Positions 1 to 51,101 of a DNA stretch of 51,101 nucleotides are shown here, in pieces. The stretch covers positions 1 to 51,101 of the forward strand of contig DAISWF010000010.1 of NCBI GenBank assembly GCA_036826495.1, given 5' to 3'. The notes under the pieces were generated by a model. The model worked only from the letters and a program-made list of their open reading frames with translations, was not told the origin of the DNA and did no database searches. The position numbers and the translations under genes were made by a program. This DNA comes from Burkholderiaceae bacterium. Lineage in GTDB: Bacteria; Pseudomonadota; Gammaproteobacteria; Burkholderiales; Burkholderiaceae_E. Each line of letters starts with the position of its first letter. Position 1 is the first letter of the stretch.

Positions 1-513
1 CGGCACGTCGTCGATGCCCTTGGGCTTGACCAGCGGCTCGCCGACGCCCAGGCCGACGGGCAGCCAGTCGCGGTTGGCAGCCAGCGTGTCGTGCAGGCGC
101 ACCAGCGCCTCGGTGCGGGTGACGCCGACCTCGAACTGCACGGGGATGACCGCCAGCCCCGGCCGCGACACCGACATCACGTGCTCGATGCCGGCGATCT
201 GCGCGAGCACCTGCTCGGCCGGCTGCGCGACCATCCGCTCGGCATCGCGCGCGCTCGCGCCCGGGAACGGGATCAGCACGTTGGCCATCGTCACGTCGAT
301 CTGCGGCTCCTCCTCGCGCGGCGTGACGAATACCGCGAAGACCCCCAGCAGCACCGCGACCAGCGCCAGCAGCGGCGTGATGCGGGCCGACTCGAAGTAG
401 CCGGCGATCCGGCCGGAGATGCCGAGGCGGCGGGCGCCGTCAAGCTCGTCATCGCGGATGCCGCCGCGCATGTCGACGTCCGTCGCGTCGCGCGTTCGAC
501 CGTGCGCATCCAT
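1..513 (-). CDS. RND (AcrB-type) efflux permease, N-terminal 171 codons; gene continues past window start
   Basis: Absent from the ORF track because it is open at the window edge. Minus-strand translation from ATG at 513 gives MDAHGRTRD...ISGRIAGYFESARITPLLALVAVLLGVFAVFVTPREEEPQIDVTMANVLIPFPGASARDAERMVAQPAEQVL... This is TM1 followed by the conserved RND porter-domain start. It begins 8 nt after the adaptor stop at 522. Confidence 0.8.
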   Translation of the reverse strand, partial: MDAHGRTRDATDVDMRGGIRDDELDGARRLGISGRIAGYFESARITPLLALVAVLLGVFAVFVTPREEEPQIDVTMANVLIPFPGASARDAERMVAQPAEQVLAQIAGIEHVMSVSRPGLAVIPVQFEVGVTRTEALVRLHDTLAANRDWLPVGLGVGEPLVKPKGIDDVP

Positions 514-521
514 CGCCGGCC

Positions 522-1718
522 TCACCGCTGACGCGCGGCGGCCGCCGGGTCGAGTGCGACGCGCTCGCCCTCCGACAGCCCGGCCAGCACCTCGACCCTG
601 TCGCCATGGACACGACCCGGCCGCACCTGCCGCAACTGCGGCCGACCCTCGGCGCCGACCACGTAGACGCCGGCGAACTCGGTGCGCCGCACCAGCGCCG
701 CGACCGGGATCGTCACTCGTCCGGACGCCTGCGCGGCACTGCCGCTCGCTTGCGTTGCACTGCCGCCCACTTGCGCCGCCGCACCGCCAGCCGCCCGCGC
801 CGCGCCGGCGACCGGCGACAGCGGCAGCGCGCCCCGCACGAACTGCCCGGGTGCGAGGCCGGCCGCGGCCGCCGACGGCAGCGGCACCCGCAACTCGAAC
901 GCATGGCTGGCCGGATCGGCGACCGGCATCAGCAGCGCCGGCAGGTCGGCCAGCTCGCGGACCGCCCCGTCGTCACCGGACGACAGGCGCACGGTCACCG
1001 GCCGGTCACGGCGGAACGCCGCCGCGACCCCTTCCGGCACGGTGGCCGACACCCGCAGGTCGGCCGGGTCGAACAGCTCCAGCAGCGGCTTGTCGGGCAT
1101 CGCCATGTCGCCCTGCTCGACCATCGTCCGCGACACCGTGCCGGCGAACGGCGCGGCCACGGTGTGCAGCGCGGTGACGGTGCTGGCCGCGCCGGCCTGT
1201 GCGATCGTCGCGCGCGCCTGCGCGGCGGCTGCGTCGTATTGCGCCTGCGCGCGTTCCATCGCGGCCTGGCTCACGTACTGCTTGCGATGCAACCGGTCGG
1301 TGCGCTCGAGCTCCTTGCGCGCTGCTTCGAGCGCCGCATTGGCCGCCGCCACCTGGGCTCTGCTGGCGCCGGCCTGCTGGCTGGCGGTGCGCTCGTCGAT
1401 CCGCGCGATCACCTGGCCGCGGGCGACCCGGTCGCCGGCGCGCACGTCGAAGCGGGTCAGCCGGCCCGCCACCTGCGCCGACAAGGTGATCCGCCGCGCC
1501 GCCTCGACGACGCCTTCGGCGATGTACACCGGCTCGAGCGACTGCCGGGCGGCAACCGCGGTCGCCAGCGCGGGCGCCGTCGCAGCCTTCGACGGAGCGG
1601 CCGGCGCGCCGGCCTCGCCCGCCGTCGCGACATCGATGCCGGCGCCGGTCAGGCCGGTGCCCAGCAACAGCGCGGCCAGGACAGTGCGGTGAAGGCCGTG
1701 GATTCGAGCGGGTATCAC
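522..1718 (-). CDS. RND efflux periplasmic adaptor (membrane fusion protein, HlyD family)
   Basis: 398 aa with GTG start. Has a signal/anchor segment (LAALLLGTGLTGAG), a lipoyl-like segment (AQVAGRLTRFDVRAGDRVARGQVIARID), a coiled-coil hairpin rich in A/Q/R, and a beta-barrel ending (VYVVG...RQVRPGRVHGDRVEVLAGLSEGERV). Lies directly upstream of the RND permease. Confidence 0.9.
   Translation of the reverse strand: MIPARIHGLHRTVLAALLLGTGLTGAGIDVATAGEAGAPAAPSKAATAPALATAVAARQSLEPVYIAEGVVEAARRITLSAQVAGRLTRFDVRAGDRVARGQVIARIDERTASQQAGASRAQVAAANAALEAARKELERTDRLHRKQYVSQAAMERAQAQYDAAAAQARATIAQAGAASTVTALHTVAAPFAGTVSRTMVEQGDMAMPDKPLLELFDPADLRVSATVPEGVAAAFRRDRPVTVRLSSGDDGAVRELADLPALLMPVADPASHAFELRVPLPSAAAAGLAPGQFVRGALPLSPVAGAARAAGGAAAQVGGSATQASGSAAQASGRVTIPVAALVRRTEFAGVYVVGAEGRPQLRQVRPGRVHGDRVEVLAGLSEGERVALDPAAAARQR
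727..789 (-). repeat. In-frame imperfect 21-nt tandem repeat (about 2.5-3 units) inside the adaptor gene
   Basis: Units are 727-747 gcctgcgcggcactgccgctc and 748-768 gcttgcgttgcactgccgccc (17/21 identical), then a more diverged third unit. Together they encode the low-complexity insert AAQVGGS/ATQASGS/AAQASGR. Confidence 0.6.
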
Positions 1719-1730
1719 GGGCGAACCTTG

Positions 1731-1765
1731 TTCACTACTTAATCGTTGATTGGTTATATAGTAGT
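1731..1765. promoter_or_regulatory. AT-rich divergent promoter/operator island between the adaptor and the ArsR gene
   Basis: Only AT-rich stretch in the neighbourhood. Contains TTCACT (1731-1736), an 18-nt spacer, then TATATA (1755-1760), upstream of the ArsR start. Also carries the inverted repeat ACTACT (1734-1739) / AGTAGT (1760-1765). Confidence 0.35.
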
Positions 1766-1790
1766 TTCACGATAAATAAACGTCAACTCC

Positions 1791-2201
1791 GTGTCGGGCC
1801 CGCATCGATCCCGCCCGGTCACGAATCGCACGATGAGCGTTCCCCGCGAGACGAACGGTGCCTGCGCGCCCGCCTGCGGCCTGCCGCCGCAGGCGGCCCG
1901 GCTGTTCCGGGTGTTGGCCGACCCGGCGCGGCTGGAACTGTTGAGGCTGCTGTCGGCAGGCCCGCTGCCGTGCAGAGAGATCGGGCGCCGGCTCGACTGG
2001 CCGGCGGCGCGCGTCGCAGGCGCGCTGGCGTCGCTGCGCGCACTGGGGCTGGTGGAACGTGATGATGCCGGCGGCACCGCCGGCTATCGGATCGCCGCCG
2101 CGGTTCCCGCGTGGCTGGATGAACTGGCGCGGCGTGCGACCCTGGGAGTCAGCCGGAATTCAAACCTGTCCGACCTCCTCCTGAGGCACGCCGGCCGCTG
2201 A
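1791..2201 (+). CDS. ArsR/SmtB-family transcriptional regulator
   Basis: Winged-HTH core LFRVLADPARLELLRLLSAGPLPCREIGRRLDWPAARVAGALASLRALGLVERDD. Preceded by Cys residues (CAPAC). Divergent from the RND operon. Start is uncertain: GTG at 1791 or ATG at 1833. Confidence 0.8.
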   Translation: MSGPHRSRPVTNRTMSVPRETNGACAPACGLPPQAARLFRVLADPARLELLRLLSAGPLPCREIGRRLDWPAARVAGALASLRALGLVERDDAGGTAGYRIAAAVPAWLDELARRATLGVSRNSNLSDLLLRHAGR

Positions 2202-2205
2202 AGTC

Positions 2206-2226
2206 GGCGCCGCCGTCAGCGGCGCC
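2206..2226. terminator. Hairpin between convergent genes (possible bidirectional terminator)
   Basis: Perfect 8-bp GC stem ggcgccgc / gcggcgcc with loop cgtca. Sits between the ArsR stop (2201) and the psiF stop (2236). No clear U-tract. Confidence 0.5.
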
Positions 2227-2235
2227 GCGCGGCGA

Positions 2236-2499
2236 TCACTTCCGCAGGCACTCGCTGAGCGCGGTCTTGCGCTCGTCGCCTTTCTTGCCCGCCACCTCGG
2301 TGTTGCAGACCTTCATCTTCTCCTGCTGACGCTTCTTGCCGTCGGACAGACAGGTTTTCATGAACGCCTTGCGCTCGTCCCCCTTCTTGCCGGCCGCGTC
2401 CTTGTTGCAGGCCGCCATCAGATTCTGCTGGGCGTTGGCGGCATGAGCCGCGGAGGTGGCGAAGAAGGCCAGGGAGACAGCCAGAAGCAGTTTTTTCAT
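2236..2499 (-). CDS. psiF: PsiF-repeat family secreted protein (phosphate-starvation-inducible PsiF-like)
   Basis: Taken from internal Met: MKKLLLAVSLAFFATSAAHA is a signal peptide. It is followed by two copies of the C-x5-AGKKGDERK-x-F/A-x3-CL repeat. The track ORF 2236-2565 has an unlikely 22-aa leader. Confidence 0.8.
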   Translation of the reverse strand: MKKLLLAVSLAFFATSAAHAANAQQNLMAACNKDAAGKKGDERKAFMKTCLSDGKKRQQEKMKVCNTEVAGKKGDERKTALSECLRK

Positions 2500-2670
2500 C
2501 GAAGGTTCCTCGAGTTCCCGAAGTTCGGATGGTTGCCCCGCGAATCCATCATATCCCAAGGACATGCCCTCGACGCTGAGGAAGACCCTTAGCCGACACG
2601 ACAGGTGTTCGTCAGTCGAGCCGGCTCTTTCTTCCGTCCTCCTGGCCGTCTGCCCGCGCCCGCGCCCTCG

Positions 2671-3726
2671 TCAAGCCCTCGCTTCATAGATCAGGTTGAA
2701 CGGCGTCTGCGTCGCGCGACGGAACCGCCCGAAGCCGCCTCCTGTCACGACCTCGCGCATCCGCGCCTCGCCGGCCTGCGCGCCGAGGCACATGCCGACC
2801 TCCTGGGCCCGCGACGCCGGCGTGCAGATGAACGTCGACGCGGAGTAGAAAATGCGGCCCACCGGATTCAGGTTGTCCTCGAGCCGGTCGCCGGCATACG
2901 GTTCGACGATCATCCAGGTGCCGTCCGGCGCCAGGCTCTGCAGCACATGAGCCGATGCGCCGATCGGATCGCCCATGTCGTGCAGCGCGTCGAACACCGT
3001 CACGAAGTCATAGTCGCGCCCCGGGAAGTCCCTGGCGGCGGCGACTTCGAAGCGCACGCGTTCGGCGAGCCCCGCCGCACACGCGGCCTCCGTCGCATGG
3101 GCGATCGACGGGGCGTGATAGTCGAAGCCGACGAAACGCGACGCCGGAAACGCTTCGGCCATCAGCAACGTCGATGCGCCATGACCGCAACCGACGTCGG
3201 CGACCGTCGCGCCGGCGCGCAGCTTGGCCTCCACGCCGTCGAGCGCCGGGATCCAGTTGCCGACCAGATTGGCGGCATAGCCGGGACGGAAGAACCGCTC
3301 GGTGCCATGGAACAGCGACGCGTCGTGCTCGTGCCAGCCCAGACCCAGGCCGGTGCGGAATGCGGCGATCATCTTCGGAATCGCCTTGAACTGCGCGACC
3401 GCGATCTCGAACGCGCCGGGAATGAAGGCCGGACTGCCTTCGACGGCGAGCGCGAACGCCTGCTCGTCGTCGAGCGAGAAGCAGTCGCTGGCCGGGTCAT
3501 AGCGGACGTAGCCGCTCGCCGCCTGCGCCGACAACCATTCGCGCAGGTAGCGTGCATCGGTTTCGGTCCGCGCCGCCAGCGCCTGGGCGGTAAGCGGCCC
3601 GTCGGCCAGTGCCTTGTACAAGCCGAGCCGGTCGCCGACGACGACGGTCGCCGCATGCATCACCGCGCCGAGGTCGCCTACGAAACGGCCCATGAATGCG
3701 TCGAGCCGCGATTGATCGAGTGCCAT
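2671..3726 (-). CDS. Class I SAM-dependent methyltransferase with N-terminal winged-helix/dimerisation domain
   Basis: 351 aa. SAM motif I is VADVGCGHGASTLLMA. Also has an acidic post-I residue (GFDYH) and FDALHDMGDP. The N-terminal about 90 aa (GLYKALADGPLTAQALAARTETDARYLREWL) resembles the wHTH of O-methyltransferase-like proteins. Confidence 0.85.
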   Translation of the reverse strand: MALDQSRLDAFMGRFVGDLGAVMHAATVVVGDRLGLYKALADGPLTAQALAARTETDARYLREWLSAQAASGYVRYDPASDCFSLDDEQAFALAVEGSPAFIPGAFEIAVAQFKAIPKMIAAFRTGLGLGWHEHDASLFHGTERFFRPGYAANLVGNWIPALDGVEAKLRAGATVADVGCGHGASTLLMAEAFPASRFVGFDYHAPSIAHATEAACAAGLAERVRFEVAAARDFPGRDYDFVTVFDALHDMGDPIGASAHVLQSLAPDGTWMIVEPYAGDRLEDNLNPVGRIFYSASTFICTPASRAQEVGMCLGAQAGEARMREVVTGGGFGRFRRATQTPFNLIYEARA

Positions 3727-3844
3727 GATGATTCTCCTGACGTGAGCGAAAACGTGTGCTAAGGTCCGGTCGATCGGGATAGGCCGGCACGGGGCGATCG
3801 CCGGCTCCCGTCAGCGACGATCCACCGTCACCGTTGGAATCAGG

Positions 3845-6800
3845 ATGGGAACGGCCGTGGCAACGTCCGACCCTGCATCGTCCGGCCCGCTGTCCATTCG
3901 CCTGCTCGGCACGATCGAGCTGGCGCGGAACGGTGTCGTGCTGCCGCTGCCGGCCTCGCGGCGCACCCGGGCGCTGCTCGGCTATCTGGTCGCCACCGGC
4001 ACGCCGCAGTCGCGCCAGGCACTGTGCGAGCTGCTGTGGGAAGGGCCCGACGACCCGCGCGCCGAGCTGCGCTGGAGCCTGACCAAGCTGCGCGCGGTCG
4101 TCGACGAGAGCGAAGGCGGGCACGCGCTGCGCCGGCTCGCGGCCGATCGCGAACAGGTCGCGTTCGTCGCCGACCGGTGCACGGTCGACATCACGGTGCT
4201 GCGTTCGCTGACCGCGGCCGGTGTCGGCGCGATGACGCCGGCCGCGCTCGCCGAGGCGGCGCGCCTGCTGCAGCGGGAATTCCTCGACGGCCTGGACCTG
4301 CCCGGCTGCTATCGCTTCCACCACTGGTGCATCGCCGAGCGCGAGCGTCACGGCGCGCTGCGCCGCGCGGTGCTGGAAGCGCTGATCGCCTGCCATCGGC
4401 ACGACCCCGAGCAGGCGCTGAGCCATGGCCGTGCGCTGGTGGCGGCCGACCCGCTGAACGAGGCCGCGCATGCGACGCTGGTGCGGCTGCTGATCGCGGC
4501 CGGCCGTTATCCGGATGCCGAGCAGCACTACGCCTGGGCGGGCGATCTGCTGCGGCGCGAGGTCGCGATGCCGGCCGGCGGCCCGCTCGATCAGGCGATC
4601 CGCCAGGGGCGGCGGGATCTGCGTGCCGGGGCCGGTGCGCAGGCGTCGTCGGGCGCACCGCCGACCGCGGCCGCGGCCGACGAAGAGCCCGGGCACGGCG
4701 AGCTGGTCGGCCGCGCGACCGAGCGTGCCGCGATCACCCGCGCGCTCGCAGGCGGGACGAACGGCCGGCTGCTGCTGTTCGTCGGCGAGCCCGGCATCGG
4801 CAAGACCCGCCTGCTCGATCACCTGGCCGGCGCGGCCGCCGCGGCCGGCCGTCATCTGATCCGCGGCCGCTGCTTCGAGGCCGAGACGGTCCGGCCCTAT
4901 GGCCTGTGGCTGGACGCGCTGCGCGGCATCCCGACCGGCGAGTTGCCCGACCAGATACTCGCCGAGGCCGCCCCGTTGCTCGCCGCACCGGCTGCCGCGG
5001 ACGGCGGTCGCGAGCGCCTGTTCGGCGCGGCGGTGACGCTGCTGCAACGGCTGGCGGCGGCCCGGCCGGTCGTCGTGCTGCTCGACGATCTGCAGTGGAT
5101 CGACGAAGGCTCGGCCGCGCTGCTGCACTTCGTTGCCCGATCGTTCGGCGATCCGGCGCGCCTGCTGCTGGCCGGCGCCGCGCGGGCCGGCGAGATCGAC
5201 GAGAATCCGTGCGCCCGCGGCCTGCTGCAGTCGCTGCGGCGCGACGATCGCCTGCAACGGCTCGATCCGGCGCCGCTGGACGGCGGCGAGGCACGCCTGC
5301 TGCTCGGGCCCGAGGTGTCGAGTGCGGAGGCCGACGAGGCGCTGCGCCGCAGCGGCGGCAATCCGCTCTATCTGCTCGAGCTGGCCCGCGCGGCCCGGCA
5401 CGGTGCCGGCCCGGCCGGCGGCAGCGGGCGCAGTCTCGACGACCTGATCGACGACCGCATCGGCTCGCTCGACGAACCGTCGCGCGAGCTGCTGGCCTGG
5501 GCGGCCGCGATGGGCCGGGCGCTGCAGCCCGATCTGCTCGCGGCGGCGGCCGGCCTGCCGGCGGCCGAGGTGCTGGCCCGGTTCGAACGCTTCGCGCGGC
5601 GCGGCCTCGTCACGATCTCCGCCGACGGTCGGTTCGATTTCGTCCACGACCTGCTGCGCCAGGCGGTCTACCGCCAGTTGTCGCAGCCGCGACGGCGGAC
5701 GATCCACCGCCAGATCATGCGCGCGCTGATCGCCGCCAGCGCCGACGACCCGTGGCTGCACGGCGACGTCGTTCATCACGCGAGTCTCGCCGGCGATGCG
5801 CTGGCGGCCGCGCGCGCCTGTCTGGCGGCCGGCGAGCACTGCCTGCGGGTCCATGCGAATGCCGAAGCGGCGACGGTCGCCGAACGCGGCCTGGATCAGC
5901 TCGCCGACGTTCCGCACGGCGCCGAGCGGGTGCGGCTGGAGATCGGGCTGCTGAGACTGCGGGTCGCCGCCGCGTCGAGCCCCGGCGGGCGGCGCCTGCC
6001 GGCGCTGGCCGAACGGATCGAGCAGGCGATCGCCGCGGCCGAAGCGCTGGCGCTGCACCAGCAGGCCGCCGCCGGCTGGGAGATCCTGGCGTTCTGGCGA
6101 CAGCATGCGAGCGATGCCGACCTCACACGGCAGGCGACGTTGGCGGCCGAACGGATCACCCGTAACGCCGACGCGGCGACGCATTGCATGCAACAGGCCA
6201 ACAGCGGCCGCTGCCTGATGGAGATCGAGGCCGAGCCGGCACGCGCCCGCGCGCTGCTCGACGAAGCGGCGACGCTCGCCGACCGGCTGCAGCTCAAGGT
6301 GATGGAGATCGACTGGGGCCGCGGCCTGATCGCGCGTGCCGCCGGCGACCTGGATGCCGCGCGCGACGCGCTGGCGCGCGCGGTCATGCTGGCCCGGCTG
6401 GCCGACAACCACTGGCGCGAGCACGAATGCCGGATCTGGCAGGCGACGATCGACTACGAGCGCGGCGATCATGCCGGCGTGCTCATGCAGGTCGATGCGA
6501 TCGTCGGCGTTGCGCGCCGGATGGGCGAGGACAGCGCGCCGTTCGCGCAGGCGCTCGCCGCGCTGTCGCGGCTGCGGCGGCGGCGGCGGCTCGCCGATGG
6601 CCGCGGCGGTGCCGGTGCCGGTGCCGGTGCCGCCGCCGACCGCCCGGCTGCCGACGCGGACGCCCGCGCGGCGCTCGCCGCCAGCATCGCCGCGCTGCGC
6701 GAACGCGACGACAAGGCGCATCTGGCCTACGTGCTGAACGAGGCGGCGGCGCTGGCCTGCGACGCCGGCGACACCGGATCGGCCCACGTTCAGGCGACCG

Positions 6801-7000
6801 AAGCGCTCGCCTGCGCGCGGGCGCTGCGCAGGCGAACCGAGATCGCCGTGGCGACTGCGCTGCTGGCAAAGGCGACCGGCGACACTACGCTGCTCGCGCG
6901 CGCGATCGACGCAGCCGACGACTGCCCGCCAAGCGCGCGGGCCGCATCCGCCTGGGCGGCGGCCGGCATTCCAACGCCGGCTCCAACGCCGGCCGCCTAA
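3845..7000 (+). CDS. SARP/AfsR-like regulator: OmpR-type wHTH + BTAD + P-loop NTPase + TPR-like C-terminus
   Basis: 1051 aa. The N-terminus (IRLLGTIELARNGVVLPLPASRRTRALLGYL...LCELLWEG...LRWSLTKLR) is the SARP DNA-binding domain. A BTAD region follows (EALIACHRHDPEQAL...LVRLLIAAGRYPDAEQHY). Walker A is LLLFVGEPGIGKTRLL and Walker B is VVVLLDDLQWIDEGS. The C-terminal half is long and helical-repeat-rich. Confidence 0.85.
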   Translation: MGTAVATSDPASSGPLSIRLLGTIELARNGVVLPLPASRRTRALLGYLVATGTPQSRQALCELLWEGPDDPRAELRWSLTKLRAVVDESEGGHALRRLAADREQVAFVADRCTVDITVLRSLTAAGVGAMTPAALAEAARLLQREFLDGLDLPGCYRFHHWCIAERERHGALRRAVLEALIACHRHDPEQALSHGRALVAADPLNEAAHATLVRLLIAAGRYPDAEQHYAWAGDLLRREVAMPAGGPLDQAIRQGRRDLRAGAGAQASSGAPPTAAAADEEPGHGELVGRATERAAITRALAGGTNGRLLLFVGEPGIGKTRLLDHLAGAAAAAGRHLIRGRCFEAETVRPYGLWLDALRGIPTGELPDQILAEAAPLLAAPAAADGGRERLFGAAVTLLQRLAAARPVVVLLDDLQWIDEGSAALLHFVARSFGDPARLLLAGAARAGEIDENPCARGLLQSLRRDDRLQRLDPAPLDGGEARLLLGPEVSSAEADEALRRSGGNPLYLLELARAARHGAGPAGGSGRSLDDLIDDRIGSLDEPSRELLAWAAAMGRALQPDLLAAAAGLPAAEVLARFERFARRGLVTISADGRFDFVHDLLRQAVYRQLSQPRRRTIHRQIMRALIAASADDPWLHGDVVHHASLAGDALAAARACLAAGEHCLRVHANAEAATVAERGLDQLADVPHGAERVRLEIGLLRLRVAAASSPGGRRLPALAERIEQAIAAAEALALHQQAAAGWEILAFWRQHASDADLTRQATLAAERITRNADAATHCMQQANSGRCLMEIEAEPARARALLDEAATLADRLQLKVMEIDWGRGLIARAAGDLDAARDALARAVMLARLADNHWREHECRIWQATIDYERGDHAGVLMQVDAIVGVARRMGEDSAPFAQALAALSRLRRRRRLADGRGGAGAGAGAAADRPAADADARAALAASIAALRERDDKAHLAYVLNEAAALACDAGDTGSAHVQATEALACARALRRRTEIAVATALLAKATGDTTLLARAIDAADDCPPSARAASAWAAAGIPTPAPTPAA
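6573..6631 (+). repeat. Two adjacent in-frame microsatellites inside the SARP gene: (CGG)5 and (GGTGCC)4
   Basis: cgg x5 at 6573-6587 encodes RRRRR. ggtgcc x4 at 6608-6631 encodes GAGAGAGA. Both lie in a linker of the C-terminal region. Confidence 0.9.
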
Positions 7001-7035
7001 GCTTTCCGTGCCCTCAACCGACACAGGAGAACGCC

Positions 7036-7284
7036 ATGGCACGCATCGTCGTGGAACGCAGCTTCGACACGCCGCAGTCCGACCAGGACATGCAGATCGT
7101 CGCCGACCGGGAGCGGCCGTGTCTGGCGGCCTACAACGTCACCTGGAAACGCAGCCTGATCGCCAGTGACCGCAAGCGGCTGATCTGCGAATACGAAGCC
7201 GCCGAGGCCGAGACGGGGCGCCGCGTGCAGCGCGAAGCGGCCGCGAGCTTCGACCGGGTCTGGGTGGGTGACGTCGTCGAATGA
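7036..7284 (+). CDS. DUF4242-family small protein (SCO4226-like)
   Basis: 82 aa starting MARIVVERSF...VTWKRSLIASDRKRLICEYEAAEAE..., matching the M-x-VER-F ... V-W-x-S ... C-x-Y-x-A pattern of DUF4242. SD aggaga lies 8 nt upstream of ATG 7036. The track buries it in the off-frame ORF 6184-7284. Confidence 0.7.
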   Translation: MARIVVERSFDTPQSDQDMQIVADRERPCLAAYNVTWKRSLIASDRKRLICEYEAAEAETGRRVQREAAASFDRVWVGDVVE

Positions 7285-7396
7285 AGCCCGGCCCGCCGGC
7301 CCATCGAACGCATCGAGCCGCACCAGACAGCGTTGAGCCGGCGCAGGCCGGCGCGACGCCGCGCGGCCGTGCTCAGCCGGGTTCGCTCGCGGATTC

Positions 7397-8593
7397 TCAG
7401 GCCCGCTCGAACACCGCCGCCACCCCCTGCCCGCCGCCGACGCACATCGTCTCCAGCGCATAGCGCCCCTTGCGGCGCTTGAGCTCGTGCAGCAGCGTCG
7501 TGAGGATGCGCGCGCCGGTGGCGCCGATCGGGTGGCCGAGCGAGATGCCCGAGCCGTTGACGTTGAGCCGCGCCGGGTCGTTCCAGCCCCAGCCCTGCAG
7601 CACCGCCAGCACCTGGCAGGCGAACGCCTCGTTCAGCTCCACCAGATCCATCTGGTCGATCTTCATGCCGAGCCGGTCCATCAGCCGCCGCACCGCCGGC
7701 ACCGGCCCGATGCCCATCGTCGCCGGCTCGCAGCCCGCCGCGGCCCAGCCGACCAGATAGGCCATCGGCTCCAGCCGCAGCTCGGCCAGCTTGTCCTCGG
7801 CCACCACCAGGCAGGCGGCGGCCGCATCGTTCTGCTGGCTCGAATTGCCGGCGGTGACCACGCCGTTGGCCATCAGCGGCTTCAGCTTCGCCAGGCTCTC
7901 GATGCTGGTGTCGGGGCGGATGCCCTCGTCGCGCCTGACCACCACCGGATCGCCCTTGCGCTGCGGCACCGTGACCGGCACCACCTCCTCCTCGAACCGG
8001 CCGGCCGCCCAGGCCGCCGCTGCACGCTGGTGGCTGGTGACCGCGTAGGCATCGGCGGCCTCGCGGCCGATGTCGTACTCACGCGCTAGGTTCTCGGCGG
8101 TCTCGATCATTCCCGAGATCCGGCCGAAGCGCTTCTCGGGCTGCGAACGCTCGCGGCCGCGGTCCAGCCGGTCGTGCAGCTTCACGGTGCCCGCGCGGCT
8201 GCCCCAGCGCATGTCGGTGCTGTAGTACTCGATGTTGCTCATGCTCTCGACGCCGCCGGCCAGCACCACGTCGGCGGCACCCGACTGCACCATCATCGCC
8301 GCCGTGGCGATCGCCTGCAGGCCGCCGCCGCAGCGGCGGTCGAGCTGCATGCCCGGCACCGATACCGGCAGCCCGGCCTCCAACGCGAGCCAGCGGCCGA
8401 CGCAGGGCACCTCGCTGTTCGCATACGACTGCGCGAACACCACGTCGTCGATGCGCGCCGGATCGATGCCGCTGCCCTTGACGACCGCCTCGACGACGAC
8501 GGCGCCCAGCCGCTCGACCGGCACCGGCCGCAGGCTGCCGCCGAAGGTGCCGACGGGGGTGCGAAGGGGTTTGACGATGGCGGCTCGGCGCAT
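7397..8593 (-). CDS. Acetyl-CoA C-acetyl/acyltransferase (thiolase II-like)
   Basis: 398 aa. Begins MRRAAIVKPLRTPVGTFGGSL. Active-site Cys region is MQLDRRCGGGLQAI. C-terminal motifs are NVNGSGISLGHPIGATGARIL and CVGGGQGVA. Confidence 0.92.
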   Translation of the reverse strand: MRRAAIVKPLRTPVGTFGGSLRPVPVERLGAVVVEAVVKGSGIDPARIDDVVFAQSYANSEVPCVGRWLALEAGLPVSVPGMQLDRRCGGGLQAIATAAMMVQSGAADVVLAGGVESMSNIEYYSTDMRWGSRAGTVKLHDRLDRGRERSQPEKRFGRISGMIETAENLAREYDIGREAADAYAVTSHQRAAAAWAAGRFEEEVVPVTVPQRKGDPVVVRRDEGIRPDTSIESLAKLKPLMANGVVTAGNSSQQNDAAAACLVVAEDKLAELRLEPMAYLVGWAAAGCEPATMGIGPVPAVRRLMDRLGMKIDQMDLVELNEAFACQVLAVLQGWGWNDPARLNVNGSGISLGHPIGATGARILTTLLHELKRRKGRYALETMCVGGGQGVAAVFERA

Positions 8594-8630
8594 GGCGGTC
8601 TCCTGGCGGAAAGACCGCTAGCGTACACCG

Positions 8631-10325
8631 TCACCCGGCTGCGACCGCGACGTCCGCTGCCCGAGCCTCCCGCCGTGATGCCGCGGCGGACACGCCGCAC
8701 AGCAGATCGGCCCCTTTCTCGCCGATCATCATCGACGCCGCATTGGTGTTCGACGCCGGCATCGTCGGCATCACCGACGAATCGATCACGCGCAGCCCCT
8801 GCAGGCCGTGCACCCGCAGCTCGGCATCCACCACCGCCAGGCGGTCCGGCCCCATGCGGCAGGTGCCGACCGGATGGAACGACGTGGTGGCGGACTGCTT
8901 CACATAGGCCAGCAGCTCCTCGTCGCTCTGCACGGCGGCGCTCGGACGGGTCTCGCGCACCACATACGAAGCCAGCGCCTGCTGCGCCGCCACCGTCCGT
9001 GCCATCCGCACCGACGCGACGACATCGAGCCGATCCTCCTCCGCCTCCAGGTAGCGCGGATCGATCAGCGGGTCGGCCTGCGGATCGGCGCTCGAGACAT
9101 GAACGAACCCGCGCGAAGCCGGCCGAAGCTGGAAGCAGCCGATCGAGAAGCCGGGATGGTCGTCGAGCATCGCGCCGGGCGCGCCGCCGGTCGTCATCTC
9201 GAAGCGTGCGTTGCCGGAGAGCTGCGCCAGTTGCAGCTTGACGCTCGGCCGCGCGCGGCCCAGCGCGATGTCGCGGGCGGTGCGCGCCAGCGCATGGATC
9301 GTGAAGGCCGGCGTCGCCATCAGGCCGCGGCGCGTCGTCAGGTACTGCAGCCCCAGCAGCATCTGCCGCCACGGGTGGCCGACGATCTGGTTGAGCCCCA
9401 GCGGACGATCGGCCTGGAAGGTGATGCGCGTCTGCGCATGGTCGATCAGATTCTCGCCGACACCGGGCAGCTCATGCACGACCGGGATGCCCAGCGAGCG
9501 CAGTCGCTCCGCCTGGCCGATGCCCGACAGCTCCAGGAGCTGTGGAGACTTGACCGGGCCGGTGGCCAGGATCACCTCGCGCGCCGCCATCGCCCGGACG
9601 ACGCGGCCGCCCTGCCGATATTCCACGCCCACCGCGCGCCGGCCGTCGAACAGCACGCGGCGCGCGATCGCTTCCGTTTCCACCTGCAGGTCGGGCAGCT
9701 TCCAGCCGTTCAGATAGGCGGTGGCGGTGTCGCAGCGCTGGCCGCGACGCGTGTTCAACTGCAGGTAGCCCACGCCTTCGTAGCGCTCGCCGTTGTAGTC
9801 GTCGTTGGCGGGAATGCCGGCCGCCACGCAGGCGGCATGGAACGCATCGGACAGCGCATCCGGCATGCCGGCCAGCGTGTCGATGTGCACCGGGCCGTCA
9901 CGCCCGCGAAACGCGTCGCGGCCGATCGTCGTGGCCTCCTGGCGCCTGAAGTACGGCAGCACGTCGTCGTACCCCCAGCCGGCGTTGCCGAGCTCGCGCC
10001 AGTGGTCGTACTCGGCCGCTTCGCCGCGCACGTAGATCGTGCCGTTGACGCCGCTGCTGCCGCCCAGCATCCGGCCGCGCGGCCAGTAGACGCTCTGCCC
10101 GGCCAGCGAGCCCTGCTGCTCGGTGCGGAAGGTCCACACGTAGCGCGGGTCGCCGACGACCTTGGCGATGCCGATGGGCGCCCTGATCCAGAAGTCGCGC
10201 TCCCGCGAGACGCCGGCCTCCAGCAGCAGCACACGGCCGCGACCGCGCTGCGCAAGACGCGTGGCAACGATGGCGCCGGCCGAGCCGGCGCCGACGACGA
10301 TGTAGTCGGCCTGTCGATCGTTCAT
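8631..10325 (-). CDS. GMC-family FAD oxidoreductase (choline/alcohol dehydrogenase-like)
   Basis: 564 aa. FAD fingerprint is DYIVVGAGSAGAIVATRLA. GMC signature 1 is GRMLGGSSGVNGTIYVRG. C-terminal catalytic region is TSFHPVGTCRMG...LRVIDSSVMPTMPASNTNA. Confidence 0.92.
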   Translation of the reverse strand: MNDRQADYIVVGAGSAGAIVATRLAQRGRGRVLLLEAGVSRERDFWIRAPIGIAKVVGDPRYVWTFRTEQQGSLAGQSVYWPRGRMLGGSSGVNGTIYVRGEAAEYDHWRELGNAGWGYDDVLPYFRRQEATTIGRDAFRGRDGPVHIDTLAGMPDALSDAFHAACVAAGIPANDDYNGERYEGVGYLQLNTRRGQRCDTATAYLNGWKLPDLQVETEAIARRVLFDGRRAVGVEYRQGGRVVRAMAAREVILATGPVKSPQLLELSGIGQAERLRSLGIPVVHELPGVGENLIDHAQTRITFQADRPLGLNQIVGHPWRQMLLGLQYLTTRRGLMATPAFTIHALARTARDIALGRARPSVKLQLAQLSGNARFEMTTGGAPGAMLDDHPGFSIGCFQLRPASRGFVHVSSADPQADPLIDPRYLEAEEDRLDVVASVRMARTVAAQQALASYVVRETRPSAAVQSDEELLAYVKQSATTSFHPVGTCRMGPDRLAVVDAELRVHGLQGLRVIDSSVMPTMPASNTNAASMMIGEKGADLLCGVSAAASRREARAADVAVAAG

Positions 10326-10335
10326 TGCGATGTCC

Positions 10336-11793
10336 TCAATCGAACGCGATCACCGCTCCCGGCGCCGGCGTGAAGCCGAGGTCGCCGCGGGCGATCACCG
10401 CTTCGCGCCCGCCGTTGGCCTCCAGCAGCTCGGCCTGGCGGGAACGCGCGCGGGCATCCACCTCGTCGGGATCGCAGATCGCCTGCAGCCGCCGGCGGCA
10501 CTCTTCCACGACGGCCGCGTATCGCGGGTCGGCCGCCAGATCGCGCAGTTCTTCGGGGTCCGCCTCGAGATCGAACAACTGGCCGGGGTAGCGGGAGTAG
10601 TGGATGAACTTCCACTTGCCGTGACGGATCATGAAGGCGCCCGAGGTCGAGCCCATGCCGTGGTACTCGACCAGCACGCTGCGGTCGGGCTTCGCGCCGT
10701 CGGCGATGTCGAACAGCGACACGCCGGGAAAGCCTTCGCGCAGCCCGGGCTCGGCATGACCGGTGGCATCCAGCACGAACGGATAGAAGTCGACGTGACT
10801 GACCGGCGTGTCGACCACCTTCGCGCGGGCGATGTCGGCGCCGGCCATGATCAGCGGTACGCCGGCCGCCTCCTCGAACAACGTGGTCTTCCCCCACAGC
10901 CCGCGGGCGCCGAGGTTGTCGCCGTGATCGCTGGTGTAGAGCACGCGGGTGTCGTCCGCGAGGCCGGCGTCCTGCAGCGCGCGCAGCACCTTGCCGACGT
11001 TCTCGTCGAGGAACGAGCACAGTCCGTAGTAGCCGGCAACGGCCTTCTTGACCGTCCCGGCATCGAAGTAATCGTCGTAGTTGAAGCTCTTCGCGTAGTC
11101 CACCAGGTACGGATGACGCGGCCGCTCGGATTTTCCGTACAGCTTGGGCATCGGCAGCGCGCGATCGTAGTAGCGGTAGAAATGCTCGGGCGGCGCGGTC
11201 AGCGGGAAGTGCGGGCACACGAAGCTGACGAACAGCACCCAGGGCCTGCCGGCATCGCGCCGCGCCTTGTCGCGCAGCCAGACCTGCGCGCGGGCCGCGA
11301 TCTCGCGGTCGTAGAAGGTGTACTGGCTTTCTCCGGGCCCCGCGAACCTGGCCATCTTGTACGCGCCCTTGCGCACCGGCAGGTCGCTGCGCACGAGGCC
11401 CATCAGATCGCCCTTGCCCTCGATCACGTGCATCGGGATCTGTTCTTCGGTGAAGCCGTGATCCTCGCCCGGCAGCCGGAAATGGAGCTTGCCGATCGAC
11501 ACCACCTCGTGCCCGCGATCGCGCAGCTTGTGGTGCCAGCTCGGTGTCGCGCCGTCGTAGGCATCGGCGTTGTCCCAATAGCCGATCTGGTGGATGTACT
11601 TGCCCACCGCGAAGGAGGCGCGCGCCGGGATGCACACCGGGCTGGTGCAGTAGGCCGACGAGAAACGCGTGCCCTGCGCCGCCAGCGCGTCGAGGTTCGG
11701 GGTCTGCACGATCTCGTGCCCATGGCAACCGAGCATCTTCGGCGAATGCTCGTCCGACATGATCACCAGGAGGTTCTTTGCGGGCCGTGTCAT
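10336..11793 (-). CDS. Cys-type (formylglycine) sulfatase, choline-sulfatase-like
   Basis: Start set at MTRPAKNLLVIMSDEH (ATG 11793); the track ORF carries a 95-aa Arg/Ala-rich off-gene extension. CxPxR maturation motif is in TSPVCIPARASF. Also has SDHGDNLGARGLWGK and LFDLEADPEELRDLA blocks, which resemble BetC-type sulfatases. Confidence 0.9.
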   Translation of the reverse strand: MTRPAKNLLVIMSDEHSPKMLGCHGHEIVQTPNLDALAAQGTRFSSAYCTSPVCIPARASFAVGKYIHQIGYWDNADAYDGATPSWHHKLRDRGHEVVSIGKLHFRLPGEDHGFTEEQIPMHVIEGKGDLMGLVRSDLPVRKGAYKMARFAGPGESQYTFYDREIAARAQVWLRDKARRDAGRPWVLFVSFVCPHFPLTAPPEHFYRYYDRALPMPKLYGKSERPRHPYLVDYAKSFNYDDYFDAGTVKKAVAGYYGLCSFLDENVGKVLRALQDAGLADDTRVLYTSDHGDNLGARGLWGKTTLFEEAAGVPLIMAGADIARAKVVDTPVSHVDFYPFVLDATGHAEPGLREGFPGVSLFDIADGAKPDRSVLVEYHGMGSTSGAFMIRHGKWKFIHYSRYPGQLFDLEADPEELRDLAADPRYAAVVEECRRRLQAICDPDEVDARARSRQAELLEANGGREAVIARGDLGFTPAPGAVIAFD

Positions 11794-11798
11794 GGCGC

Positions 11799-12602
11799 TC
11801 AATCCTGCTCGGGGTTGTATTCGGGGACCTGCAAGGGCCGGCGCGTCGGCGGCACGAAGAACTCCTGGTAGTACACGCCGACGTCGCGGCCGGCCCGCGC
11901 CAGCGCCTGCAGGCGCAGACCGTGGATACCGGGCTCGGTCTGAATGTGCTCGCAGGTCTCGTCGTCGAACGGCAGCACCGATACCTGCCGCATGATGGAC
12001 GTGATCGGCAGCTTGCATTGGGCGACGATGAGCTGGCGGAAGTTGGCGCCGTGCAGCTTCTGCAGCGGCATCTTCCACATCGGCTCCAGCAGCTCCCGGT
12101 CGGCGTAGAAACGGCTGAAGACGCGGAACTCGTCATTGACGATGACGATCCGGTCCAGCCGCATCACGCGCGCCGAGCCGGCCAGCACCACGCGCCAGGG
12201 GCCGTCGCCTTCCACCTCCACGCGCTGCAGCGCCTGCGAGAAGATCGGCAGGACGGTTTCGCCGTCGTCGTCGAGGAAGCGGCAATGCCAGGGGTCGTGG
12301 AGCCGCCGCGGCCGGTCGGCGACGAAGCTGCCCAGACCATGCCGCCGCTCGACCAGCCCCTGGTCGGCAAGGTCGCGCAGCGCACGCTGCACCGTGCCCA
12401 GACTGAACGGCGTCAGCGTGGTGAGCTGGTCCTCGGCCGGAAGCCGTTCACCGGGGCGCCAGACGCCGCGCTTGATTCCCTCCACCAGCGTATGCGCCAG
12501 CCGCTGATACTTCGGCCGGCCGCTGCGGTCCGGGCGCTTCAGCAGCTCGAACAGTTCCACCTCCGGCGATCCTGCATCGTTCATCACTTCGTTCTTCCTC
12601 AA
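11799..12602 (-). CDS. GntR-family regulator, HutC subfamily (wHTH + UTRA effector domain)
   Basis: 267 aa. HTH is LPAEDQLTTLTPFSLGTVQRALRDLADQGLVERRHGLGSFV, followed by a UTRA-like C-terminus. Embedded mid-operon, 3 nt after the reductase stop and 5 nt before the sulfatase start. Confidence 0.9.
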   Translation of the reverse strand: MRKNEVMNDAGSPEVELFELLKRPDRSGRPKYQRLAHTLVEGIKRGVWRPGERLPAEDQLTTLTPFSLGTVQRALRDLADQGLVERRHGLGSFVADRPRRLHDPWHCRFLDDDGETVLPIFSQALQRVEVEGDGPWRVVLAGSARVMRLDRIVIVNDEFRVFSRFYADRELLEPMWKMPLQKLHGANFRQLIVAQCKLPITSIMRQVSVLPFDDETCEHIQTEPGIHGLRLQALARAGRDVGVYYQEFFVPPTRRPLQVPEYNPEQD

Positions 12603-12605
12603 CCT

Positions 12606-13562
12606 TCAAAGATCCAGCACCAGCGGCCTGGGCCCCGGCCGCGCGCAGCAGACCAGAAGCCGATGAGCCCGCTCGGCATCATCGAGCACCTGATCGTGGT
12701 GTTCGGGCTCGCCTTCGAGCCAGTCCGTCGCGCAGGTCGAGCAGACGCCCGCTTCGCATGAAGTCGGGATCTCGACGCCGGCGGCGCGCAGCGCCTGCAG
12801 CACGGTCGCGTCGAGCGCCGCCGGAATCGTGCGACCGCTCTTCTTCAGCACGATCGAGGTGCCGCCCTCGCCCGACGGCGTGCCAGCGCTGGCGGCGGCC
12901 GGCTCGGCGCCGAAGTATTCGAAGTGGACGGTGCCGGCCGGCCAATGCGCGCTCGCGGCCTTCGCCGCCTGCATGAAGCCCGCGGGACCGCAGTAGTACA
13001 GATGGGTGCCGGCGCGCGGTTCGGCGAGCAGCCCGGCAAGCGCCAGGCCCTTGGCCGGATCGCCGCCGTCATGATGGAGCCGCACCCGGCCCTCGAACGG
13101 CGGTGCCGTCATCCGGCGGGCGAACGGCGTGCGCTCGGCGCTGCGGGTGCAGACGTGCAGCTCCCAGCTCGCGCCGTCTTCGGCAAGCTGCTCGGCCATC
13201 GCCAGCAGCGGCGTGATGCCGATTCCGCCCGCCAGCAGCACCGTGTGCCGCGCCTGGCGATTCAGCGGAAAGAAATTGTGGGGCCCGGCCACCTCGATGA
13301 TCTGCCCGGCGCGCACGTCACGGTGCATCGCGCGCGATCCACCGCGGCCGCCGGCCACGGCCAGCACCGCGATGCGCCAGTGGTCGCGCCGCGACGGCGC
13401 CTGGCACAGCGAGTATCGCCGCATCAGCCCGCCGGGCACGCGCACGTCCAGGTGCGCGCCCGCCTCGACCGCGGGCAAGGGGGCGCCCGCCGGATCGACG
13501 AGCTCGAAGGACAGGATGTCCTGCGCCTCCCAGGTCACCGATCGGACGCGCAACGGCAGCAT
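12606..13562 (-). CDS. PDR/VanB-type oxygenase reductase (flavin + NAD(P)H + plant-type 2Fe-2S)
   Basis: 318 aa. Flavin motif is RRYSLC. NAD-binding motif is LLAGGIGITPLLAM. C-terminal ferredoxin Cys pattern is CEAGVCSTC...CC. Confidence 0.9.
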   Translation of the reverse strand: MLPLRVRSVTWEAQDILSFELVDPAGAPLPAVEAGAHLDVRVPGGLMRRYSLCQAPSRRDHWRIAVLAVAGGRGGSRAMHRDVRAGQIIEVAGPHNFFPLNRQARHTVLLAGGIGITPLLAMAEQLAEDGASWELHVCTRSAERTPFARRMTAPPFEGRVRLHHDGGDPAKGLALAGLLAEPRAGTHLYYCGPAGFMQAAKAASAHWPAGTVHFEYFGAEPAAASAGTPSGEGGTSIVLKKSGRTIPAALDATVLQALRAAGVEIPTSCEAGVCSTCATDWLEGEPEHHDQVLDDAERAHRLLVCCARPGPRPLVLDL

Positions 13563-13590
13563 GATGGGCTTGTCCTCGCCGGCCGCTCGT

Positions 13591-14991
13591 TCAGGCGGTG
13601 GCCGGCTGCCGCACGGTCAGCCCGCCGTCGAGCTGGTCGAGCTCGCGACGCACGTGCGCGTCGCGCTGCTCGGGCGGCAGCGCATCGGCCGAGCGCATGA
13701 TCTCCAGCACCCGCTTGCCCATCATCAGCAGTTGCCGGCGGTCTTCGGAAGCGGGCAGCTCGGGCAGGCGCAGCACCGAATCCTGCGCATAGATCGGCAG
13801 GGTCTTGCCTTCGGCCAGCAGGCGGGCATGCAGCGGATCGGGCGCGGTCTTGCCGCGCACCAGCTCGCGCAGCAGCTTGCGCAGCAGGTAGACGCCGACG
13901 TCGGAGCCGGCCGGATGCTCCTTCGCGTGCACCGCGATCGGCCGCTGGCTGCAGATCGCCTCCCAGTCGCCCGGCGCGCGCTGCGCCACTTCGTAAGGCC
14001 GTCCGCCGGTCTGGCCGACCAGGAAGTCGATCTTGTCGACGCCGCACTCGCTCTCGTCGCCGAGGCCGTCCGGATCGACCTCGGCGTTGAAATGACGATA
14101 GCCGAAGATGATCATGTTGCGGTCATCGACCGGAACGCTCCACCGGGTGCAGCCGGCGGTGGAATGGCGTTCGCGCGCGGCGGTCGGCAGCAGCGAGCCG
14201 ATCTGCAGGAAGTTGGGCAGGATCATCTCGGTGATCCGCACCCAGACCTTGTCCTCCGGCAGCCGGCGGCTGGCGATGAAGACGATGCCGTTGCCGTTGC
14301 GGGTGGCCTCCCACTGCATCACCGGCATGTCGCCGAACCCTTCCAGCGAGACGCCGTCGGCGGTCGCCGCGTCCACGCCCTCGGCCACCATCTTGTTGTG
14401 CAGCACCGCGGTGTGCATGTGGTCCATGATGTTCTCGTACACCTGCAGCCAGTTGCACGGATAGACGTTCGAGAACGGCACCATGCGGGTGCCCTTGGGT
14501 TGGGTGAAGGTGTCGAAGTTCGGAAACGGCGGCTTCTCTTCTGGCGGCCCCATGTACGCGAACACCAGGCCGTCGCGCTCGAGCGCCGGATAGGCGCCCT
14601 GGCTGACGGTCTGCCTGAGCCGCGTCGCGTCCCGCTCGCAGGGGGCGTCGAGCAGCGTGCCGTCGATGCCATAGTGCCAGCCGTGGTAGCAGCAGCGGAT
14701 GCCGTGCTCGGAGACGATGCCGAACTCCAGCGACGCGCCGCGGTGGGCGCAGTGGCGATGCATCACGCCCACGTCGCCGCTCTTGTCGCGGAACGCGACC
14801 AGGTCCTCACCGAGGATGCGGATCGCCTTCGGCACGTCGGTCAGCTCCTCCGACAGGCAGACGGCCTGCCAGTGGCGGCGCATCAGCTCGCCCATCGGGG
14901 TGCCCGGGTCGGTGCTCGTCAGCTCGAGGTCCGGACCGGGAACGGCGCGCTCGTAGTAGCCGCGGTAGCTCAGGGGTTTGGTCTCGCTCAT
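13591..14991 (-). CDS. Rieske non-haem iron oxygenase, alpha subunit (phthalate-family, class IA partner)
   Basis: 466 aa. Rieske motif is CAHRGASLEFG...CCYHGWHY. Mononuclear iron motif is CNWLQVYENIMDHMHTAVLH (D-x2-H-x4-H). No beta subunit gene is present, and the adjacent reductase is PDR-type. Confidence 0.9.
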   Translation of the reverse strand: MSETKPLSYRGYYERAVPGPDLELTSTDPGTPMGELMRRHWQAVCLSEELTDVPKAIRILGEDLVAFRDKSGDVGVMHRHCAHRGASLEFGIVSEHGIRCCYHGWHYGIDGTLLDAPCERDATRLRQTVSQGAYPALERDGLVFAYMGPPEEKPPFPNFDTFTQPKGTRMVPFSNVYPCNWLQVYENIMDHMHTAVLHNKMVAEGVDAATADGVSLEGFGDMPVMQWEATRNGNGIVFIASRRLPEDKVWVRITEMILPNFLQIGSLLPTAARERHSTAGCTRWSVPVDDRNMIIFGYRHFNAEVDPDGLGDESECGVDKIDFLVGQTGGRPYEVAQRAPGDWEAICSQRPIAVHAKEHPAGSDVGVYLLRKLLRELVRGKTAPDPLHARLLAEGKTLPIYAQDSVLRLPELPASEDRRQLLMMGKRVLEIMRSADALPPEQRDAHVRRELDQLDGGLTVRQPATA

Positions 14992-15009
14992 AGGGGTTGT
15001 TTTCCGCAG

Positions 15010-16455
15010 TCAGGTGGCAAGGTTGGAACGGCTGACGAAGCGTGCCTGCAGGTAGGCGTCCAGCCCCTCGGGGCCGCCCTCGTAGCCGAGCCCGCTGTGC
15101 TTGATGCCGCCGACCGCCGCATCCGCCAGCGCCGGAGTGAAACTGTTGATGCCGATCCAGCCCGCCTCCAAGCGCTCGGCGAAGGCATGCGCGCGATCCA
15201 GCCGGTTCGTGAAGGCGTAGGCGGCCAGGCCGAACGGCGTGGCATTGGCCCGCGTGATCACGTCGTCCAGCTCGCGCCACGGCATCAGCGGCGCGATCGG
15301 GCAGAACGGCTCCTCGTGCAGCAGCCGCGCGGCCGGGTCGATGTCCGTCAGCACGGTGGGTGCGAAGAAGAAGCCGCGCTCGCCGAGCCGTCTGCCGCCG
15401 GCCAGCGCATGCGCGCCGCGGTCGAGCGCATCCTCGACCAGGCTCTGCGCGGCCTGCAGCCGGCGCGGGTTGTTCAGCGGCCCCATCTGCGTGCCGGCCG
15501 CCAGACCGTCGCCGACCTTCAATGCCCTGGCGGCCGCGGCGAAGCGCTCGGCGAACTCCGGCAGGATGCGCTCGTGCACGTAGAACCGGCTGGGCGACAG
15601 ACACACCTGGCCGGCGTTGCGGAACTTGAAGCCGACGCAGGCGGCGGCCACCTTGGCGACGTCGACGTCGTCGAACACGATCACCGGCGCATGGCCGCCC
15701 AGCTCCATCGTCGCCGGCTTGAGCCGCTCGCCGGCGCGCGCGGCCAGCATCCGGCCCACCGCGACCGATCCGGTGAACGAGATCTTCCGGATCGGTTCGG
15801 CATCGATCACCCGTTCGCTGATCTGCGACGGCACGCCGTAGAGCAGGTTGAGCGCGCCGGCCGGCAGACCGGCATCGATCATCGCCCGCACCAGCTCGAT
15901 GCAGGCAGCCGGGCACTCCTCGGCCGGCTTCAGCACCACGGTGCAGCCGGCCGCCAGCGCCGCGGCGACCTTGCGCATCGCCAGCACCGCCGGAAAGTTC
16001 CACGGCACGAATGCGCCGACCGGGCCGACCGGGCGCTTGACGTGGAACTGCTCGAGCCCGGCGGCGCGCGACGGCATCAGCCGGCCATAGGTGCGCTTGC
16101 CTTCCTCGGCGCAGAAGATCATCGTTTCGATCACGCGATCGAGCTCGCCCTGCGAGTCGGCCAGCGGCTTGCCGTTCTCCAGCGTCAGCAGCGCGGCGAT
16201 CCGGTCGCGGCGATCCGTGATCAGCGCCGCGGCCCGGCGCAACACCGCTTCCCGCTGCCATGGGCTCTGCGCGGCCCAGGCCGGGAACGCCGCCTGCGCG
16301 GCACCGATCGCATCATCGATGTCGGCCGCGGTGGCGACCGGCAACCGGGCCAGCGTCTCGCCGCTGGCCGGGTTCACGACGCCAACGGTGTCGCGGCCGG
16401 CCGCACCCCGCCACTCGCCGGCAACGAACAGCGCCAGCTCCCGAGGGTAGTCCAT
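15010..16455 (-). CDS. NAD(P)-dependent aldehyde dehydrogenase
   Basis: Start set at MDYPRELALFVAGEWRG (ATG 16455). Motifs include FVPWNFP, KPAEECP, ELGGHAP, catalytic Cys in FRNAGQVCLSPSR, and EEPFCP. The ATG overlaps the permease stop (ATGA). The track ORF 15010-17313 is a read-through artefact. Confidence 0.92.
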   Translation of the reverse strand: MDYPRELALFVAGEWRGAAGRDTVGVVNPASGETLARLPVATAADIDDAIGAAQAAFPAWAAQSPWQREAVLRRAAALITDRRDRIAALLTLENGKPLADSQGELDRVIETMIFCAEEGKRTYGRLMPSRAAGLEQFHVKRPVGPVGAFVPWNFPAVLAMRKVAAALAAGCTVVLKPAEECPAACIELVRAMIDAGLPAGALNLLYGVPSQISERVIDAEPIRKISFTGSVAVGRMLAARAGERLKPATMELGGHAPVIVFDDVDVAKVAAACVGFKFRNAGQVCLSPSRFYVHERILPEFAERFAAAARALKVGDGLAAGTQMGPLNNPRRLQAAQSLVEDALDRGAHALAGGRRLGERGFFFAPTVLTDIDPAARLLHEEPFCPIAPLMPWRELDDVITRANATPFGLAAYAFTNRLDRAHAFAERLEAGWIGINSFTPALADAAVGGIKHSGLGYEGGPEGLDAYLQARFVSRSNLAT

Positions 16456-17264
16456 CAGCGGCCTCTCCAGTGGACCAGCCGCTGCTCGCCGGCGGACAGC
16501 AGCACGTTGAGCCCGAGGCCGATCGCGCCGATCAGCGCGATGCCGATGAACACCACCGGGATGCGGAACAACTGCGCGGCGTCGGAGATCATGAAGCCCA
16601 GGCCCGCCTGCGCGCCGACCAGCTCGGCGGCCACGACCACCGCCCACGACAACGCCATCGCGACCTTCATGCCGGTGAAGATCTGCGGCACGGCGGCCGG
16701 CAGCACCACGCGGAAGAAGATCTGCGTCGGCGTCAGGCCGATCGACTCGGCCGCACGGTAGTAAGCGATCGGCACCGTCGAGGCGCCGGCATGGGCGTTC
16801 ACGAACGCGTAGTTGAACGCGGTGAACAGGATCAGCACGACCTTGCCGGTTTCGCCGAGGCCGAAGTACAGCACCGCCATCGGGATGAAGGCGATCGGCG
16901 GGATCGGCCGGACGAAGCCCATCACCGGCGCCATGATCGCGCCGATCACCTTGCTGTAGCCCGACAGCAGCCCCAGCGGCACGCCCAGCAGCACGCCGAG
17001 CGCGAAGCCCGACAGCGTGCGGCCGAGGCTCGTGAAGATGTGCGCCCACAGCGTCTTGCCCTTGTAGCCGTTCTCGAGCAGCCCGACCAGTTCGTTCCAC
17101 ATGCCCTGGGGCGTGGGCAGATAGTCGGGGCCGACCACCTTGGCGGCGGTGATCGCGAACCACAGGACCGCCAACGTCACCACGGTGCCGGCCGACCACG
17201 CGACCAGCGGAACCTTGCGTCGCTGGCCGGGCGCCGCCTCGACGCCGGGACGTGCGGCGCTCAC
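16455..17264 (-). CDS. ABC transporter permease, NitT/TauT (sulfonate/nitrate/taurine-like) family
   Basis: 269 aa from GTG 17264, which overlaps the binding-protein stop (GTGA). Multi-TM protein. Carries the EAA-like loop AAESIGLTPTQIFFRVVLPAAVP. Close paralogue of 31979-32803. Confidence 0.88.
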   Translation of the reverse strand: MSAARPGVEAAPGQRRKVPLVAWSAGTVVTLAVLWFAITAAKVVGPDYLPTPQGMWNELVGLLENGYKGKTLWAHIFTSLGRTLSGFALGVLLGVPLGLLSGYSKVIGAIMAPVMGFVRPIPPIAFIPMAVLYFGLGETGKVVLILFTAFNYAFVNAHAGASTVPIAYYRAAESIGLTPTQIFFRVVLPAAVPQIFTGMKVAMALSWAVVVAAELVGAQAGLGFMISDAAQLFRIPVVFIGIALIGAIGLGLNVLLSAGEQRLVHWRGR

Positions 17265-18295
17265 TTGCGTTCCCCTTTCTGGTAGCGCTGCAGGTAGCTC
17301 GGGTCGATCGCATCGGTGATCTGACGGGCGGTGAGCGGCTGCGGAATCGTGCCGCCGGCGGCGAGCGCTTCGCTGGCGACCGCGAGCTTCCTCGCCAGGC
17401 CGCCCTCCTTGGCCGTCAGCGAGAAAGGCGAGGCCGGATCGATCTGCTGCTCCAGCGTCGGAATGCGGGAGAACTCGCGATCGAACGACGCCTTGGCCAC
17501 CTCGCGCGAGATGCCCAGGTGCTTGACGAGTGCGTCGATCCCCAGGTTCGGGTTGGCCGCGATCATCTGCATCGCCTTGGCCTTCACCTGCACGAGTTTC
17601 AGGCCCAGGTCCGGGTTGGCGTTCAGAAAGGCCGGACGCCCTCCGGTCATGCCGGGACACACCCCGCCCTCCGGCGTGTAGTCGGTCGCCCAGTTGGTGA
17701 TCTTGTAACCGGCATTGGCCAGCGTGGCCGACCACGGCGACCAGGCGACGCCGGCCTGGATCGCGCCGCTGGAGAACGCGTTCCCGTACAGCGGCGGCGC
17801 GATGTTGACGACGTTGAGATCGGTGTACTTGATGCCCAGCTTGCGCGCGATCAGGATCAGGCTCACCTGCGCGCAGGTGCCCGACGGCGCTCCGATGGCC
17901 TTGGCCTTCGGCAGATCCGCCACGCCGGTCAGGCCGCTCTTCTTATCGACGATCAGCCCCTCGGCGGCGGCATGATCCAATTCCCAGTAGATCAGCTTGA
18001 GCGGGATGTTCTGGCCGAGCGCGAACACCGTGGCCAGGCCGGTGGTGATCACGTCCAGGCTCTCGCTCTTCAGACCGGCCAGCATCGGCGCGCCGGACGC
18101 GAAGACGAAGAATTCGGGGTCGAGGCCGGCCTCCTTGAACAGGCCCTGGTCACGCGCGACCAGCACCGCGTAGTAGTTGGCGGTGGGAATGCCCCATCTG
18201 AACTTCAGCGGCGCCTGCGCCTGCGCAGCGGCAGGCGCCGCCAGCAAGGCCGGCAGCAGCATGGCGGCAAGCCAGTATCGAAACCATCGCAGCAT
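17261..18295 (-). CDS. ABC transporter periplasmic substrate-binding protein (NMT1/THI5-like, NitT/TauT family)
   Basis: 344 aa. Signal peptide is MLRWFRYWLAAMLLPALLAAPAAAQA. Paralogous to 29949-31010 and 42040-43086; shared blocks include DLPKAKAIGAPSGTCAQV and NIAPPLYxNAFSS. Confidence 0.88.
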   Translation of the reverse strand: MLRWFRYWLAAMLLPALLAAPAAAQAQAPLKFRWGIPTANYYAVLVARDQGLFKEAGLDPEFFVFASGAPMLAGLKSESLDVITTGLATVFALGQNIPLKLIYWELDHAAAEGLIVDKKSGLTGVADLPKAKAIGAPSGTCAQVSLILIARKLGIKYTDLNVVNIAPPLYGNAFSSGAIQAGVAWSPWSATLANAGYKITNWATDYTPEGGVCPGMTGGRPAFLNANPDLGLKLVQVKAKAMQMIAANPNLGIDALVKHLGISREVAKASFDREFSRIPTLEQQIDPASPFSLTAKEGGLARKLAVASEALAAGGTIPQPLTARQITDAIDPSYLQRYQKGERK

Positions 18296-18331
18296 GTCTG
18301 TCTCCTGTCGTTCTTGGTGTGGCGGAACCGG

Positions 18332-19201
18332 TCAATGCGCGTCCGCGCCGCCGCCGCCCGCATTGGCGCGCACTTCCTCCTGCACCGCGTGCAGCAGCTC
18401 GCGCTGCAGCTCGATGAACCCGGGTGCCGTGAGGAAACCGGCATCACGCGGCTTCTCGGCCTCGACCTGCGCCGAGACCTTGATGCGGCCCGGACGGCGA
18501 CTCATCACCAGCACGCGGTCGGCCACGAAGATCGCCTCCGACACGTCGTGGGTGATGAAGAAGATCGTCGGCTGATACTCCTGCCACAGCTTCAGCAGAA
18601 GCTCCTGCATCGAGATGCGGGTCTGGTAGTCCAGCGCGCCGAACGGCTCGTCCATCAGCAGCACCTTGGGCTCGGAAACCAGCGCGCGGCAGATCTGCAC
18701 GCGCTGCTGCATGCCGCCCGAAAGCTGATACGGGTAGTGATGCTCGAACCCTGCGAGCCCCACTTCGCCGAGCAGATGCATCGCCCGCGCGGTGTACTGG
18801 TCACGCGGCGTGCCCCGGCACTTCACGCCGAGCGTGACGTTGTCGAACACGTTCAGCCAGGGAAACAGCGACGGCTGCTGGAACACCACCGCCCGGTCGG
18901 GGCCCGGCCCCTCGATCGGCTTGCCGTCCAGCGTGACGACGCCGCTGGAGGGCATCTCGAAGCCGGCGATGATGTTCAGCGTCGACGACTTGCCGCAGCC
19001 GGTGGGGCCGAGCACCGTGACGATCTCCGCGGGGCGGATGGCGATGTCCAGGCTGTCGAGCGCGAGCGTCGGCTTGGCATGACGGCCGACCCCTCCGTAC
19101 AGCTTGCTGACATTGCGGAATGCGATCTTGGGAGCGGCCGCGGCACCCGCATGCACGGCATCCCGGTTCATCGGGCGTAGCTGTTCGACGACGGCATTCA
19201 T
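18332..19201 (-). CDS. ABC transporter ATP-binding protein (NitT/TauT family)
   Basis: 289 aa. Walker A is GPTGCGKSS, signature is LSGGMQQRV, Walker B is [11 protein letters not shown], and the H-loop is ITHD. Confidence 0.92.
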   Translation of the reverse strand: MNAVVEQLRPMNRDAVHAGAAAAPKIAFRNVSKLYGGVGRHAKPTLALDSLDIAIRPAEIVTVLGPTGCGKSSTLNIIAGFEMPSSGVVTLDGKPIEGPGPDRAVVFQQPSLFPWLNVFDNVTLGVKCRGTPRDQYTARAMHLLGEVGLAGFEHHYPYQLSGGMQQRVQICRALVSEPKVLLMDEPFGALDYQTRISMQELLLKLWQEYQPTIFFITHDVSEAIFVADRVLVMSRRPGRIKVSAQVEAEKPRDAGFLTAPGFIELQRELLHAVQEEVRANAGGGGADAH

Positions 19202-19237
19202 GGCGGTGACGGAGTGGGTGGGGTGGTGGGTAGTGGC

Positions 19238-19267
19238 ACTATAGTCCTATATAGCTCCTTAGTGCAA
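19238..19267 (-). promoter_or_regulatory. Candidate sigma70 promoter of the ABC/oxygenase/sulfatase operon, with overlapping palindromes
   Basis: The minus strand reads TTGCAC (19267-19262), an 18-nt spacer, then TATAGT (19243-19238), in the only AT-rich island upstream of 19201. Two adjacent 8-bp perfect palindromes, ACTATAGT (19238-19245) and CTATATAG (19247-19254), overlap the -10 and spacer and may form an operator. Confidence 0.45.
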
Positions 19268-19293
19268 GTGTGCGGGTTGCAGGGATAACCCTG

Positions 19294-19328
19294 GGGAGGG
19301 CCCGCATAGCCTGACGGGCTCCAGACGG
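19294..19328. repeat. Copy A of a 35-nt intergenic motif shared with 26623-26657
   Basis: GGGAGGGCCCGCATAGCCTGACGGGCTCCAGACGG matches GGGAGGGTCCGCATGACCTGACGGGCTCCAGACGG at 32/35 positions. It lies just upstream of the candidate -35 of the minus-strand operon. Confidence 0.7.
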
Positions 19329-19429
19329 ACCGTGCGAAAGGTGACGGGCAGCGTGTCAGCGAGACGGCCGTTCCCGCGCTGCGTCAGCGCTCGGCCCGGC
19401 GTCTCGGCATCGCTGCGGCGGACGGAAAA

Positions 19430-19642
19430 TCAGCGGTGCCGCTGCGGCGTCGTTCCCCGGCGCACACCGCGGCGGGCGGGTTCGAACGGCGCCCGGCCGC
19501 GGCGGCCGGGCTCCCAGTCCATCTCGTTGGGGCGCAGCCGGTCTCCGGGCATCGTCCGCTCGGCCGGCGGCCCCGACGGCTGGGGCCGCGCAGGCGGGAC
19601 CGGGTCCGACAGGTCGTACGAGCGAAGTCCGTAGCGAGGCAT
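19430..19642 (-). CDS. Possible 70-aa Pro/Arg-rich hypothetical protein
   Basis: Internal ATG of track ORF 19430-19852. GAGGAG lies 6 nt upstream (cccagaggagtgtgcaATG). Third-position G/C is high by eye. No recognisable family, and the composition is also what high-GC noise produces. Confidence 0.25.
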   Translation of the reverse strand: MPRYGLRSYDLSDPVPPARPQPSGPPAERTMPGDRLRPNEMDWEPGRRGRAPFEPARRGVRRGTTPQRHR

Positions 19643-19898
19643 TGCACACTCCTCTGGGAAGACGAACCGCCGGCGTCGCGCCAGCCGGTTTCCAGAACGG
19701 GACCGAGTGAACGGCAAGCGTCGTTCCCGATGCCTTCCCCTTGCAAGATGTCGGGAATGGCGGGCCGTGACGAGGGGGAGCCGCACGGGGCCTCGCGGAT
19801 GCCGGGTCAGCACGGGCGGCGGACTGCAGCGATCTGGCGGACCGCCGCGCATGCTGCTCTAATATCCCGACGCGGCCGGCCGCGAGGAGACATCGCCG

Positions 19899-20642
19899 AT
19901 GGACATCCGCACCCAGCACGGCAGCCCGCTCTACCTGCTCGAGCGGTCCGACGTCGGGCTGGTCCAGCTCGACAGGCACCTGAAGGTCCGGGCGATGAAC
20001 AGCTTCGCCCGCCGCGTGCTGCCGGTCGAGGAGAAGCAGCCGTTCGAGAAGATCGTGCTGTCGTTCCATCCCGAGCGTTCGCAGTCGAAAGTCAGGTTCC
20101 TGATCGACCAGACCGAATGCCCGGTCAGCAATCCGCCGCTGATGACGATGATCATCAACATCCCCGAGCGGGTGCTGCTGATCAAGGTCGCGAAGATGTC
20201 GGACGCGCAGGACGAAACGGTCGGCTACACGCTGGTGTTCTACGACATCACCGAGGCGGTGAGCCGTGACGAACCGGCGGTCCACCGGCCCGACGCCAAG
20301 CGCCAGTTGCAGAAGATCCCGACGGTGTCGGGCAACCGGATCGTGCTGGTCGACGTCGACAGCGTCTGTTATTTCCGCGCCGAGGGTCACTACACCTGGG
20401 TCAACACCGAGCGCGGCACCAGCTTCTGCAATCTGACGATAGGCGACCTCGAGAGCCGGCTCGAGGGCAAGTCGTTCCTGCGGATTCACCGCAGCTACCT
20501 GGTCAATCTCGATCATGCCGAGCAGATCCTGCGCGACGATGGCCGGGTGACGTTGAAGTTCCGTCACGAGGAGGCGGCGCTGCCGGTTGCGCGCACAAGC
20601 GTCGCGCGGCTGCTGCAGGAGCTCGGCATCAGCGAGAGCTGA
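19899..20642 (+). CDS. One-component regulator: N-terminal PAS-like sensor + C-terminal LytTR DNA-binding domain (no receiver, no TM)
   Basis: 247 aa. The PAS-like N-terminus runs VGLVQLDRHLKVRAMNSFARRVL...GYTLVFYDITE. The LytTR core is IVLVDVDSVCYFRAEGHYTWVNTERGTSFCNLTIGDLESRLEGKSFLRIHRSYLVNLDHAEQI. SD gaggag lies upstream of the ATG. Confidence 0.85.
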   Translation: MDIRTQHGSPLYLLERSDVGLVQLDRHLKVRAMNSFARRVLPVEEKQPFEKIVLSFHPERSQSKVRFLIDQTECPVSNPPLMTMIINIPERVLLIKVAKMSDAQDETVGYTLVFYDITEAVSRDEPAVHRPDAKRQLQKIPTVSGNRIVLVDVDSVCYFRAEGHYTWVNTERGTSFCNLTIGDLESRLEGKSFLRIHRSYLVNLDHAEQILRDDGRVTLKFRHEEAALPVARTSVARLLQELGISES

Positions 20643-20755
20643 TCGATCCGCTGGCGAGGGGATCGAACTGCCGGCGCCCGGTCGGCCGGCCGCCGCGCTT
20701 GCGAGCCGCGACCACGCAGCGAATCGACCCCGCAGACCGATGCCCAAAGCCGATG

Positions 20756-20810
20756 CCGCCGTTCGTGCGGCCGCAACCGCAGCTCGTGCGCGGCGCGCCG
20801 CATTTCGTGC
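20756..20810 (+). promoter_or_regulatory. Three direct repeats CCGC-N3-TCGTGC at exact 21-bp phasing upstream of coxM (candidate LytTR operator)
   Basis: R1 is 20756-20768 CCGCCGTTCGTGC, R2 is 20777-20789 CCGCAGCTCGTGC, and R3 is 20798-20810 CCGCATTTCGTGC. They lie between the LytTR gene stop (20642) and the coxM start (20948). Confidence 0.5.
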
Positions 20811-20947
20811 ATCGCCGCCCGGCAGCCGCTCGCGGCTGAGCTAGCTTTCCGATGGAGGGATCCGACGTGCCCGGCCTGCGCCGGTGCATGACGGCTCGCA
20901 TGCCAGGGTCTCGGCGACCCGATGACAAACGGAAGGAGACGCCCGCG

Positions 20948-21820
20948 ATGATTCCGCCGGTCTTCGACTATCACGCGCCCCGTTCGGTCGGCGAGGCGAT
21001 CTCGCTGCTGGGCAGCCTGGGCCCCGACGCCAAGCTGCTGGCCGGCGGTCACAGCCTGCTGCCGATGATGAAGCTGCGCTTCGCGCAGCCGGCCCATCTG
21101 GTCGATCTGAACCGCATCGACGCGTTGCGCGGCATCGAGCAGGTCGGCGACGAGATCCGGATCGGCGCGATGACCACCGAGCATCAGATCCTGAACTCGC
21201 CGCTGCTGGCCGGCAAGGTGCCGCTGCTGGTCGAAGGCGCAGGCTGGATCGCCGACCCGCAGGTGCGCTACCGCGGCACGATAGGCGGCGACATCTCGCA
21301 CGGCGACCCCGGCAACGATCATCCGGCGCTGATGCTGGCGCTCGATGCGTCGTTCGTGCTGCAGGGCCCGGAGGGCGAGCGGGTCGTCAAGGCCGACGGC
21401 TTCTTCCTCGGTCTCTATTCGACCCTGCTCGAGCCGAACGAGATCCTGACGCAGATCCGGATTCCGATTCCGCCGGCCGGCACTGGCTGGTCGTACCGCA
21501 AGCTGAAGCGCAAGACCGGCGACTTCGCGACCGCGGCGACGGCGGCGCTGCTGCGGCTGCAGGACGGCAAGGTCGCGCACGCCAGCATCGCGCTGACCAA
21601 TGCGGGACCGGCCGCGATCAAGGTGCGCGACGCCGAGGCGCACCTGATCGGCAAGCCGTTCGACGAAGCCGCGGTGGCCGAGGCCGCAAGGCTCGCGATG
21701 GCGGCCAGCGAACCGATGGCCGACCAGCGCGGCGACGAGGCCTACAAGCGCGCGATGTGCGGCGAGATGACGCGCCGGGCGTTGCGGGCCGCATATGACC
21801 GCGCGCTTCAGGGCAGATGA
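20948..21820 (+). CDS. coxM: CO dehydrogenase/xanthine-dehydrogenase-family medium (FAD-binding) subunit
   Basis: Start set at MIPPVFDYHAPRSVGEAISLL with SD ggaaggaga. Has the FAD-binding blocks LLAGGHSLLPMMKLR and RYRGTIGGDISHGDP, plus a CO-dehydrogenase flavoprotein C-terminal domain. Confidence 0.9.
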   Translation: MIPPVFDYHAPRSVGEAISLLGSLGPDAKLLAGGHSLLPMMKLRFAQPAHLVDLNRIDALRGIEQVGDEIRIGAMTTEHQILNSPLLAGKVPLLVEGAGWIADPQVRYRGTIGGDISHGDPGNDHPALMLALDASFVLQGPEGERVVKADGFFLGLYSTLLEPNEILTQIRIPIPPAGTGWSYRKLKRKTGDFATAATAALLRLQDGKVAHASIALTNAGPAAIKVRDAEAHLIGKPFDEAAVAEAARLAMAASEPMADQRGDEAYKRAMCGEMTRRALRAAYDRALQGR

Positions 21821-21908
21821 CGGCGCGCAAGATCTCCGGGACGACACGGACGGCAGTGGACCAAAAGTCGCACGAAACTGACAAAACAACGAGCAGGCGG
21901 AGCAGCAG

Positions 21909-22397
21909 ATGGCAAGCACACACCAGGTGTCCTTCGAACTGAACGGCAAGCAGGTCGGCGTGACGGTCGAGTCGCGCGAGCTGCTGATCCACACGCTGCG
22001 TGAGCGGCTGGCGCACACCGGGCCGCACATCGGCTGCGAGACCTCGCACTGCGGCGCCTGCACCGTCGATGTGGACGGCATGTCGGTGAAAGCCTGCACG
22101 ATGCTGACGGTGCAGTGCGACGGCGCGTCGCTGACGACGATCGAAGGACTGGAGAAGGGCGGCGTGCTGCATGCATTGCAGCAGGCGTTCCACGAGGAGC
22201 ACGGGCTGCAGTGCGGCTACTGTACGCCGGGCATGATCACGCGCGCCTATCGGCTGCTGCAGGAGAATCCGAACCCGACCGAGCAGGAGATCCGCTACGG
22301 GATCGCCGGCAACCTGTGCCGCTGCACGGGTTACCAGAACATCGTGAAGGCGGTGCAGGCGGCGGCACGCAAGCTGCAAGCCGCGACGACAGCCTGA
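21909..22397 (+). CDS. coxS: CO dehydrogenase-family small subunit (two 2Fe-2S clusters)
   Basis: 162 aa. Cys patterns are [12 protein letters not shown]...C and QCGYCTPGM...NLCRCTGY. Confidence 0.93.
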
Positions 22398-22446
22398 TCC
22401 GCGGCCATCAGCCGCTTCCCGACGATGGCAATCAACGGAGACATCC

Positions 22447-24848
<2,402 letters not shown>

Positions 24849-24852
<4 letters not shown>

Positions 24853-25619
24853 AGGTCACGTTCGAAAAGGTGTTCGCGATGCCCGGCGCAGCGGCCACGA
24901 CCTGGACGCTGCTGCAGGACATCGAGGCGGTGACGTCGTGCCTGCCGGGCGCCCGGATCACCGCGCGCACCGACGACACGCACTACAAGGGCACGGTGTC
25001 GGTGAAGTTCGGACCGGCCGCGCTGTCGTTCCGCGGCGACGTGGAGGTGCGCGAGCTCGATGCGGCCACCCGCACGCTGCGGCTGATCGGCACCGGCACC
25101 GACGCCACCGGCGGCTCGGCGGCGACGATGGACCTGACCGCGCGGGTCGAGACGGTCGACGAGCTGAGCAGCACGCTGGTGGGCAACAGCGAAGTGTCGA
25201 TGAGCGGCAAGGCGGCGGCGTTCGGCGGACGGATGATCGACTCGGTCGCCGACCAGATCCTGAAGCAGTTCGCCGCGAACCTGGCGGCGAAGGTCGCGGC
25301 GCTGCAGGCACAGCAGGCCGCGACGACGGTCGACGCGGGACTGCGGGCGGACGGAGTCGAAAGGTCCGGACGGGCGGACGGCGGCGAGGCACCCGGTGCG
25401 GCGCCGGGCGCTTCGGCCCGAACGTCGATGCCGTCGGCGGCACCGTCAACCGCTGCGCGGTCGGTTCCACAATCCCCGACGGCCCCCCCTCCTGCAACGA
25501 TCCGCGCATCGCCGGAGGCTCGGCCCGCCGACGAGCCGGCATCGCTCGACGGCTTCGCATTGATGTGGGCGGTCTTCAAGAGCTGGCTGCGCGACCTGTT
25601 CTCGGCCCGGAAGACATGA
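24849..25619 (+). CDS. coxG: CoxG-family SRPBCC protein with a long low-complexity C-terminal extension
   Basis: 256 aa, with an ATGA overlap with coxL. The CoxG core runs MKVTFEKVF...LQDIEAVTSCLPGA...GTVSVKFGPAALSFRGDVEV. About 90 aa of Ala/Pro/Ser-rich sequence follows, then the amphipathic tail FALMWAVFKSWLRDLF. Confidence 0.8.
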
Positions 25620-26521
25620 CCGGGGACGGTCCGCACGACAGGATGGCCGAGGTGGTCGCGCTGAAGCGCGATCTCGCCCAGGCCGGCTACGTCGCCGAGC
25701 ACGGCCTGGTGGCCGCGCTGTTGCTGATGCAGGACCTGGGCCGGCCGCTGCTGCTCGAAGGCGATGCCGGCGTCGGCAAGACCGAGGTCGCCAAGGTGCT
25801 AGCCCGGCTGCGCGGCGCGCCGCTGATCCGGCTGCAATGCTACGAAGGGCTGGACGTGCATGCGGCGCTGTACGAATGGAACTACCAGCGCCAGTTGCTG
25901 GCGATCAAGCTGCTGGAGCACGACGAGCGCGGCATCGCGCAGAAGGAGCAGGACATCTTCTCGGCGCGTTACCTGCTCGAGCGGCCGCTGCTGCAGGCGA
26001 TCACCAGCGAATCGCCGGTGGTGCTGCTGATCGACGAGGTCGACCGCGCCGACACCGCGTTCGAGGCCTACCTGCTGGAGCTGCTGTCGGACTTCCAGGT
26101 GTCGATCCCCGAGCTGGGCACGATCCGCGCCACCAGCCGGCCGCTGGTGGTGATCACCTCCAACGGCACCCGCGAGCTGTCCGATGCGCTGCGCCGGCGC
26201 TGCCTCTATCAGTTCATCGACTATCCCGACCACGACAAGGAACTGGCGATCGTCGGCCTGAAGCTGCCCGACGCGCCGCAGGCGCTGGCCCGGCAGATCG
26301 TCGCGTTCGTGCAGGCGGTGCGGCGCATGGAGCTGCAGAAGAAGCCCGGCATCGCCGAGACGCTCGACTGGGCGGCCGCGCTGCTGCGGCTCGATGTTCG
26401 GGTCATCGACGCCGCCGGTGTCGAGCGGCTGCTGGACACGCTGAGCGCGCTGATCAAGACCCGCGACGATCGCGCGGCGTTCCCGCGGGAAGTCGTCGCG
26501 CGGCTGGCCGCCGCCTGCTGA
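25616..26521 (+). CDS. coxD: MoxR-type AAA+ ATPase (CoxD-like maturation factor)
   Basis: 301 aa from ATG 25616, with an ATGA overlap with coxG. Walker A is LLEGDAGVGKT and Walker B is VLLIDEVDRA. The track hides it in the off-frame ORF 24743-26521. Confidence 0.88.
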   Translation: MTGDGPHDRMAEVVALKRDLAQAGYVAEHGLVAALLLMQDLGRPLLLEGDAGVGKTEVAKVLARLRGAPLIRLQCYEGLDVHAALYEWNYQRQLLAIKLLEHDERGIAQKEQDIFSARYLLERPLLQAITSESPVVLLIDEVDRADTAFEAYLLELLSDFQVSIPELGTIRATSRPLVVITSNGTRELSDALRRRCLYQFIDYPDHDKELAIVGLKLPDAPQALARQIVAFVQAVRRMELQKKPGIAETLDWAAALLRLDVRVIDAAGVERLLDTLSALIKTRDDRAAFPREVVARLAAAC

Positions 26522-26619
26522 GTCTGAAATGGAACGATCTGGTCACGTCCGGGCAGCGCAACGAGCCGTCGCAGCCCTGGCCGGGCATCGCCATCGAGGT
26601 GATCGACATCCTCTGCGTT

Positions 26620-26669
26620 CAAGGGAGGGTCCGCATGACCTGACGGGCTCCAGACGGGCCCTCCCTGGG
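26620..26669. repeat. Copy B of the shared 35-nt motif, here closed into a 12-bp stem hairpin within the coxD-coxE spacer
   Basis: The stem pairs 26622-26633 with 26655-26666, with one T/G (G-U in RNA) position. The 21-nt loop is catgacctgacgggctccaga. The motif core at 26623-26657 matches 19294-19328 at 32/35. Confidence 0.7.
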
Positions 26670-26716
26670 CCTGTCGAGTGCATCTCGATGGCCTCGGCCG
26701 CCGGAGCGGCACCGCG

Positions 26717-27892
26717 ATGACCGCCACGCCGACTTTGCCGCACCCGGGCGCTGCATGCACCTCGGTGGCGGCACTCGGCCAACGGGCCGCGGACCGCCTC
26801 GCGCAGTTCCCGTCGTTCCTGCGCGCCAATGGCTTCGGCATCGGCGGCAACGACCCGGTCGAAGTGCTGCGGACCGCGCAACAGGTCGGCATCCTCGATG
26901 CGGACGTGCTGCGCTGGAGCCTGAAGGCGCTGCTGTGCGGCCGCGGCGACGAATGGCGCCGCTTCGATCCGCTGTTCGATGCCTGGTTCCTGCCCGCGAA
27001 CACCTGGCAGCGGCCGCAGCGCCGTGAGACGGAAGGCCGCGCGCCGGCGGCCGGCAGCGAACCGGCGACCGATGACGGCGATGCGACCACCGACGACGAC
27101 CGCACGCACAACCGCCGCAGCGCGAGCCGCGACGAGGTGCTGAGCTCGGCCGACTTCCGCACATTGACCGAACGCGAGCACCTGCTGGACATCGAGGCAC
27201 TGATGCGGCGCCTCGCGCGCGAGCTGCGGCCGATCCGGCTGCGCCGCGACACCTGGTCGGCGTCGGGCCGGCGGCTCGATCTGCCGACGACGATACGCCG
27301 CAGCATCGGCAGCGGCGGCACGCCGTTCGAGCTGGCCTGGCGCGACCGCCGGCGGGTGCAACCGCGGCTGGTGCTGCTGATCGACGTCAGCCGGTCGATG
27401 GCGTTGTACAGCTTCTTCTACCTGCGGCTGGCGCGGGCGCTCGCCGGCGAGCTGACCGACGTCCACAGCTACATCTTCCACACCCGGGTCACCGCGGTCA
27501 CCCGCGCACTGCAGGATGCCGACCCGTGGCGCGCGCAGGAACGGCTGCATCTGCTCGCCCAGGGCTGGGCCGGCGGCACGCGGATCGGCGAAAGCCTGGA
27601 GCAGTTCAATCGCGACCATGCGCCGGACGTCGTGCACTCGCGCACCGCGATCGTGATCCTCAGCGACGGCTACGACACCGGCGAGCCGGCGCGGCTGTCG
27701 GCGGCGCTCGCGCATCTGCGCGGCAGGGCACGCCGGATCGTCTGGCTGAATCCGCTGATCGGTCAGCCCGGCTACGCGCCGGTGAGCCAGGGCATGCAGG
27801 CGGCATTGCCGCACCTGGACCTGCTCGCACCGGCCGCCGACCTGGACAGCCTGCGCGCGGTACTTCCCGAACTGATCGAGGCCTTGAGATGA
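26717..27892 (+). CDS. coxE: VWA-domain CoxE-like maturation protein
   Basis: MIDAS motif is LVLLIDVSRSM, followed by ILSDGYDTGEP. The N-terminal CoxE-type region is FLRANGFGIG. Start is either ATG 26717 or ATG 26678. Confidence 0.85.
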   Translation: MTATPTLPHPGAACTSVAALGQRAADRLAQFPSFLRANGFGIGGNDPVEVLRTAQQVGILDADVLRWSLKALLCGRGDEWRRFDPLFDAWFLPANTWQRPQRRETEGRAPAAGSEPATDDGDATTDDDRTHNRRSASRDEVLSSADFRTLTEREHLLDIEALMRRLARELRPIRLRRDTWSASGRRLDLPTTIRRSIGSGGTPFELAWRDRRRVQPRLVLLIDVSRSMALYSFFYLRLARALAGELTDVHSYIFHTRVTAVTRALQDADPWRAQERLHLLAQGWAGGTRIGESLEQFNRDHAPDVVHSRTAIVILSDGYDTGEPARLSAALAHLRGRARRIVWLNPLIGQPGYAPVSQGMQAALPHLDLLAPAADLDSLRAVLPELIEALR

Positions 27893-28012
27893 AACGACCC
27901 GCATGCTCACCATGTTCGCTGGCGCGTCGTCCAGCGCATGCACCGGACCTGCTGGCAGCCGGGCGCTACTGACATGGGCTGCATCTTCAAGAACAGCGGC
28001 CTGTACCGGCGG

Positions 28013-28666
28013 ATGACGGTAGGCGCGGTGGTGCTGGCCGCCGGCGCCGGCTCGCGGATGGGCGGACGGCCGAAGGCGCTGCTGGAGCTCGGCGGCGTGC
28101 CGCTGGTGATGCGGCAGCTCATCGCGCTGTCGGGGGCGGGCGTCGACGAGGTCGTCGTCGTGCTCGGCCATCATGCGGACGCGGTCGAGGCGGTGGTGCG
28201 CACGTTGCCGATCTCGCTCGCCCGCAATCCGTCGCCCGACGACGGCCAGGCGTCGTCGGTGCTGTGCGGGCTGCGCGCGCTGTCGCCGTCGCTCGATGCG
28301 GTGATCGTCGCGCTGGCCGACCAGCCGCTGATCGGCGCGCAGGACGTCAGCGACCTGATCGGCTGCTTCAAGCAGCGCGGCGATGCGGCGATGGTCGTGC
28401 CGCGCGTCACCGATGCCGACGGCCGCAGCCAACCGGGCAACCCGATCGTCTTCGACGCGGCGCTGCGCGATGAATGGTTGTCGGGCACCTCCGACGGTGC
28501 CTGCCGACGCTGGCGCGAGCGCAATCCGCAACGCATCCGGTGGTTCGATACCGACAACCATCGCTATCGGGTCGATCTCGATACGCCGGAGGACCTGGCG
28601 CGGTTCACCGAGCAGACCGGCCACGTGCTGAGCTGGCCGGCGGCGCTGCGGGAAGCGGCGACATGA
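28013..28666 (+). CDS. MobA-like NTP transferase (MocA-type molybdenum cofactor cytidylyltransferase)
   Basis: Begins VVLAAGAGSRMGGRPKALLELGG and carries ALADQPLI. This fits the MCD cofactor requirement of CoxL-family enzymes. Start is uncertain: 28013, 27974 or 27938. Confidence 0.8.
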   Translation: MTVGAVVLAAGAGSRMGGRPKALLELGGVPLVMRQLIALSGAGVDEVVVVLGHHADAVEAVVRTLPISLARNPSPDDGQASSVLCGLRALSPSLDAVIVALADQPLIGAQDVSDLIGCFKQRGDAAMVVPRVTDADGRSQPGNPIVFDAALRDEWLSGTSDGACRRWRERNPQRIRWFDTDNHRYRVDLDTPEDLARFTEQTGHVLSWPAALREAAT

Positions 28667-28688
28667 GCCGCGACACGAGGTCCGCGAC

Positions 28689-29831
28689 GTGAACGCGTCC
28701 GGCGATGCCCGGCTGTTCACCGCGCGTGCGGCAGCCTGGGCATTGCTGCTCGCCGGCTGGGTCGGCATCGGCGCGCTCGGCTGGCCGCTCGCCGCCGGCG
28801 TCGGCCAGGCGTTCGGGCTGGTCGCATCGTGGCTGCTGGTATTGGGGGCGGTGGCGACGATCGCGACCCGCGACGGCCTGAGCCCGATGGCCCGCCGCGG
28901 CGTGCTGCTGGCCTGCGCTTCCGTCGCGGTCGCCGCGCTGCTGACGGTTCCGCACGGCGGCGGCCTGCCGGCACTGATCGTCGCGCTGCTCGGCTGGGCG
29001 GCGCTGACCGCGGTGGCCTCCGGCGTCGTGCGCAGCCTGCGGCAGACGCGGCCAGCGCCGCCCCGGCCGCCGATCGGTGCCGCGGCGCTCGGCGCGGTGG
29101 CTGCGGCCGCGGTGTTGGCCGATCCCGGCGATGCTTCAGCGCTGGCGCTGCGGATGATCGCGCTCGCGGTTGGCGCGGCGCTGCTGTTGTGCGGTCTGCA
29201 ACCCTCGGCCGTTGCAGATCCGCGGGGCCGGCGCTGCCGCGCGGGCCTGTTCGACTGCTCGCTGCCGGCCTGGCCCGCCGGTGCCTGGCGCGATCTGGAG
29301 CAGTGGCCGGCACTGCTCGCCGGCCTGGTGATGCTGCCTATGATGGCCTCGCTGCCGCTGATGGTCGACTGGTGCCGCGGGCAGCCGATTGCGCCGGCCG
29401 CGATGGTGGTGCTGCATCTGGCCGCGATGTTTGCGCCAGCATTGATGCTGCGGCCGCTGGCGCGATCATGGTCGGTGTGGCGATTGTCGATCGTCTGCAC
29501 CGCCAGCCTGGTGACAGGCGTCGTGCTGGCCGGCGTGCTGCCCGCGCCGGCGAACCTTTTCGCGCTCACGCTCGCTCACGGCGCCGCCTGGGGGCTCGCC
29601 TGGGTCGGCCAGCTCTGGTCGCCGGCCCGGCGCGGCGCGCAGGGCTCGTCGCCGCTGCGGGCGGCGATCGGCTATGCGGCGCTGACGCTGCTGTTCGGAT
29701 TCGCGGTCGACCGCTTCGGCATCGCCGCCGTCGTCGCGACTCATGCAGCGATCGCGCTGGCCGCCTGCGGCGCCTGGCTGGTCAGCGCGTGGCGGATCGA
29801 TCCGCACGGCGGGGCGCGGCCGGCTCCATAG
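28689..29831 (+). CDS. Hypothetical polytopic membrane protein (about 10 hydrophobic segments)
   Basis: 380 aa with GTG start. Ala/Leu/Gly/Val-rich hydrophobic stretches are separated by short Arg/Pro loops. Same strand as the MocA-like gene and 22 nt after it. No family recognised. Confidence 0.6.
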   Translation: MNASGDARLFTARAAAWALLLAGWVGIGALGWPLAAGVGQAFGLVASWLLVLGAVATIATRDGLSPMARRGVLLACASVAVAALLTVPHGGGLPALIVALLGWAALTAVASGVVRSLRQTRPAPPRPPIGAAALGAVAAAAVLADPGDASALALRMIALAVGAALLLCGLQPSAVADPRGRRCRAGLFDCSLPAWPAGAWRDLEQWPALLAGLVMLPMMASLPLMVDWCRGQPIAPAAMVVLHLAAMFAPALMLRPLARSWSVWRLSIVCTASLVTGVVLAGVLPAPANLFALTLAHGAAWGLAWVGQLWSPARRGAQGSSPLRAAIGYAALTLLFGFAVDRFGIAAVVATHAAIALAACGAWLVSAWRIDPHGGARPAP

Positions 29832-29897
29832 GAAGTCGTGAGCTGTCATCGCCCCCGTTGGGGCCTGTTCGGAGACCGGCGGGTCGTGCAGACCCTG

Positions 29898-29940
29898 GTG
29901 TGTTGTCCGGAGATACCTGGCTATCTCCGGAACAGCACAC
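29898..29940. terminator. Long imperfect hairpin between convergent genes
   Basis: Sequence is ggtgtgttgtCCGGAGATA cctggc TATCTCCGGaacagcacac. It has a 9-bp perfect core plus a bulged extension. It sits between the stops at 29831 (+) and 29949 (-). No U-tract. Confidence 0.5.
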
Positions 29941-29948
29941 TCAGCCGG

Positions 29949-31010
29949 TCAGCGGCAGTCGGTCTCCAGGAAGCGCTTGATGTGGCTGCCGTCGACCGAC
30001 TGCTGGATCTGCTGCCGGGTGATCGGCTTGTCGAATGCCTTGGCTTCATACAGCGCCTGACCGGCGACGTAGAGCTTCTCGGCCAGGCCGCCGTCGGGGT
30101 CGGTGAGCGACCAGGGCGACCTGGCCTCGACCTGGGACTCGATGCTGGGGATCAGCAACGTTTCATAGACCTCTTTCGCAACCGCGGGAGAGACATTGAG
30201 CGCCTCCTGCAGCGTGCGCGCTGCGCTGGCCGGATCACTGCGGCCGGCGGCCAGCGAAAGCGCGTGCGCCTTGATCAACCGGCAGCCGACCGAAGGGTTG
30301 GCTTCCAGGAACGCCGGGCGGATCGCCACCGTGGTTGCGCACACGCCGCCGCCGATCTGGAAATCCTTGTCGTAGGAGACGATCTTGTAGCCGGCATCGC
30401 GCAGCGCCAGATGCCAGGGCCCCCAGATGAACGTGGTGTCGATCTGCTTGCTCGACAGAGCCGTCTGCAGCAGGTTGGGCGCCAGGTTCGAACTGTTGAT
30501 CGCACTGCGCGGGACGCCGGCCGCCTTGGCGGCCAGCACCATCGACACTTCGGCGCAGGTGGCGGTAGGTACGCCGACGTTCTTCGATTTCGCGATGTCG
30601 CGCCAGCCGGTGATGCCGCTTTCGGGATGCACCACCATCGCCATCTGGCTGGACGAATCGAGCGGCACCAGCACGAACTTCAGCGGGATGTTCTGGCCGA
30701 GCATGAACAGCGTGGCAAGACCGGTCCAGGCGACGTCCAGGCTTCCGTTCTTCATTCCCGCGATCAGCGGAGCGCCCGTCTGGAAGCTGAAGAACTTCGG
30801 CTCGAGACCGACGGCTTCGAAGAACTTCCGCTCACGCGCCACGTAAGCCGGCCAGTAGTTGGTGATCGGCAGGCCGATGTTGACCGGGATCGGTTTGGCG
30901 GGCGAAGCCGCCTGCTGCGCGGCGGCGGGGGTCGGCAGGGTGGCGGCGAACAGCGTCAGCGCGGTGCCGAACAGCATGGACGCGACGGACGGAAGCACGG
31001 GGCGGGGCAT
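29949..31010 (-). CDS. ABC transporter substrate-binding protein (NMT1/THI5-like), third paralogue
   Basis: Start set at MPRPVLPSVASMLFGTALTLFAATLPTPAAAQ (signal peptide), with SD gaggag upstream. The track ORF has a 137-aa spurious extension. Confidence 0.88.
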   Translation of the reverse strand: MPRPVLPSVASMLFGTALTLFAATLPTPAAAQQAASPAKPIPVNIGLPITNYWPAYVARERKFFEAVGLEPKFFSFQTGAPLIAGMKNGSLDVAWTGLATLFMLGQNIPLKFVLVPLDSSSQMAMVVHPESGITGWRDIAKSKNVGVPTATCAEVSMVLAAKAAGVPRSAINSSNLAPNLLQTALSSKQIDTTFIWGPWHLALRDAGYKIVSYDKDFQIGGGVCATTVAIRPAFLEANPSVGCRLIKAHALSLAAGRSDPASAARTLQEALNVSPAVAKEVYETLLIPSIESQVEARSPWSLTDPDGGLAEKLYVAGQALYEAKAFDKPITRQQIQQSVDGSHIKRFLETDCR

Positions 31011-31066
31011 GGTGGATCTCCTCGGTGGGGTGGTCGTCGTGCACATGCCGCAGCCCGCCCGCGCGT

Positions 31067-31852
31067 TCAACGCGGTTTGTGAAGGTCGTCGAGCACGACG
31101 CTCAACTGGTAGACGTCGGGCCGCAGCAAATGGGTGGTCGTCTCGACCGGCGTACCGTTCGCATCGCGTGTGATGCGATCGAGCACCAGCAGGTAGGCGC
31201 TCTGCGAGATCTCCAGCGCCTGAGCGCTGGCCGGCGAAGGTTGACGGCACGAGACGAGGAACTGCGCTTGCCGCAGTTCGAGTTTCAGCTTCTTCTTCAG
31301 CAGTTCGTAGATCGGCCGGCGGTCGACGTCCTCGCGGGTGATGCGGCGGCCGATGTCGTGCGGCACGGTGATCCGCGTGATCGCATGCGGCACCCCGCGC
31401 AGCAGGTAGCGGCGCTCGTAGCACAGCACCGGCCGCTGCCAGGCCTGCAGTTCGGCGGGCAGGTCGGGCTCGTCGATCCAGTCGAAGCGGGTGACTTCGA
31501 CGCGGACGTCCTCGCCGAACTGCCGGAAGGTTTCCAGGAACGGCGCCAGCCGGTCGATCGAGTGCACGATCCGCGGCAGCGGCCGCGCAACGAAGGTGCC
31601 CTTGCCCTGTCGGCGCACGAGCAGCCCTTCGGCGACCAGCCGGTCCAGCGCCTTGCGCACCGTCGATCGGCTGACGCCGTACTGGCGCGTGAGGAACTCT
31701 TCCGTGGGCGCTTGGTCGCCGGGGGCGAGCTCGCCCCCGAGATGTTCACGAAGGCGGTCCAGGATCTGTTCGTACAGCGAATGGGCGCTGTCCCGCTCGA
31801 GAGAGGGCCCGGAGCGGCGCGCGCGACTGTTGGATATGCGTGGCGTGTTCAT
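31067..31852 (-). CDS. GntR-family regulator, HutC subfamily
   Basis: 261 aa. HTH is APTEEFLTRQYGVSRSTVRKALDRLVAEGLLVRRQGKGTFV, followed by a UTRA-like C-terminus. Divergent from the 15-gene operon. Confidence 0.9.
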   Translation of the reverse strand: MNTPRISNSRARRSGPSLERDSAHSLYEQILDRLREHLGGELAPGDQAPTEEFLTRQYGVSRSTVRKALDRLVAEGLLVRRQGKGTFVARPLPRIVHSIDRLAPFLETFRQFGEDVRVEVTRFDWIDEPDLPAELQAWQRPVLCYERRYLLRGVPHAITRITVPHDIGRRITREDVDRRPIYELLKKKLKLELRQAQFLVSCRQPSPASAQALEISQSAYLLVLDRITRDANGTPVETTTHLLRPDVYQLSVVLDDLHKPR

Positions 31853-31885
31853 GCGCCGAGGGTATCAAGGGGCTTGCGGCTGTTT

Positions 31886-31958
31886 TTAATTGTATGCTAT
31901 TGTCTGCGTATGATACAAGTCAATTAGAGACCGGCTCCGTAGTCGGACGCCGTAGTCG
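31886..31958. promoter_or_regulatory. AT-rich divergent promoter/operator region plus a 9-bp direct repeat in the leader
   Basis: Inverted repeat is TTGTAT (31890-31895) / ATACAA (31913-31918). The perfect palindrome GTATGATAC (31908-31916) contains the -10-like TATGAT. On the minus strand, TTGTAT, an 18-nt spacer and TACAAT could serve the GntR gene. CCGTAGTCG occurs twice (31937-31945 and 31950-31958). Confidence 0.45.
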
Positions 31959-31978
31959 AACCCCATCAGGGAACCTTC

Positions 31979-32803
31979 GTGTCACCCGTCACCACGACTC
32001 TCTCGCCCGCCGGCAGCCTGCAGCCGCGGCGCCGCAAGCCCTGGCCCAATGCGGCGATCGCCGCCGTCTCACTGGTCCTGATTGCGACGCTGTGGACGGT
32101 GGTGTCCACCTCCGGCTGGCTGCCGCAGGGCTATCTGCCGTCGCCGCAGGAGCTGTTCGCCGAACTGATGACGCTGGCCACGGTCGGTTACAAGGGCACG
32201 TCGCTGTGGATGCACATCGGCATCAGCCTGTTCCGCACGCTGACCGGCTTCATGCTCGGCATCGCGCTGGGCATTCCACTGGGCCTGCTGACCGGCTACA
32301 ACCGCGTGGCCGGCGCCGCCGTCTCGCCGGTCATGGCCTTCATCCGCCCCATTCCGCCGATCGCCTTCATTCCGATGGTGGTGCTGTATTTCGGTCTGGG
32401 CGAGACCGGCAAGGTGGTGCTGATCTTCTGGACCGCATTCAACTACGTGCACGTCAACGCGCATGCCGGCGCGGCCGGCGTGCCGATCTCCTACCTGCGC
32501 GCCGCGAAGTCGATCGGGCTGACCGACCGTCAGACGTTCTTTCGCGTGGTGCTGCCGGCGGCGATACCGCAGATCTTCACCGGCCTGAAGGTCGGCATGG
32601 CACTCGCGTGGGCGGTGGTGGTGGCCGCCGAACTGACGGGGGCGCAGTCGGGGCTCGGCTACATGATCGCCGATGCGGCACTGACCTTCCGGATCGCGGC
32701 CGTCTTCATCGGCATCGCCCTGATCGGGCTGATCGGGCTGGCCTTGAACATCGCGCTGAACTTCCTGGAAGCGCGGGTGGTGCACTGGAGGGGGCGCACG
32801 TGA
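31979..32803 (+). CDS. ABC transporter permease, NitT/TauT family
   Basis: 274 aa with GTG start. Close paralogue of 16455-17264; shared blocks include FIRPIPPIAFIPM, VLYFGLGETGKVVLI and VVVAAEL. Confidence 0.9.
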   Translation: MSPVTTTLSPAGSLQPRRRKPWPNAAIAAVSLVLIATLWTVVSTSGWLPQGYLPSPQELFAELMTLATVGYKGTSLWMHIGISLFRTLTGFMLGIALGIPLGLLTGYNRVAGAAVSPVMAFIRPIPPIAFIPMVVLYFGLGETGKVVLIFWTAFNYVHVNAHAGAAGVPISYLRAAKSIGLTDRQTFFRVVLPAAIPQIFTGLKVGMALAWAVVVAAELTGAQSGLGYMIADAALTFRIAAVFIGIALIGLIGLALNIALNFLEARVVHWRGRT

Positions 32804-33465
32804 TCGACAAGCGCTGTCAGTCCGCCGCCCGGGCGGTAGCCTGCATCCGTCCGGGCATGACGGTGGCCGTGGGCGGCTTCGGCGACATCGGCGTGCCGCT
32901 CGCGCTGTGCGCCGCGCTCGCCGAGCACGACGTGCACGGACTCACCATCGTTTCGAACAACGCCGGCACCGCCGAGAACGGGCTGGCACTGCTGTTCAAG
33001 CAGCACCGCGTGGCCCGGCTGATCGCATCGTTTCCGTCGCAGCCCGGCGCCGACCACTTTCTGCGCGCCTGGCGTGAACGCGAGGTGGAGGTGGAACTGG
33101 TGCCGCAGGGCACGCTGGCCGAGCGGCTGCGCGCCGGCGGCTCGGGCCTGGCCGGCTTCTTCACCCCCACCGGATACGGAACCGAGCTGACCACCGGCAA
33201 GGAGACGCGATTCGTCGACGGCACCGGCTACGTCTACGAGCAGGCGTTGAAAGTCGACGTCGCTCTGGTCAAGGCGGAGCTGGCCGATCGCCTGGGCAAT
33301 CTGCGCTACCGGCTGGCCAGCCGCAATTTCAACCCGGTGATGGCGATGGCCGCCCGGCACACGATCGCGCAGGTGGGCCGGCTGGTCGAGCCCGGCGGCA
33401 TCGACCCGGACGACGTGCACACGCCCGGTGTGTATGTCGACGCCGTCGTGGAGCAGCGAGCATGA
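32800..33465 (+). CDS. 3-oxoacid CoA-transferase subunit A
   Basis: 221 aa from GTG 32800, with a GTGA overlap with the permease stop. Blocks include GMTVAVGGFGDIGVP, LTIVSNNAG, ELVPQGTLAERLRAGG and NFNPVMAMAA. Confidence 0.9.
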   Translation: MIDKRCQSAARAVACIRPGMTVAVGGFGDIGVPLALCAALAEHDVHGLTIVSNNAGTAENGLALLFKQHRVARLIASFPSQPGADHFLRAWREREVEVELVPQGTLAERLRAGGSGLAGFFTPTGYGTELTTGKETRFVDGTGYVYEQALKVDVALVKAELADRLGNLRYRLASRNFNPVMAMAARHTIAQVGRLVEPGGIDPDDVHTPGVYVDAVVEQRA

Positions 33466-34112
33466 GCGGAAGCACCGGCTGGAGCGACGACGAGCTCGCG
33501 CGCCGGGTCGCGCTGGACTTTCCCGACGGCGCCTGCGTGAACCTGGGCATCGGCCTGCCCACGCGGGTGGCGCGGCACGTGCCGGCCGACCGCGAGGTGC
33601 TGTTCCACAGCGAGAACGGCCTGGTCGGCATGGGTCCCGAACCGGCGCCCGGACGGGAGGATCCGGACATCGTCAATGCCGGCAAGAAGCCGGTAACGCT
33701 GGTTCGCGGCGCGGCGATCGTCCATCAGGCCGATTCGTTCTCGCTGATCCGCGGCGGGCGGCTGTGGGCCACGGTGCTGGGCGGCCTGCAGGTCGCCGAG
33801 AACGGCGATCTGGCGAACTGGAAGGTGCCGGGTACGCCCGGCGTCGGCGGCGTCGGCGGCGCGATGGATCTGGCGGCCGGCGCCCGGCGGGTCATCGTGA
33901 TGATGCGCCACACCGACAAGCAGGGCGCGCCCAAGCTCGTGCGGCGCTGCACTTTCCCTCTGACGGCGACCCGTTGCGTGACATCCGTGTTCACCGAGCT
34001 CGCAGTGATCGATCTGCGCGACGGGCACTTCGTCGTGCGCGAGGCGGCTCCCGGCGTCACGCGTGACCACCTGGCCGCGGCCACCGGGGCAGCGCTGCAC
34101 TTCAACGACTGA
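33462..34112 (+). CDS. 3-oxoacid CoA-transferase subunit B
   Basis: 216 aa with an ATGA overlap. Has NLGIGLPT, the catalytic-Glu motif SENG in FHSENGLVGMG, and GGAMDL. Confidence 0.9.
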   Translation: MSGSTGWSDDELARRVALDFPDGACVNLGIGLPTRVARHVPADREVLFHSENGLVGMGPEPAPGREDPDIVNAGKKPVTLVRGAAIVHQADSFSLIRGGRLWATVLGGLQVAENGDLANWKVPGTPGVGGVGGAMDLAAGARRVIVMMRHTDKQGAPKLVRRCTFPLTATRCVTSVFTELAVIDLRDGHFVVREAAPGVTRDHLAAATGAALHFND

Positions 34113-34134
34113 ACCAACCTCGAAAGGACCCGAG

Positions 34135-34908
34135 TTGAAACGATTCGACAATCAGGTGGTGATCGTCACCGGCGGCGGTGGCGGAATGGGGCTGGCGTTC
34201 TGCACGGCATTCGCTCGCGAAGGTGCGCGGGTGATCGCGGTCGACCGGCACGAGGCGGCCGTTCGCGCGACCTGCGACGCGATGGCGCGCGAGGATCTGC
34301 GCGGCGAGCCGCTGGCGCTGGACGTCGCCGACGAGCAGTCGGTCCGCCAGGCGTTCCAGGCCATCGCCGCGCGCCATGGCCGGATCGACGTGCTGGTCAA
34401 CGGCGCCGGCATCCGGCCGGTGGCCGACCTGCTCGACCAGTCGGCGGCCGAGTTCGACGCCTGCATGCGGGTCAACGGCACAGGCGTGTTCCTGTGCGCG
34501 CGCGAGGCGGCGCGCCACATGCTGCCGGCCGGGCGCGGCGCAATCGTCAACATCGCATCGGTCAACGGCATGCGCGCGGTCACCGGCATGGGCGCCTACT
34601 GCGCATCGAAGGCGGCGGTGATCTCGCTGACGCAGACGATGGCCAGCGAGTGGGGGCCGCGCGGCGTGCGCGTGAACGCGATCCTGCCGGCGCAGGTGGA
34701 GACGCCGATGATCGCCGAGCAGGTGGGTGCCGAGCGCCGGCGCCGAGAGGAGCGCATTCCGCTCGGGCGCTACGGCAAGCCGGCCGAGATCGCCGCCGGG
34801 GCGATGTTTCTCGCATCCGACGCCGCGTCGTTCATCAACGGGCATCCGCTCGCGCTGGACGGCGGCTACCTGGCGTTCGGCTTCCGCCCGCAGGTGGTGC
34901 CGCAATGA
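34135..34908 (+). CDS. Short-chain dehydrogenase/reductase (SDR)
   Basis: TTG start at 34135 follows gaaagga; the in-frame ATG at 34063 would overlap the previous gene by 50 nt. Motifs are TGGGGGMG, NGAG, catalytic YCASKAA, and the PG-like ILPAQVETPM. Confidence 0.88.
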   Translation: MKRFDNQVVIVTGGGGGMGLAFCTAFAREGARVIAVDRHEAAVRATCDAMAREDLRGEPLALDVADEQSVRQAFQAIAARHGRIDVLVNGAGIRPVADLLDQSAAEFDACMRVNGTGVFLCAREAARHMLPAGRGAIVNIASVNGMRAVTGMGAYCASKAAVISLTQTMASEWGPRGVRVNAILPAQVETPMIAEQVGAERRRREERIPLGRYGKPAEIAAGAMFLASDAASFINGHPLALDGGYLAFGFRPQVVPQ

Positions 34909-35534
34909 ACGCGCGCGACGAGAGCATCACGTTCGCGGAGGTCGAGGAGATCCTGCGCATCATCGATCAGTTCCCGGCCGCCGAGGTGACGTACCAGCGC
35001 GGTGACCTGAAGCTGCACGTCCGCCGGGCTGGGGCAGGTGTCGCGAGCCCCGCGCCGGCGGCCGGCGCCGTGATTGCCGGCGGGACGCAGGCTGCCGGCG
35101 CCGCACAGGCGGGTGCCGCGCAGGCGGGTGGCTTGCAGACAGGTGGCACGCAAACGGGAGGCATGCAGGCAGCCGGTACCGCGCAGGACGCCGGCGCCGC
35201 GCCGGCGATCGCCGCCCCGGCCGGCGCGGCCGGCATGACTGCCGCCGCCGCCGCGACGCACGGCGGCCCCGCCGATCGCGACGGCCTGGCCGCCGTCGTG
35301 TCGCCGCTGATGGGCGCCTTCTATGCGGCGCCGGCGCCGGATGCGCCGCCGTTCGTCGAGGTCGGCCGGCGCGTCGTTCCTGGCGACGACCTCTGCATCA
35401 TCGAAGTGATGAAGGTGATGAACCTGATCAAGGCCGAAGTGGCCGGAGTCGTCATAGCGGTCGAGGCGGTCAACGCGGCGATCGTCGAACGCGGCCAGCC
35501 GCTGATGTGGATCCGGCCGGAGGTGGCGCCATGA
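34905..35534 (+). CDS. Biotin carboxyl carrier protein (free-standing BCCP)
   Basis: 209 aa with an ATGA overlap. The biotinyl domain is GDDLCIIEVMKVMNLIKAEVAGVV, with the Lys in the V-M-K-V context. The N-terminal segment is ITFAEVEEILRIID. The linker is long and rich in G/A/Q. Confidence 0.85.
   Translation: MNARDESITFAEVEEILRIIDQFPAAEVTYQRGDLKLHVRRAGAGVASPAPAAGAVIAGGTQAAGAAQAGAAQAGGLQTGGTQTGGMQAAGTAQDAGAAPAIAAPAGAAGMTAAAAATHGGPADRDGLAAVVSPLMGAFYAAPAPDAPPFVEVGRRVVPGDDLCIIEVMKVMNLIKAEVAGVVIAVEAVNAAIVERGQPLMWIRPEVAP
35100..35174 (+). repeat. Five tandem 15-nt units encoding xxQxG pentapeptide repeats in the BCCP linker
   Basis: Units are gccgcacaggcgggt | gccgcgcaggcgggt | ggcttgcagacaggt | ggcacgcaaacggga | ggcatgcaggcagcc. 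They encode AAQAG AAQAG GLQTG GTQTG GMQAA. Confidence 0.8.
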
Positions 35535-36685
35535 CCGGCCGCCACGACCCGGCGGCCGCGCTGGTCGGCGCGGCCGAGTCCGATCTGGGGGCGGTGCCCG
35601 ATCGCACCGCGGCCGAACTGGCGGTGCAGGCCTCGCTGGCGGCGCTGGACGATGCCGGCCTGTCGCTGGCCGATGTCGACGGCCTGTTCACCGCCAATCT
35701 GTCGCGGTTCTCGGTGACACAGCTCGCCGAACAGCTCGCGATCCAGCCGGCGGTGCTGGACTGCACGATGACCGGCGGCTCGTCGTTCGAGATGCACGTC
35801 GCGCATGCGGTGTCGGCCATCCGTGCCGGGCTGTGCGAGGTGGCGCTGATCGCCTACGGCAGCGTGCAGCGGTCGCGCAAGGCGCGCAATCTGCAGGGGT
35901 TCTCCGAGAACGGCACGTCGGCCGCGCTGTACGAGAACTGCTACGCGCCGCTGTTTCCGCTGTCGTTCTACGCGCTGGTTGCCCAGCGATACATGCACGA
36001 GACCGGCGCCACCGGCGAGGACCTGGCGCGGGTGGCGGTCGCGGCGCGGCAGTGGGCGGCGCTGAATCCCAAGGCGTTCAAGCGCGAGCCGCTGACGCTG
36101 GCCGACGTGATGGCCTCGCCGATGGTCAGCTCGCCGCTGCGCGGGCTGGACTGCTGCCTGGTCACCGACGGCGGCGGCGCGGTGGTGGTCGCCAGCGCAG
36201 CGCGCGCGAAGTCGCTGAAGAAGAAGCCGGTCTGGGTGCTCGGCCACGGCGAAGCCACGACGCACGACGCGATGTCGCAGGCGCCGGACCTGCTGCGCCA
36301 CGGATCGGCCGATTCGGCGAGCCGCGCCTACGCGATGGCCGGCGTGACGCCCGCGGACGTCGACGTCACGCAGATCTACGACGCATTCACGATCAACGTG
36401 CTGGTCGGGCTGGAGAACCTGGGTTTCTGCGGGCCGGGCGAGGCGCGTCACTTCATCGCCGAGCGCGGCATCGGGCCCGGCGGCCGCTTCGCGCTCAACA
36501 CCACCGGGGGCGGACTGTCGTACTGCCATCCCGGCATGTTCGGCGTGTTCCTGCTGATCGAGGCCGTGCGCCAGCTTCGCGGCGAGTGCGGCGAGCGCCA
36601 GGTGCGCGACGCGCGCATCGCGCTGGCGCATGGCACCGGCGGAATCTTCAGTTCGCATGCCACCGTGATCATGGGGGTTCAATGA
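35531..36685 (+). CDS. SCP-x/nonspecific-type thiolase-like protein (DUF35-partnered)
   Basis: 384 aa from ATG 35531 with an ATGA overlap. The thiolase fold lacks the canonical biosynthetic-thiolase motifs. C-terminal blocks are NTTGGGLSYCHPGMFG and GTGG. It is followed by a DUF35 gene, as in BbsAB-type and archaeal thiolase complexes. Confidence 0.85.
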   Translation: MTGRHDPAAALVGAAESDLGAVPDRTAAELAVQASLAALDDAGLSLADVDGLFTANLSRFSVTQLAEQLAIQPAVLDCTMTGGSSFEMHVAHAVSAIRAGLCEVALIAYGSVQRSRKARNLQGFSENGTSAALYENCYAPLFPLSFYALVAQRYMHETGATGEDLARVAVAARQWAALNPKAFKREPLTLADVMASPMVSSPLRGLDCCLVTDGGGAVVVASAARAKSLKKKPVWVLGHGEATTHDAMSQAPDLLRHGSADSASRAYAMAGVTPADVDVTQIYDAFTINVLVGLENLGFCGPGEARHFIAERGIGPGGRFALNTTGGGLSYCHPGMFGVFLLIEAVRQLRGECGERQVRDARIALAHGTGGIFSSHATVIMGVQ

Positions 36686-37092
36686 TGGGCAATCCGAGGC
36701 CGCTTCCGGAAGCCGACAACGGTGCCGCCGCGTTCTGGGAGGGCGCCCGCCGTGGCGAACTGCTGGTGCAGCGCTGCGACGACTGCGGCAATCATCAACA
36801 CTACGCGCGCCCGTTCTGCGTAGCCTGCCGGGGACGCAGGCTGACGATGGTACCGGTCGGTGGCCGCGGCGTGCTGCACTCGTTCACCGTCGTGCACCGC
36901 GCACCCTTCGACGATCTGCCGGCACCGTACGTGGTCGCGCTGGTGCGGTTGCAGGAAGGGCCGACGATCCTTTCGCACCTGGTCGGCTGCGATCCGGCCG
37001 CCGCGCGGTGCGACATGCCGGTGCGCGTGGACTTCCAGCCGCTGCGCGACGGCGTGATGCTGCCGGTGTTCCGCTCGGCGGACGGAGCCTGA
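36682..37092 (+). CDS. DUF35 Zn-ribbon + OB-fold protein (thiolase partner)
   Basis: 136 aa with an ATGA overlap. The rubredoxin-like segment CDDCGNHQHYARPFCVACRG is followed by an OB-fold segment GRGVLHSFTVVH...YVVALVRLQEGP. Confidence 0.8.
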   Translation: MMGNPRPLPEADNGAAAFWEGARRGELLVQRCDDCGNHQHYARPFCVACRGRRLTMVPVGGRGVLHSFTVVHRAPFDDLPAPYVVALVRLQEGPTILSHLVGCDPAAARCDMPVRVDFQPLRDGVMLPVFRSADGA

Positions 37093-37096
37093 CGCG

Positions 37097-38463
<1,367 letters not shown>

Positions 38464-38467
<4 letters not shown>

Positions 38468-39951
38468 CTCCCCCTTTCAGACTGATGGACATCACGGTGC
38501 GCGACGCCCAGCAGTGCCTGTGGGCGACGCGGATGACCACCGAGCAGATGCTGCCGATCGCGCGCACTATGGACGCGGCCGGCTTCGACGTCATCGACCT
38601 GACCGGCGGCGCGGCGATCGACGCGAGCGTGATGTTCCTGAACGAGAACCCGTTCGAGCGGATCCGCGAGATGGCGAAGCTGGTGCGCCGCACGCCGATG
38701 AACTTCAACACGCGCGGACAGAGCATCTTCCGCTGGATGCAGTACGCCGACGACGTGGCCGAGTTCACGCTCGATCTGCTCGCGCGCTGCGGCATCCGCT
38801 CGATCATGGTGTTCGACGCGCTCAACGACTTCCGCAACGCGCGCGCCACCGTGCGCTACGCCAAGGCGCTGGACCTGTACATCATCGGCGCGGTCACCTA
38901 TACGATCAGCCCGGTGCACACCGACGAGCACTTCGTCGGCAAGGTGCGCGACCTGGTCGCGATGGGCGTCGACGCGATCGAGCTGAAGGATCCGAGCGGG
39001 CTGCTGACGCCCGAGCGCATCCGTACGCTGGCGCCCAAGCTGCGCGCCGTCAAGGGCCGCTGCCAGTTGCAGCTCCATTCGCACTGCACCTTCGGGCACG
39101 GCGTGGACACCTACCGCGCCGCGATCGAGCTGCCGCCGGACCAGGGGTTCGACCTGTTCCATGCGGCGGCGCGGCCGCTGGCGCACGGCTATTCGCTGCC
39201 GCCGCACGAGCACGTGCTGGCCGAGGCCGACCGCGTGGGCCGCGCGGTGGCGATCGACCGCGACGCGATCCGCGAGATGGACCGCTACTTCTCCCTCATC
39301 ACCCGCCGGGCCGGGCGGGCGGAGGGCAGCCAGCCGCCGCTGCAGTCGGTCGACGTCGACCACCAGGTGCCCGGCGGCATGATGAGCAACCTCGAGCAGC
39401 AGCTCAGGGACCAGGGCCAGGCCCACCGCCTGCCCGAGGTGCTGAACGAGGTGGGCCGGGTGCGGCGCGACCTGGGCTGGCCGATCGTCGTCAGCCCGAT
39501 GGCCCAGTACCTGGGCACGCAGGCGGTGCTGAACGTGCTGACCGGCAAGCGATATCAGATCGTGCCGCAGGAGATCAAGCAGTACGTGCTGGGTTACTAC
39601 GGCGAGCTGGCGGCCCCGGTGGACGCGGAAGCCCGCGAGGCCATCGCCGGAGACGAGCCGTCGATCACCCGGCCGCCGGGGGAGCTGCTGCCGCCGATGA
39701 TGGCCGAGTACCGTCGCCAGTTCGCCGGCGCCAGAGACGACGAGGAGCTGGCGCTGCGCATCTTCTATACCCGGCGGACCGTCGACGAGCACTTCCGGCA
39801 GCGCCTGCTGGTCAAGCCCGGGGCGCTGGCCACCGATGCCGGCAGCTTCCTGGCGCGCGCGATGCTGTCCGACCCCGGCATCGAGCTGGTGGATGTGAAG
39901 CGCCGCGGCTTCCACTTCGCGATGAACCGTGCGGCGACCGCTGCCGCCTGA
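38464..39951 (+). CDS. 5S/HMGL-type carboxyltransferase (pyruvate carboxylase subunit B / oxaloacetate decarboxylase alpha-like) without a biotinyl domain
   Basis: 495 aa with an ATGA overlap. TIM-barrel start is LMDITVRDAQQCLWATRM. Has ELKDPSGLLTP and metal ligands in LHSHCTFGHG. The conserved C-terminal region is present, but there is no MKM biotinyl domain. Confidence 0.88.
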
Positions 39952-39967
39952 CCCCGAGGAACCTTCC

Positions 39968-40282
39968 ATGGTACGCATAGAGATCATCCTGTTCCGCAAC
40001 CACATGACGCTCGAAGAGCAGCAGCGCTGGTGGACGGAGGAGCACGCGCCGATCGCCCGCCGCATGCCCGGCCTGCGCGGCTACTTCATCAACATGGCCG
40101 GCCGCGGCGAAGCGGGCGAGGAGCCGGAGATCTGCGGCACCGACACGCTGACGTTCGATAGCTGGGAGGCGGCGCAGGCCGCCTACGAATCGCCGGAGTG
40201 GAAGGCGGCGCGCGAGCACACCAAGGCTTCCGGCGCGCGCGCGCTGCGCACCTGGGTACGGGACCAGGTCACCATCATCTGA
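39968..40282 (+). CDS. EthD-domain protein (dimeric alpha/beta-barrel superfamily)
   Basis: 104 aa starting MVRIEIILFRNHMTLEEQQRWWTEEHAPIARRMPGLRGYFIN...DSWEAAQAAYESPEW. SD gagga lies upstream of ATG 39968. Confidence 0.7.
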   Translation: MVRIEIILFRNHMTLEEQQRWWTEEHAPIARRMPGLRGYFINMAGRGEAGEEPEICGTDTLTFDSWEAAQAAYESPEWKAAREHTKASGARALRTWVRDQVTII

Positions 40283-40294
40283 GGGGCGGCGCAC

Positions 40295-41551
40295 GTGATT
40301 CTCACCGAAGAGGAACAGGACATGCTCGCCGGCCGGCACGGCGCCGCGCGGCGCGAGGCCATCAGCTACCAGATCGCCGTCGGCGACTTCTGGGGGGCCG
40401 AGCGGTTCGTGCCGATCACCAACGCCCACCTGATGGGCGACATCGAGGTGATGGGCGACGCCGGCCTCGGCTTCCTGGAGCGCGCCTGCGAAAAGCAGTA
40501 CGCCTGCAGCGTCCCGACGACCACCAATCCGCGCTGCATCGATTTCGCGCATGCGCAGTCGCTCGGGCAGGATGAAGTGGAGGCGGGCAAGGAAAGGCGC
40601 GTCATCCGGCTGCTGCGCGACATGAACATCGCGACCACCGACACCTGCATCAACTACCAGACGGTGTACCAGCCCCACGTCGGCGAGCATGTCGCCTGGG
40701 GCGATACCGGCACCGTGATCTACGCCAACTCGGTGTTCGGGGCGCGCAGCAACTTCGAAGGCGGCCCGGCGGTGCTGGCGGCGTCGGTCACCGGCCGCAC
40801 ACCGGCCTACGGCTTCCACCTGGACCGCCACCGCCGCGGCACGGTCGCGGTCCGGGTCGACGCGGCGCTGGACGACCTGGCCGACTGGGGAGCGGTCGGC
40901 AAGATCGTCGGCGAGGCGTACCAGAACTATTTCGCGGTGCCGGTATTCCACGGGCTGCGCCGCGCGCCGCAGGCCGACGAGCTGAAGCACCTGGGCTGCT
41001 CGCTGGCCAGCTACGGATCGATGGCGATGTTCCACATGGTCGGCGTGACGCCGGAGGCGCCGACCTTGGAAGCGGCGTTCGGCGGCGAGCCGCCGCAGGC
41101 CGAAATGGTGATCACCGATGCCGATCTGCAGCGCGTCTATGCCGGCTACTCCCGGGGAGACGGCAGTGCGACACTGGTCGTCTTCTCGGGCCCGCAGCTT
41201 TCGCTGTTCGAGATGAAGGACCTGGCGCAGCGCTTCGATGGCCGACGCGTGGCCCGCGGCACCGACGTCTACGTCACCACCGCCGCGTCGGTAAAGGCCT
41301 CGGCCGAACGGCTGGGCTACCTGAAGGTGCTGGAGGAGGCCGGCGTCACGGTGCTGGAGGGCGTCTGCTTCTACATCCTGCAGAACCTCACGCAGATGCG
41401 GCTGGCGCACGGCTGGACCAACATGGTGTCCAACTCGGCCAAGATCGTCAACATCATCGGCGCCCACCGTTCCAACACCCTCCTGCGCCGCACGCAGGAC
41501 TGCGTGGAGATCGCCGTCAGCGGCCGGCTCGAACCGGGGAGCGCCCGATGA
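40295..41551 (+). CDS. Aconitase X catalytic subunit (DUF521, AcnX large subunit)
   Basis: 418 aa with GTG start. Begins LTEEEQDMLAGRHG. Conserved blocks are ITNAHLMGD, TTTNP, CINYQ, WGDTGTVIYANSVFGARSN and MVSNSAK. Directly followed by a DUF126 gene. Confidence 0.85.
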   Translation: MILTEEEQDMLAGRHGAARREAISYQIAVGDFWGAERFVPITNAHLMGDIEVMGDAGLGFLERACEKQYACSVPTTTNPRCIDFAHAQSLGQDEVEAGKERRVIRLLRDMNIATTDTCINYQTVYQPHVGEHVAWGDTGTVIYANSVFGARSNFEGGPAVLAASVTGRTPAYGFHLDRHRRGTVAVRVDAALDDLADWGAVGKIVGEAYQNYFAVPVFHGLRRAPQADELKHLGCSLASYGSMAMFHMVGVTPEAPTLEAAFGGEPPQAEMVITDADLQRVYAGYSRGDGSATLVVFSGPQLSLFEMKDLAQRFDGRRVARGTDVYVTTAASVKASAERLGYLKVLEEAGVTVLEGVCFYILQNLTQMRLAHGWTNMVSNSAKIVNIIGAHRSNTLLRRTQDCVEIAVSGRLEPGSAR

Positions 41552-42009
41552 ACGCGGCGAGCGGCATTGCCGATGCCGTCGCCGCCGGCGTGCTGGCGAC
41601 GATCCGGGTGGAGCGCGCGTTCGGCCCGGTGGTCGAAGGCGCGGCGCTGGTTTCCGAAGAAGGTTTCTCGCCGCGCTACGACCTGGATCGCTGGACCGGG
41701 CTGATCACCAAGCCGGGCCACAAGCTCGAAGGCCACGACATCCGCGACCGCATCTGCTTCTTTCCCAGCGCCAAGGGCGGCATCGCGGCCGGCTGGGCGT
41801 TCCACGACATCAAGCACAAGAAGATCGCGCCGCGCGCGTTCGTGTTCGGCGTCACCAATCCGGTGATGGTGCAGGGTGCCGTCTTCGCCGGCATCACGAT
41901 CACCGAAGGTTGGTCGGCCGAGCCCGCCTCGCTGATCCGCAATGGCGACTGGGTGCGGGTGGACCCGGCGCGCAAGATCATCGAAGTGCTGCGGCGCGCG
42001 GCCGGCTGA
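41548..42009 (+). CDS. Aconitase X swivel-domain subunit (DUF126, AcnX small subunit)
   Basis: 153 aa with an ATGA overlap. Blocks are GFSPRYDLD...G, HDIRDRICFFPSAKGGIAAGWAF and PRAFVFGVTNPVMVQGAVFAGI. Confidence 0.8.
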   Translation: MNAASGIADAVAAGVLATIRVERAFGPVVEGAALVSEEGFSPRYDLDRWTGLITKPGHKLEGHDIRDRICFFPSAKGGIAAGWAFHDIKHKKIAPRAFVFGVTNPVMVQGAVFAGITITEGWSAEPASLIRNGDWVRVDPARKIIEVLRRAAG

Positions 42010-42039
42010 AGTTCACCAGAACCACAAGGGGAGACAACG

Positions 42040-43086
42040 ATGGAGTTCTCGACGTTACGCCGCTGGCTGGCCGCGGCCGCCACCGCGGCCCTGAGCCTTG
42101 CAGCCACGACCGTCGCTTCCGCCCAGGGAGCGCTGCAGAAGTTCAACTATGGCGTTCCGACCGCCGACTACTACGTGCTGTACGTGGCCAAGGACCAGGG
42201 CCTGTTCCAGAAGCAGGGGCTGGATCCGCAGTTCTTCTTCTTTCCGTCGGGAGCACCGCTGCTGGCGGCGCTCAAGAGCGAAAGCGTGGACATCATCTCC
42301 ACCGGCTTGGCGACCGCGTTCGCCCTGGGACAGAAGATCCCGCTGAAACTGATCTTCTGGGAGATGGACGATTCGGCCGGCGAAGGCGTGATCGTCAGTC
42401 CGAAGTCGGGCATCCGGACGATCACCGATCTGCCCAAGGCCAAGGCGATCGGCGCACCGTCGGGCACCTGCGCGCAGGTGGCGCTGGGGCTGATCGCGCG
42501 CAAGATCGGCGTCAAGCCGTCCGACTTCAAGACCGTCAACATCGCGCCGCCGCTGTACGCCAACGCGTTCAGCAGCAATTCGCTCGATGCCGGCGTGGCG
42601 TGGGCGCCGTTCCTGCAGGCGCTGGCCGAGCAGGGGCAGACGATCATCGCCTATGACGCCGACTACGGCATCGACGGCGGGATCTGCCCGGTGATGACGG
42701 GCGGCCGCACGAAGTTCCTGCAGCAGAATCCGGAGATCGGCCACAAGCTCGTGCGGATCAATGCCGAGGCGGCGGCGATGATCGAGAAGAATCCACAGCT
42801 CGCGATCGACGCGCTGGTCAAGTATCTGTCGGTCACGCCGACGGTTGCCAAGGCGACCTATGAGCGCCTGTGCTGCGCGCGCCGCCCGACCTTCGCGCAG
42901 CAGTTGGACCCGGCGTCGCCGTATTCGATGGTCAACCGCGATGGCGGCCTGGTGAAGAAGCTGCTGATCGCCACTCAGGTGCTGGCCGAGGCGGGCACGA
43001 TACCGGCCGCGCTGACGGTGGACGAGATCGTGCAGGCGCTCGACACGAGCTACCTGCGCCGCTACGTCGAGGCGGCCGGCAAGTGA
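42040..43086 (+). CDS. ABC transporter substrate-binding protein (NMT1/THI5-like)
   Basis: 348 aa. Signal peptide is MEFSTLRRWLAAAATAALSLAATTVASAQG. SD ggggaga lies upstream. Close paralogue of 17261-18295. Confidence 0.9.
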   Translation: MEFSTLRRWLAAAATAALSLAATTVASAQGALQKFNYGVPTADYYVLYVAKDQGLFQKQGLDPQFFFFPSGAPLLAALKSESVDIISTGLATAFALGQKIPLKLIFWEMDDSAGEGVIVSPKSGIRTITDLPKAKAIGAPSGTCAQVALGLIARKIGVKPSDFKTVNIAPPLYANAFSSNSLDAGVAWAPFLQALAEQGQTIIAYDADYGIDGGICPVMTGGRTKFLQQNPEIGHKLVRINAEAAAMIEKNPQLAIDALVKYLSVTPTVAKATYERLCCARRPTFAQQLDPASPYSMVNRDGGLVKKLLIATQVLAEAGTIPAALTVDEIVQALDTSYLRRYVEAAGK

Positions 43087-43901
43087 ACGCCCTGCACATC
43101 CCTCTGCCCCCGGTGAAGATCGCCTTCCAGGGGGTTCAGAAATCGTATCCGGCCAAGCATGCTTCGCAGGCACCGACGCTCGCGCTGGACCGGCTCGACG
43201 TCGCGATACGGGACGCCGAGATCGTCTCGGTGCTCGGCCCCACCGGCTGCGGCAAATCGACGGCGCTGAATCTGATCGCCGGATTCGAGGAGGCGAGCAG
43301 CGGCGCTGTCGTGCTGGATGGCCAGCGCGTGGAGGGGCCGGGGCCCGATCGGGCGGTGGTGTTCCAGCAGGCGTCGCTGTTCCCGTGGCTGAACGTCTTC
43401 GACAACGTGACGCTCGGCGTGCGCTGCCGCGGCGTGCCGCCGTCGGACTACACGCCGCGCGCCGAACACCTGCTCGACGCGGTAGGGTTGACCGCCTTCG
43501 CGAAGCATTTCCCCTACCAGCTTTCCGGCGGCATGCAGCAGCGCGTGCAGATCGCCCGCGCGCTGATCGCGCAGCCCAAGGTGCTGCTGATGGACGAACC
43601 GTTCGGCGCACTGGACTACCAGACACGCATCTTCATGCAGGAACTGCTGCTGAAGTTGTGGGTCGAGTTCAAGCCGACGGTGTTCTTCATCACGCACGAC
43701 GTGTCCGAGGCGATCTTCGTCTCCGACCGGGTGCTGGTGATGAGCCGGCGGCCCGGCCGCGTGAAGCTGGCCGTCGATGTGCCGGCGCCGAAGCCGCGCA
43801 CCGCCGATTTCTTCAGCACGCCCGACTTCGTCGAGCAGCAGCGGCGATTGCTGCGCGCCGTGCAGGACGAGGTGCAGGGCGTCGAGGCCGTCGCGCACTG
43901 A
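43083..43901 (+). CDS. ABC transporter ATP-binding protein (NitT/TauT family)
   Basis: 272 aa from GTG 43083 with a GTGA overlap. Motifs are [18 protein letters not shown] and [11 protein letters not shown]. Close paralogue of 18332-19201. Confidence 0.92.
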
Positions 43902-43912
43902 GGACCCCAGCC

Positions 43913-45583
43913 ATGACCCGAGACCTCGAAGGCGAGTTCGACTACATCATCGTCGGCGCCGGCTCGGCCGGCTGCGTGCTCGCCGACCGTTTGACCGAAA
44001 GCGGCGAGCACCGGGTGCTGCTGCTGGAGGCCGGGCCGCCCGACCGCAATCCGTGGATTCACATCCCGATCGGCTATGGCAAGACGATGACCGATCCGGT
44101 GGTCAACTGGCGCTTCGAGACCGAACCGGAGCCGCACCTGCATGACCGGCGGCTGTACTGGCCGCGCGGACGCACGCTGGGCGGATCGAGCTCGATCAAC
44201 GGCCTCATCTACGTGCGCGGCCATCCGGCCGACTACGATGCGTGGGCCGCGCTGGGCAACCCCGGGTGGGGCCACGACGACCTGCTGCCGTGCTTCAGGC
44301 GCTCGGAGACCAATTCGCGGGGCGCCAGCGCCTGGCACGGCGACGCCGGGCCGATGCACGTGTCGGACATCGGCATCCGCCATCCGCTGGTCGAGGCGTT
44401 CATCGCCGGCGCCGCGGAGCTGGGCATTCCTCGCACCGAGGACTTCAACGGGCCGCGGCAGGAGGGCTCCGGCTACTATCAGTTGACAACGCGGCGCGGG
44501 TTGCGCTCGTCCACCGCGCGCAGCTATCTCGCGCGGGCGCGGCGGCGGCCGAACCTGAAGGTGCTGACCGGCGCTCATGCGACCGGGCTGGTGTTCGATG
44601 GCCTGCGCGCGACCGGCGTGACCTGGCGCCGCGGCGGCCAGGACGAACGGGCGCGCGCGCGGCGCGAGGTGCTGTTGGCCGCCGGCGCGATCCAGTCGCC
44701 GCAGATATTGGAGCTGTCGGGCATCGGCCAGCCCGAGCGGCTTGCGCCGCTCGGCATCCCGGTACGCGTGCCGACGCACGGGGTCGGCGAGAACCTGCAG
44801 GATCATCTGCAGGTGCGGCTGATCTACCGCTGCACGCAGCCGGTGACCACCAATGACGACTTGCGTACGCCGTGGGGCCGCGCGCGCATCGGCCTGCAAT
44901 GGCTGTTGCGGCGATCGGGGCCGCTGGCGATAGGCATCCAGCTCGGAGGTCTGTTCGCCCGCGCGCTCCCGGAAGCCGACCGGCCCGACGTCCAGTTCCA
45001 TTTCGGCACCATCAGCGCCGATGCGGTGGCCGGCAAGCCGCATGATTTCTCGGGTTTCACGCTGTCGATGTGCCAGCTTCGGCCCAGCAGCCGCGGCAGC
45101 ATCCATCTGAAGACGCGCGACCCGCTGAATGCGCCCGCCATCCGTCCGAACTACCTGGCGACCGAGCACGATCGAGCGGTGATGGTGGCGGGCACCCGAT
45201 TGTCGCGCGCGCTGATGCGCACGCATGCGATGGCGCCGTTCATCGCGGCCGAGCACAAGCCCGGCGCAGCGATGGGCGACGATGACGCCGCCATGCTGGA
45301 GTTCGTGCGTCGCGAGAGCGTGACGATCTTTCATCCGGTCGGCACCTGCGCGATGGGGCCTGACGAGGACGCGGTGGTCGATGCACGACTGCGCGTCTAC
45401 GGGACCGCAGGGTTGCGCGTCGTCGACGCCTCGATCATGCCGCTGCTCGTTTCCGGCAACACCAACGCGCCGGCGATCGCAGTGGCCGAGAAGGCGGCCG
45501 GACTGATCCTGGCCGACGGCCGCGCCGGCGCACCCGTCATCGCCCGACGCGGACGACAAGCGGAGACCATCGACGCCGCCTGA
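43913..45583 (+). CDS. GMC-family FAD oxidoreductase
   Basis: 556 aa from ATG 43913. Motifs are FDYIIVGAGSAGCVLADRL, GRTLGGSSSINGLIYVRG, and IFHPVGTCAMG...LRVVDASIMPLLVSGNTNA. Confidence 0.92.
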   Translation: MTRDLEGEFDYIIVGAGSAGCVLADRLTESGEHRVLLLEAGPPDRNPWIHIPIGYGKTMTDPVVNWRFETEPEPHLHDRRLYWPRGRTLGGSSSINGLIYVRGHPADYDAWAALGNPGWGHDDLLPCFRRSETNSRGASAWHGDAGPMHVSDIGIRHPLVEAFIAGAAELGIPRTEDFNGPRQEGSGYYQLTTRRGLRSSTARSYLARARRRPNLKVLTGAHATGLVFDGLRATGVTWRRGGQDERARARREVLLAAGAIQSPQILELSGIGQPERLAPLGIPVRVPTHGVGENLQDHLQVRLIYRCTQPVTTNDDLRTPWGRARIGLQWLLRRSGPLAIGIQLGGLFARALPEADRPDVQFHFGTISADAVAGKPHDFSGFTLSMCQLRPSSRGSIHLKTRDPLNAPAIRPNYLATEHDRAVMVAGTRLSRALMRTHAMAPFIAAEHKPGAAMGDDDAAMLEFVRRESVTIFHPVGTCAMGPDEDAVVDARLRVYGTAGLRVVDASIMPLLVSGNTNAPAIAVAEKAAGLILADGRAGAPVIARRGRQAETIDAA

Positions 45584-45715
45584 CGCTGCCCTACGCCGCC
45601 TTACGTCGTCTGACGCCGCCACCCGCGGGCGCCTCTCGTCGAGCCCACCACGCCCTTTCAGGTATCCTCGCCGGACCCCGCCAGCACCGGCGGATTCCAA
45701 CGGAGAGGAGCGGTC

Positions 45716-47008
45716 TTGACCCTCGAAGGGGCCCGGCAGCACGGCGTACCCACGCGCACCGCCGGCGACCGCCGCCTCTACTACGGCACCTGGCTGATCG
45801 CCGCCGCGTTCGTGACCCAGTTCGTTTCGGTCGGTGCGCAGAATTACGTGATCGGGTCGTTTCTGGTGCCGATGACCGCCGAGCTGGGCTGGTCGCGGGC
45901 CGAGTTCATCCTGCCGCGCAGCCTCGGTCAGATCGTCGCGGCGCTGACCGGTTTCCTGATCGGCGTCCGGGTCGACCGGCACGGGGCGCGGCCGTTCATG
46001 ATCTTCGGTCTGGTCGTGCTGTCGCTGGCGCTGCTGGCGCTGTCGTTCGTGACGGCGCTGTGGCAATGGATCCTGTTGAACGGCATCGCGCTGACGCTGG
46101 GCGCCTCGATGATCGGCAGCCTGGTGGTCAACGTGACGTTGGCCAAGTGGTTCGTCGAGAAGCGCGGCCGGGCGATCGCCTGGGCGGCGATGGGCGTGTC
46201 GTTCGCCGGCATCGGCGTCACGCCGCTGATCACCGCGTGGATCGATGCCTATGGCTGGCGCAGCGGCTGGCAGGCACTGGCGGCGGCCGCGCTGTTGCTG
46301 GCGCTGCCGCCCGCGCTGATGATGCGGCGGGCGCCGGAGGATCACGGGCTGCATCCCGACGGCAAGACGCAGGCGCAGGTCGATGCCGGCGAAGCGTCGC
46401 GGGCCCGCGCCGACTTCGATGCATCGCTGACGCGCGGGCAGGCGCTGCGCACGGTGGTGTTCTATCTGCTGGTGCTGGCATTCGGTCTGTACCAGGTCAA
46501 CATTCCCGTGATGCTGTTCCAGACGGTGCCGTTCATGACCGACGCCGGCTATTCGCGCACCACCGCCGCGCTGATGCTCGTGGTCGCATCGATCCCGGCG
46601 CTCGCCACCAAGCCGGTCTGGGGCTGGCTGATCGACCACGTGAATCCCCGTCCCCTGGCGGCGGTCAGCGCGCTGCTGACCGGTCTGGCGGTGCTGCTGA
46701 TCGTCGCGGCGGTGAAGCTGCGCTCGGAGCTGTGGGAGTACGTCGCGTTCTTCCTGCTCGGCGTGGGCTGGGGCGGCATGATTCCGATGCAGGAGGGGCT
46801 CTGGGGCTCGTACTTCGGCCGCCGTCCTCTGGGCGCGGTGCGCAGCGCGGCGCTGCCGATGGCGCTGGTGTTCAGCGCCGGCGGGCCGCTGGCCGCCGCG
46901 CACTACCATGACGTGGTCGGCGACTACGACGGCGCGATGCTGGTGGTCGGCGGCATGGCGCTGTTGAGCGGCGTGCTGCTGATGGCCCTGCCGCGGCCGC
47001 GGGGGTGA
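45716..47008 (+). CDS. MFS transporter (oxalate/formate-antiporter-like or monocarboxylate-type)
   Basis: 430 aa. TTG start lies 5 nt after ggagaggag. Has about 12 hydrophobic segments with a central loop (RRAPEDHGLHPDGKTQAQ). The MFS loop 2-3 motif is GFLIGVRVDRHGARP. Confidence 0.88.
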   Translation: MTLEGARQHGVPTRTAGDRRLYYGTWLIAAAFVTQFVSVGAQNYVIGSFLVPMTAELGWSRAEFILPRSLGQIVAALTGFLIGVRVDRHGARPFMIFGLVVLSLALLALSFVTALWQWILLNGIALTLGASMIGSLVVNVTLAKWFVEKRGRAIAWAAMGVSFAGIGVTPLITAWIDAYGWRSGWQALAAAALLLALPPALMMRRAPEDHGLHPDGKTQAQVDAGEASRARADFDASLTRGQALRTVVFYLLVLAFGLYQVNIPVMLFQTVPFMTDAGYSRTTAALMLVVASIPALATKPVWGWLIDHVNPRPLAAVSALLTGLAVLLIVAAVKLRSELWEYVAFFLLGVGWGGMIPMQEGLWGSYFGRRPLGAVRSAALPMALVFSAGGPLAAAHYHDVVGDYDGAMLVVGGMALLSGVLLMALPRPRG

Positions 47009-47051
47009 TGCGCAAGGCGATGGACATCCGCTTTACCAGCCCTTTTACCCA

Positions 47052-47081
47052 TTGACAGAGCTTTCTACCGCGGGGTAACTT
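47052..47081 (+). promoter_or_regulatory. Candidate sigma70 promoter
   Basis: Perfect -35 TTGACA (47052-47057), an 18-nt spacer, then TAACTT (47076-47081), in a relatively AT-rich intergenic region. Confidence 0.4.
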
Positions 47082-47106
47082 CAGGGTTGTCCGGCATGCA
47101 CCGGTC

Positions 47107-47136
47107 ATCGTGATCCGAAAGATCGTGATCCGAAAG
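47107..47136 (+). repeat. Perfect 15-bp tandem duplication ATCGTGATCCGAAAG x2
   Basis: Units are 47107-47121 and 47122-47136. They lie between the candidate promoter and the uORF/CDS start. Confidence 0.95.
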
Positions 47137-47175
47137 AAGCGGCGCCGGGTCTCACCGGCACCCGAGGAGGCGTCA

Positions 47176-47192
47176 ATGGGTTCGATCCGGCG

Positions 47193-47196
<4 letters not shown>
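47176..47196 (+). other. 6-codon upstream ORF (MGSIRR) whose stop overlaps the ATG of the downstream CDS
   Basis: Strong SD GAGGAGG (47164-47170) lies 5 nt before ATG 47176. The reading is ATG GGT TCG ATC CGG CGA TGA. This TGA (47194-47196) overlaps the main ATG (47193-47195). The main ATG has no SD of its own. Confidence 0.5.
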
Positions 47197-48693
<1,497 letters not shown>

Positions 48694-48713
<20 letters not shown>

Positions 48714-49521
48714 GCGTCCACCGGCCGCGGCGTCGTCGCCGCCGACATCGCCACTGATGCGCGCCGAGCACATGACCCTGCGGTTCGGCGGCGTCACCGC
48801 GCTGTCCGACGTATCGCTGACCGTCGGCCGCAGCGAGATCCTGGCGATCATCGGGCCGAACGGCGCCGGCAAGAGCTGCACCTTGAACTGCCTGAACGGC
48901 TTCAACGTGCCGCAGCAGGGCCGTCTGTTCTTCGAGGACCGCGAGATCACGCGGATGCCGCCGCACCGGATCGCCCGACTCGGCGTCGGGCGCACGTTCC
49001 AGGGGCTGCAGCTCTTTCCCGGCCTGTCGGTGCTCGACAACCTGCTGACCGGGCGCCATCTGCACATGAAGGCCGGCGCGATCAAGGGCTTCTTCTATTG
49101 GCCCTGGACCCATCGCGAGGAGCTCGCGCACCGCAAGCGCGTCGAGGAGATCGTCGACTTCCTCGAGATCAAGCAGATCCGTCACCGGATGGTGGGTTCG
49201 CTGTCCTACGGCCTGCGCAAGCGGGTCGACCTCGGCCGGGCGCTGGCGATGGAGCCGCGCGTGCTGCTGATGGACGAACCGATGGCCGGCATGAACCTGG
49301 AAGAGAAGGAGGACATGGCCCGCTTCATCCTCGACATCCGCGAGGCGCTCGACATTCCGGTGGCGATCGTCGAGCACGACATGCAGGTGGTGATGGACGT
49401 CGCCGACCGGATCGTCGTGCTCGACTGGGGTCACGTGATCGCCCAGGGCACGCCGGACCAGGTGCGGCACGACCCCGCGGTGATCAAGGCTTACCTGGGC
49501 GAGGAGGAGACGGCGGCATGA
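48694..49521 (+). CDS. ABC transporter ATP-binding protein, LivG-like (branched-chain/hydrophobic amino acid uptake family)
   Basis: 275 aa. Motifs are GPNGAGKS, LSYGLRKRV and LLMDEPMAGMN, plus the LivG-type insertion after the Q-loop. Overlaps the previous CDS by 20 nt. Confidence 0.9.
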
Positions 49522-51101
49522 CGGCACCGATCGCCGATCTGCAGCCGACGTCGCCCTCGCAGCCGCGGCCGCTGCCCGGCGCCTGGGACGACTTCGACGC
49601 GATGCTGGCCGCCGGCGTGCGCACGATCCCGCAGTTGCTGGTGCATCAGGCTGCCCGCCATGGCGAGCAGGTGCTCCACCGCAAGAAGGACTTCGGCGTC
49701 TGGCAGCGTTTCACCTGGAACGAGGTGCTGCGGCGGGTGCGCGAGCTGGCGATGGGCCTGGCGGCGCTCGGCGTGCGGCGCGGCGGCACGGTGGCGGCCG
49801 TCGGCGAGAACGAGCCGGAGCTGTTCTGGACCGAGTATGCGGCGCTGGCGATCGGCGCGAAGGTGGTGTGCCTCTATCCGGACCTGACCGCCGCGCAGAT
49901 GGAATTCCAGCTCCAGCACTCCGAGGCGGTGGGGGTGGTCTGCGAAGACCAGGAGCAGGGCGACAAGGTGCTCGAGCTGGAACCGAAGCTGCCGGCCGTC
50001 ACCGCGGTGGTCTACTGGGATGACCGCGGCATGTGGAAGTACGATCACCCGCTTCTCAGGCGCTTCGACGAGGTGATGGCGCTGGGCGCCGGCGCGCTGC
50101 GCGAAACCCCCGACGCGTTCGATCGCGAGGTGCGCGCCGGGCGCGGCGAGGACACCGCGGTGCTCAGCTATACCTCCGGCACCACCGGGCTGCCCAAGGC
50201 CTGCGCGCTGACGCACCTGAACCTGATCGAGGGCTCGGCGCGGATGACCGGCGTGATCCGCTTCGTGCCGTTCACCCGCTATCTGTCGTACATCTCGCCG
50301 GCCTGGGCCACCGAGCAGTTCTTCGGGCTGACGCTCGGCCTGCTGGTTCCGTTCGTCGTGAACTTCCCCGAAGAGCCCGAGACGGTGCAGGAGAACATCC
50401 GCGAGATCGGCGCCCAGGTGCTGATGCTGAGCCCGCGGCAATGGGAGAACCTGGCGTCGGTCGTCGAGGCCAAGATGATGGACGCCGGGCCGCTGCGGCG
50501 CGCGGTGTTCCGCTGGGGCATGGCGGTCGGCCGGCGCACGCGGCTCGCGGCGCTCGAAGGCCGGACGGCCGGCACCTGGGCGAAGCTGCAGTACGCGCTC
50601 GCCGATGCCCTGGTGCTCGCCCATCTGCGCGACAACCTCGGTCTGCAGGACGCCTATTTCCCGGTGTCGGGCGGCTCCGGCATGGCGCCCGACGTGTTCC
50701 GCTTCTTCCATGCGATGGGCGTGCCGCTGCGCAACATCTACGGCACGACCGAGATGGGGCTGTTCTCGCTGCACCAGGGCGAAGCCTACGATCTGGAGAC
50801 GGTCGGCCACTGGCTGCCGGTGCCGAAGCAGCTCGGCCAGCGGCTGGAATACCGGATCAGCGGCGAAGGCGAACTGCTGGTGCGCGGCGGCTCCGGCTTC
50901 AACGGCTACTATCGCAATCCGGAGGCGTCGGAGAAGAAGCTCATCGACGGCTGGTACCGGACCGGCGACTCGGTGCATCTGACCGACAACGGCCAGATCG
51001 TCTATCTCGAGCGCCTCGACGACATGCGCGAGCTGGCCAACGGCCACCGCTATCCGCCGCAGTTCATCGAGAACCGGCTGCGCTTCTCGCCGTTCGTGAA
51101 G
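49518..51101 (+). CDS. Long-chain acyl-CoA ligase (AMP-binding), 5' 528 codons; continues past window end
   Basis: Absent from the ORF track because it is open at the window edge. Translation from ATG 49518 (ATGA overlap with the LivG-like stop) gives MTAPIADLQP...LSYTSGTTGLPKACALTH...YGTTEMG...WYRTGD. The AMP-binding motif is canonical. Confidence 0.88.
   Translation, partial: MTAPIADLQPTSPSQPRPLPGAWDDFDAMLAAGVRTIPQLLVHQAARHGEQVLHRKKDFGVWQRFTWNEVLRRVRELAMGLAALGVRRGGTVAAVGENEPELFWTEYAALAIGAKVVCLYPDLTAAQMEFQLQHSEAVGVVCEDQEQGDKVLELEPKLPAVTAVVYWDDRGMWKYDHPLLRRFDEVMALGAGALRETPDAFDREVRAGRGEDTAVLSYTSGTTGLPKACALTHLNLIEGSARMTGVIRFVPFTRYLSYISPAWATEQFFGLTLGLLVPFVVNFPEEPETVQENIREIGAQVLMLSPRQWENLASVVEAKMMDAGPLRRAVFRWGMAVGRRTRLAALEGRTAGTWAKLQYALADALVLAHLRDNLGLQDAYFPVSGGSGMAPDVFRFFHAMGVPLRNIYGTTEMGLFSLHQGEAYDLETVGHWLPVPKQLGQRLEYRISGEGELLVRGGSGFNGYYRNPEASEKKLIDGWYRTGDSVHLTDNGQIVYLERLDDMRELANGHRYPPQFIENRLRFSPFVK

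Follow-up and report, generated by a model that had tools for sequence, protein, structure and literature searches.

A conserved operon with a three-subunit biotin-dependent carboxylase and a predicted retro-aldolase in a Burkholderiaceae bacterium

Operon layout, control region and conservation

On the forward strand of the window, the 51,101-nucleotide stretch of Burkholderiaceae DNA analysed here, are fifteen co-directional genes, G1–G15, that form a tightly packed operon (positions 31979–45583; Table 1). The longest gap is at most 30 nt. Eight of the 14 junctions are 4-nt start/stop overlaps (GTGA at 32800 and 43083; ATGA at 33462, 34905, 35531, 36682, 38464 and 41548), and the remaining spacings are 22, 4, 16, 12, 30 and 11 nt, with starts picked by GC3 and RBS; the starts of genes 1–14 match independent gene calls in another assembly of the same organism (L001). 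A preliminary description of this DNA had reported fifteen same-strand coding sequences, eight overlaps and gaps of no more than 30 nt, and every position was confirmed, as were, by profile-HMM assignment with Pfam and NCBIfam, all the families it named. No curated NCBIfam equivalog scores above its cut-off for any operon enzyme. Operons in a 70% GC genome are commonly packed this tightly and overlap in this way, and such a layout by itself carries no significance; what sets this operon above chance is that its gene set is conserved in other phyla.

Table 1 Features of the operon, its upstream flank and the companion operon
Feature	Positions	Strand	Assignment	Basis
SBP0	29949–31010	-	SsuA/NMT1-type periplasmic binding protein	Pfam NMT1_2/NMT1; NCBIfam SsuA_fam below cut-off
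GntR	31067–31852	-	GntR/UTRA regulator, HutC subfamily, divergent from operon	Pfam GntR + UTRA
Control site	31885–31923	.	Candidate operator and promoter	Inverted repeat
G1	31979–32803	+	ABC permease, TauC/SsuC-like, NitT/TauT family	Pfam BPD_transp_1
G2	32800–33465	+	Class I CoA-transferase subunit A	TIGR02429, 303 bits (cut-off 128.5)
G3	33462–34112	+	Class I CoA-transferase subunit B	TIGR02428, 297 bits (cut-off 243.6)
G4	34135–34908	+	Short-chain dehydrogenase/reductase (SDR)	Pfam adh_short_C2
G5	34905–35534	+	Biotin carboxyl carrier protein (BCCP)	Pfam Biotin_lipoyl; TIGR00531, 117.6 bits (cut-off 115.2)
G6	35531–36685	+	Thiolase-fold protein (SCP-x-type) without nucleophilic Cys	Predicted Ltp2/Sal-like retro-aldolase
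G7	36682–37092	+	DUF35 partner (C4 zinc ribbon + OB fold)	Pfam zf-ChsH2 + OB_ChsH2_C
G8	37097–38467	+	Biotin carboxylase (BC; ATP-grasp), intact	Pfam Biotin_carb_N, CPSase_L_D2, Biotin_carb_C
G9	38464–39951	+	5S-type carboxyltransferase (CT) without fused BCCP	Pfam HMGL-like + PYC_OADA
G10	39968–40282	+	EthD-family protein (dimeric alpha/beta-barrel fold)	Pfam EthD
G11	40295–41551	+	Aconitase X (AcnX) large subunit, uncharacterised subclass	Pfam AcnX, 386 bits
G12	41548–42009	+	AcnX swivel (small) subunit	Pfam AcnX_swivel_put
G13	42040–43086	+	Second SsuA/NMT1-type binding protein	Pfam NMT1
G14	43083–43901	+	ABC ATPase	Pfam ABC_tran
G15	43913–45583	+	GMC flavoenzyme	Pfam GMC_oxred_N/C
Companion operon	7397–19201	-		Pfam annotation of identical region in L083; NCBIfam
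ABC ATPase	18332–19201	-		
Binding protein	17261–18295	-		
Permease	16455–17264	-		
ALDH	15010–16455	-		
Rieske oxygenase	13591–14991	-		
Reductase	12606–13562	-		
GntR	11799–12584	-		
Sulfatase	10336–11793	-		CIPAR formylglycine motif
GMC	8631–10325	-		
Canonical thiolase	7397–8593	-		

The operon was compared with 13 related genome loci (L005–L014, L020, L023 and L075) and with the further loci L082 and L085–L087. A set comprising GntR, ABC importer, CoA activation, SDR, BCCP, the thiolase-like protein with DUF35, BC, CT, EthD and AcnX recurs at 16 other loci that span four bacterial classes, carried by Burkholderiales, Rhizobiales, Aquisalimonas and Actinobacteria at 50–89% identity and in rearranged gene order. 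Conserved synteny, for which the preliminary description had suggested a neighbourhood search, thus extends well beyond the source genome.

The GMC gene is not part of the recurring set. G15 follows G14 by 11 nt and, as read from the layout, is co-transcribed here; it scores 610 bits against PRK02106 (cut-off 605) and 515 against betA (cut-off 732). Alcohol oxidation by this enzyme had been put forward as a step of the pathway, but the step is lineage-specific, because a homologue occurs in only one of the 13 related loci (L005, 43% identity).

Separating the regulator gene, itself found in 11 of the 13 loci, from the operon are 126 nt with a GC content of 52%, against about 70% for the window; the preliminary description had noted the divergent HutC-type gene and the AT-rich region. 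Within this region is an inverted repeat (TTTAATTGTAT / ATACAAGTCAA, containing GTATGATAC), a putative GntR operator, along with a sigma-70-like match on the minus strand (31923–31894). Related GTATGC..GTATGCATAC motifs are found at the corresponding intergenic site of L005, L006 and L008, and another lies upstream of the GntR gene of Thiomonas (L002), a copy with 58% identity that adjoins a stand-alone AcnX pair.

Of the import genes, the permease G1 scores 177 bits against NCBIfam TauC, below the cut-off of 342, and has homologues in 12 of 13 loci (56–76% identity); the ATPase G14 is 59–79% identical among related loci. In the PDB, G13 comes closest to proteins that bind sulfonates and taurine (1e-12 to 2e-9), and it shares 59% identity with SBP3 of the companion operon. 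SBP0 lies outside the operon coordinates first proposed, yet is conserved alongside the cluster, with orthologues (64–76% identity) adjoining the GntR gene in L005, L006, L008, L009, L023 and L082.

Enzymes of the operon

By sequence, G5, G8 and G9 are the BCCP, BC and CT of a three-subunit biotin-dependent carboxylase. The earlier term 'split biotin carboxylase' suits the holoenzyme, with its subunits on separate genes, but not the BC gene, which encodes an intact protein of 456 aa with all three BC domains (617 bits against PRK08591, cut-off 597). The BCCP has a long Ala/Gly/Gln-rich linker and the biotinylation motif EVMKVMN, and biotin synthesis or biotin ligase genes adjoin the cluster in L082, L085 and L086.

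Publicly named 'pyruvate carboxylase subunit B' or '2-oxoglutarate carboxylase large subunit', the CT retains its metal-site and catalytic residues (R13, D14, Q17, R84, K175, H205, H207 and S308) and differs from PycB/OadA/5S at five pocket-lining positions (H16Q, S18C, x20W, GY90-91RW and M177P). It is equally near to PycB and to the AcvE orthologue, an acetovanillone-type CT (35% identity each), and a tree calculated without bootstrap values places it in a new clade outside PycB/OadA/5S. Like pyruvate-type CTs it keeps R13, Q17, R84, G85 and Q86; the aryl-ketone CT differs in having T84 and F86.

Placed between the BCCP and BC genes are those for the thiolase-like protein G6 and its DUF35 partner G7, the BCCP, aldolase-like, DUF35, BC and CT genes being interleaved and translationally coupled. 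In the nucleophile position of G6 is Gly83, and Tyr283 lies in a YDAF motif (HDAF in thiolases), while His333 is retained; these three, together with G82, D284 and F286, are invariant in 36 homologues. Residue roles were assigned after PMC12329534, according to which Gly at the nucleophile position excludes thiolysis and the Tyr is the catalytic base. The PDB matches are 4u4e (uncharacterised; 2e-104), CtSal (1e-50), TcLtp2 (1.5e-49) and, at 5e-41 or weaker, true thiolases; CtSal and TcLtp2, both aldolases, are the nearest characterised relatives. At none of the related loci is there a canonical thiolase within 10 kb. G6 is probably an Ltp2/Sal-like retro-aldolase rather than a thiolase, and the thiolytic cleavage proposed earlier is less likely than a retro-aldol reaction, given the missing Cys and the Tyr base shared with the Ltp2/Sal steroid aldolases. 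G6 has Ala where Sal has Cys304, and its HMMER-aligned counterpart to Ltp2 Tyr344, a Tyr, varies between Tyr and Phe over the family and is placed differently by MAFFT; as the second catalytic residue of known aldolases has no clear match, we infer aldolase activity from two of the three hallmarks. G7, the start of which overlaps the G6 stop, has the pattern Cys-x2-Cys-x10-Cys-x2-Cys; DUF35 proteins are known scaffolds in multi-enzyme complexes.

The CoA-transferase carries its catalytic Glu within the SENG motif (residue 50 of subunit B). Actinobacterial loci have an ADP-forming acyl-CoA synthetase in its place, and 37 of 63 more distant CT loci an AMP-forming ligase; three non-homologous activating enzymes thus fill one role, which speaks for a free acid that must be CoA-activated. 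G2/G3 belong to the 3-oxoacid CoA-transferase family, for which a beta-keto acid is a better fitting acceptor than a beta-hydroxy acid. The SDR, with motifs TGGGGGMG and YCASK, is found in 12 of 13 loci.

EthD is a cluster-specific marker, present in all 13 loci of the window CT clade and in none of 63 other CT loci; a database survey returned only about 70 protein clusters and no fusions. The AF2 model of G10 (pLDDT 96) matches the folds of EthD BH0200, methylmuconolactone methylisomerase and olivetolic acid cyclase, a fold common to enolate-handling isomerases, cyclases and lyases.

The AcnX family recognises a carboxylate and a C3-OH (PMC8184944). The structure nearest to G11 is TkAcnX (8.6e-61), the phosphate loop and Cys283 of which are not conserved in G11; invariant in 122 homologues are D49, D137, C81, C118, C358 and C403. 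G12 has KGGI where TkAcnX carries its catalytic Ser-Thr (KGST); lacking the Ser/Thr of characterised AcnX, the enzyme may catalyse something other than a simple (de)hydration. The pair also stands alone in other genomes (72–75% identity), so that its step may lie at the periphery of the pathway and not at its core.

Proposed pathway and rival readings

Which genes are present, how they are conserved and what features each active site has are observed directly; from these we infer mechanism and step order. That the operon is one functional, catabolic-looking unit, as suggested earlier, is supported; tentatively, and at somewhat below even chances, it may be a conserved, repressor-controlled unit for a small anionic or zwitterionic compound, working as follows. 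Import of the compound and close analogues would fall to the NitT/TauT-type ABC system and its two or three binding proteins, and the AcnX hydro-lyase (enoate to beta-hydroxy acid and back) and SDR (hydroxy to oxo and back) would set its oxidation and hydration state. The class I CoA-transferase, or in Actinobacteria the non-homologous ADP-forming CoA ligase, would make the thioester, and G6 with DUF35, as an Ltp2/Sal-type retro-aldolase forming no acyl-enzyme, would cleave beta-hydroxyacyl-CoA into acetyl-CoA and a carbonyl compound, either a ketone or a 2-oxo acid. Using ATP and bicarbonate, the carboxylase could then carboxylate the carbon adjoining that carbonyl; the product, which would otherwise be a dead end, would thereby become a beta-keto acid that the CoA-transferase and SDR would feed back to the aldolase or to central metabolism. 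EthD, with its small enolate-chemistry fold, might aid keto/enol handling of this labile acid. The order of cleavage and carboxylation is the weakest part of the scheme; the reverse (carboxylation, CoA transfer, reduction, retro-aldol) is also consistent.

The earlier statement that the operon matches no pathway is too strong, although full-text searches found no account of its exact gene combination. The exact pathway is undescribed and its logic has partial precedents, namely the aryl methyl-ketone carboxylase routes (Hac/Xcc, Hpe and Acv) and steroid hydratase-aldolase systems. The cluster is a good target for pathway discovery. In the p-ethylphenol/4-hydroxyacetophenone route (Hped1, HacABC, AcsA1 and TioL1), an SDR dehydrogenates the alcohol, a biotin-dependent carboxylase of three subunits, its CT PycB-like, acts next, and CoA activation and a predicted thiolase follow; related carboxylases act on acetovanillone.

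A linear Hac/Xcc-type route would follow this published four-step logic: the SDR oxidises a secondary alcohol to a methyl ketone, carboxylation yields a beta-keto acid, and CoA transfer precedes thiolysis by G6/G7 to acetyl-CoA and acyl-CoA, with AcnX as a side entry from an enoate. Three-subunit carboxylases with PycB-like CTs do use aryl methyl ketones, the CoA-transferase is of the 3-oxoacid family, and an RD(Q)QCLW motif is common to the window CT and the acv-cluster orthologue L070. The route is nevertheless unlikely: G6 and all 36 homologues have Gly for the nucleophilic Cys and Tyr for the His of HDAF, a kinase/phosphatase pair like AcvAB/AcvF or HpeHI/HpeD is absent, and an ABC importer and a carboxylate-specific AcnX are ill-suited to a neutral ketone nutrient. 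Slightly less probable still is 2-oxoacid elongation run in reverse, a heterotroph analogue of a reductive-TCA segment of Hydrogenobacter, in which Aoshima and co-workers (2004–2006) reportedly described 2-oxoglutarate carboxylase, oxalosuccinate reduction, aconitase, citryl-CoA synthetase and citryl-CoA lyase. A 2-oxo acid would be carboxylated at C3; the SDR would then form a 3-substituted malate by reduction, AcnX would isomerise this to a 2-substituted malate, and after CoA activation the aldolase would cleave it to acetyl-CoA and a 2-oxo acid one carbon shorter. Every conserved enzyme would be used once in chemistry typical of its superfamily, AcnX and the actinobacterial ligase falling in the aconitase and succinyl/citryl-CoA synthetase superfamilies; the five pyruvate-like CT residues agree, and the presence of a dedicated EthD would be accounted for by the labile 3-carboxy-2-oxo acid. 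Such a scheme is costly for catabolism (ATP and NAD(P)H per C2 unit), however, the AcnX enzymes that have been characterised catalyse dehydration alone, without isomerisation, no precedent is known for such a use of an SDR, and the CoA-transferase family points to a 3-oxoacid acceptor.

That an anaplerotic pyruvate or 2-oxoglutarate carboxylase sits by chance among unrelated transport, CoA-transferase and AcnX genes would agree with the public CT names, the separable AcnX pair and the lineage-specific GMC gene. Such a chance mosaic is largely refuted by synteny and is highly improbable: the set co-occurs over four classes in shuffled order, the CT forms its own clade with five altered pocket positions, EthD is strictly co-distributed with that clade, and the carboxylase subunit genes are interrupted by, and translationally coupled to, the thiolase-like and DUF35 genes.

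Companion operon

Under the preferred reading of a catabolic unit for a small charged compound, the Burkholderiales companion module (sulfatase, GMC, ALDH and Rieske oxygenase) probably supplies the acid from precursors that are sulfate esters, alcohols and aldehydes. A signal peptide was looked for in the sulfatase and is absent. In L005, L006, L007 and L020, the carboxylase cluster contains, or is directly followed by, orthologues of the sulfatase (76% identity), Rieske protein (66%) and ALDH (60%), and of the binding protein and ATPase. In the closest relatives the companion operon, which the preliminary description did not mention, is thus physically merged with the cluster.

Operon structure and distribution

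The window (GC ~70%) derives from a Burkholderiaceae MAG, its carboxyltransferase (CT) sharing 100% identity with a protein entered as 'MAG TPA: Burkholderiaceae bacterium', and the same genes are present in an independent ENA assembly. All eight ATGA/GTGA start/stop overlaps noted among the 15 genes of the cluster (G1–G15) in the preliminary description are found; the remaining six junctions measure 4–30 nt, in line with the tight spacing claimed there. The divergent GntR/UTRA gene, the AT-rich intergenic region (52% GC) and a further binding protein are likewise confirmed. Every family named from the sequence alone is borne out by Pfam and NCBIfam profiles, and none of the cluster's enzymes reaches an equivalog cut-off in these collections. 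The 'split' biotin carboxylase (BC) is in fact intact: all three BC domains lie in G8 (PRK08591, 617 bits versus a cut-off of 597), with BCCP, BC and CT encoded by separate genes. The BCCP, G5 (209 aa; biotinyl-lysine motif EVMKVMN), contains a low-complexity linker of ~90 residues rich in Ala, Gly, Gln and Thr, owing to which it escaped the default tblastn filter. No riboswitch or other RNA family was found in the whole window with Rfam.

Coordinates of the cluster, its surroundings and the compared loci
Feature	Locus	Positions	Strand	Content
Carboxylase cluster, G1–G15	window	31979-45583	plus	permease, CoA-transferase A/B, SDR, BCCP, thiolase-fold, DUF35, BC, CT, EthD, AcnX large/small, binding protein, ABC ATPase, GMC
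G5	window	34905-35534	plus	BCCP
Regulator	window	31067-31852		divergent GntR/UTRA gene
Further binding protein	window	29949-31010
Regulators beside companion operon	window	3845-7000; 19899-20642		1051-aa AAA_16/TPR regulator, PAS-LytTR regulator
Companion operon	window	7397-19201	minus	second NitT/TauT ABC system, SSADH-like ALDH, Rieske oxygenase and reductase, GntR, sulfatase, GMC, canonical thiolase
CoxLMS-type molybdenum hydroxylase cluster	window	20852-29831	plus	between companion operon and carboxylase operon
1008-aa ORF	window	26543-29569	minus
Downstream of G15 GMC	window	45716-49521		MFS transporter (lactate/oxalate-formate type), AMP-forming acyl-CoA ligase, LivG-like ABC ATPase
acv-like cluster, Sphingobium sp. 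MAG	L070	3910-12400		PEP-utiliser, PPDK_N, BCCP, BC, CT, HAD phosphatase
Adjacent CT-like paralogues	L066	8484-11428
Adjacent CT-like paralogues	L047	8471-11434
Biotin genes	L082	11975-17606
Biotin genes	L085	1493-2494; 13538-14299
Biotin genes	L086	12005-12991
Stand-alone AcnX pair, Thiomonas sp. X19	L002	6985-13129
SulP/STAS anion transporter, Aquisalimonas	L013	11857-13695		between EthD and GntR
TauE/SafE exporter region	L087	14908-17765		beside actinobacterial-type cluster

Since operons of high-GC genomes are usually densely packed anyway, conservation is the real test of the cluster. An alignment of CT homologues was used to scan a single genome of each species; this yielded 76 loci, which were compared with all window proteins by tblastn. 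Thirteen belong to the window's own CT clade, leaving 63 others. The clade includes Burkholderiales (Paucibacter, Roseateles, Rubrivivax, Ramlibacter and unnamed MAGs), one alphaproteobacterial Rhizobiales MAG, the gammaproteobacterium Aquisalimonas lutea, and the Actinobacteria Arthrobacter (three), Leucobacter and Specibacter. Four additional cluster loci were found in Variovorax sp. SRS16 and three metagenome contigs, so that the gene set recurs well beyond its source genome, as the synteny check proposed in the preliminary description had sought to establish.

Common to all related loci are the regulator, NitT/TauT-type ABC genes with two to three binding proteins, SDR, BCCP, the thiolase-like protein, DUF35, BC, CT and EthD. 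The AcnX pair is present in most, often divergent and beyond the binding protein. Gene order varies between lineages, which argues for selection on co-localization. In Actinobacteria the CoA-transferase is replaced, in the same place, by a 690-aa ADP-forming acyl-CoA synthetase. Adjoining the carboxylase cluster in three lineages are biotin genes, namely bioA/F/D/B with a P450, bioB alone, or biotin-protein ligase (L082, L085 and L086). The flanks of related loci outside the cluster are heterogeneous.

The tightest marker of the cluster is EthD, present in 13 of 13 loci of the window clade and absent from the other 63 CT loci; it forms only ~70 protein clusters among 5.8 billion sequences. Two other components fared differently. 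The GMC gene, counted in the preliminary description as part of the set, has a homologue in only one related locus (43% identity) and, not being conserved, was dropped as a core enzyme. AcnX was discarded as a marker, as pairs 72–75% identical to that of the window stand alone without carboxylase genes in Thiomonas sp. X19 (L002) and in two metagenome contigs (L003 and L004). The AcnX pair can therefore exist as a module by itself, and its product must be usable alone.

The carboxylase, thiolase-fold and AcnX proteins

The CT, G9, shares with classical 5S-type CTs the fold, the RD..Q motif, the carbamylated-lysine KD motif, HxH and PGGM(x)S/T, as well as an ATP-grasp BC and a BCCP as partners. 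Its metal and catalytic residues (R13, D14, Q17, R84, K175-D176, H205, H207 and S308) align with those of PycB (5ks8), OadA (2nx9) and 5S (1rqb). The pocket differs, with RDAQQCLW for the classical RDxHQSL, RGQS..RW for RGQN..GY and KDP for KDM, such that H16, S18, G90-Y91 and M177 are replaced; G9 also differs from classical CTs in having no BCCP fusion and a catabolic gene context. In a neighbour-joining tree without bootstrap, for which PDB sequences were taken from HMMER alignments, PycB, OadA and 5S lie outside a superclade of 77 CTs sharing Cys18 and Trp20, and within this superclade all the other CTs together form the sister group of the window clade. With different residues and, in that tree, a separate clade, G9 does not have a pyruvate-type pocket of the PycB/OadA/5S kind. 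The 2-oxoglutarate carboxylase CfiAB is grouped with these classical enzymes; the residue comparison took PycB, OadA and 5S.

Found by a CT motif scan and falling within the rest of the superclade, the L070 locus is by its gene content a complete acvABCDEF-like acetovanillone carboxylation cluster; this gene order is described in the literature for acetovanillone carboxylation. The derived RD(Q)QCLW motif is common to G9 and the L070 orthologue, but G9 differs at positions 80–91 and belongs to a separate clade. Because it is 35% identical to PycB and to the AcvE orthologue alike, membership of the aryl-ketone carboxylase family is not claimed for G9; judged from the sequences, what the two have in common is the architecture and the derived motif.

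More distant clusters with BCCP, BC, DUF35, an AMP-ligase and a Cys-less thiolase-like protein, exemplified by L066 and L047 (Burkholderia, Variovorax), carry two adjacent CT-like paralogues, and similar clusters occur in ~25 Variovorax, Paraburkholderia and Cupriavidus loci. In the better-matching paralogue the carbamylated lysine is replaced by Gly or Ala and the first histidine of HxH by Asn; the other, 26% identical to G9, has Arg-Asp for Lys-Asp and His-Thr-Arg for HxH. These paralogues are possibly non-catalytic or differently metallated subunits.

The thiolase-fold protein G6 matches, in the PDB, the uncharacterized 4u4e (2e-104), the steroid aldolases CtSal (9myr, 1e-50) and TcLtp2 (6ok1, 1.5e-49), a genuine thiolase (7yvy, 5e-41) and BbsB (7pxp, 5e-37). 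Occupying the position of the thiolase nucleophilic cysteine is Gly83 (MTGGSS versus EAACASGG in 7yvy), equivalent to Gly89 of CtSal, and Tyr283 in YDAF, which replaces HDAF of thiolases, aligns with the base Tyr294 of TcLtp2 and Tyr302 of CtSal. His333 (CHPG) is retained, corresponding to the GHP-motif histidine of thiolases. None of the 36 CT-linked G6 homologues departs from Gly82-Gly83, Tyr283-Asp284-Phe286 or His333, and among them no conserved cysteine lies at or near the nucleophile position (Cys78 is variable). A study of Sal from 2025 (PMC12329534), the source of the residue roles used here, holds that glycine at the nucleophile position rules out thiolysis. The thiolytic or retro-Claisen cleavage initially proposed is thus less probable in view of the missing nucleophile, glycine in 36/36 homologues and YDAF for HDAF. 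A canonical thiolase is found within 10 kb in none of the related loci.

The second aldolase residue, Cys304 in Sal, corresponds to Ala285 in G6. HMMER pairs G6 Tyr331 with Tyr344 of Ltp2, MAFFT aligns His333 with it instead, and family members have either Tyr or Phe at position 331. As this second catalytic residue is not clearly conserved, we refer to G6 as aldolase-like, a predicted retro-aldolase, rather than as an Ltp2 or Sal orthologue. Its partner G7 comprises zf-ChsH2 and OB_ChsH2_C domains (Pfam) with a C4 motif, the zinc-ribbon partner expected from Ltp2 and Sal systems.

Both AcnX domains are present (PF04412, 386 bits; PF01989, 68 bits). In the PDB the large subunit G11 is nearest to the archaeal mevalonate-5-phosphate dehydratase TkAcnX (8.6e-61), with a weaker match to cis-3-hydroxyproline dehydratase (1e-39). 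The two-subunit architecture is common to TkAcnX and the window pair, whereas landmark residues are changed. Cys118 and Cys358 of G11 align with two TkAcnX cluster ligands and Asn78 with Asn79, but the third ligand, Cys283, is Gly299, Glu129 is Asp, and the phosphate loop G48-V49-S50/N53 becomes G48-(deletion)-D49/V52, with Asp49 invariant; Cys81 and Cys403 are invariant extras. In the small subunit G12, the catalytic Ser62-Thr63 (KGST) is Gly-Ile (KGGI). The Type IIb landmarks (Cys 110/283/342, phosphate loop and Ser62-Thr63) are therefore not those of G11/G12. Nor does G11 have the hallmarks of a cis-3-hydroxyproline dehydratase: NF051439 scores 209 bits versus a cut-off of 700, and the equivalents of the C3LHyp-binding Asp203/Ile206 are Met47/Asp49. 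No proline-metabolism context is present at the window pair. In these residues G11/G12 match the bacterial subclasses IIc–IIf, in which both landmark sets are absent and which Watanabe et al. (2021) left functionally open.

The EthD protein G10 is predicted with a pLDDT of 96. Its fold matches (EthD BH0200, 4-methylmuconolactone methylisomerase, olivetolic acid cyclase, SnoaB and hydroxynitrile lyase) are all small acid-base catalysts of carbonyl or enolate chemistry; the fold search gave nothing beyond this generic dimeric α/β-barrel family, and the database search gave no EthD fusions as a clue to function. G2/G3 have the features of a class I 3-oxoacid CoA-transferase, both scoring above the family cut-offs (TIGR02429, 303 bits; TIGR02428, 297 bits) and with the catalytic Glu in SENG at residue 50.

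Related systems and a proposed pathway

Two groups of known systems come closest, the aryl methyl-ketone carboxylase routes and the steroid hydratase-aldolase systems, and the cluster combines elements of both; beyond these, it has an uncharacterized AcnX subclass, an EthD of its own and an ABC importer. Aryl methyl-ketone routes (HacABC/XccABC with AcsA1 and TioL1 in Aromatoleum aromaticum EbN1, HpeCBA in Rhodococcus rhodochrous GD02 and AcvCDE in Sphingobium sp. SYK-6) likewise have three separate carboxylase subunits, with a PycB-like CT without fused BCCP, encoded in a catabolic cluster together with an SDR, an enzyme for CoA activation and a thiolase-fold protein. The window CT, by contrast, is in a separate clade keeping R84-G-Q86 (XccA, HpeB and TioL were compared by their descriptions). 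The phenol kinase (PEP-utilizing/PPDK-like) and HAD phosphatase, which provide these routes with the phosphorylated substrate and are encoded in L070, are absent from the window cluster and all 16 related loci, in which every gene was assigned. To the plan of these routes the window adds the ABC importer, AcnX and EthD, and its thiolase-fold partner is without the nucleophilic cysteine.

The steroid systems, ChsH1–ChsH2(DUF35)–Ltp2 in actinobacteria and Shy(DUF35)–Sal in Comamonas testosteroni, share with the window a thiolase fold with Gly at the nucleophile, the Tyr base in YDxF and a DUF35 zinc-ribbon/OB partner. There a hydratase supplies the β-hydroxy substrate, and the products are acetyl- or propionyl-CoA and a ketone or aldehyde. 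The steroid aldolases are 33–37% identical to G6, however, with the third motif residue being Ala in G6, His in Ltp2 and Cys in Sal. Steroid DUF35 is fused to a MaoC hydratase, whereas that of the window is free-standing and the hydratase would be the Fe-S AcnX, acting on a free acid. The window has no steroid context, and its carboxylase coupling is found in no steroid system. A third likeness is to the ketone-body/β-ketoadipate logic (acetone carboxylase, ScoAB/PcaIJ and thiolase), in which ATP-dependent carboxylation turns a ketone into a β-keto acid and a class I 3-oxoacid CoA-transferase then acts on it. Acetone carboxylase works without biotin, and the window's final C–C cleavage enzyme is not a canonical thiolase.

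Four predictions are directly supported by the data. The nutrient would be a free acid that needs CoA activation, as three non-orthologous activating enzymes across the CT superclade show; an ATP- and biotin-dependent carboxylation would take place adjacent to a carbonyl group; the predicted C–C cleavage enzyme would be unable to act as a thiolase; and a carboxylate-specific hydro-lyase is predicted. In the order that we prefer, the imported acid would be adjusted by AcnX and the SDR, activated with CoA and cleaved by a retro-aldol reaction to acetyl-CoA and a ketone or 2-oxo acid, which would be carboxylated to a β-keto acid and recycled via the CoA-transferase and SDR. This order accounts both for the need of a carboxylase and for the interleaving of its genes with the aldolase-like and DUF35 genes. 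Also consistent with the data are a Hac/Xcc-like route in which carboxylation comes first, but which ends in reduction and retro-aldol cleavage, and a reverse 2-oxoacid-elongation cycle (compare the 2-oxoglutarate-to-oxaloacetate segment of Hydrogenobacter). Levulinate, 3-methylcrotonate/acetone, citramalate-type acids, 4-sulfoacetophenone and crotonobetaine are candidate substrates, each of which fits some features.

A bolder elaboration, which we consider rather unlikely, is an undescribed removal of a blocked (β-substituted) carbon centre by an aldolase–carboxylase metabolon. The Fe-S AcnX hydratase and Cys-less aldolase would excise acetyl-CoA, leaving a ketone or 2-oxo acid; DUF35 would tether the aldolase to the three-subunit biotin carboxylase for direct handover to ATP-dependent carboxylation, with EthD as a new accessory subunit. 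If true, the metabolon in its cyclic form would be a reverse 2-oxoacid-elongation pathway in aerobic heterotrophs.

The gene combination is not described in the full-text literature searched, which leaves most subscription journals outside, and to that extent the suggestion of an undescribed catabolic system stands. The cluster is a tractable target for pathway discovery. Its solution would assign functions to a new clade of biotin-dependent CTs, a large group of Cys-less 'thiolases' annotated by public pipelines as acetyl-CoA acetyltransferases, one bacterial AcnX subclass to which no function was assigned in 2021 and a subfamily of EthD. It would probably generalize to dozens of Variovorax, Paraburkholderia, Cupriavidus and alphaproteobacterial loci that combine the carboxylase with a Cys-less thiolase fold, DUF35 and a CoA-activating enzyme. 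The active-site residues of the p-ethylphenol route, the last step of which was published as a 'predicted thiolase', deserve a look. Biocatalysis that incorporates CO2 could draw on ATP-driven ketone or 2-oxo-acid carboxylases and on CoA-dependent aldolases.

Companion operon, regulation and neighbouring genes

Orthologues of the companion operon's sulfatase, ATPase, binding protein, ALDH and Rieske protein are located inside or directly after the carboxylase cluster in its four closest relatives (L005, L006, L007 and L020), which indicates that the two operons of the window belong together. The sulfatase is cytoplasmic, with a CIPAR motif, and resembles choline sulfatases without reaching the cut-off. 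A sulfate ester is probably among the precursors in Burkholderiales. Choline sulfate, choline or carnitine was considered as the substrate because of BetC/BetA/BetB-like matches and AcnX Asp49, and was set aside: all equivalog cut-offs fail for the companion operon and G15 (sulfatase, 318 versus 433 bits; betA, 467–515 versus 732; BADH, 362 versus 669), and the Rieske protein is nearest to phthalate dioxygenases (1e-46), not to GbcA or CntA. These compounds remain low-probability candidates.

The sulfatase in Burkholderiales is the only firm link to sulfur; two further hints are ambiguous. In Aquisalimonas a SulP/STAS anion transporter gene is found within the cluster; SulP proteins also carry bicarbonate, which makes this link ambiguous. 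The TauE/SafE exporter gene at L087 is followed by genes for a pyridine-nucleotide/CoA-disulfide reductase carrying a rhodanese domain and for a repressor of the CsoR type; owing to this position, the exporter may belong to an adjacent, cst-like sulfide-stress operon.

Several loci share a palindromic GTATGC..GTATGCATAC-type motif between the regulator gene and the operon. It is also present in Thiomonas upstream of the GntR gene by the stand-alone AcnX pair, which lies beside an MFS transporter and this GntR/UTRA regulator, 58% identical to that of the window. Downstream, no terminator-like site was seen in the 132-nt gap after the G15 GMC gene.

The CoxLMS-type cluster encodes FAD, 2Fe-2S and Mo subunits, CoxG, a MoxR-like AAA ATPase, VWA/CoxE, a MocA-like nucleotidyltransferase and a 380-aa protein without a Pfam match. 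The 1008-aa ORF on the opposite strand has no Pfam match and lies across plus-strand genes of high GC3; it is almost certainly an artefact of high GC content. The CoxLMS-type cluster lies beside the carboxylase cluster only in assemblies of the source organism.

What the first reader, a model, noticed from the sequence alone, without database searches (positions are those of the whole stretch)
40295..42009. AcnX (DUF521 + DUF126) pair in a context unrelated to its two known functions
**Seen:** The large (418 aa) and small (153 aa) AcnX subunits are translationally coupled by an ATGA at 41548. They sit between an EthD gene and an ABC binding protein. No proline/hydroxyproline genes and no isoprenoid genes are nearby.

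**Established:** To my knowledge only two AcnX activities have been characterised. One is cis-3-hydroxy-L-proline dehydratase. The other is mevalonate-5-phosphate dehydratase of the archaeal modified mevalonate pathway. Both are dehydrations of a beta-hydroxy carboxylate.

**Inference:** This pair probably dehydrates or hydrates a different beta-hydroxy acid, possibly a tertiary alcohol or a tricarboxylate-like intermediate produced by the neighbouring carboxylase and SDR. Thiolase/DUF35 and AcnX both also occur in the archaeal mevalonate route, which is a curious parallel.
Basis: partly seen in the sequence, partly recalled or inferred. Interest (0 to 1): 0.6.

Follow-up and report, generated by a model that had tools for sequence, protein, structure and literature searches.

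The report
Uncharacterised aconitase-X enzyme lacking catalytic serine
The two genes are a real two-subunit aconitase-X enzyme from a bacterial branch that nobody has characterised. The branch has lost the family's catalytic serine and one iron-sulfur ligand, and it travels with organic-acid importers, sulfatase and alcohol-oxidising genes and a biotin carboxylase, so it probably performs a third, still unknown aconitase-X reaction.

Summary
AcnX-L (40295-41551, 418 aa) and AcnX-S (41548-42009, 153 aa) overlap by ATGA. They lie between an EthD gene and an SsuA/TauA-like binding protein inside a 15-gene operon.

The pair is neither a cis-3-hydroxyproline dehydratase nor a mevalonate-5-phosphate dehydratase. 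It belongs to a separate, well-supported clade with these features:
- Only two of the three Fe-S cysteines are kept.
- The motif is WGDTG where other AcnX have xESS, and S[GA]PQ where they have GCPH.
- In the small subunit the catalytic serine is glycine (AKGG against GKGS).
- The substrate residues of both known activities are absent.

Relatives place this clade next to TTT, TRAP or MFS acid importers and GntR/UTRA regulators. In several independent arrangements it also sits with a choline-sulfatase-like sulfatase, GMC oxidoreductase plus aldehyde dehydrogenase, a dehydrogenase, a PycB-type biotin carboxylase and beta-keto-acid cleavage enzymes.

Most likely it (de)hydrates a free hydroxy- or enoyl-carboxylate next to the dehydrogenase. 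The substrate is unknown.

Watanabe 2021 already lists uncharacterised Type-IIc to IIf subclasses. This scan has flagged more than 220 other AcnX pairs in unexplained contexts in other genomes, though a sequence look-up found no close relative of this pair among them.

The parts
40295..41551 (+). AcnX large (catalytic) subunit, 418 aa, of the 'GDTG' clade. Cys118 and Cys358 are kept. Gly299 replaces the third Fe-S cysteine. Asp137-Thr138-Gly139 replace Glu-Ser-Ser. Lys383 is kept. Ile387 replaces Tyr.
41548..42009 (+). AcnX small (swivel) subunit, 153 aa, overlapping the large-subunit gene by ATGA. Gly78 stands where the catalytic Ser stands in other AcnX. The loop reads SPRYDLDR where others have SF(L/W)GGVDP.
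39968..40282 (+). EthD-family protein directly upstream. It is present only in the full-operon version.
34135..34908 (+). SDR dehydrogenase. In the reduced operons of relatives it lies directly before AcnX-L.
34905..35534 (+). Biotin carboxyl carrier protein
35531..37092 (+). SCP-x-type thiolase (35531-36685) and its DUF35 / ChsH2-type Zn-ribbon-OB partner (36682-37092)
37097..39951 (+). Biotin carboxylase (37097-38467) and PycB/OadA/5S-type carboxyltransferase (38464-39951)
32800..34112 (+). 3-oxoacid CoA-transferase subunits A and B (ScoAB/PcaIJ family)
31979..32803 (+). TauC-like ABC permease, first gene of the operon
42040..43901 (+). SsuA/TauA-like substrate-binding protein (42040-43086) and ABC ATPase (43083-43901)
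43898..45583 (+). GMC oxidoreductase (choline-dehydrogenase subfamily), last gene of the operon
31067..31852 (-). Divergent GntR/UTRA (HutC-type) regulator. The same regulator type accompanies this AcnX clade in many other loci.
7397..19201 (-). Companion cluster, in order of descending coordinates: ABC ATPase, SsuA-like SBP, permease, aldehyde dehydrogenase, Rieske oxygenase, reductase, GntR/UTRA, choline-sulfatase-like sulfatase, second GMC oxidoreductase, acetoacetyl-CoA thiolase. In relatives, most of these genes (ABC transporter, aldehyde dehydrogenase, Rieske oxygenase, reductase and, in some, the sulfatase and a GMC oxidoreductase) directly follow or interleave with the AcnX operon.

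Best explanation
The pair is an intact, functional two-subunit hydro-lyase of an uncharacterised bacterial aconitase-X clade, here called the 'GDTG' clade. It probably corresponds to one of Watanabe's subclasses IIc to IIf.

It most likely adds or removes water (or another beta-leaving group) on a free hydroxy- or enoyl-carboxylic acid. That acid is neither cis-3-hydroxyproline nor mevalonate 5-phosphate.

Inferred role in this operon:
1. An SsuA/TauA-like ABC system imports a small sulfate ester or sulfonated alcohol.
2. The choline-sulfatase-like sulfatase, the GMC oxidoreductases and the aldehyde dehydrogenase convert it to a carboxylic acid. The Rieske oxygenase may also take part.
3. AcnX and the SDR act back to back on that acid to give a keto acid or methyl ketone.
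4. The PycB-type biotin carboxylase makes or maintains a beta-keto acid.
5. The 3-oxoacid CoA-transferase and the thiolase/DUF35 pair cleave it to acyl-CoA units.

Shown: the identity and integrity of the genes; clade membership; loss of the catalytic Ser and of the third Cys; the recurrent gene partners. Inferred: the direction and order of the steps, the chemical class of the substrate, and which residue replaces the serine base. Candidates for that base are the clade-invariant Tyr44 in the small subunit and Tyr360 in the large subunit.
For: Family and integrity: full-length Pfam matches. The homology runs over the whole length of TkAcnX and AtAcnX.

Separate clade:
- In a FastTree of 116 full-length representatives, all 21 GDTG-motif sequences fall in one clade of 26 tips with support 1.0. 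That clade contains none of the IIa-like or three-Cys sequences.
- The motif table shows Cys118 and Cys358 kept, GDTG against xESS, S[GA]PQ against GCPH, C[FWL]Y, Lys383 kept and Ile387 against Tyr.
- The only invariant cysteines in the clade are C118 and C358.

Small subunit: AKGG(I/V)A is invariant, down to a paralogue only 33% identical. It aligns without gaps to GKGS(T/S) of canonical small domains in MAFFT and in hhalign (probability 99.4%). The serine is the proposed base, and Ser-to-Ala mutants are inactive (PMC5144071; PMC8184944).

Not the known activities: At Asp203 is Met, Ser293 is Thr and Tyr534 is Ile; Tk Ser50 is Asp and Asn53 is Val. NF051439 scores 209 bits here, against 466-484 bits for IIa-like representatives.

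Context:
- The whole operon is conserved at 76-84% AcnX identity in contigs from different samples.
- The same clade stands next to TctC (31 of 80 loci, mostly at +1, +2 or -1), TctA/B, TRAP DctPQM, MFS and GntR/UTRA.
- Sulfatase orthologues of 67-76% identity occur in 12 of 112 loci in at least four architectures.
- GMC plus ALDH flank AcnX in L055, L069/L070 and L138; in L090 only a GMC does.
- Reduced operons read perm-SDR-AcnXL-AcnXS-SBP (L067, L068).
- An independent operon reads GntR, 3-HIBDH-type dehydrogenase, AcnXL, AcnXS, PycB-like CT, BC, BKACE (seen whole in L094; L091 ends after the CT).

Precedent: BKACE and CoA-dependent thiolysis are interchangeable after an SDR oxidises a free 3-hydroxy acid (PMC6365646).
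Against: - No substrate has been identified and nothing has been assayed.
- At 62-75% identity most members stand alone with a transporter and a regulator, so the operon partners here may say little about the AcnX reaction itself.
- The role of a pyruvate-carboxylase-type carboxyltransferase in a CoA-rich catabolic operon is unexplained. No single scheme I could draw accounts for all partners at once.
- Loss of the catalytic serine and of one cluster ligand leaves open that the enzyme is not a hydro-lyase at all.
- TctC genes are very numerous in Burkholderiales, so part of that association is background.
- Many of the 112 loci are related to each other and are not independent.
Confidence: 0.6

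Rival explanations
1. [quoted passage not shown]
For: Like Type IIa, it has only two candidate cysteine ligands (PMC8184944). NCBIfam's only named hit is the LhpI model.
Against: The LhpI model scores 209 bits against a cut-off of 700, lower than for every other subclass tested. IIa-like representatives score 466-484 bits. The hydroxyproline-binding residues Asp203, Ser293, Tyr534, Ser70 and Thr72 are all replaced. The clade is separate in the tree. No proline-racemase-family gene was found in the assembly (74.7% complete).
Confidence: 0.02
2. It is a bacterial mevalonate-5-phosphate (or mevalonate-like) dehydratase of the Type IIb kind.
For: The best solved relative is TkAcnX (209 bits against 139 bits for AtAcnX). 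Asn78, which corresponds to Tk Asn79, is kept. Thiolase/DUF35 genes lie nearby.
Against: The phosphate loop is not conserved: Tk Ser50 is Asp and Asn53 is Val, with one residue deleted. The third cysteine Cys283 is Gly. Glu129-Ser130-Ser131 is Asp-Thr-Gly. The catalytic Ser is Gly. No HMG-CoA reductase was found in the assembly. The context is catabolic, with importers.
Confidence: 0.02
3. It is a beta-eliminating lyase that removes a sulfur leaving group rather than water. An example would be a sulfolactate-type sulfo-lyase giving pyruvate plus sulfite, or elimination from a sulfated hydroxy acid. The pyruvate would then feed the PycB-type carboxylase.
For: The operon's importer is closest to SsuA and TauA sulfonate binders. 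A choline-sulfatase-like enzyme recurs beside the clade. In Thiomonas the pair lies about 5 kb from a GD_AH-family (altronate-dehydratase-type) gene, the family to which, from memory, SuyB belongs, with a Tau-like ABC system. The paralogue on contig C221 neighbours a YeeE-type sulfur-transport gene. A better leaving group would fit a weakened Lewis-acid and base apparatus. One step from an imported acid to pyruvate would explain the minimal regulator-transporter-AcnX modules. Unchecked notes from this scan place other AcnX pairs in taurine and sulfopropanoate operons.
Against: A TauE/SafE-type sulfite exporter is found near only 1 of 112 AcnX loci. A SuyB-like gene is found in only 1 of 112. 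The presence of sulfatases argues for hydrolytic removal of sulfate before AcnX acts. TTT, TRAP and MFS importers are not specific for sulfonates. This reading does not explain the beta-keto-acid cleavage genes.
Confidence: 0.12
4. It dehydrates a 2,3-dihydroxy acid (glycerate, a tartrate isomer or a substituted analogue) to a 2-oxo acid. This would be the oxygen analogue of the hydroxyproline reaction. The product (pyruvate, oxaloacetate or an analogue) is central metabolism in the minimal modules and the substrate of the PycB-type carboxylase here.
For: Minimal modules of regulator, di/tricarboxylate importer and AcnX imply a one-step link to central metabolism. PycB/OadA/5S-type carboxyltransferases act on pyruvate or oxaloacetate (established knowledge). 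A 3-HIBDH-family dehydrogenase sits directly before AcnX in L091 and L094; from established knowledge that family includes tartronate-semialdehyde reductases. GMC plus ALDH would make such acids from polyols.
Against: It does not explain the 3-oxoacid CoA-transferase, the thiolase/DUF35 pair or BKACE. No glycerate or tartrate genes are nearby. No assay has been done.
Confidence: 0.15
5. It is a catalytically dead or merely structural AcnX relic.
For: The catalytic Ser and one cluster ligand are lost.
Against: 41 residues of the large subunit are invariant across 15 clade sequences whose identity to the window protein runs from 75% down to 38%, among them Cys118, Asp137, Cys358 and Lys383. The small-subunit motif is invariant. 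The genes are translationally coupled, intact in more than 100 loci, and embedded in catabolic operons.
Confidence: 0.03

Closest known systems
AcnX Type IIb: mevalonate-5-phosphate (phosphomevalonate) dehydratase of archaea (T. kodakarensis TK1249/TK1248, PDB 7CNR/7CNS; A. pernix)
   Same: Two separate subunits in the same order and of the same size. It is the best solved relative (209 bits for the large subunit, 46 bits for the small). The first and third cluster cysteines, Asn79 and Lys361 have counterparts.
   Different: Cys283 is Gly. Glu129-Ser130-Ser131 is Asp-Thr-Gly. The phosphate-binding loop is not conserved. The catalytic Ser of the small subunit is Gly. The context is bacterial and catabolic, with importers. 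No mevalonate pathway was found.
[quoted passage not shown]
   Same: Same superfamily fold. Like Type IIa it has only two candidate cysteine ligands, so a [2Fe-2S]-like or other non-cubane centre is possible.
   Different: All hydroxyproline-contacting residues are replaced. At Cys510 is Tyr. The LhpI model scores 209 of the 700 bits required. The clade is separate. There are no hydroxyproline genes.
AcnX Type-IIc to IIf: bacterial subclasses named but not characterised by Watanabe et al. 2021 (PMC8184944)
   Same: They are described as two-subunit bacterial AcnX that carry no landmark residue of either known activity, which is what is seen here.
   Different: The paper's Supplementary Fig. 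8 is an image and is not held as text, so I could not say which letter this clade corresponds to. The paper's text as read here does not mention loss of the catalytic serine, and it gives no gene context.
Oxidative deoxyribonate pathway (SDR dehydrogenase plus beta-keto acid cleavage enzyme, or CoA-ligase/thiolase variant; Price et al. 2019, PMC6365646)
   Same: Pathway logic only. A free 3-hydroxy acid is oxidised by an SDR to a beta-keto acid. That acid is cleaved either by BKACE or through CoA esters and a thiolase, and acetoacetate is handled by a CoA-transferase plus thiolase. The window operon and L094 show the same two alternatives.
   Different: That pathway has no AcnX, no biotin carboxylase, no sulfatase and no GMC/ALDH step. 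The proteins are not shown to be orthologous.

Membership tests
Aconitase X (AcnX) family | Catalytic domain PF04412 (DUF521) together with swivel domain PF01989 (DUF126) | tested here: met
   386.1 bits and 68.4 bits, both far above the curated cut-offs of 31.5 and 27
Aconitase X (AcnX) family | Serine in the G(K/R)GS(T/C) loop of the swivel domain, the proposed catalytic base (At Ser70, Pa Ser66; Ser-to-Ala mutants inactive) | tested here: not met
   Gly78 stands at that position. AKGG(I/V)A is invariant in the clade. It aligns without gaps to GKGS in MAFFT and hhalign. The role of the serine comes from PMC5144071 and PMC8184944.
Aconitase X (AcnX) family | Conserved Lys (At Lys530, Tk Lys361) and an acidic residue (At Glu292, Tk Glu129) at the cluster-bound water and substrate hydroxyl | tested here: inconclusive
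   Lys383 is kept. The acidic residue is Asp137 rather than Glu, and Asp is invariant in the clade.
AcnX Type IIb (mevalonate-5-phosphate dehydratase) | Three cysteine ligands for a [4Fe-4S]/[3Fe-4S] cluster (Tk Cys110, Cys283, Cys342) | tested here: not met
   Cys118 and Cys358 are present. The Cys283 position is Gly299 (Gly or Ala across most of the clade).
AcnX Type IIb (mevalonate-5-phosphate dehydratase) | Phosphate-binding loop Gly48-Val49-Ser50 with Asn53, plus Asn79 | tested here: not met
   The loop reads G-(gap)-D-I-E-V. Only the counterpart of Asn79 (Asn78) is kept.
AcnX Type IIb (mevalonate-5-phosphate dehydratase) | Organism uses a mevalonate pathway | tested here: not met
   No HMG-CoA reductase (PF00368) was found in the assembly, which is 74.7% complete.
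[quoted passage not shown] | Substrate-contact residues Asp203, Ile206, Ser293, Tyr534, Trp35, Ser70, Thr72 (At numbering), reported as fully conserved in Type IIa | tested here: not met
   The counterparts are Met47, Ile50, Thr138, Ile387, Arg43 (in the SPRYDL loop), Gly78 and Ala80. Only the Ile is kept.
[quoted passage not shown] | Score above the NCBIfam equivalog cut-off for LhpI (NF051439, 700 bits) | tested here: not met
   209.4 bits here. IIa-like representatives score 466-484 bits on the large subunit alone.
[quoted passage not shown] | Location in, or co-occurrence with, an L-hydroxyproline gene cluster | tested here: not met
   No proline-racemase-family gene in the assembly. Neighbours are listed.
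AcnX Type-IIc to IIf (uncharacterised bacterial subclasses, Watanabe 2021) | Two-subunit bacterial AcnX without the landmark residues of either known activity | tested here: met
   Which letter applies could not be settled, because the figure is not held as text.
Any AcnX activity | Fe-S cluster type and hydro-lyase activity of the purified heterodimer | not testable with these tools
   This needs anaerobic expression, UV/EPR spectroscopy and enzyme assays.

The most novel reading that the evidence does not exclude
The GDTG clade is a third functional type of aconitase X that works without the superfamily's serine base and with a two-cysteine metal centre. On this reading it catalyses the key step of an undescribed route in freshwater and soil Burkholderiales: a small sulfate ester or sulfonated alcohol is imported, desulfated and oxidised to an acid. 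AcnX and a dehydrogenase then reshape that acid into a methyl ketone or keto acid. A pyruvate-carboxylase-type biotin enzyme carboxylates it to a beta-keto acid, and a thiolase/DUF35 pair or BKACE cleaves that acid. This would amount to an oxygen-independent, biotin-dependent methyl-ketone cleavage pathway.
Probability: 0.25. Interest if true: 0.75.

Novelty: new variant of a known kind. Interest (0 to 1): 0.5.

Why it matters
Aconitase X is the least understood branch of the aconitase superfamily, and only two reactions are known for it. This clade is common in environmental Burkholderiales: 40 of 401 sampled genomes of the order carry it. It keeps a strongly conserved active site yet lacks the serine that serves as the proposed base throughout the superfamily, and it lacks one cluster ligand. 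It is therefore a good target for finding a third AcnX reaction and a different catalytic solution. Its repeated pairing with a sulfatase, GMC/ALDH oxidation, a pyruvate-carboxylase-type biotin enzyme and beta-keto-acid cleavage points to an unrecognised catabolic route for small organosulfur or hydroxy-acid compounds. The value is limited at present because the substrate is unknown, because uncharacterised AcnX subclasses are already acknowledged in the literature, and because this scan has met many other unexplained AcnX pairs.

Tried and rejected
- **Literature.** Searches for 'aconitase X', AcnX, DUF521, DUF126, PF04412 and PF01989, and for combinations of the partner enzymes, found no third characterised AcnX activity and no description of this operon.
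- **Sulfite-exporter test of the sulfo-lyase idea.** An HMM built from five TauE genes of this genome hit only 1 of 112 AcnX loci. SuyB-like and YeeE-like queries hit 1 and 0 loci. There is no systematic association.
- **Phylum-wide sample.** Only 1 of 400 other genomes carries the clade, so that search gave no context. The order-level sample and the named-genome scan did.
- **Naming the subclass letter (IIc to IIf).** Supplementary Fig. 8 of PMC8184944 is an image and is not readable.
- **Wrong-frame ORFs.** ORF 38514-39980 is a wrong-frame shadow, and so is 29838-31082 (no family). The real genes are the carboxyltransferase 38464-39951 and a minus-strand SsuA-like SBP at about 29950-30896.
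- **Specific pathway schemes considered, none of which explains all partners:** free-acid 3-methylcrotonate to 3-hydroxy-3-methylbutyrate to acetone; 3-methylglutaconate to HMG; crotonobetaine to carnitine; glycerate or tartrate dehydration; hexenedioate to 3-oxoadipate.
- **Not run.** I did not run structure or complex prediction. The tools return scores, not coordinates, so they could not show which residue replaces the serine.
- **Earlier notes of this scan** were used as leads only.
Full report
**Observation.** The window (70% G+C) holds ORFs 40295..41551 (+, GTG, 418 aa) and 41548..42009 (+, ATG, 153 aa), which overlap by ATGA at 41548-41551. Pfam matches the first to PF04412 AcnX over the full model (386.1 bits, E 2.1e-115). 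It matches the second to PF01989, the AcnX swivel domain (68.4 bits, E 5e-19). The upstream gene is EthD (PF07110 and TIGR02118). Its real start is about 39968, judged from orthologues. The downstream gene is an NMT1/SsuA-type binding protein.

**The operon.** On the + strand, from 31979 to 45583, the genes are:
- a TauC-like permease;
- 3-oxoacid CoA-transferase subunits A and B;
- an SDR;
- BCCP;
- an SCP-x-type thiolase and its DUF35 partner;
- biotin carboxylase;
- a PycB/OadA/5S-type carboxyltransferase (38464-39951; the ORF 38514-39980 is a wrong-frame shadow);
- EthD;
- AcnX-L and AcnX-S;
- an SBP and an ABC ATPase;
- a GMC oxidoreductase.

A divergent GntR/UTRA regulator lies at 31067-31852.

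A second cluster lies on the minus strand at 7397-19201. It holds an ABC ATPase, an SsuA-like SBP, a permease, an aldehyde dehydrogenase, a phthalate-family Rieske oxygenase, a reductase, a GntR/UTRA regulator, a choline-sulfatase-like sulfatase, a second GMC oxidoreductase and an acetoacetyl-CoA thiolase. In relatives the two clusters are contiguous.

**Comparison with the characterised enzymes.** The large subunit is closer to archaeal TkAcnX (PDB 7CNR, 209 bits) than to A. tumefaciens cis-3-hydroxyproline dehydratase (7CNP, 139 bits). The small subunit behaves the same way (46 against 17 bits). NCBIfam's LhpI equivalog scores 209 bits against a cut-off of 700.

I mapped the residues described by Watanabe et al. 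2021 (PMC8184944) onto the alignments:
- Cluster ligands Tk Cys110 / At Cys273 and Tk Cys342 / At Cys508 are kept, as Cys118 and Cys358.
- Tk Cys283 is Gly299, and At Cys510 is Tyr360. Only two cysteines remain.
- Tk Glu129-Ser130-Ser131 (At Glu292-Ser293-Asn) is Asp137-Thr138-Gly139.
- Lys383 (At Lys530) is kept.
- At Tyr534 is Ile387.
- At Asp203, which binds the ring nitrogen, is Met47.
- The Tk phosphate loop has one residue missing, with Ser50 replaced by Asp and Asn53 by Val.
- In the small subunit the G(K/R)GS(T/C) loop reads AKGGIA, so the catalytic serine is Gly78. That serine is At Ser70 or Pa Ser66; it is the proposed base and Ser-to-Ala mutants are inactive.

The serine-to-glycine result holds in the HMMER alignments. 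It also holds in a MAFFT alignment with the swivel domains of four fused canonical AcnX proteins. A gap-free profile-profile alignment agrees (hhalign probability 99.4%).

**A distinct clade.** An exhaustive search of 1.84 billion representatives gave 2495 clusters at E up to 0.001. I tabulated the key positions in 117 sequences, mostly full-length representatives. Most AcnX carry xESS, GCPH, Cxx, K and Y. A separate group, including this pair and a 47%-identical paralogue on contig C221 of the same genome, carries GDTG, S[GA]PQ, C[FWL]Y, K and I. In a FastTree of 116 sequences this group forms one clade of 26 tips with support 1.0. That clade contains none of the IIa-like representatives (HIDG, ESN, GSPH) or three-Cys representatives. 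The IIa-like representatives score 466-484 bits on the LhpI model.

Within the clade, 41 large-subunit positions are invariant. They include Cys118, Asp137, Thr138, Gln301, Cys358, Tyr360 and Lys383, and no third cysteine. In the small subunit, AKGG, the S(P/A)RYDL loop and the H-K-L motif are invariant down to 33% identity. This is a conserved, selected active site, not decay.

Watanabe 2021 states that bacterial subclasses IIc to IIf possess no landmark residue of either activity and await characterisation. This clade fits that description. I could not assign the letter, because the relevant figure is an image.

**Distribution.** The clade was found in 1 of 400 other genomes sampled across the phylum and in 40 of 401 sampled in the same order. 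A scan of species genomes returned 80 loci, mostly Burkholderiales MAGs. Cultured carriers among those loci are Aromatoleum diolicum 22Lin, Pelomicrobium sp. G1, Pollutimonas bauzanensis, Roseomonas sp. AR75 and Roseicella. Thiomonas sp. X19 also carries it.

**Gene context in relatives.**
- *Full operon.* The full 15-gene operon recurs, in the same order, in metagenome contigs whose AcnX-L is 76-84% identical (L006-L011, L066).
- *Stand-alone modules.* At 62-75% identity the pair usually stands as a small module with a GntR/UTRA regulator and an organic-acid importer. The importer is an MFS (Thiomonas L003, L013), a TRAP DctPQM (L014, L048-L051, L088) or, most often, a TTT system. A TctC gene is adjacent in 31 of 80 loci, mostly at positions +1, +2 or -1, and TctA and TctB also occur.
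- *Sulfatase.* Orthologues of the window's choline-sulfatase-like enzyme (67-76% identity) lie in 12 of 112 AcnX loci in at least four architectures. One of these reads sulfatase-TctC-TctC-AcnXL-AcnXS-TctC-TctC.
- *GMC and ALDH.* Orthologues of the GMC oxidoreductase (58-62%) and the aldehyde dehydrogenase (37-67%) flank AcnX in L055, L069/L070 and L138; L090 has the GMC only. L138 also has the Rieske oxygenase and its reductase.
- *Reduced operons.* Two MAGs (Herminiimonas L067, Rubrivivax L068) have perm-SDR-AcnXL-AcnXS-SBP, without the CoA-transferase, BCCP, thiolase/DUF35, BC, CT and EthD genes. That block is therefore an add-on, and the SDR is AcnX's closest enzymatic partner.
[quoted passage not shown] L091 ends after the CT. 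L090 has the dehydrogenase and BKACE, with a TRAP importer and a GMC. This is a second, independent link between AcnX, a dehydrogenase, a pyruvate-carboxylase-type biotin enzyme and beta-keto-acid cleavage.

These loci are partly related to one another, so the counts are not independent events.

**Interpretation.**
- The importers (TTT, TRAP, MFS) argue that the AcnX substrate, or its immediate precursor, is a carboxylate.
- The sulfatase, GMC and ALDH partners argue that in some organisms this acid is made from a sulfated alcohol. So does an importer whose nearest solved relatives are the sulfonate binders SsuA and TauA.
- A dehydrogenase next to AcnX, together with enzymes specific for beta-keto acids, fits a free-acid scheme like the oxidative deoxyribonate pathway. 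Those enzymes are the ScoAB/PcaIJ-type CoA-transferase plus thiolase/DUF35 here, and BKACE elsewhere. In the deoxyribonate pathway an SDR makes a beta-keto acid that is cleaved by BKACE or via CoA esters (PMC6365646).
- PycB/OadA/5S-type carboxyltransferases interconvert a methyl ketone (pyruvate) and a beta-keto acid (oxaloacetate). This is established knowledge of the family; the family assignment comes. The carboxylase may therefore make or preserve the beta-keto acid.

I could not draw one scheme that explains every partner, and I name no substrate with confidence. The candidates and their weaknesses are listed under the rival explanations and under what was tried and rejected.

The loss of the serine base means the mechanism differs from that of every studied member of the superfamily. 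The clade-invariant Tyr44 lies in the loop that contacts substrate in AtAcnX, in the position of Trp35. Tyr360 stands at the position of At Cys510. Both are candidate replacements for the base, by inference only.

**Tests of rival readings.**
- Hydroxyproline dehydratase and mevalonate-5-phosphate dehydratase are rejected on residues, scores, tree position and the absence of pathway genes. The caveat is that the assembly is 74.7% complete.
- A sulfo-lyase role is attractive but lacks the expected sulfite-exporter or SuyB association (1 of 112 loci each).
- A dead enzyme is unlikely, given the invariant active-site residues and the intact, coupled genes in more than 100 loci.

**Novelty.** The pair is a new variant of a known kind. 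It is a member of an acknowledged but uncharacterised part of the AcnX family. The rewired active site (no serine base, two cysteines, Asp in place of Glu) and the recurrent gene partners are, as far as the searched literature shows, undescribed.

This scan has recorded more than 220 notes on AcnX pairs in unexplained contexts in other genomes, so the general observation is common. A sequence look-up found no close relative of this pair among them; that look-up detects only fairly close relatives.

Noticed in passing
G000 contig C221, locus L002:706-3197: A second AcnX pair of the same GDTG clade (large subunit 47% identical, small subunit 33%) follows a GntR/UTRA gene. An ArsR regulator and a YeeE/YedE-type 'sulphur transport' gene lie on the other strand. 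The genome therefore carries two members of the clade.
   Followed up: partly
window 7397-19201 (minus strand) compared with L006:15457-21257, L009 and L066: Most of the cluster of ABC transporter, ALDH, Rieske oxygenase, reductase, sulfatase and GMC directly follows the AcnX operon in relatives (80-91% identical proteins). Here it lies 12-24 kb upstream on the opposite strand, with a cox (CO-dehydrogenase-like) cluster in between. That points to a rearrangement or insertion in this genome.
   Followed up: partly
L067:5525-10047 and L068:7978-12712: Reduced operons read perm-SDR-AcnXL-AcnXS-SBP and lack the CoA-transferase, BCCP, thiolase/DUF35, BC, CT and EthD genes. The carboxylase and thiolysis block therefore behaves as an insertable module.
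   Followed up: partly
L094:120-7175 (also L091 and L090): A compact operon holds a 3-HIBDH-family dehydrogenase, AcnXL, AcnXS, a PycB-like carboxyltransferase, a 719-aa biotin carboxylase (longer than usual, perhaps fused to BCCP) and a BKACE (DUF849) enzyme. I know of no pathway that combines these.
   Followed up: partly
window 38514-39980 and 29838-31082: These are long wrong-frame ORFs typical of 70% G+C DNA. The real genes are the carboxyltransferase 38464-39951 (+) and a third SsuA-like binding protein at about 29950-30896 (-), next to the GntR gene.
   Followed up: yes
window 34905-35534: The BCCP has a long Ala/Gly/Thr/Gln-rich linker, and its biotinylation site reads E-V-M-K-V-M where E-A-M-K-M is usual. 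It is encoded apart from BC and CT, with the thiolase/DUF35 pair in between.
   Followed up: no
L003:683-4780 (Thiomonas sp. X19): About 5 kb from the GntR-AcnX-MFS module lie a 391-aa GD_AH (altronate-dehydratase-type) gene with a small upstream ORF, a Tau-like ABC system and a 2-hydroxyacid dehydrogenase. From memory, SuyB belongs to this family. This could be a sulfolactate-type cluster, but the proximity may be chance.
   Followed up: partly
L047:9177-9515, L052:8874-9212, L057:10492-10830 and L102:3111-3449: A 112-aa 7Fe-type ferredoxin (Fer4 plus DUF3470) lies directly upstream of AcnX-L in several genera (three genera; five loci). It could be a chance housekeeping neighbour or a redox partner.
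   Followed up: no
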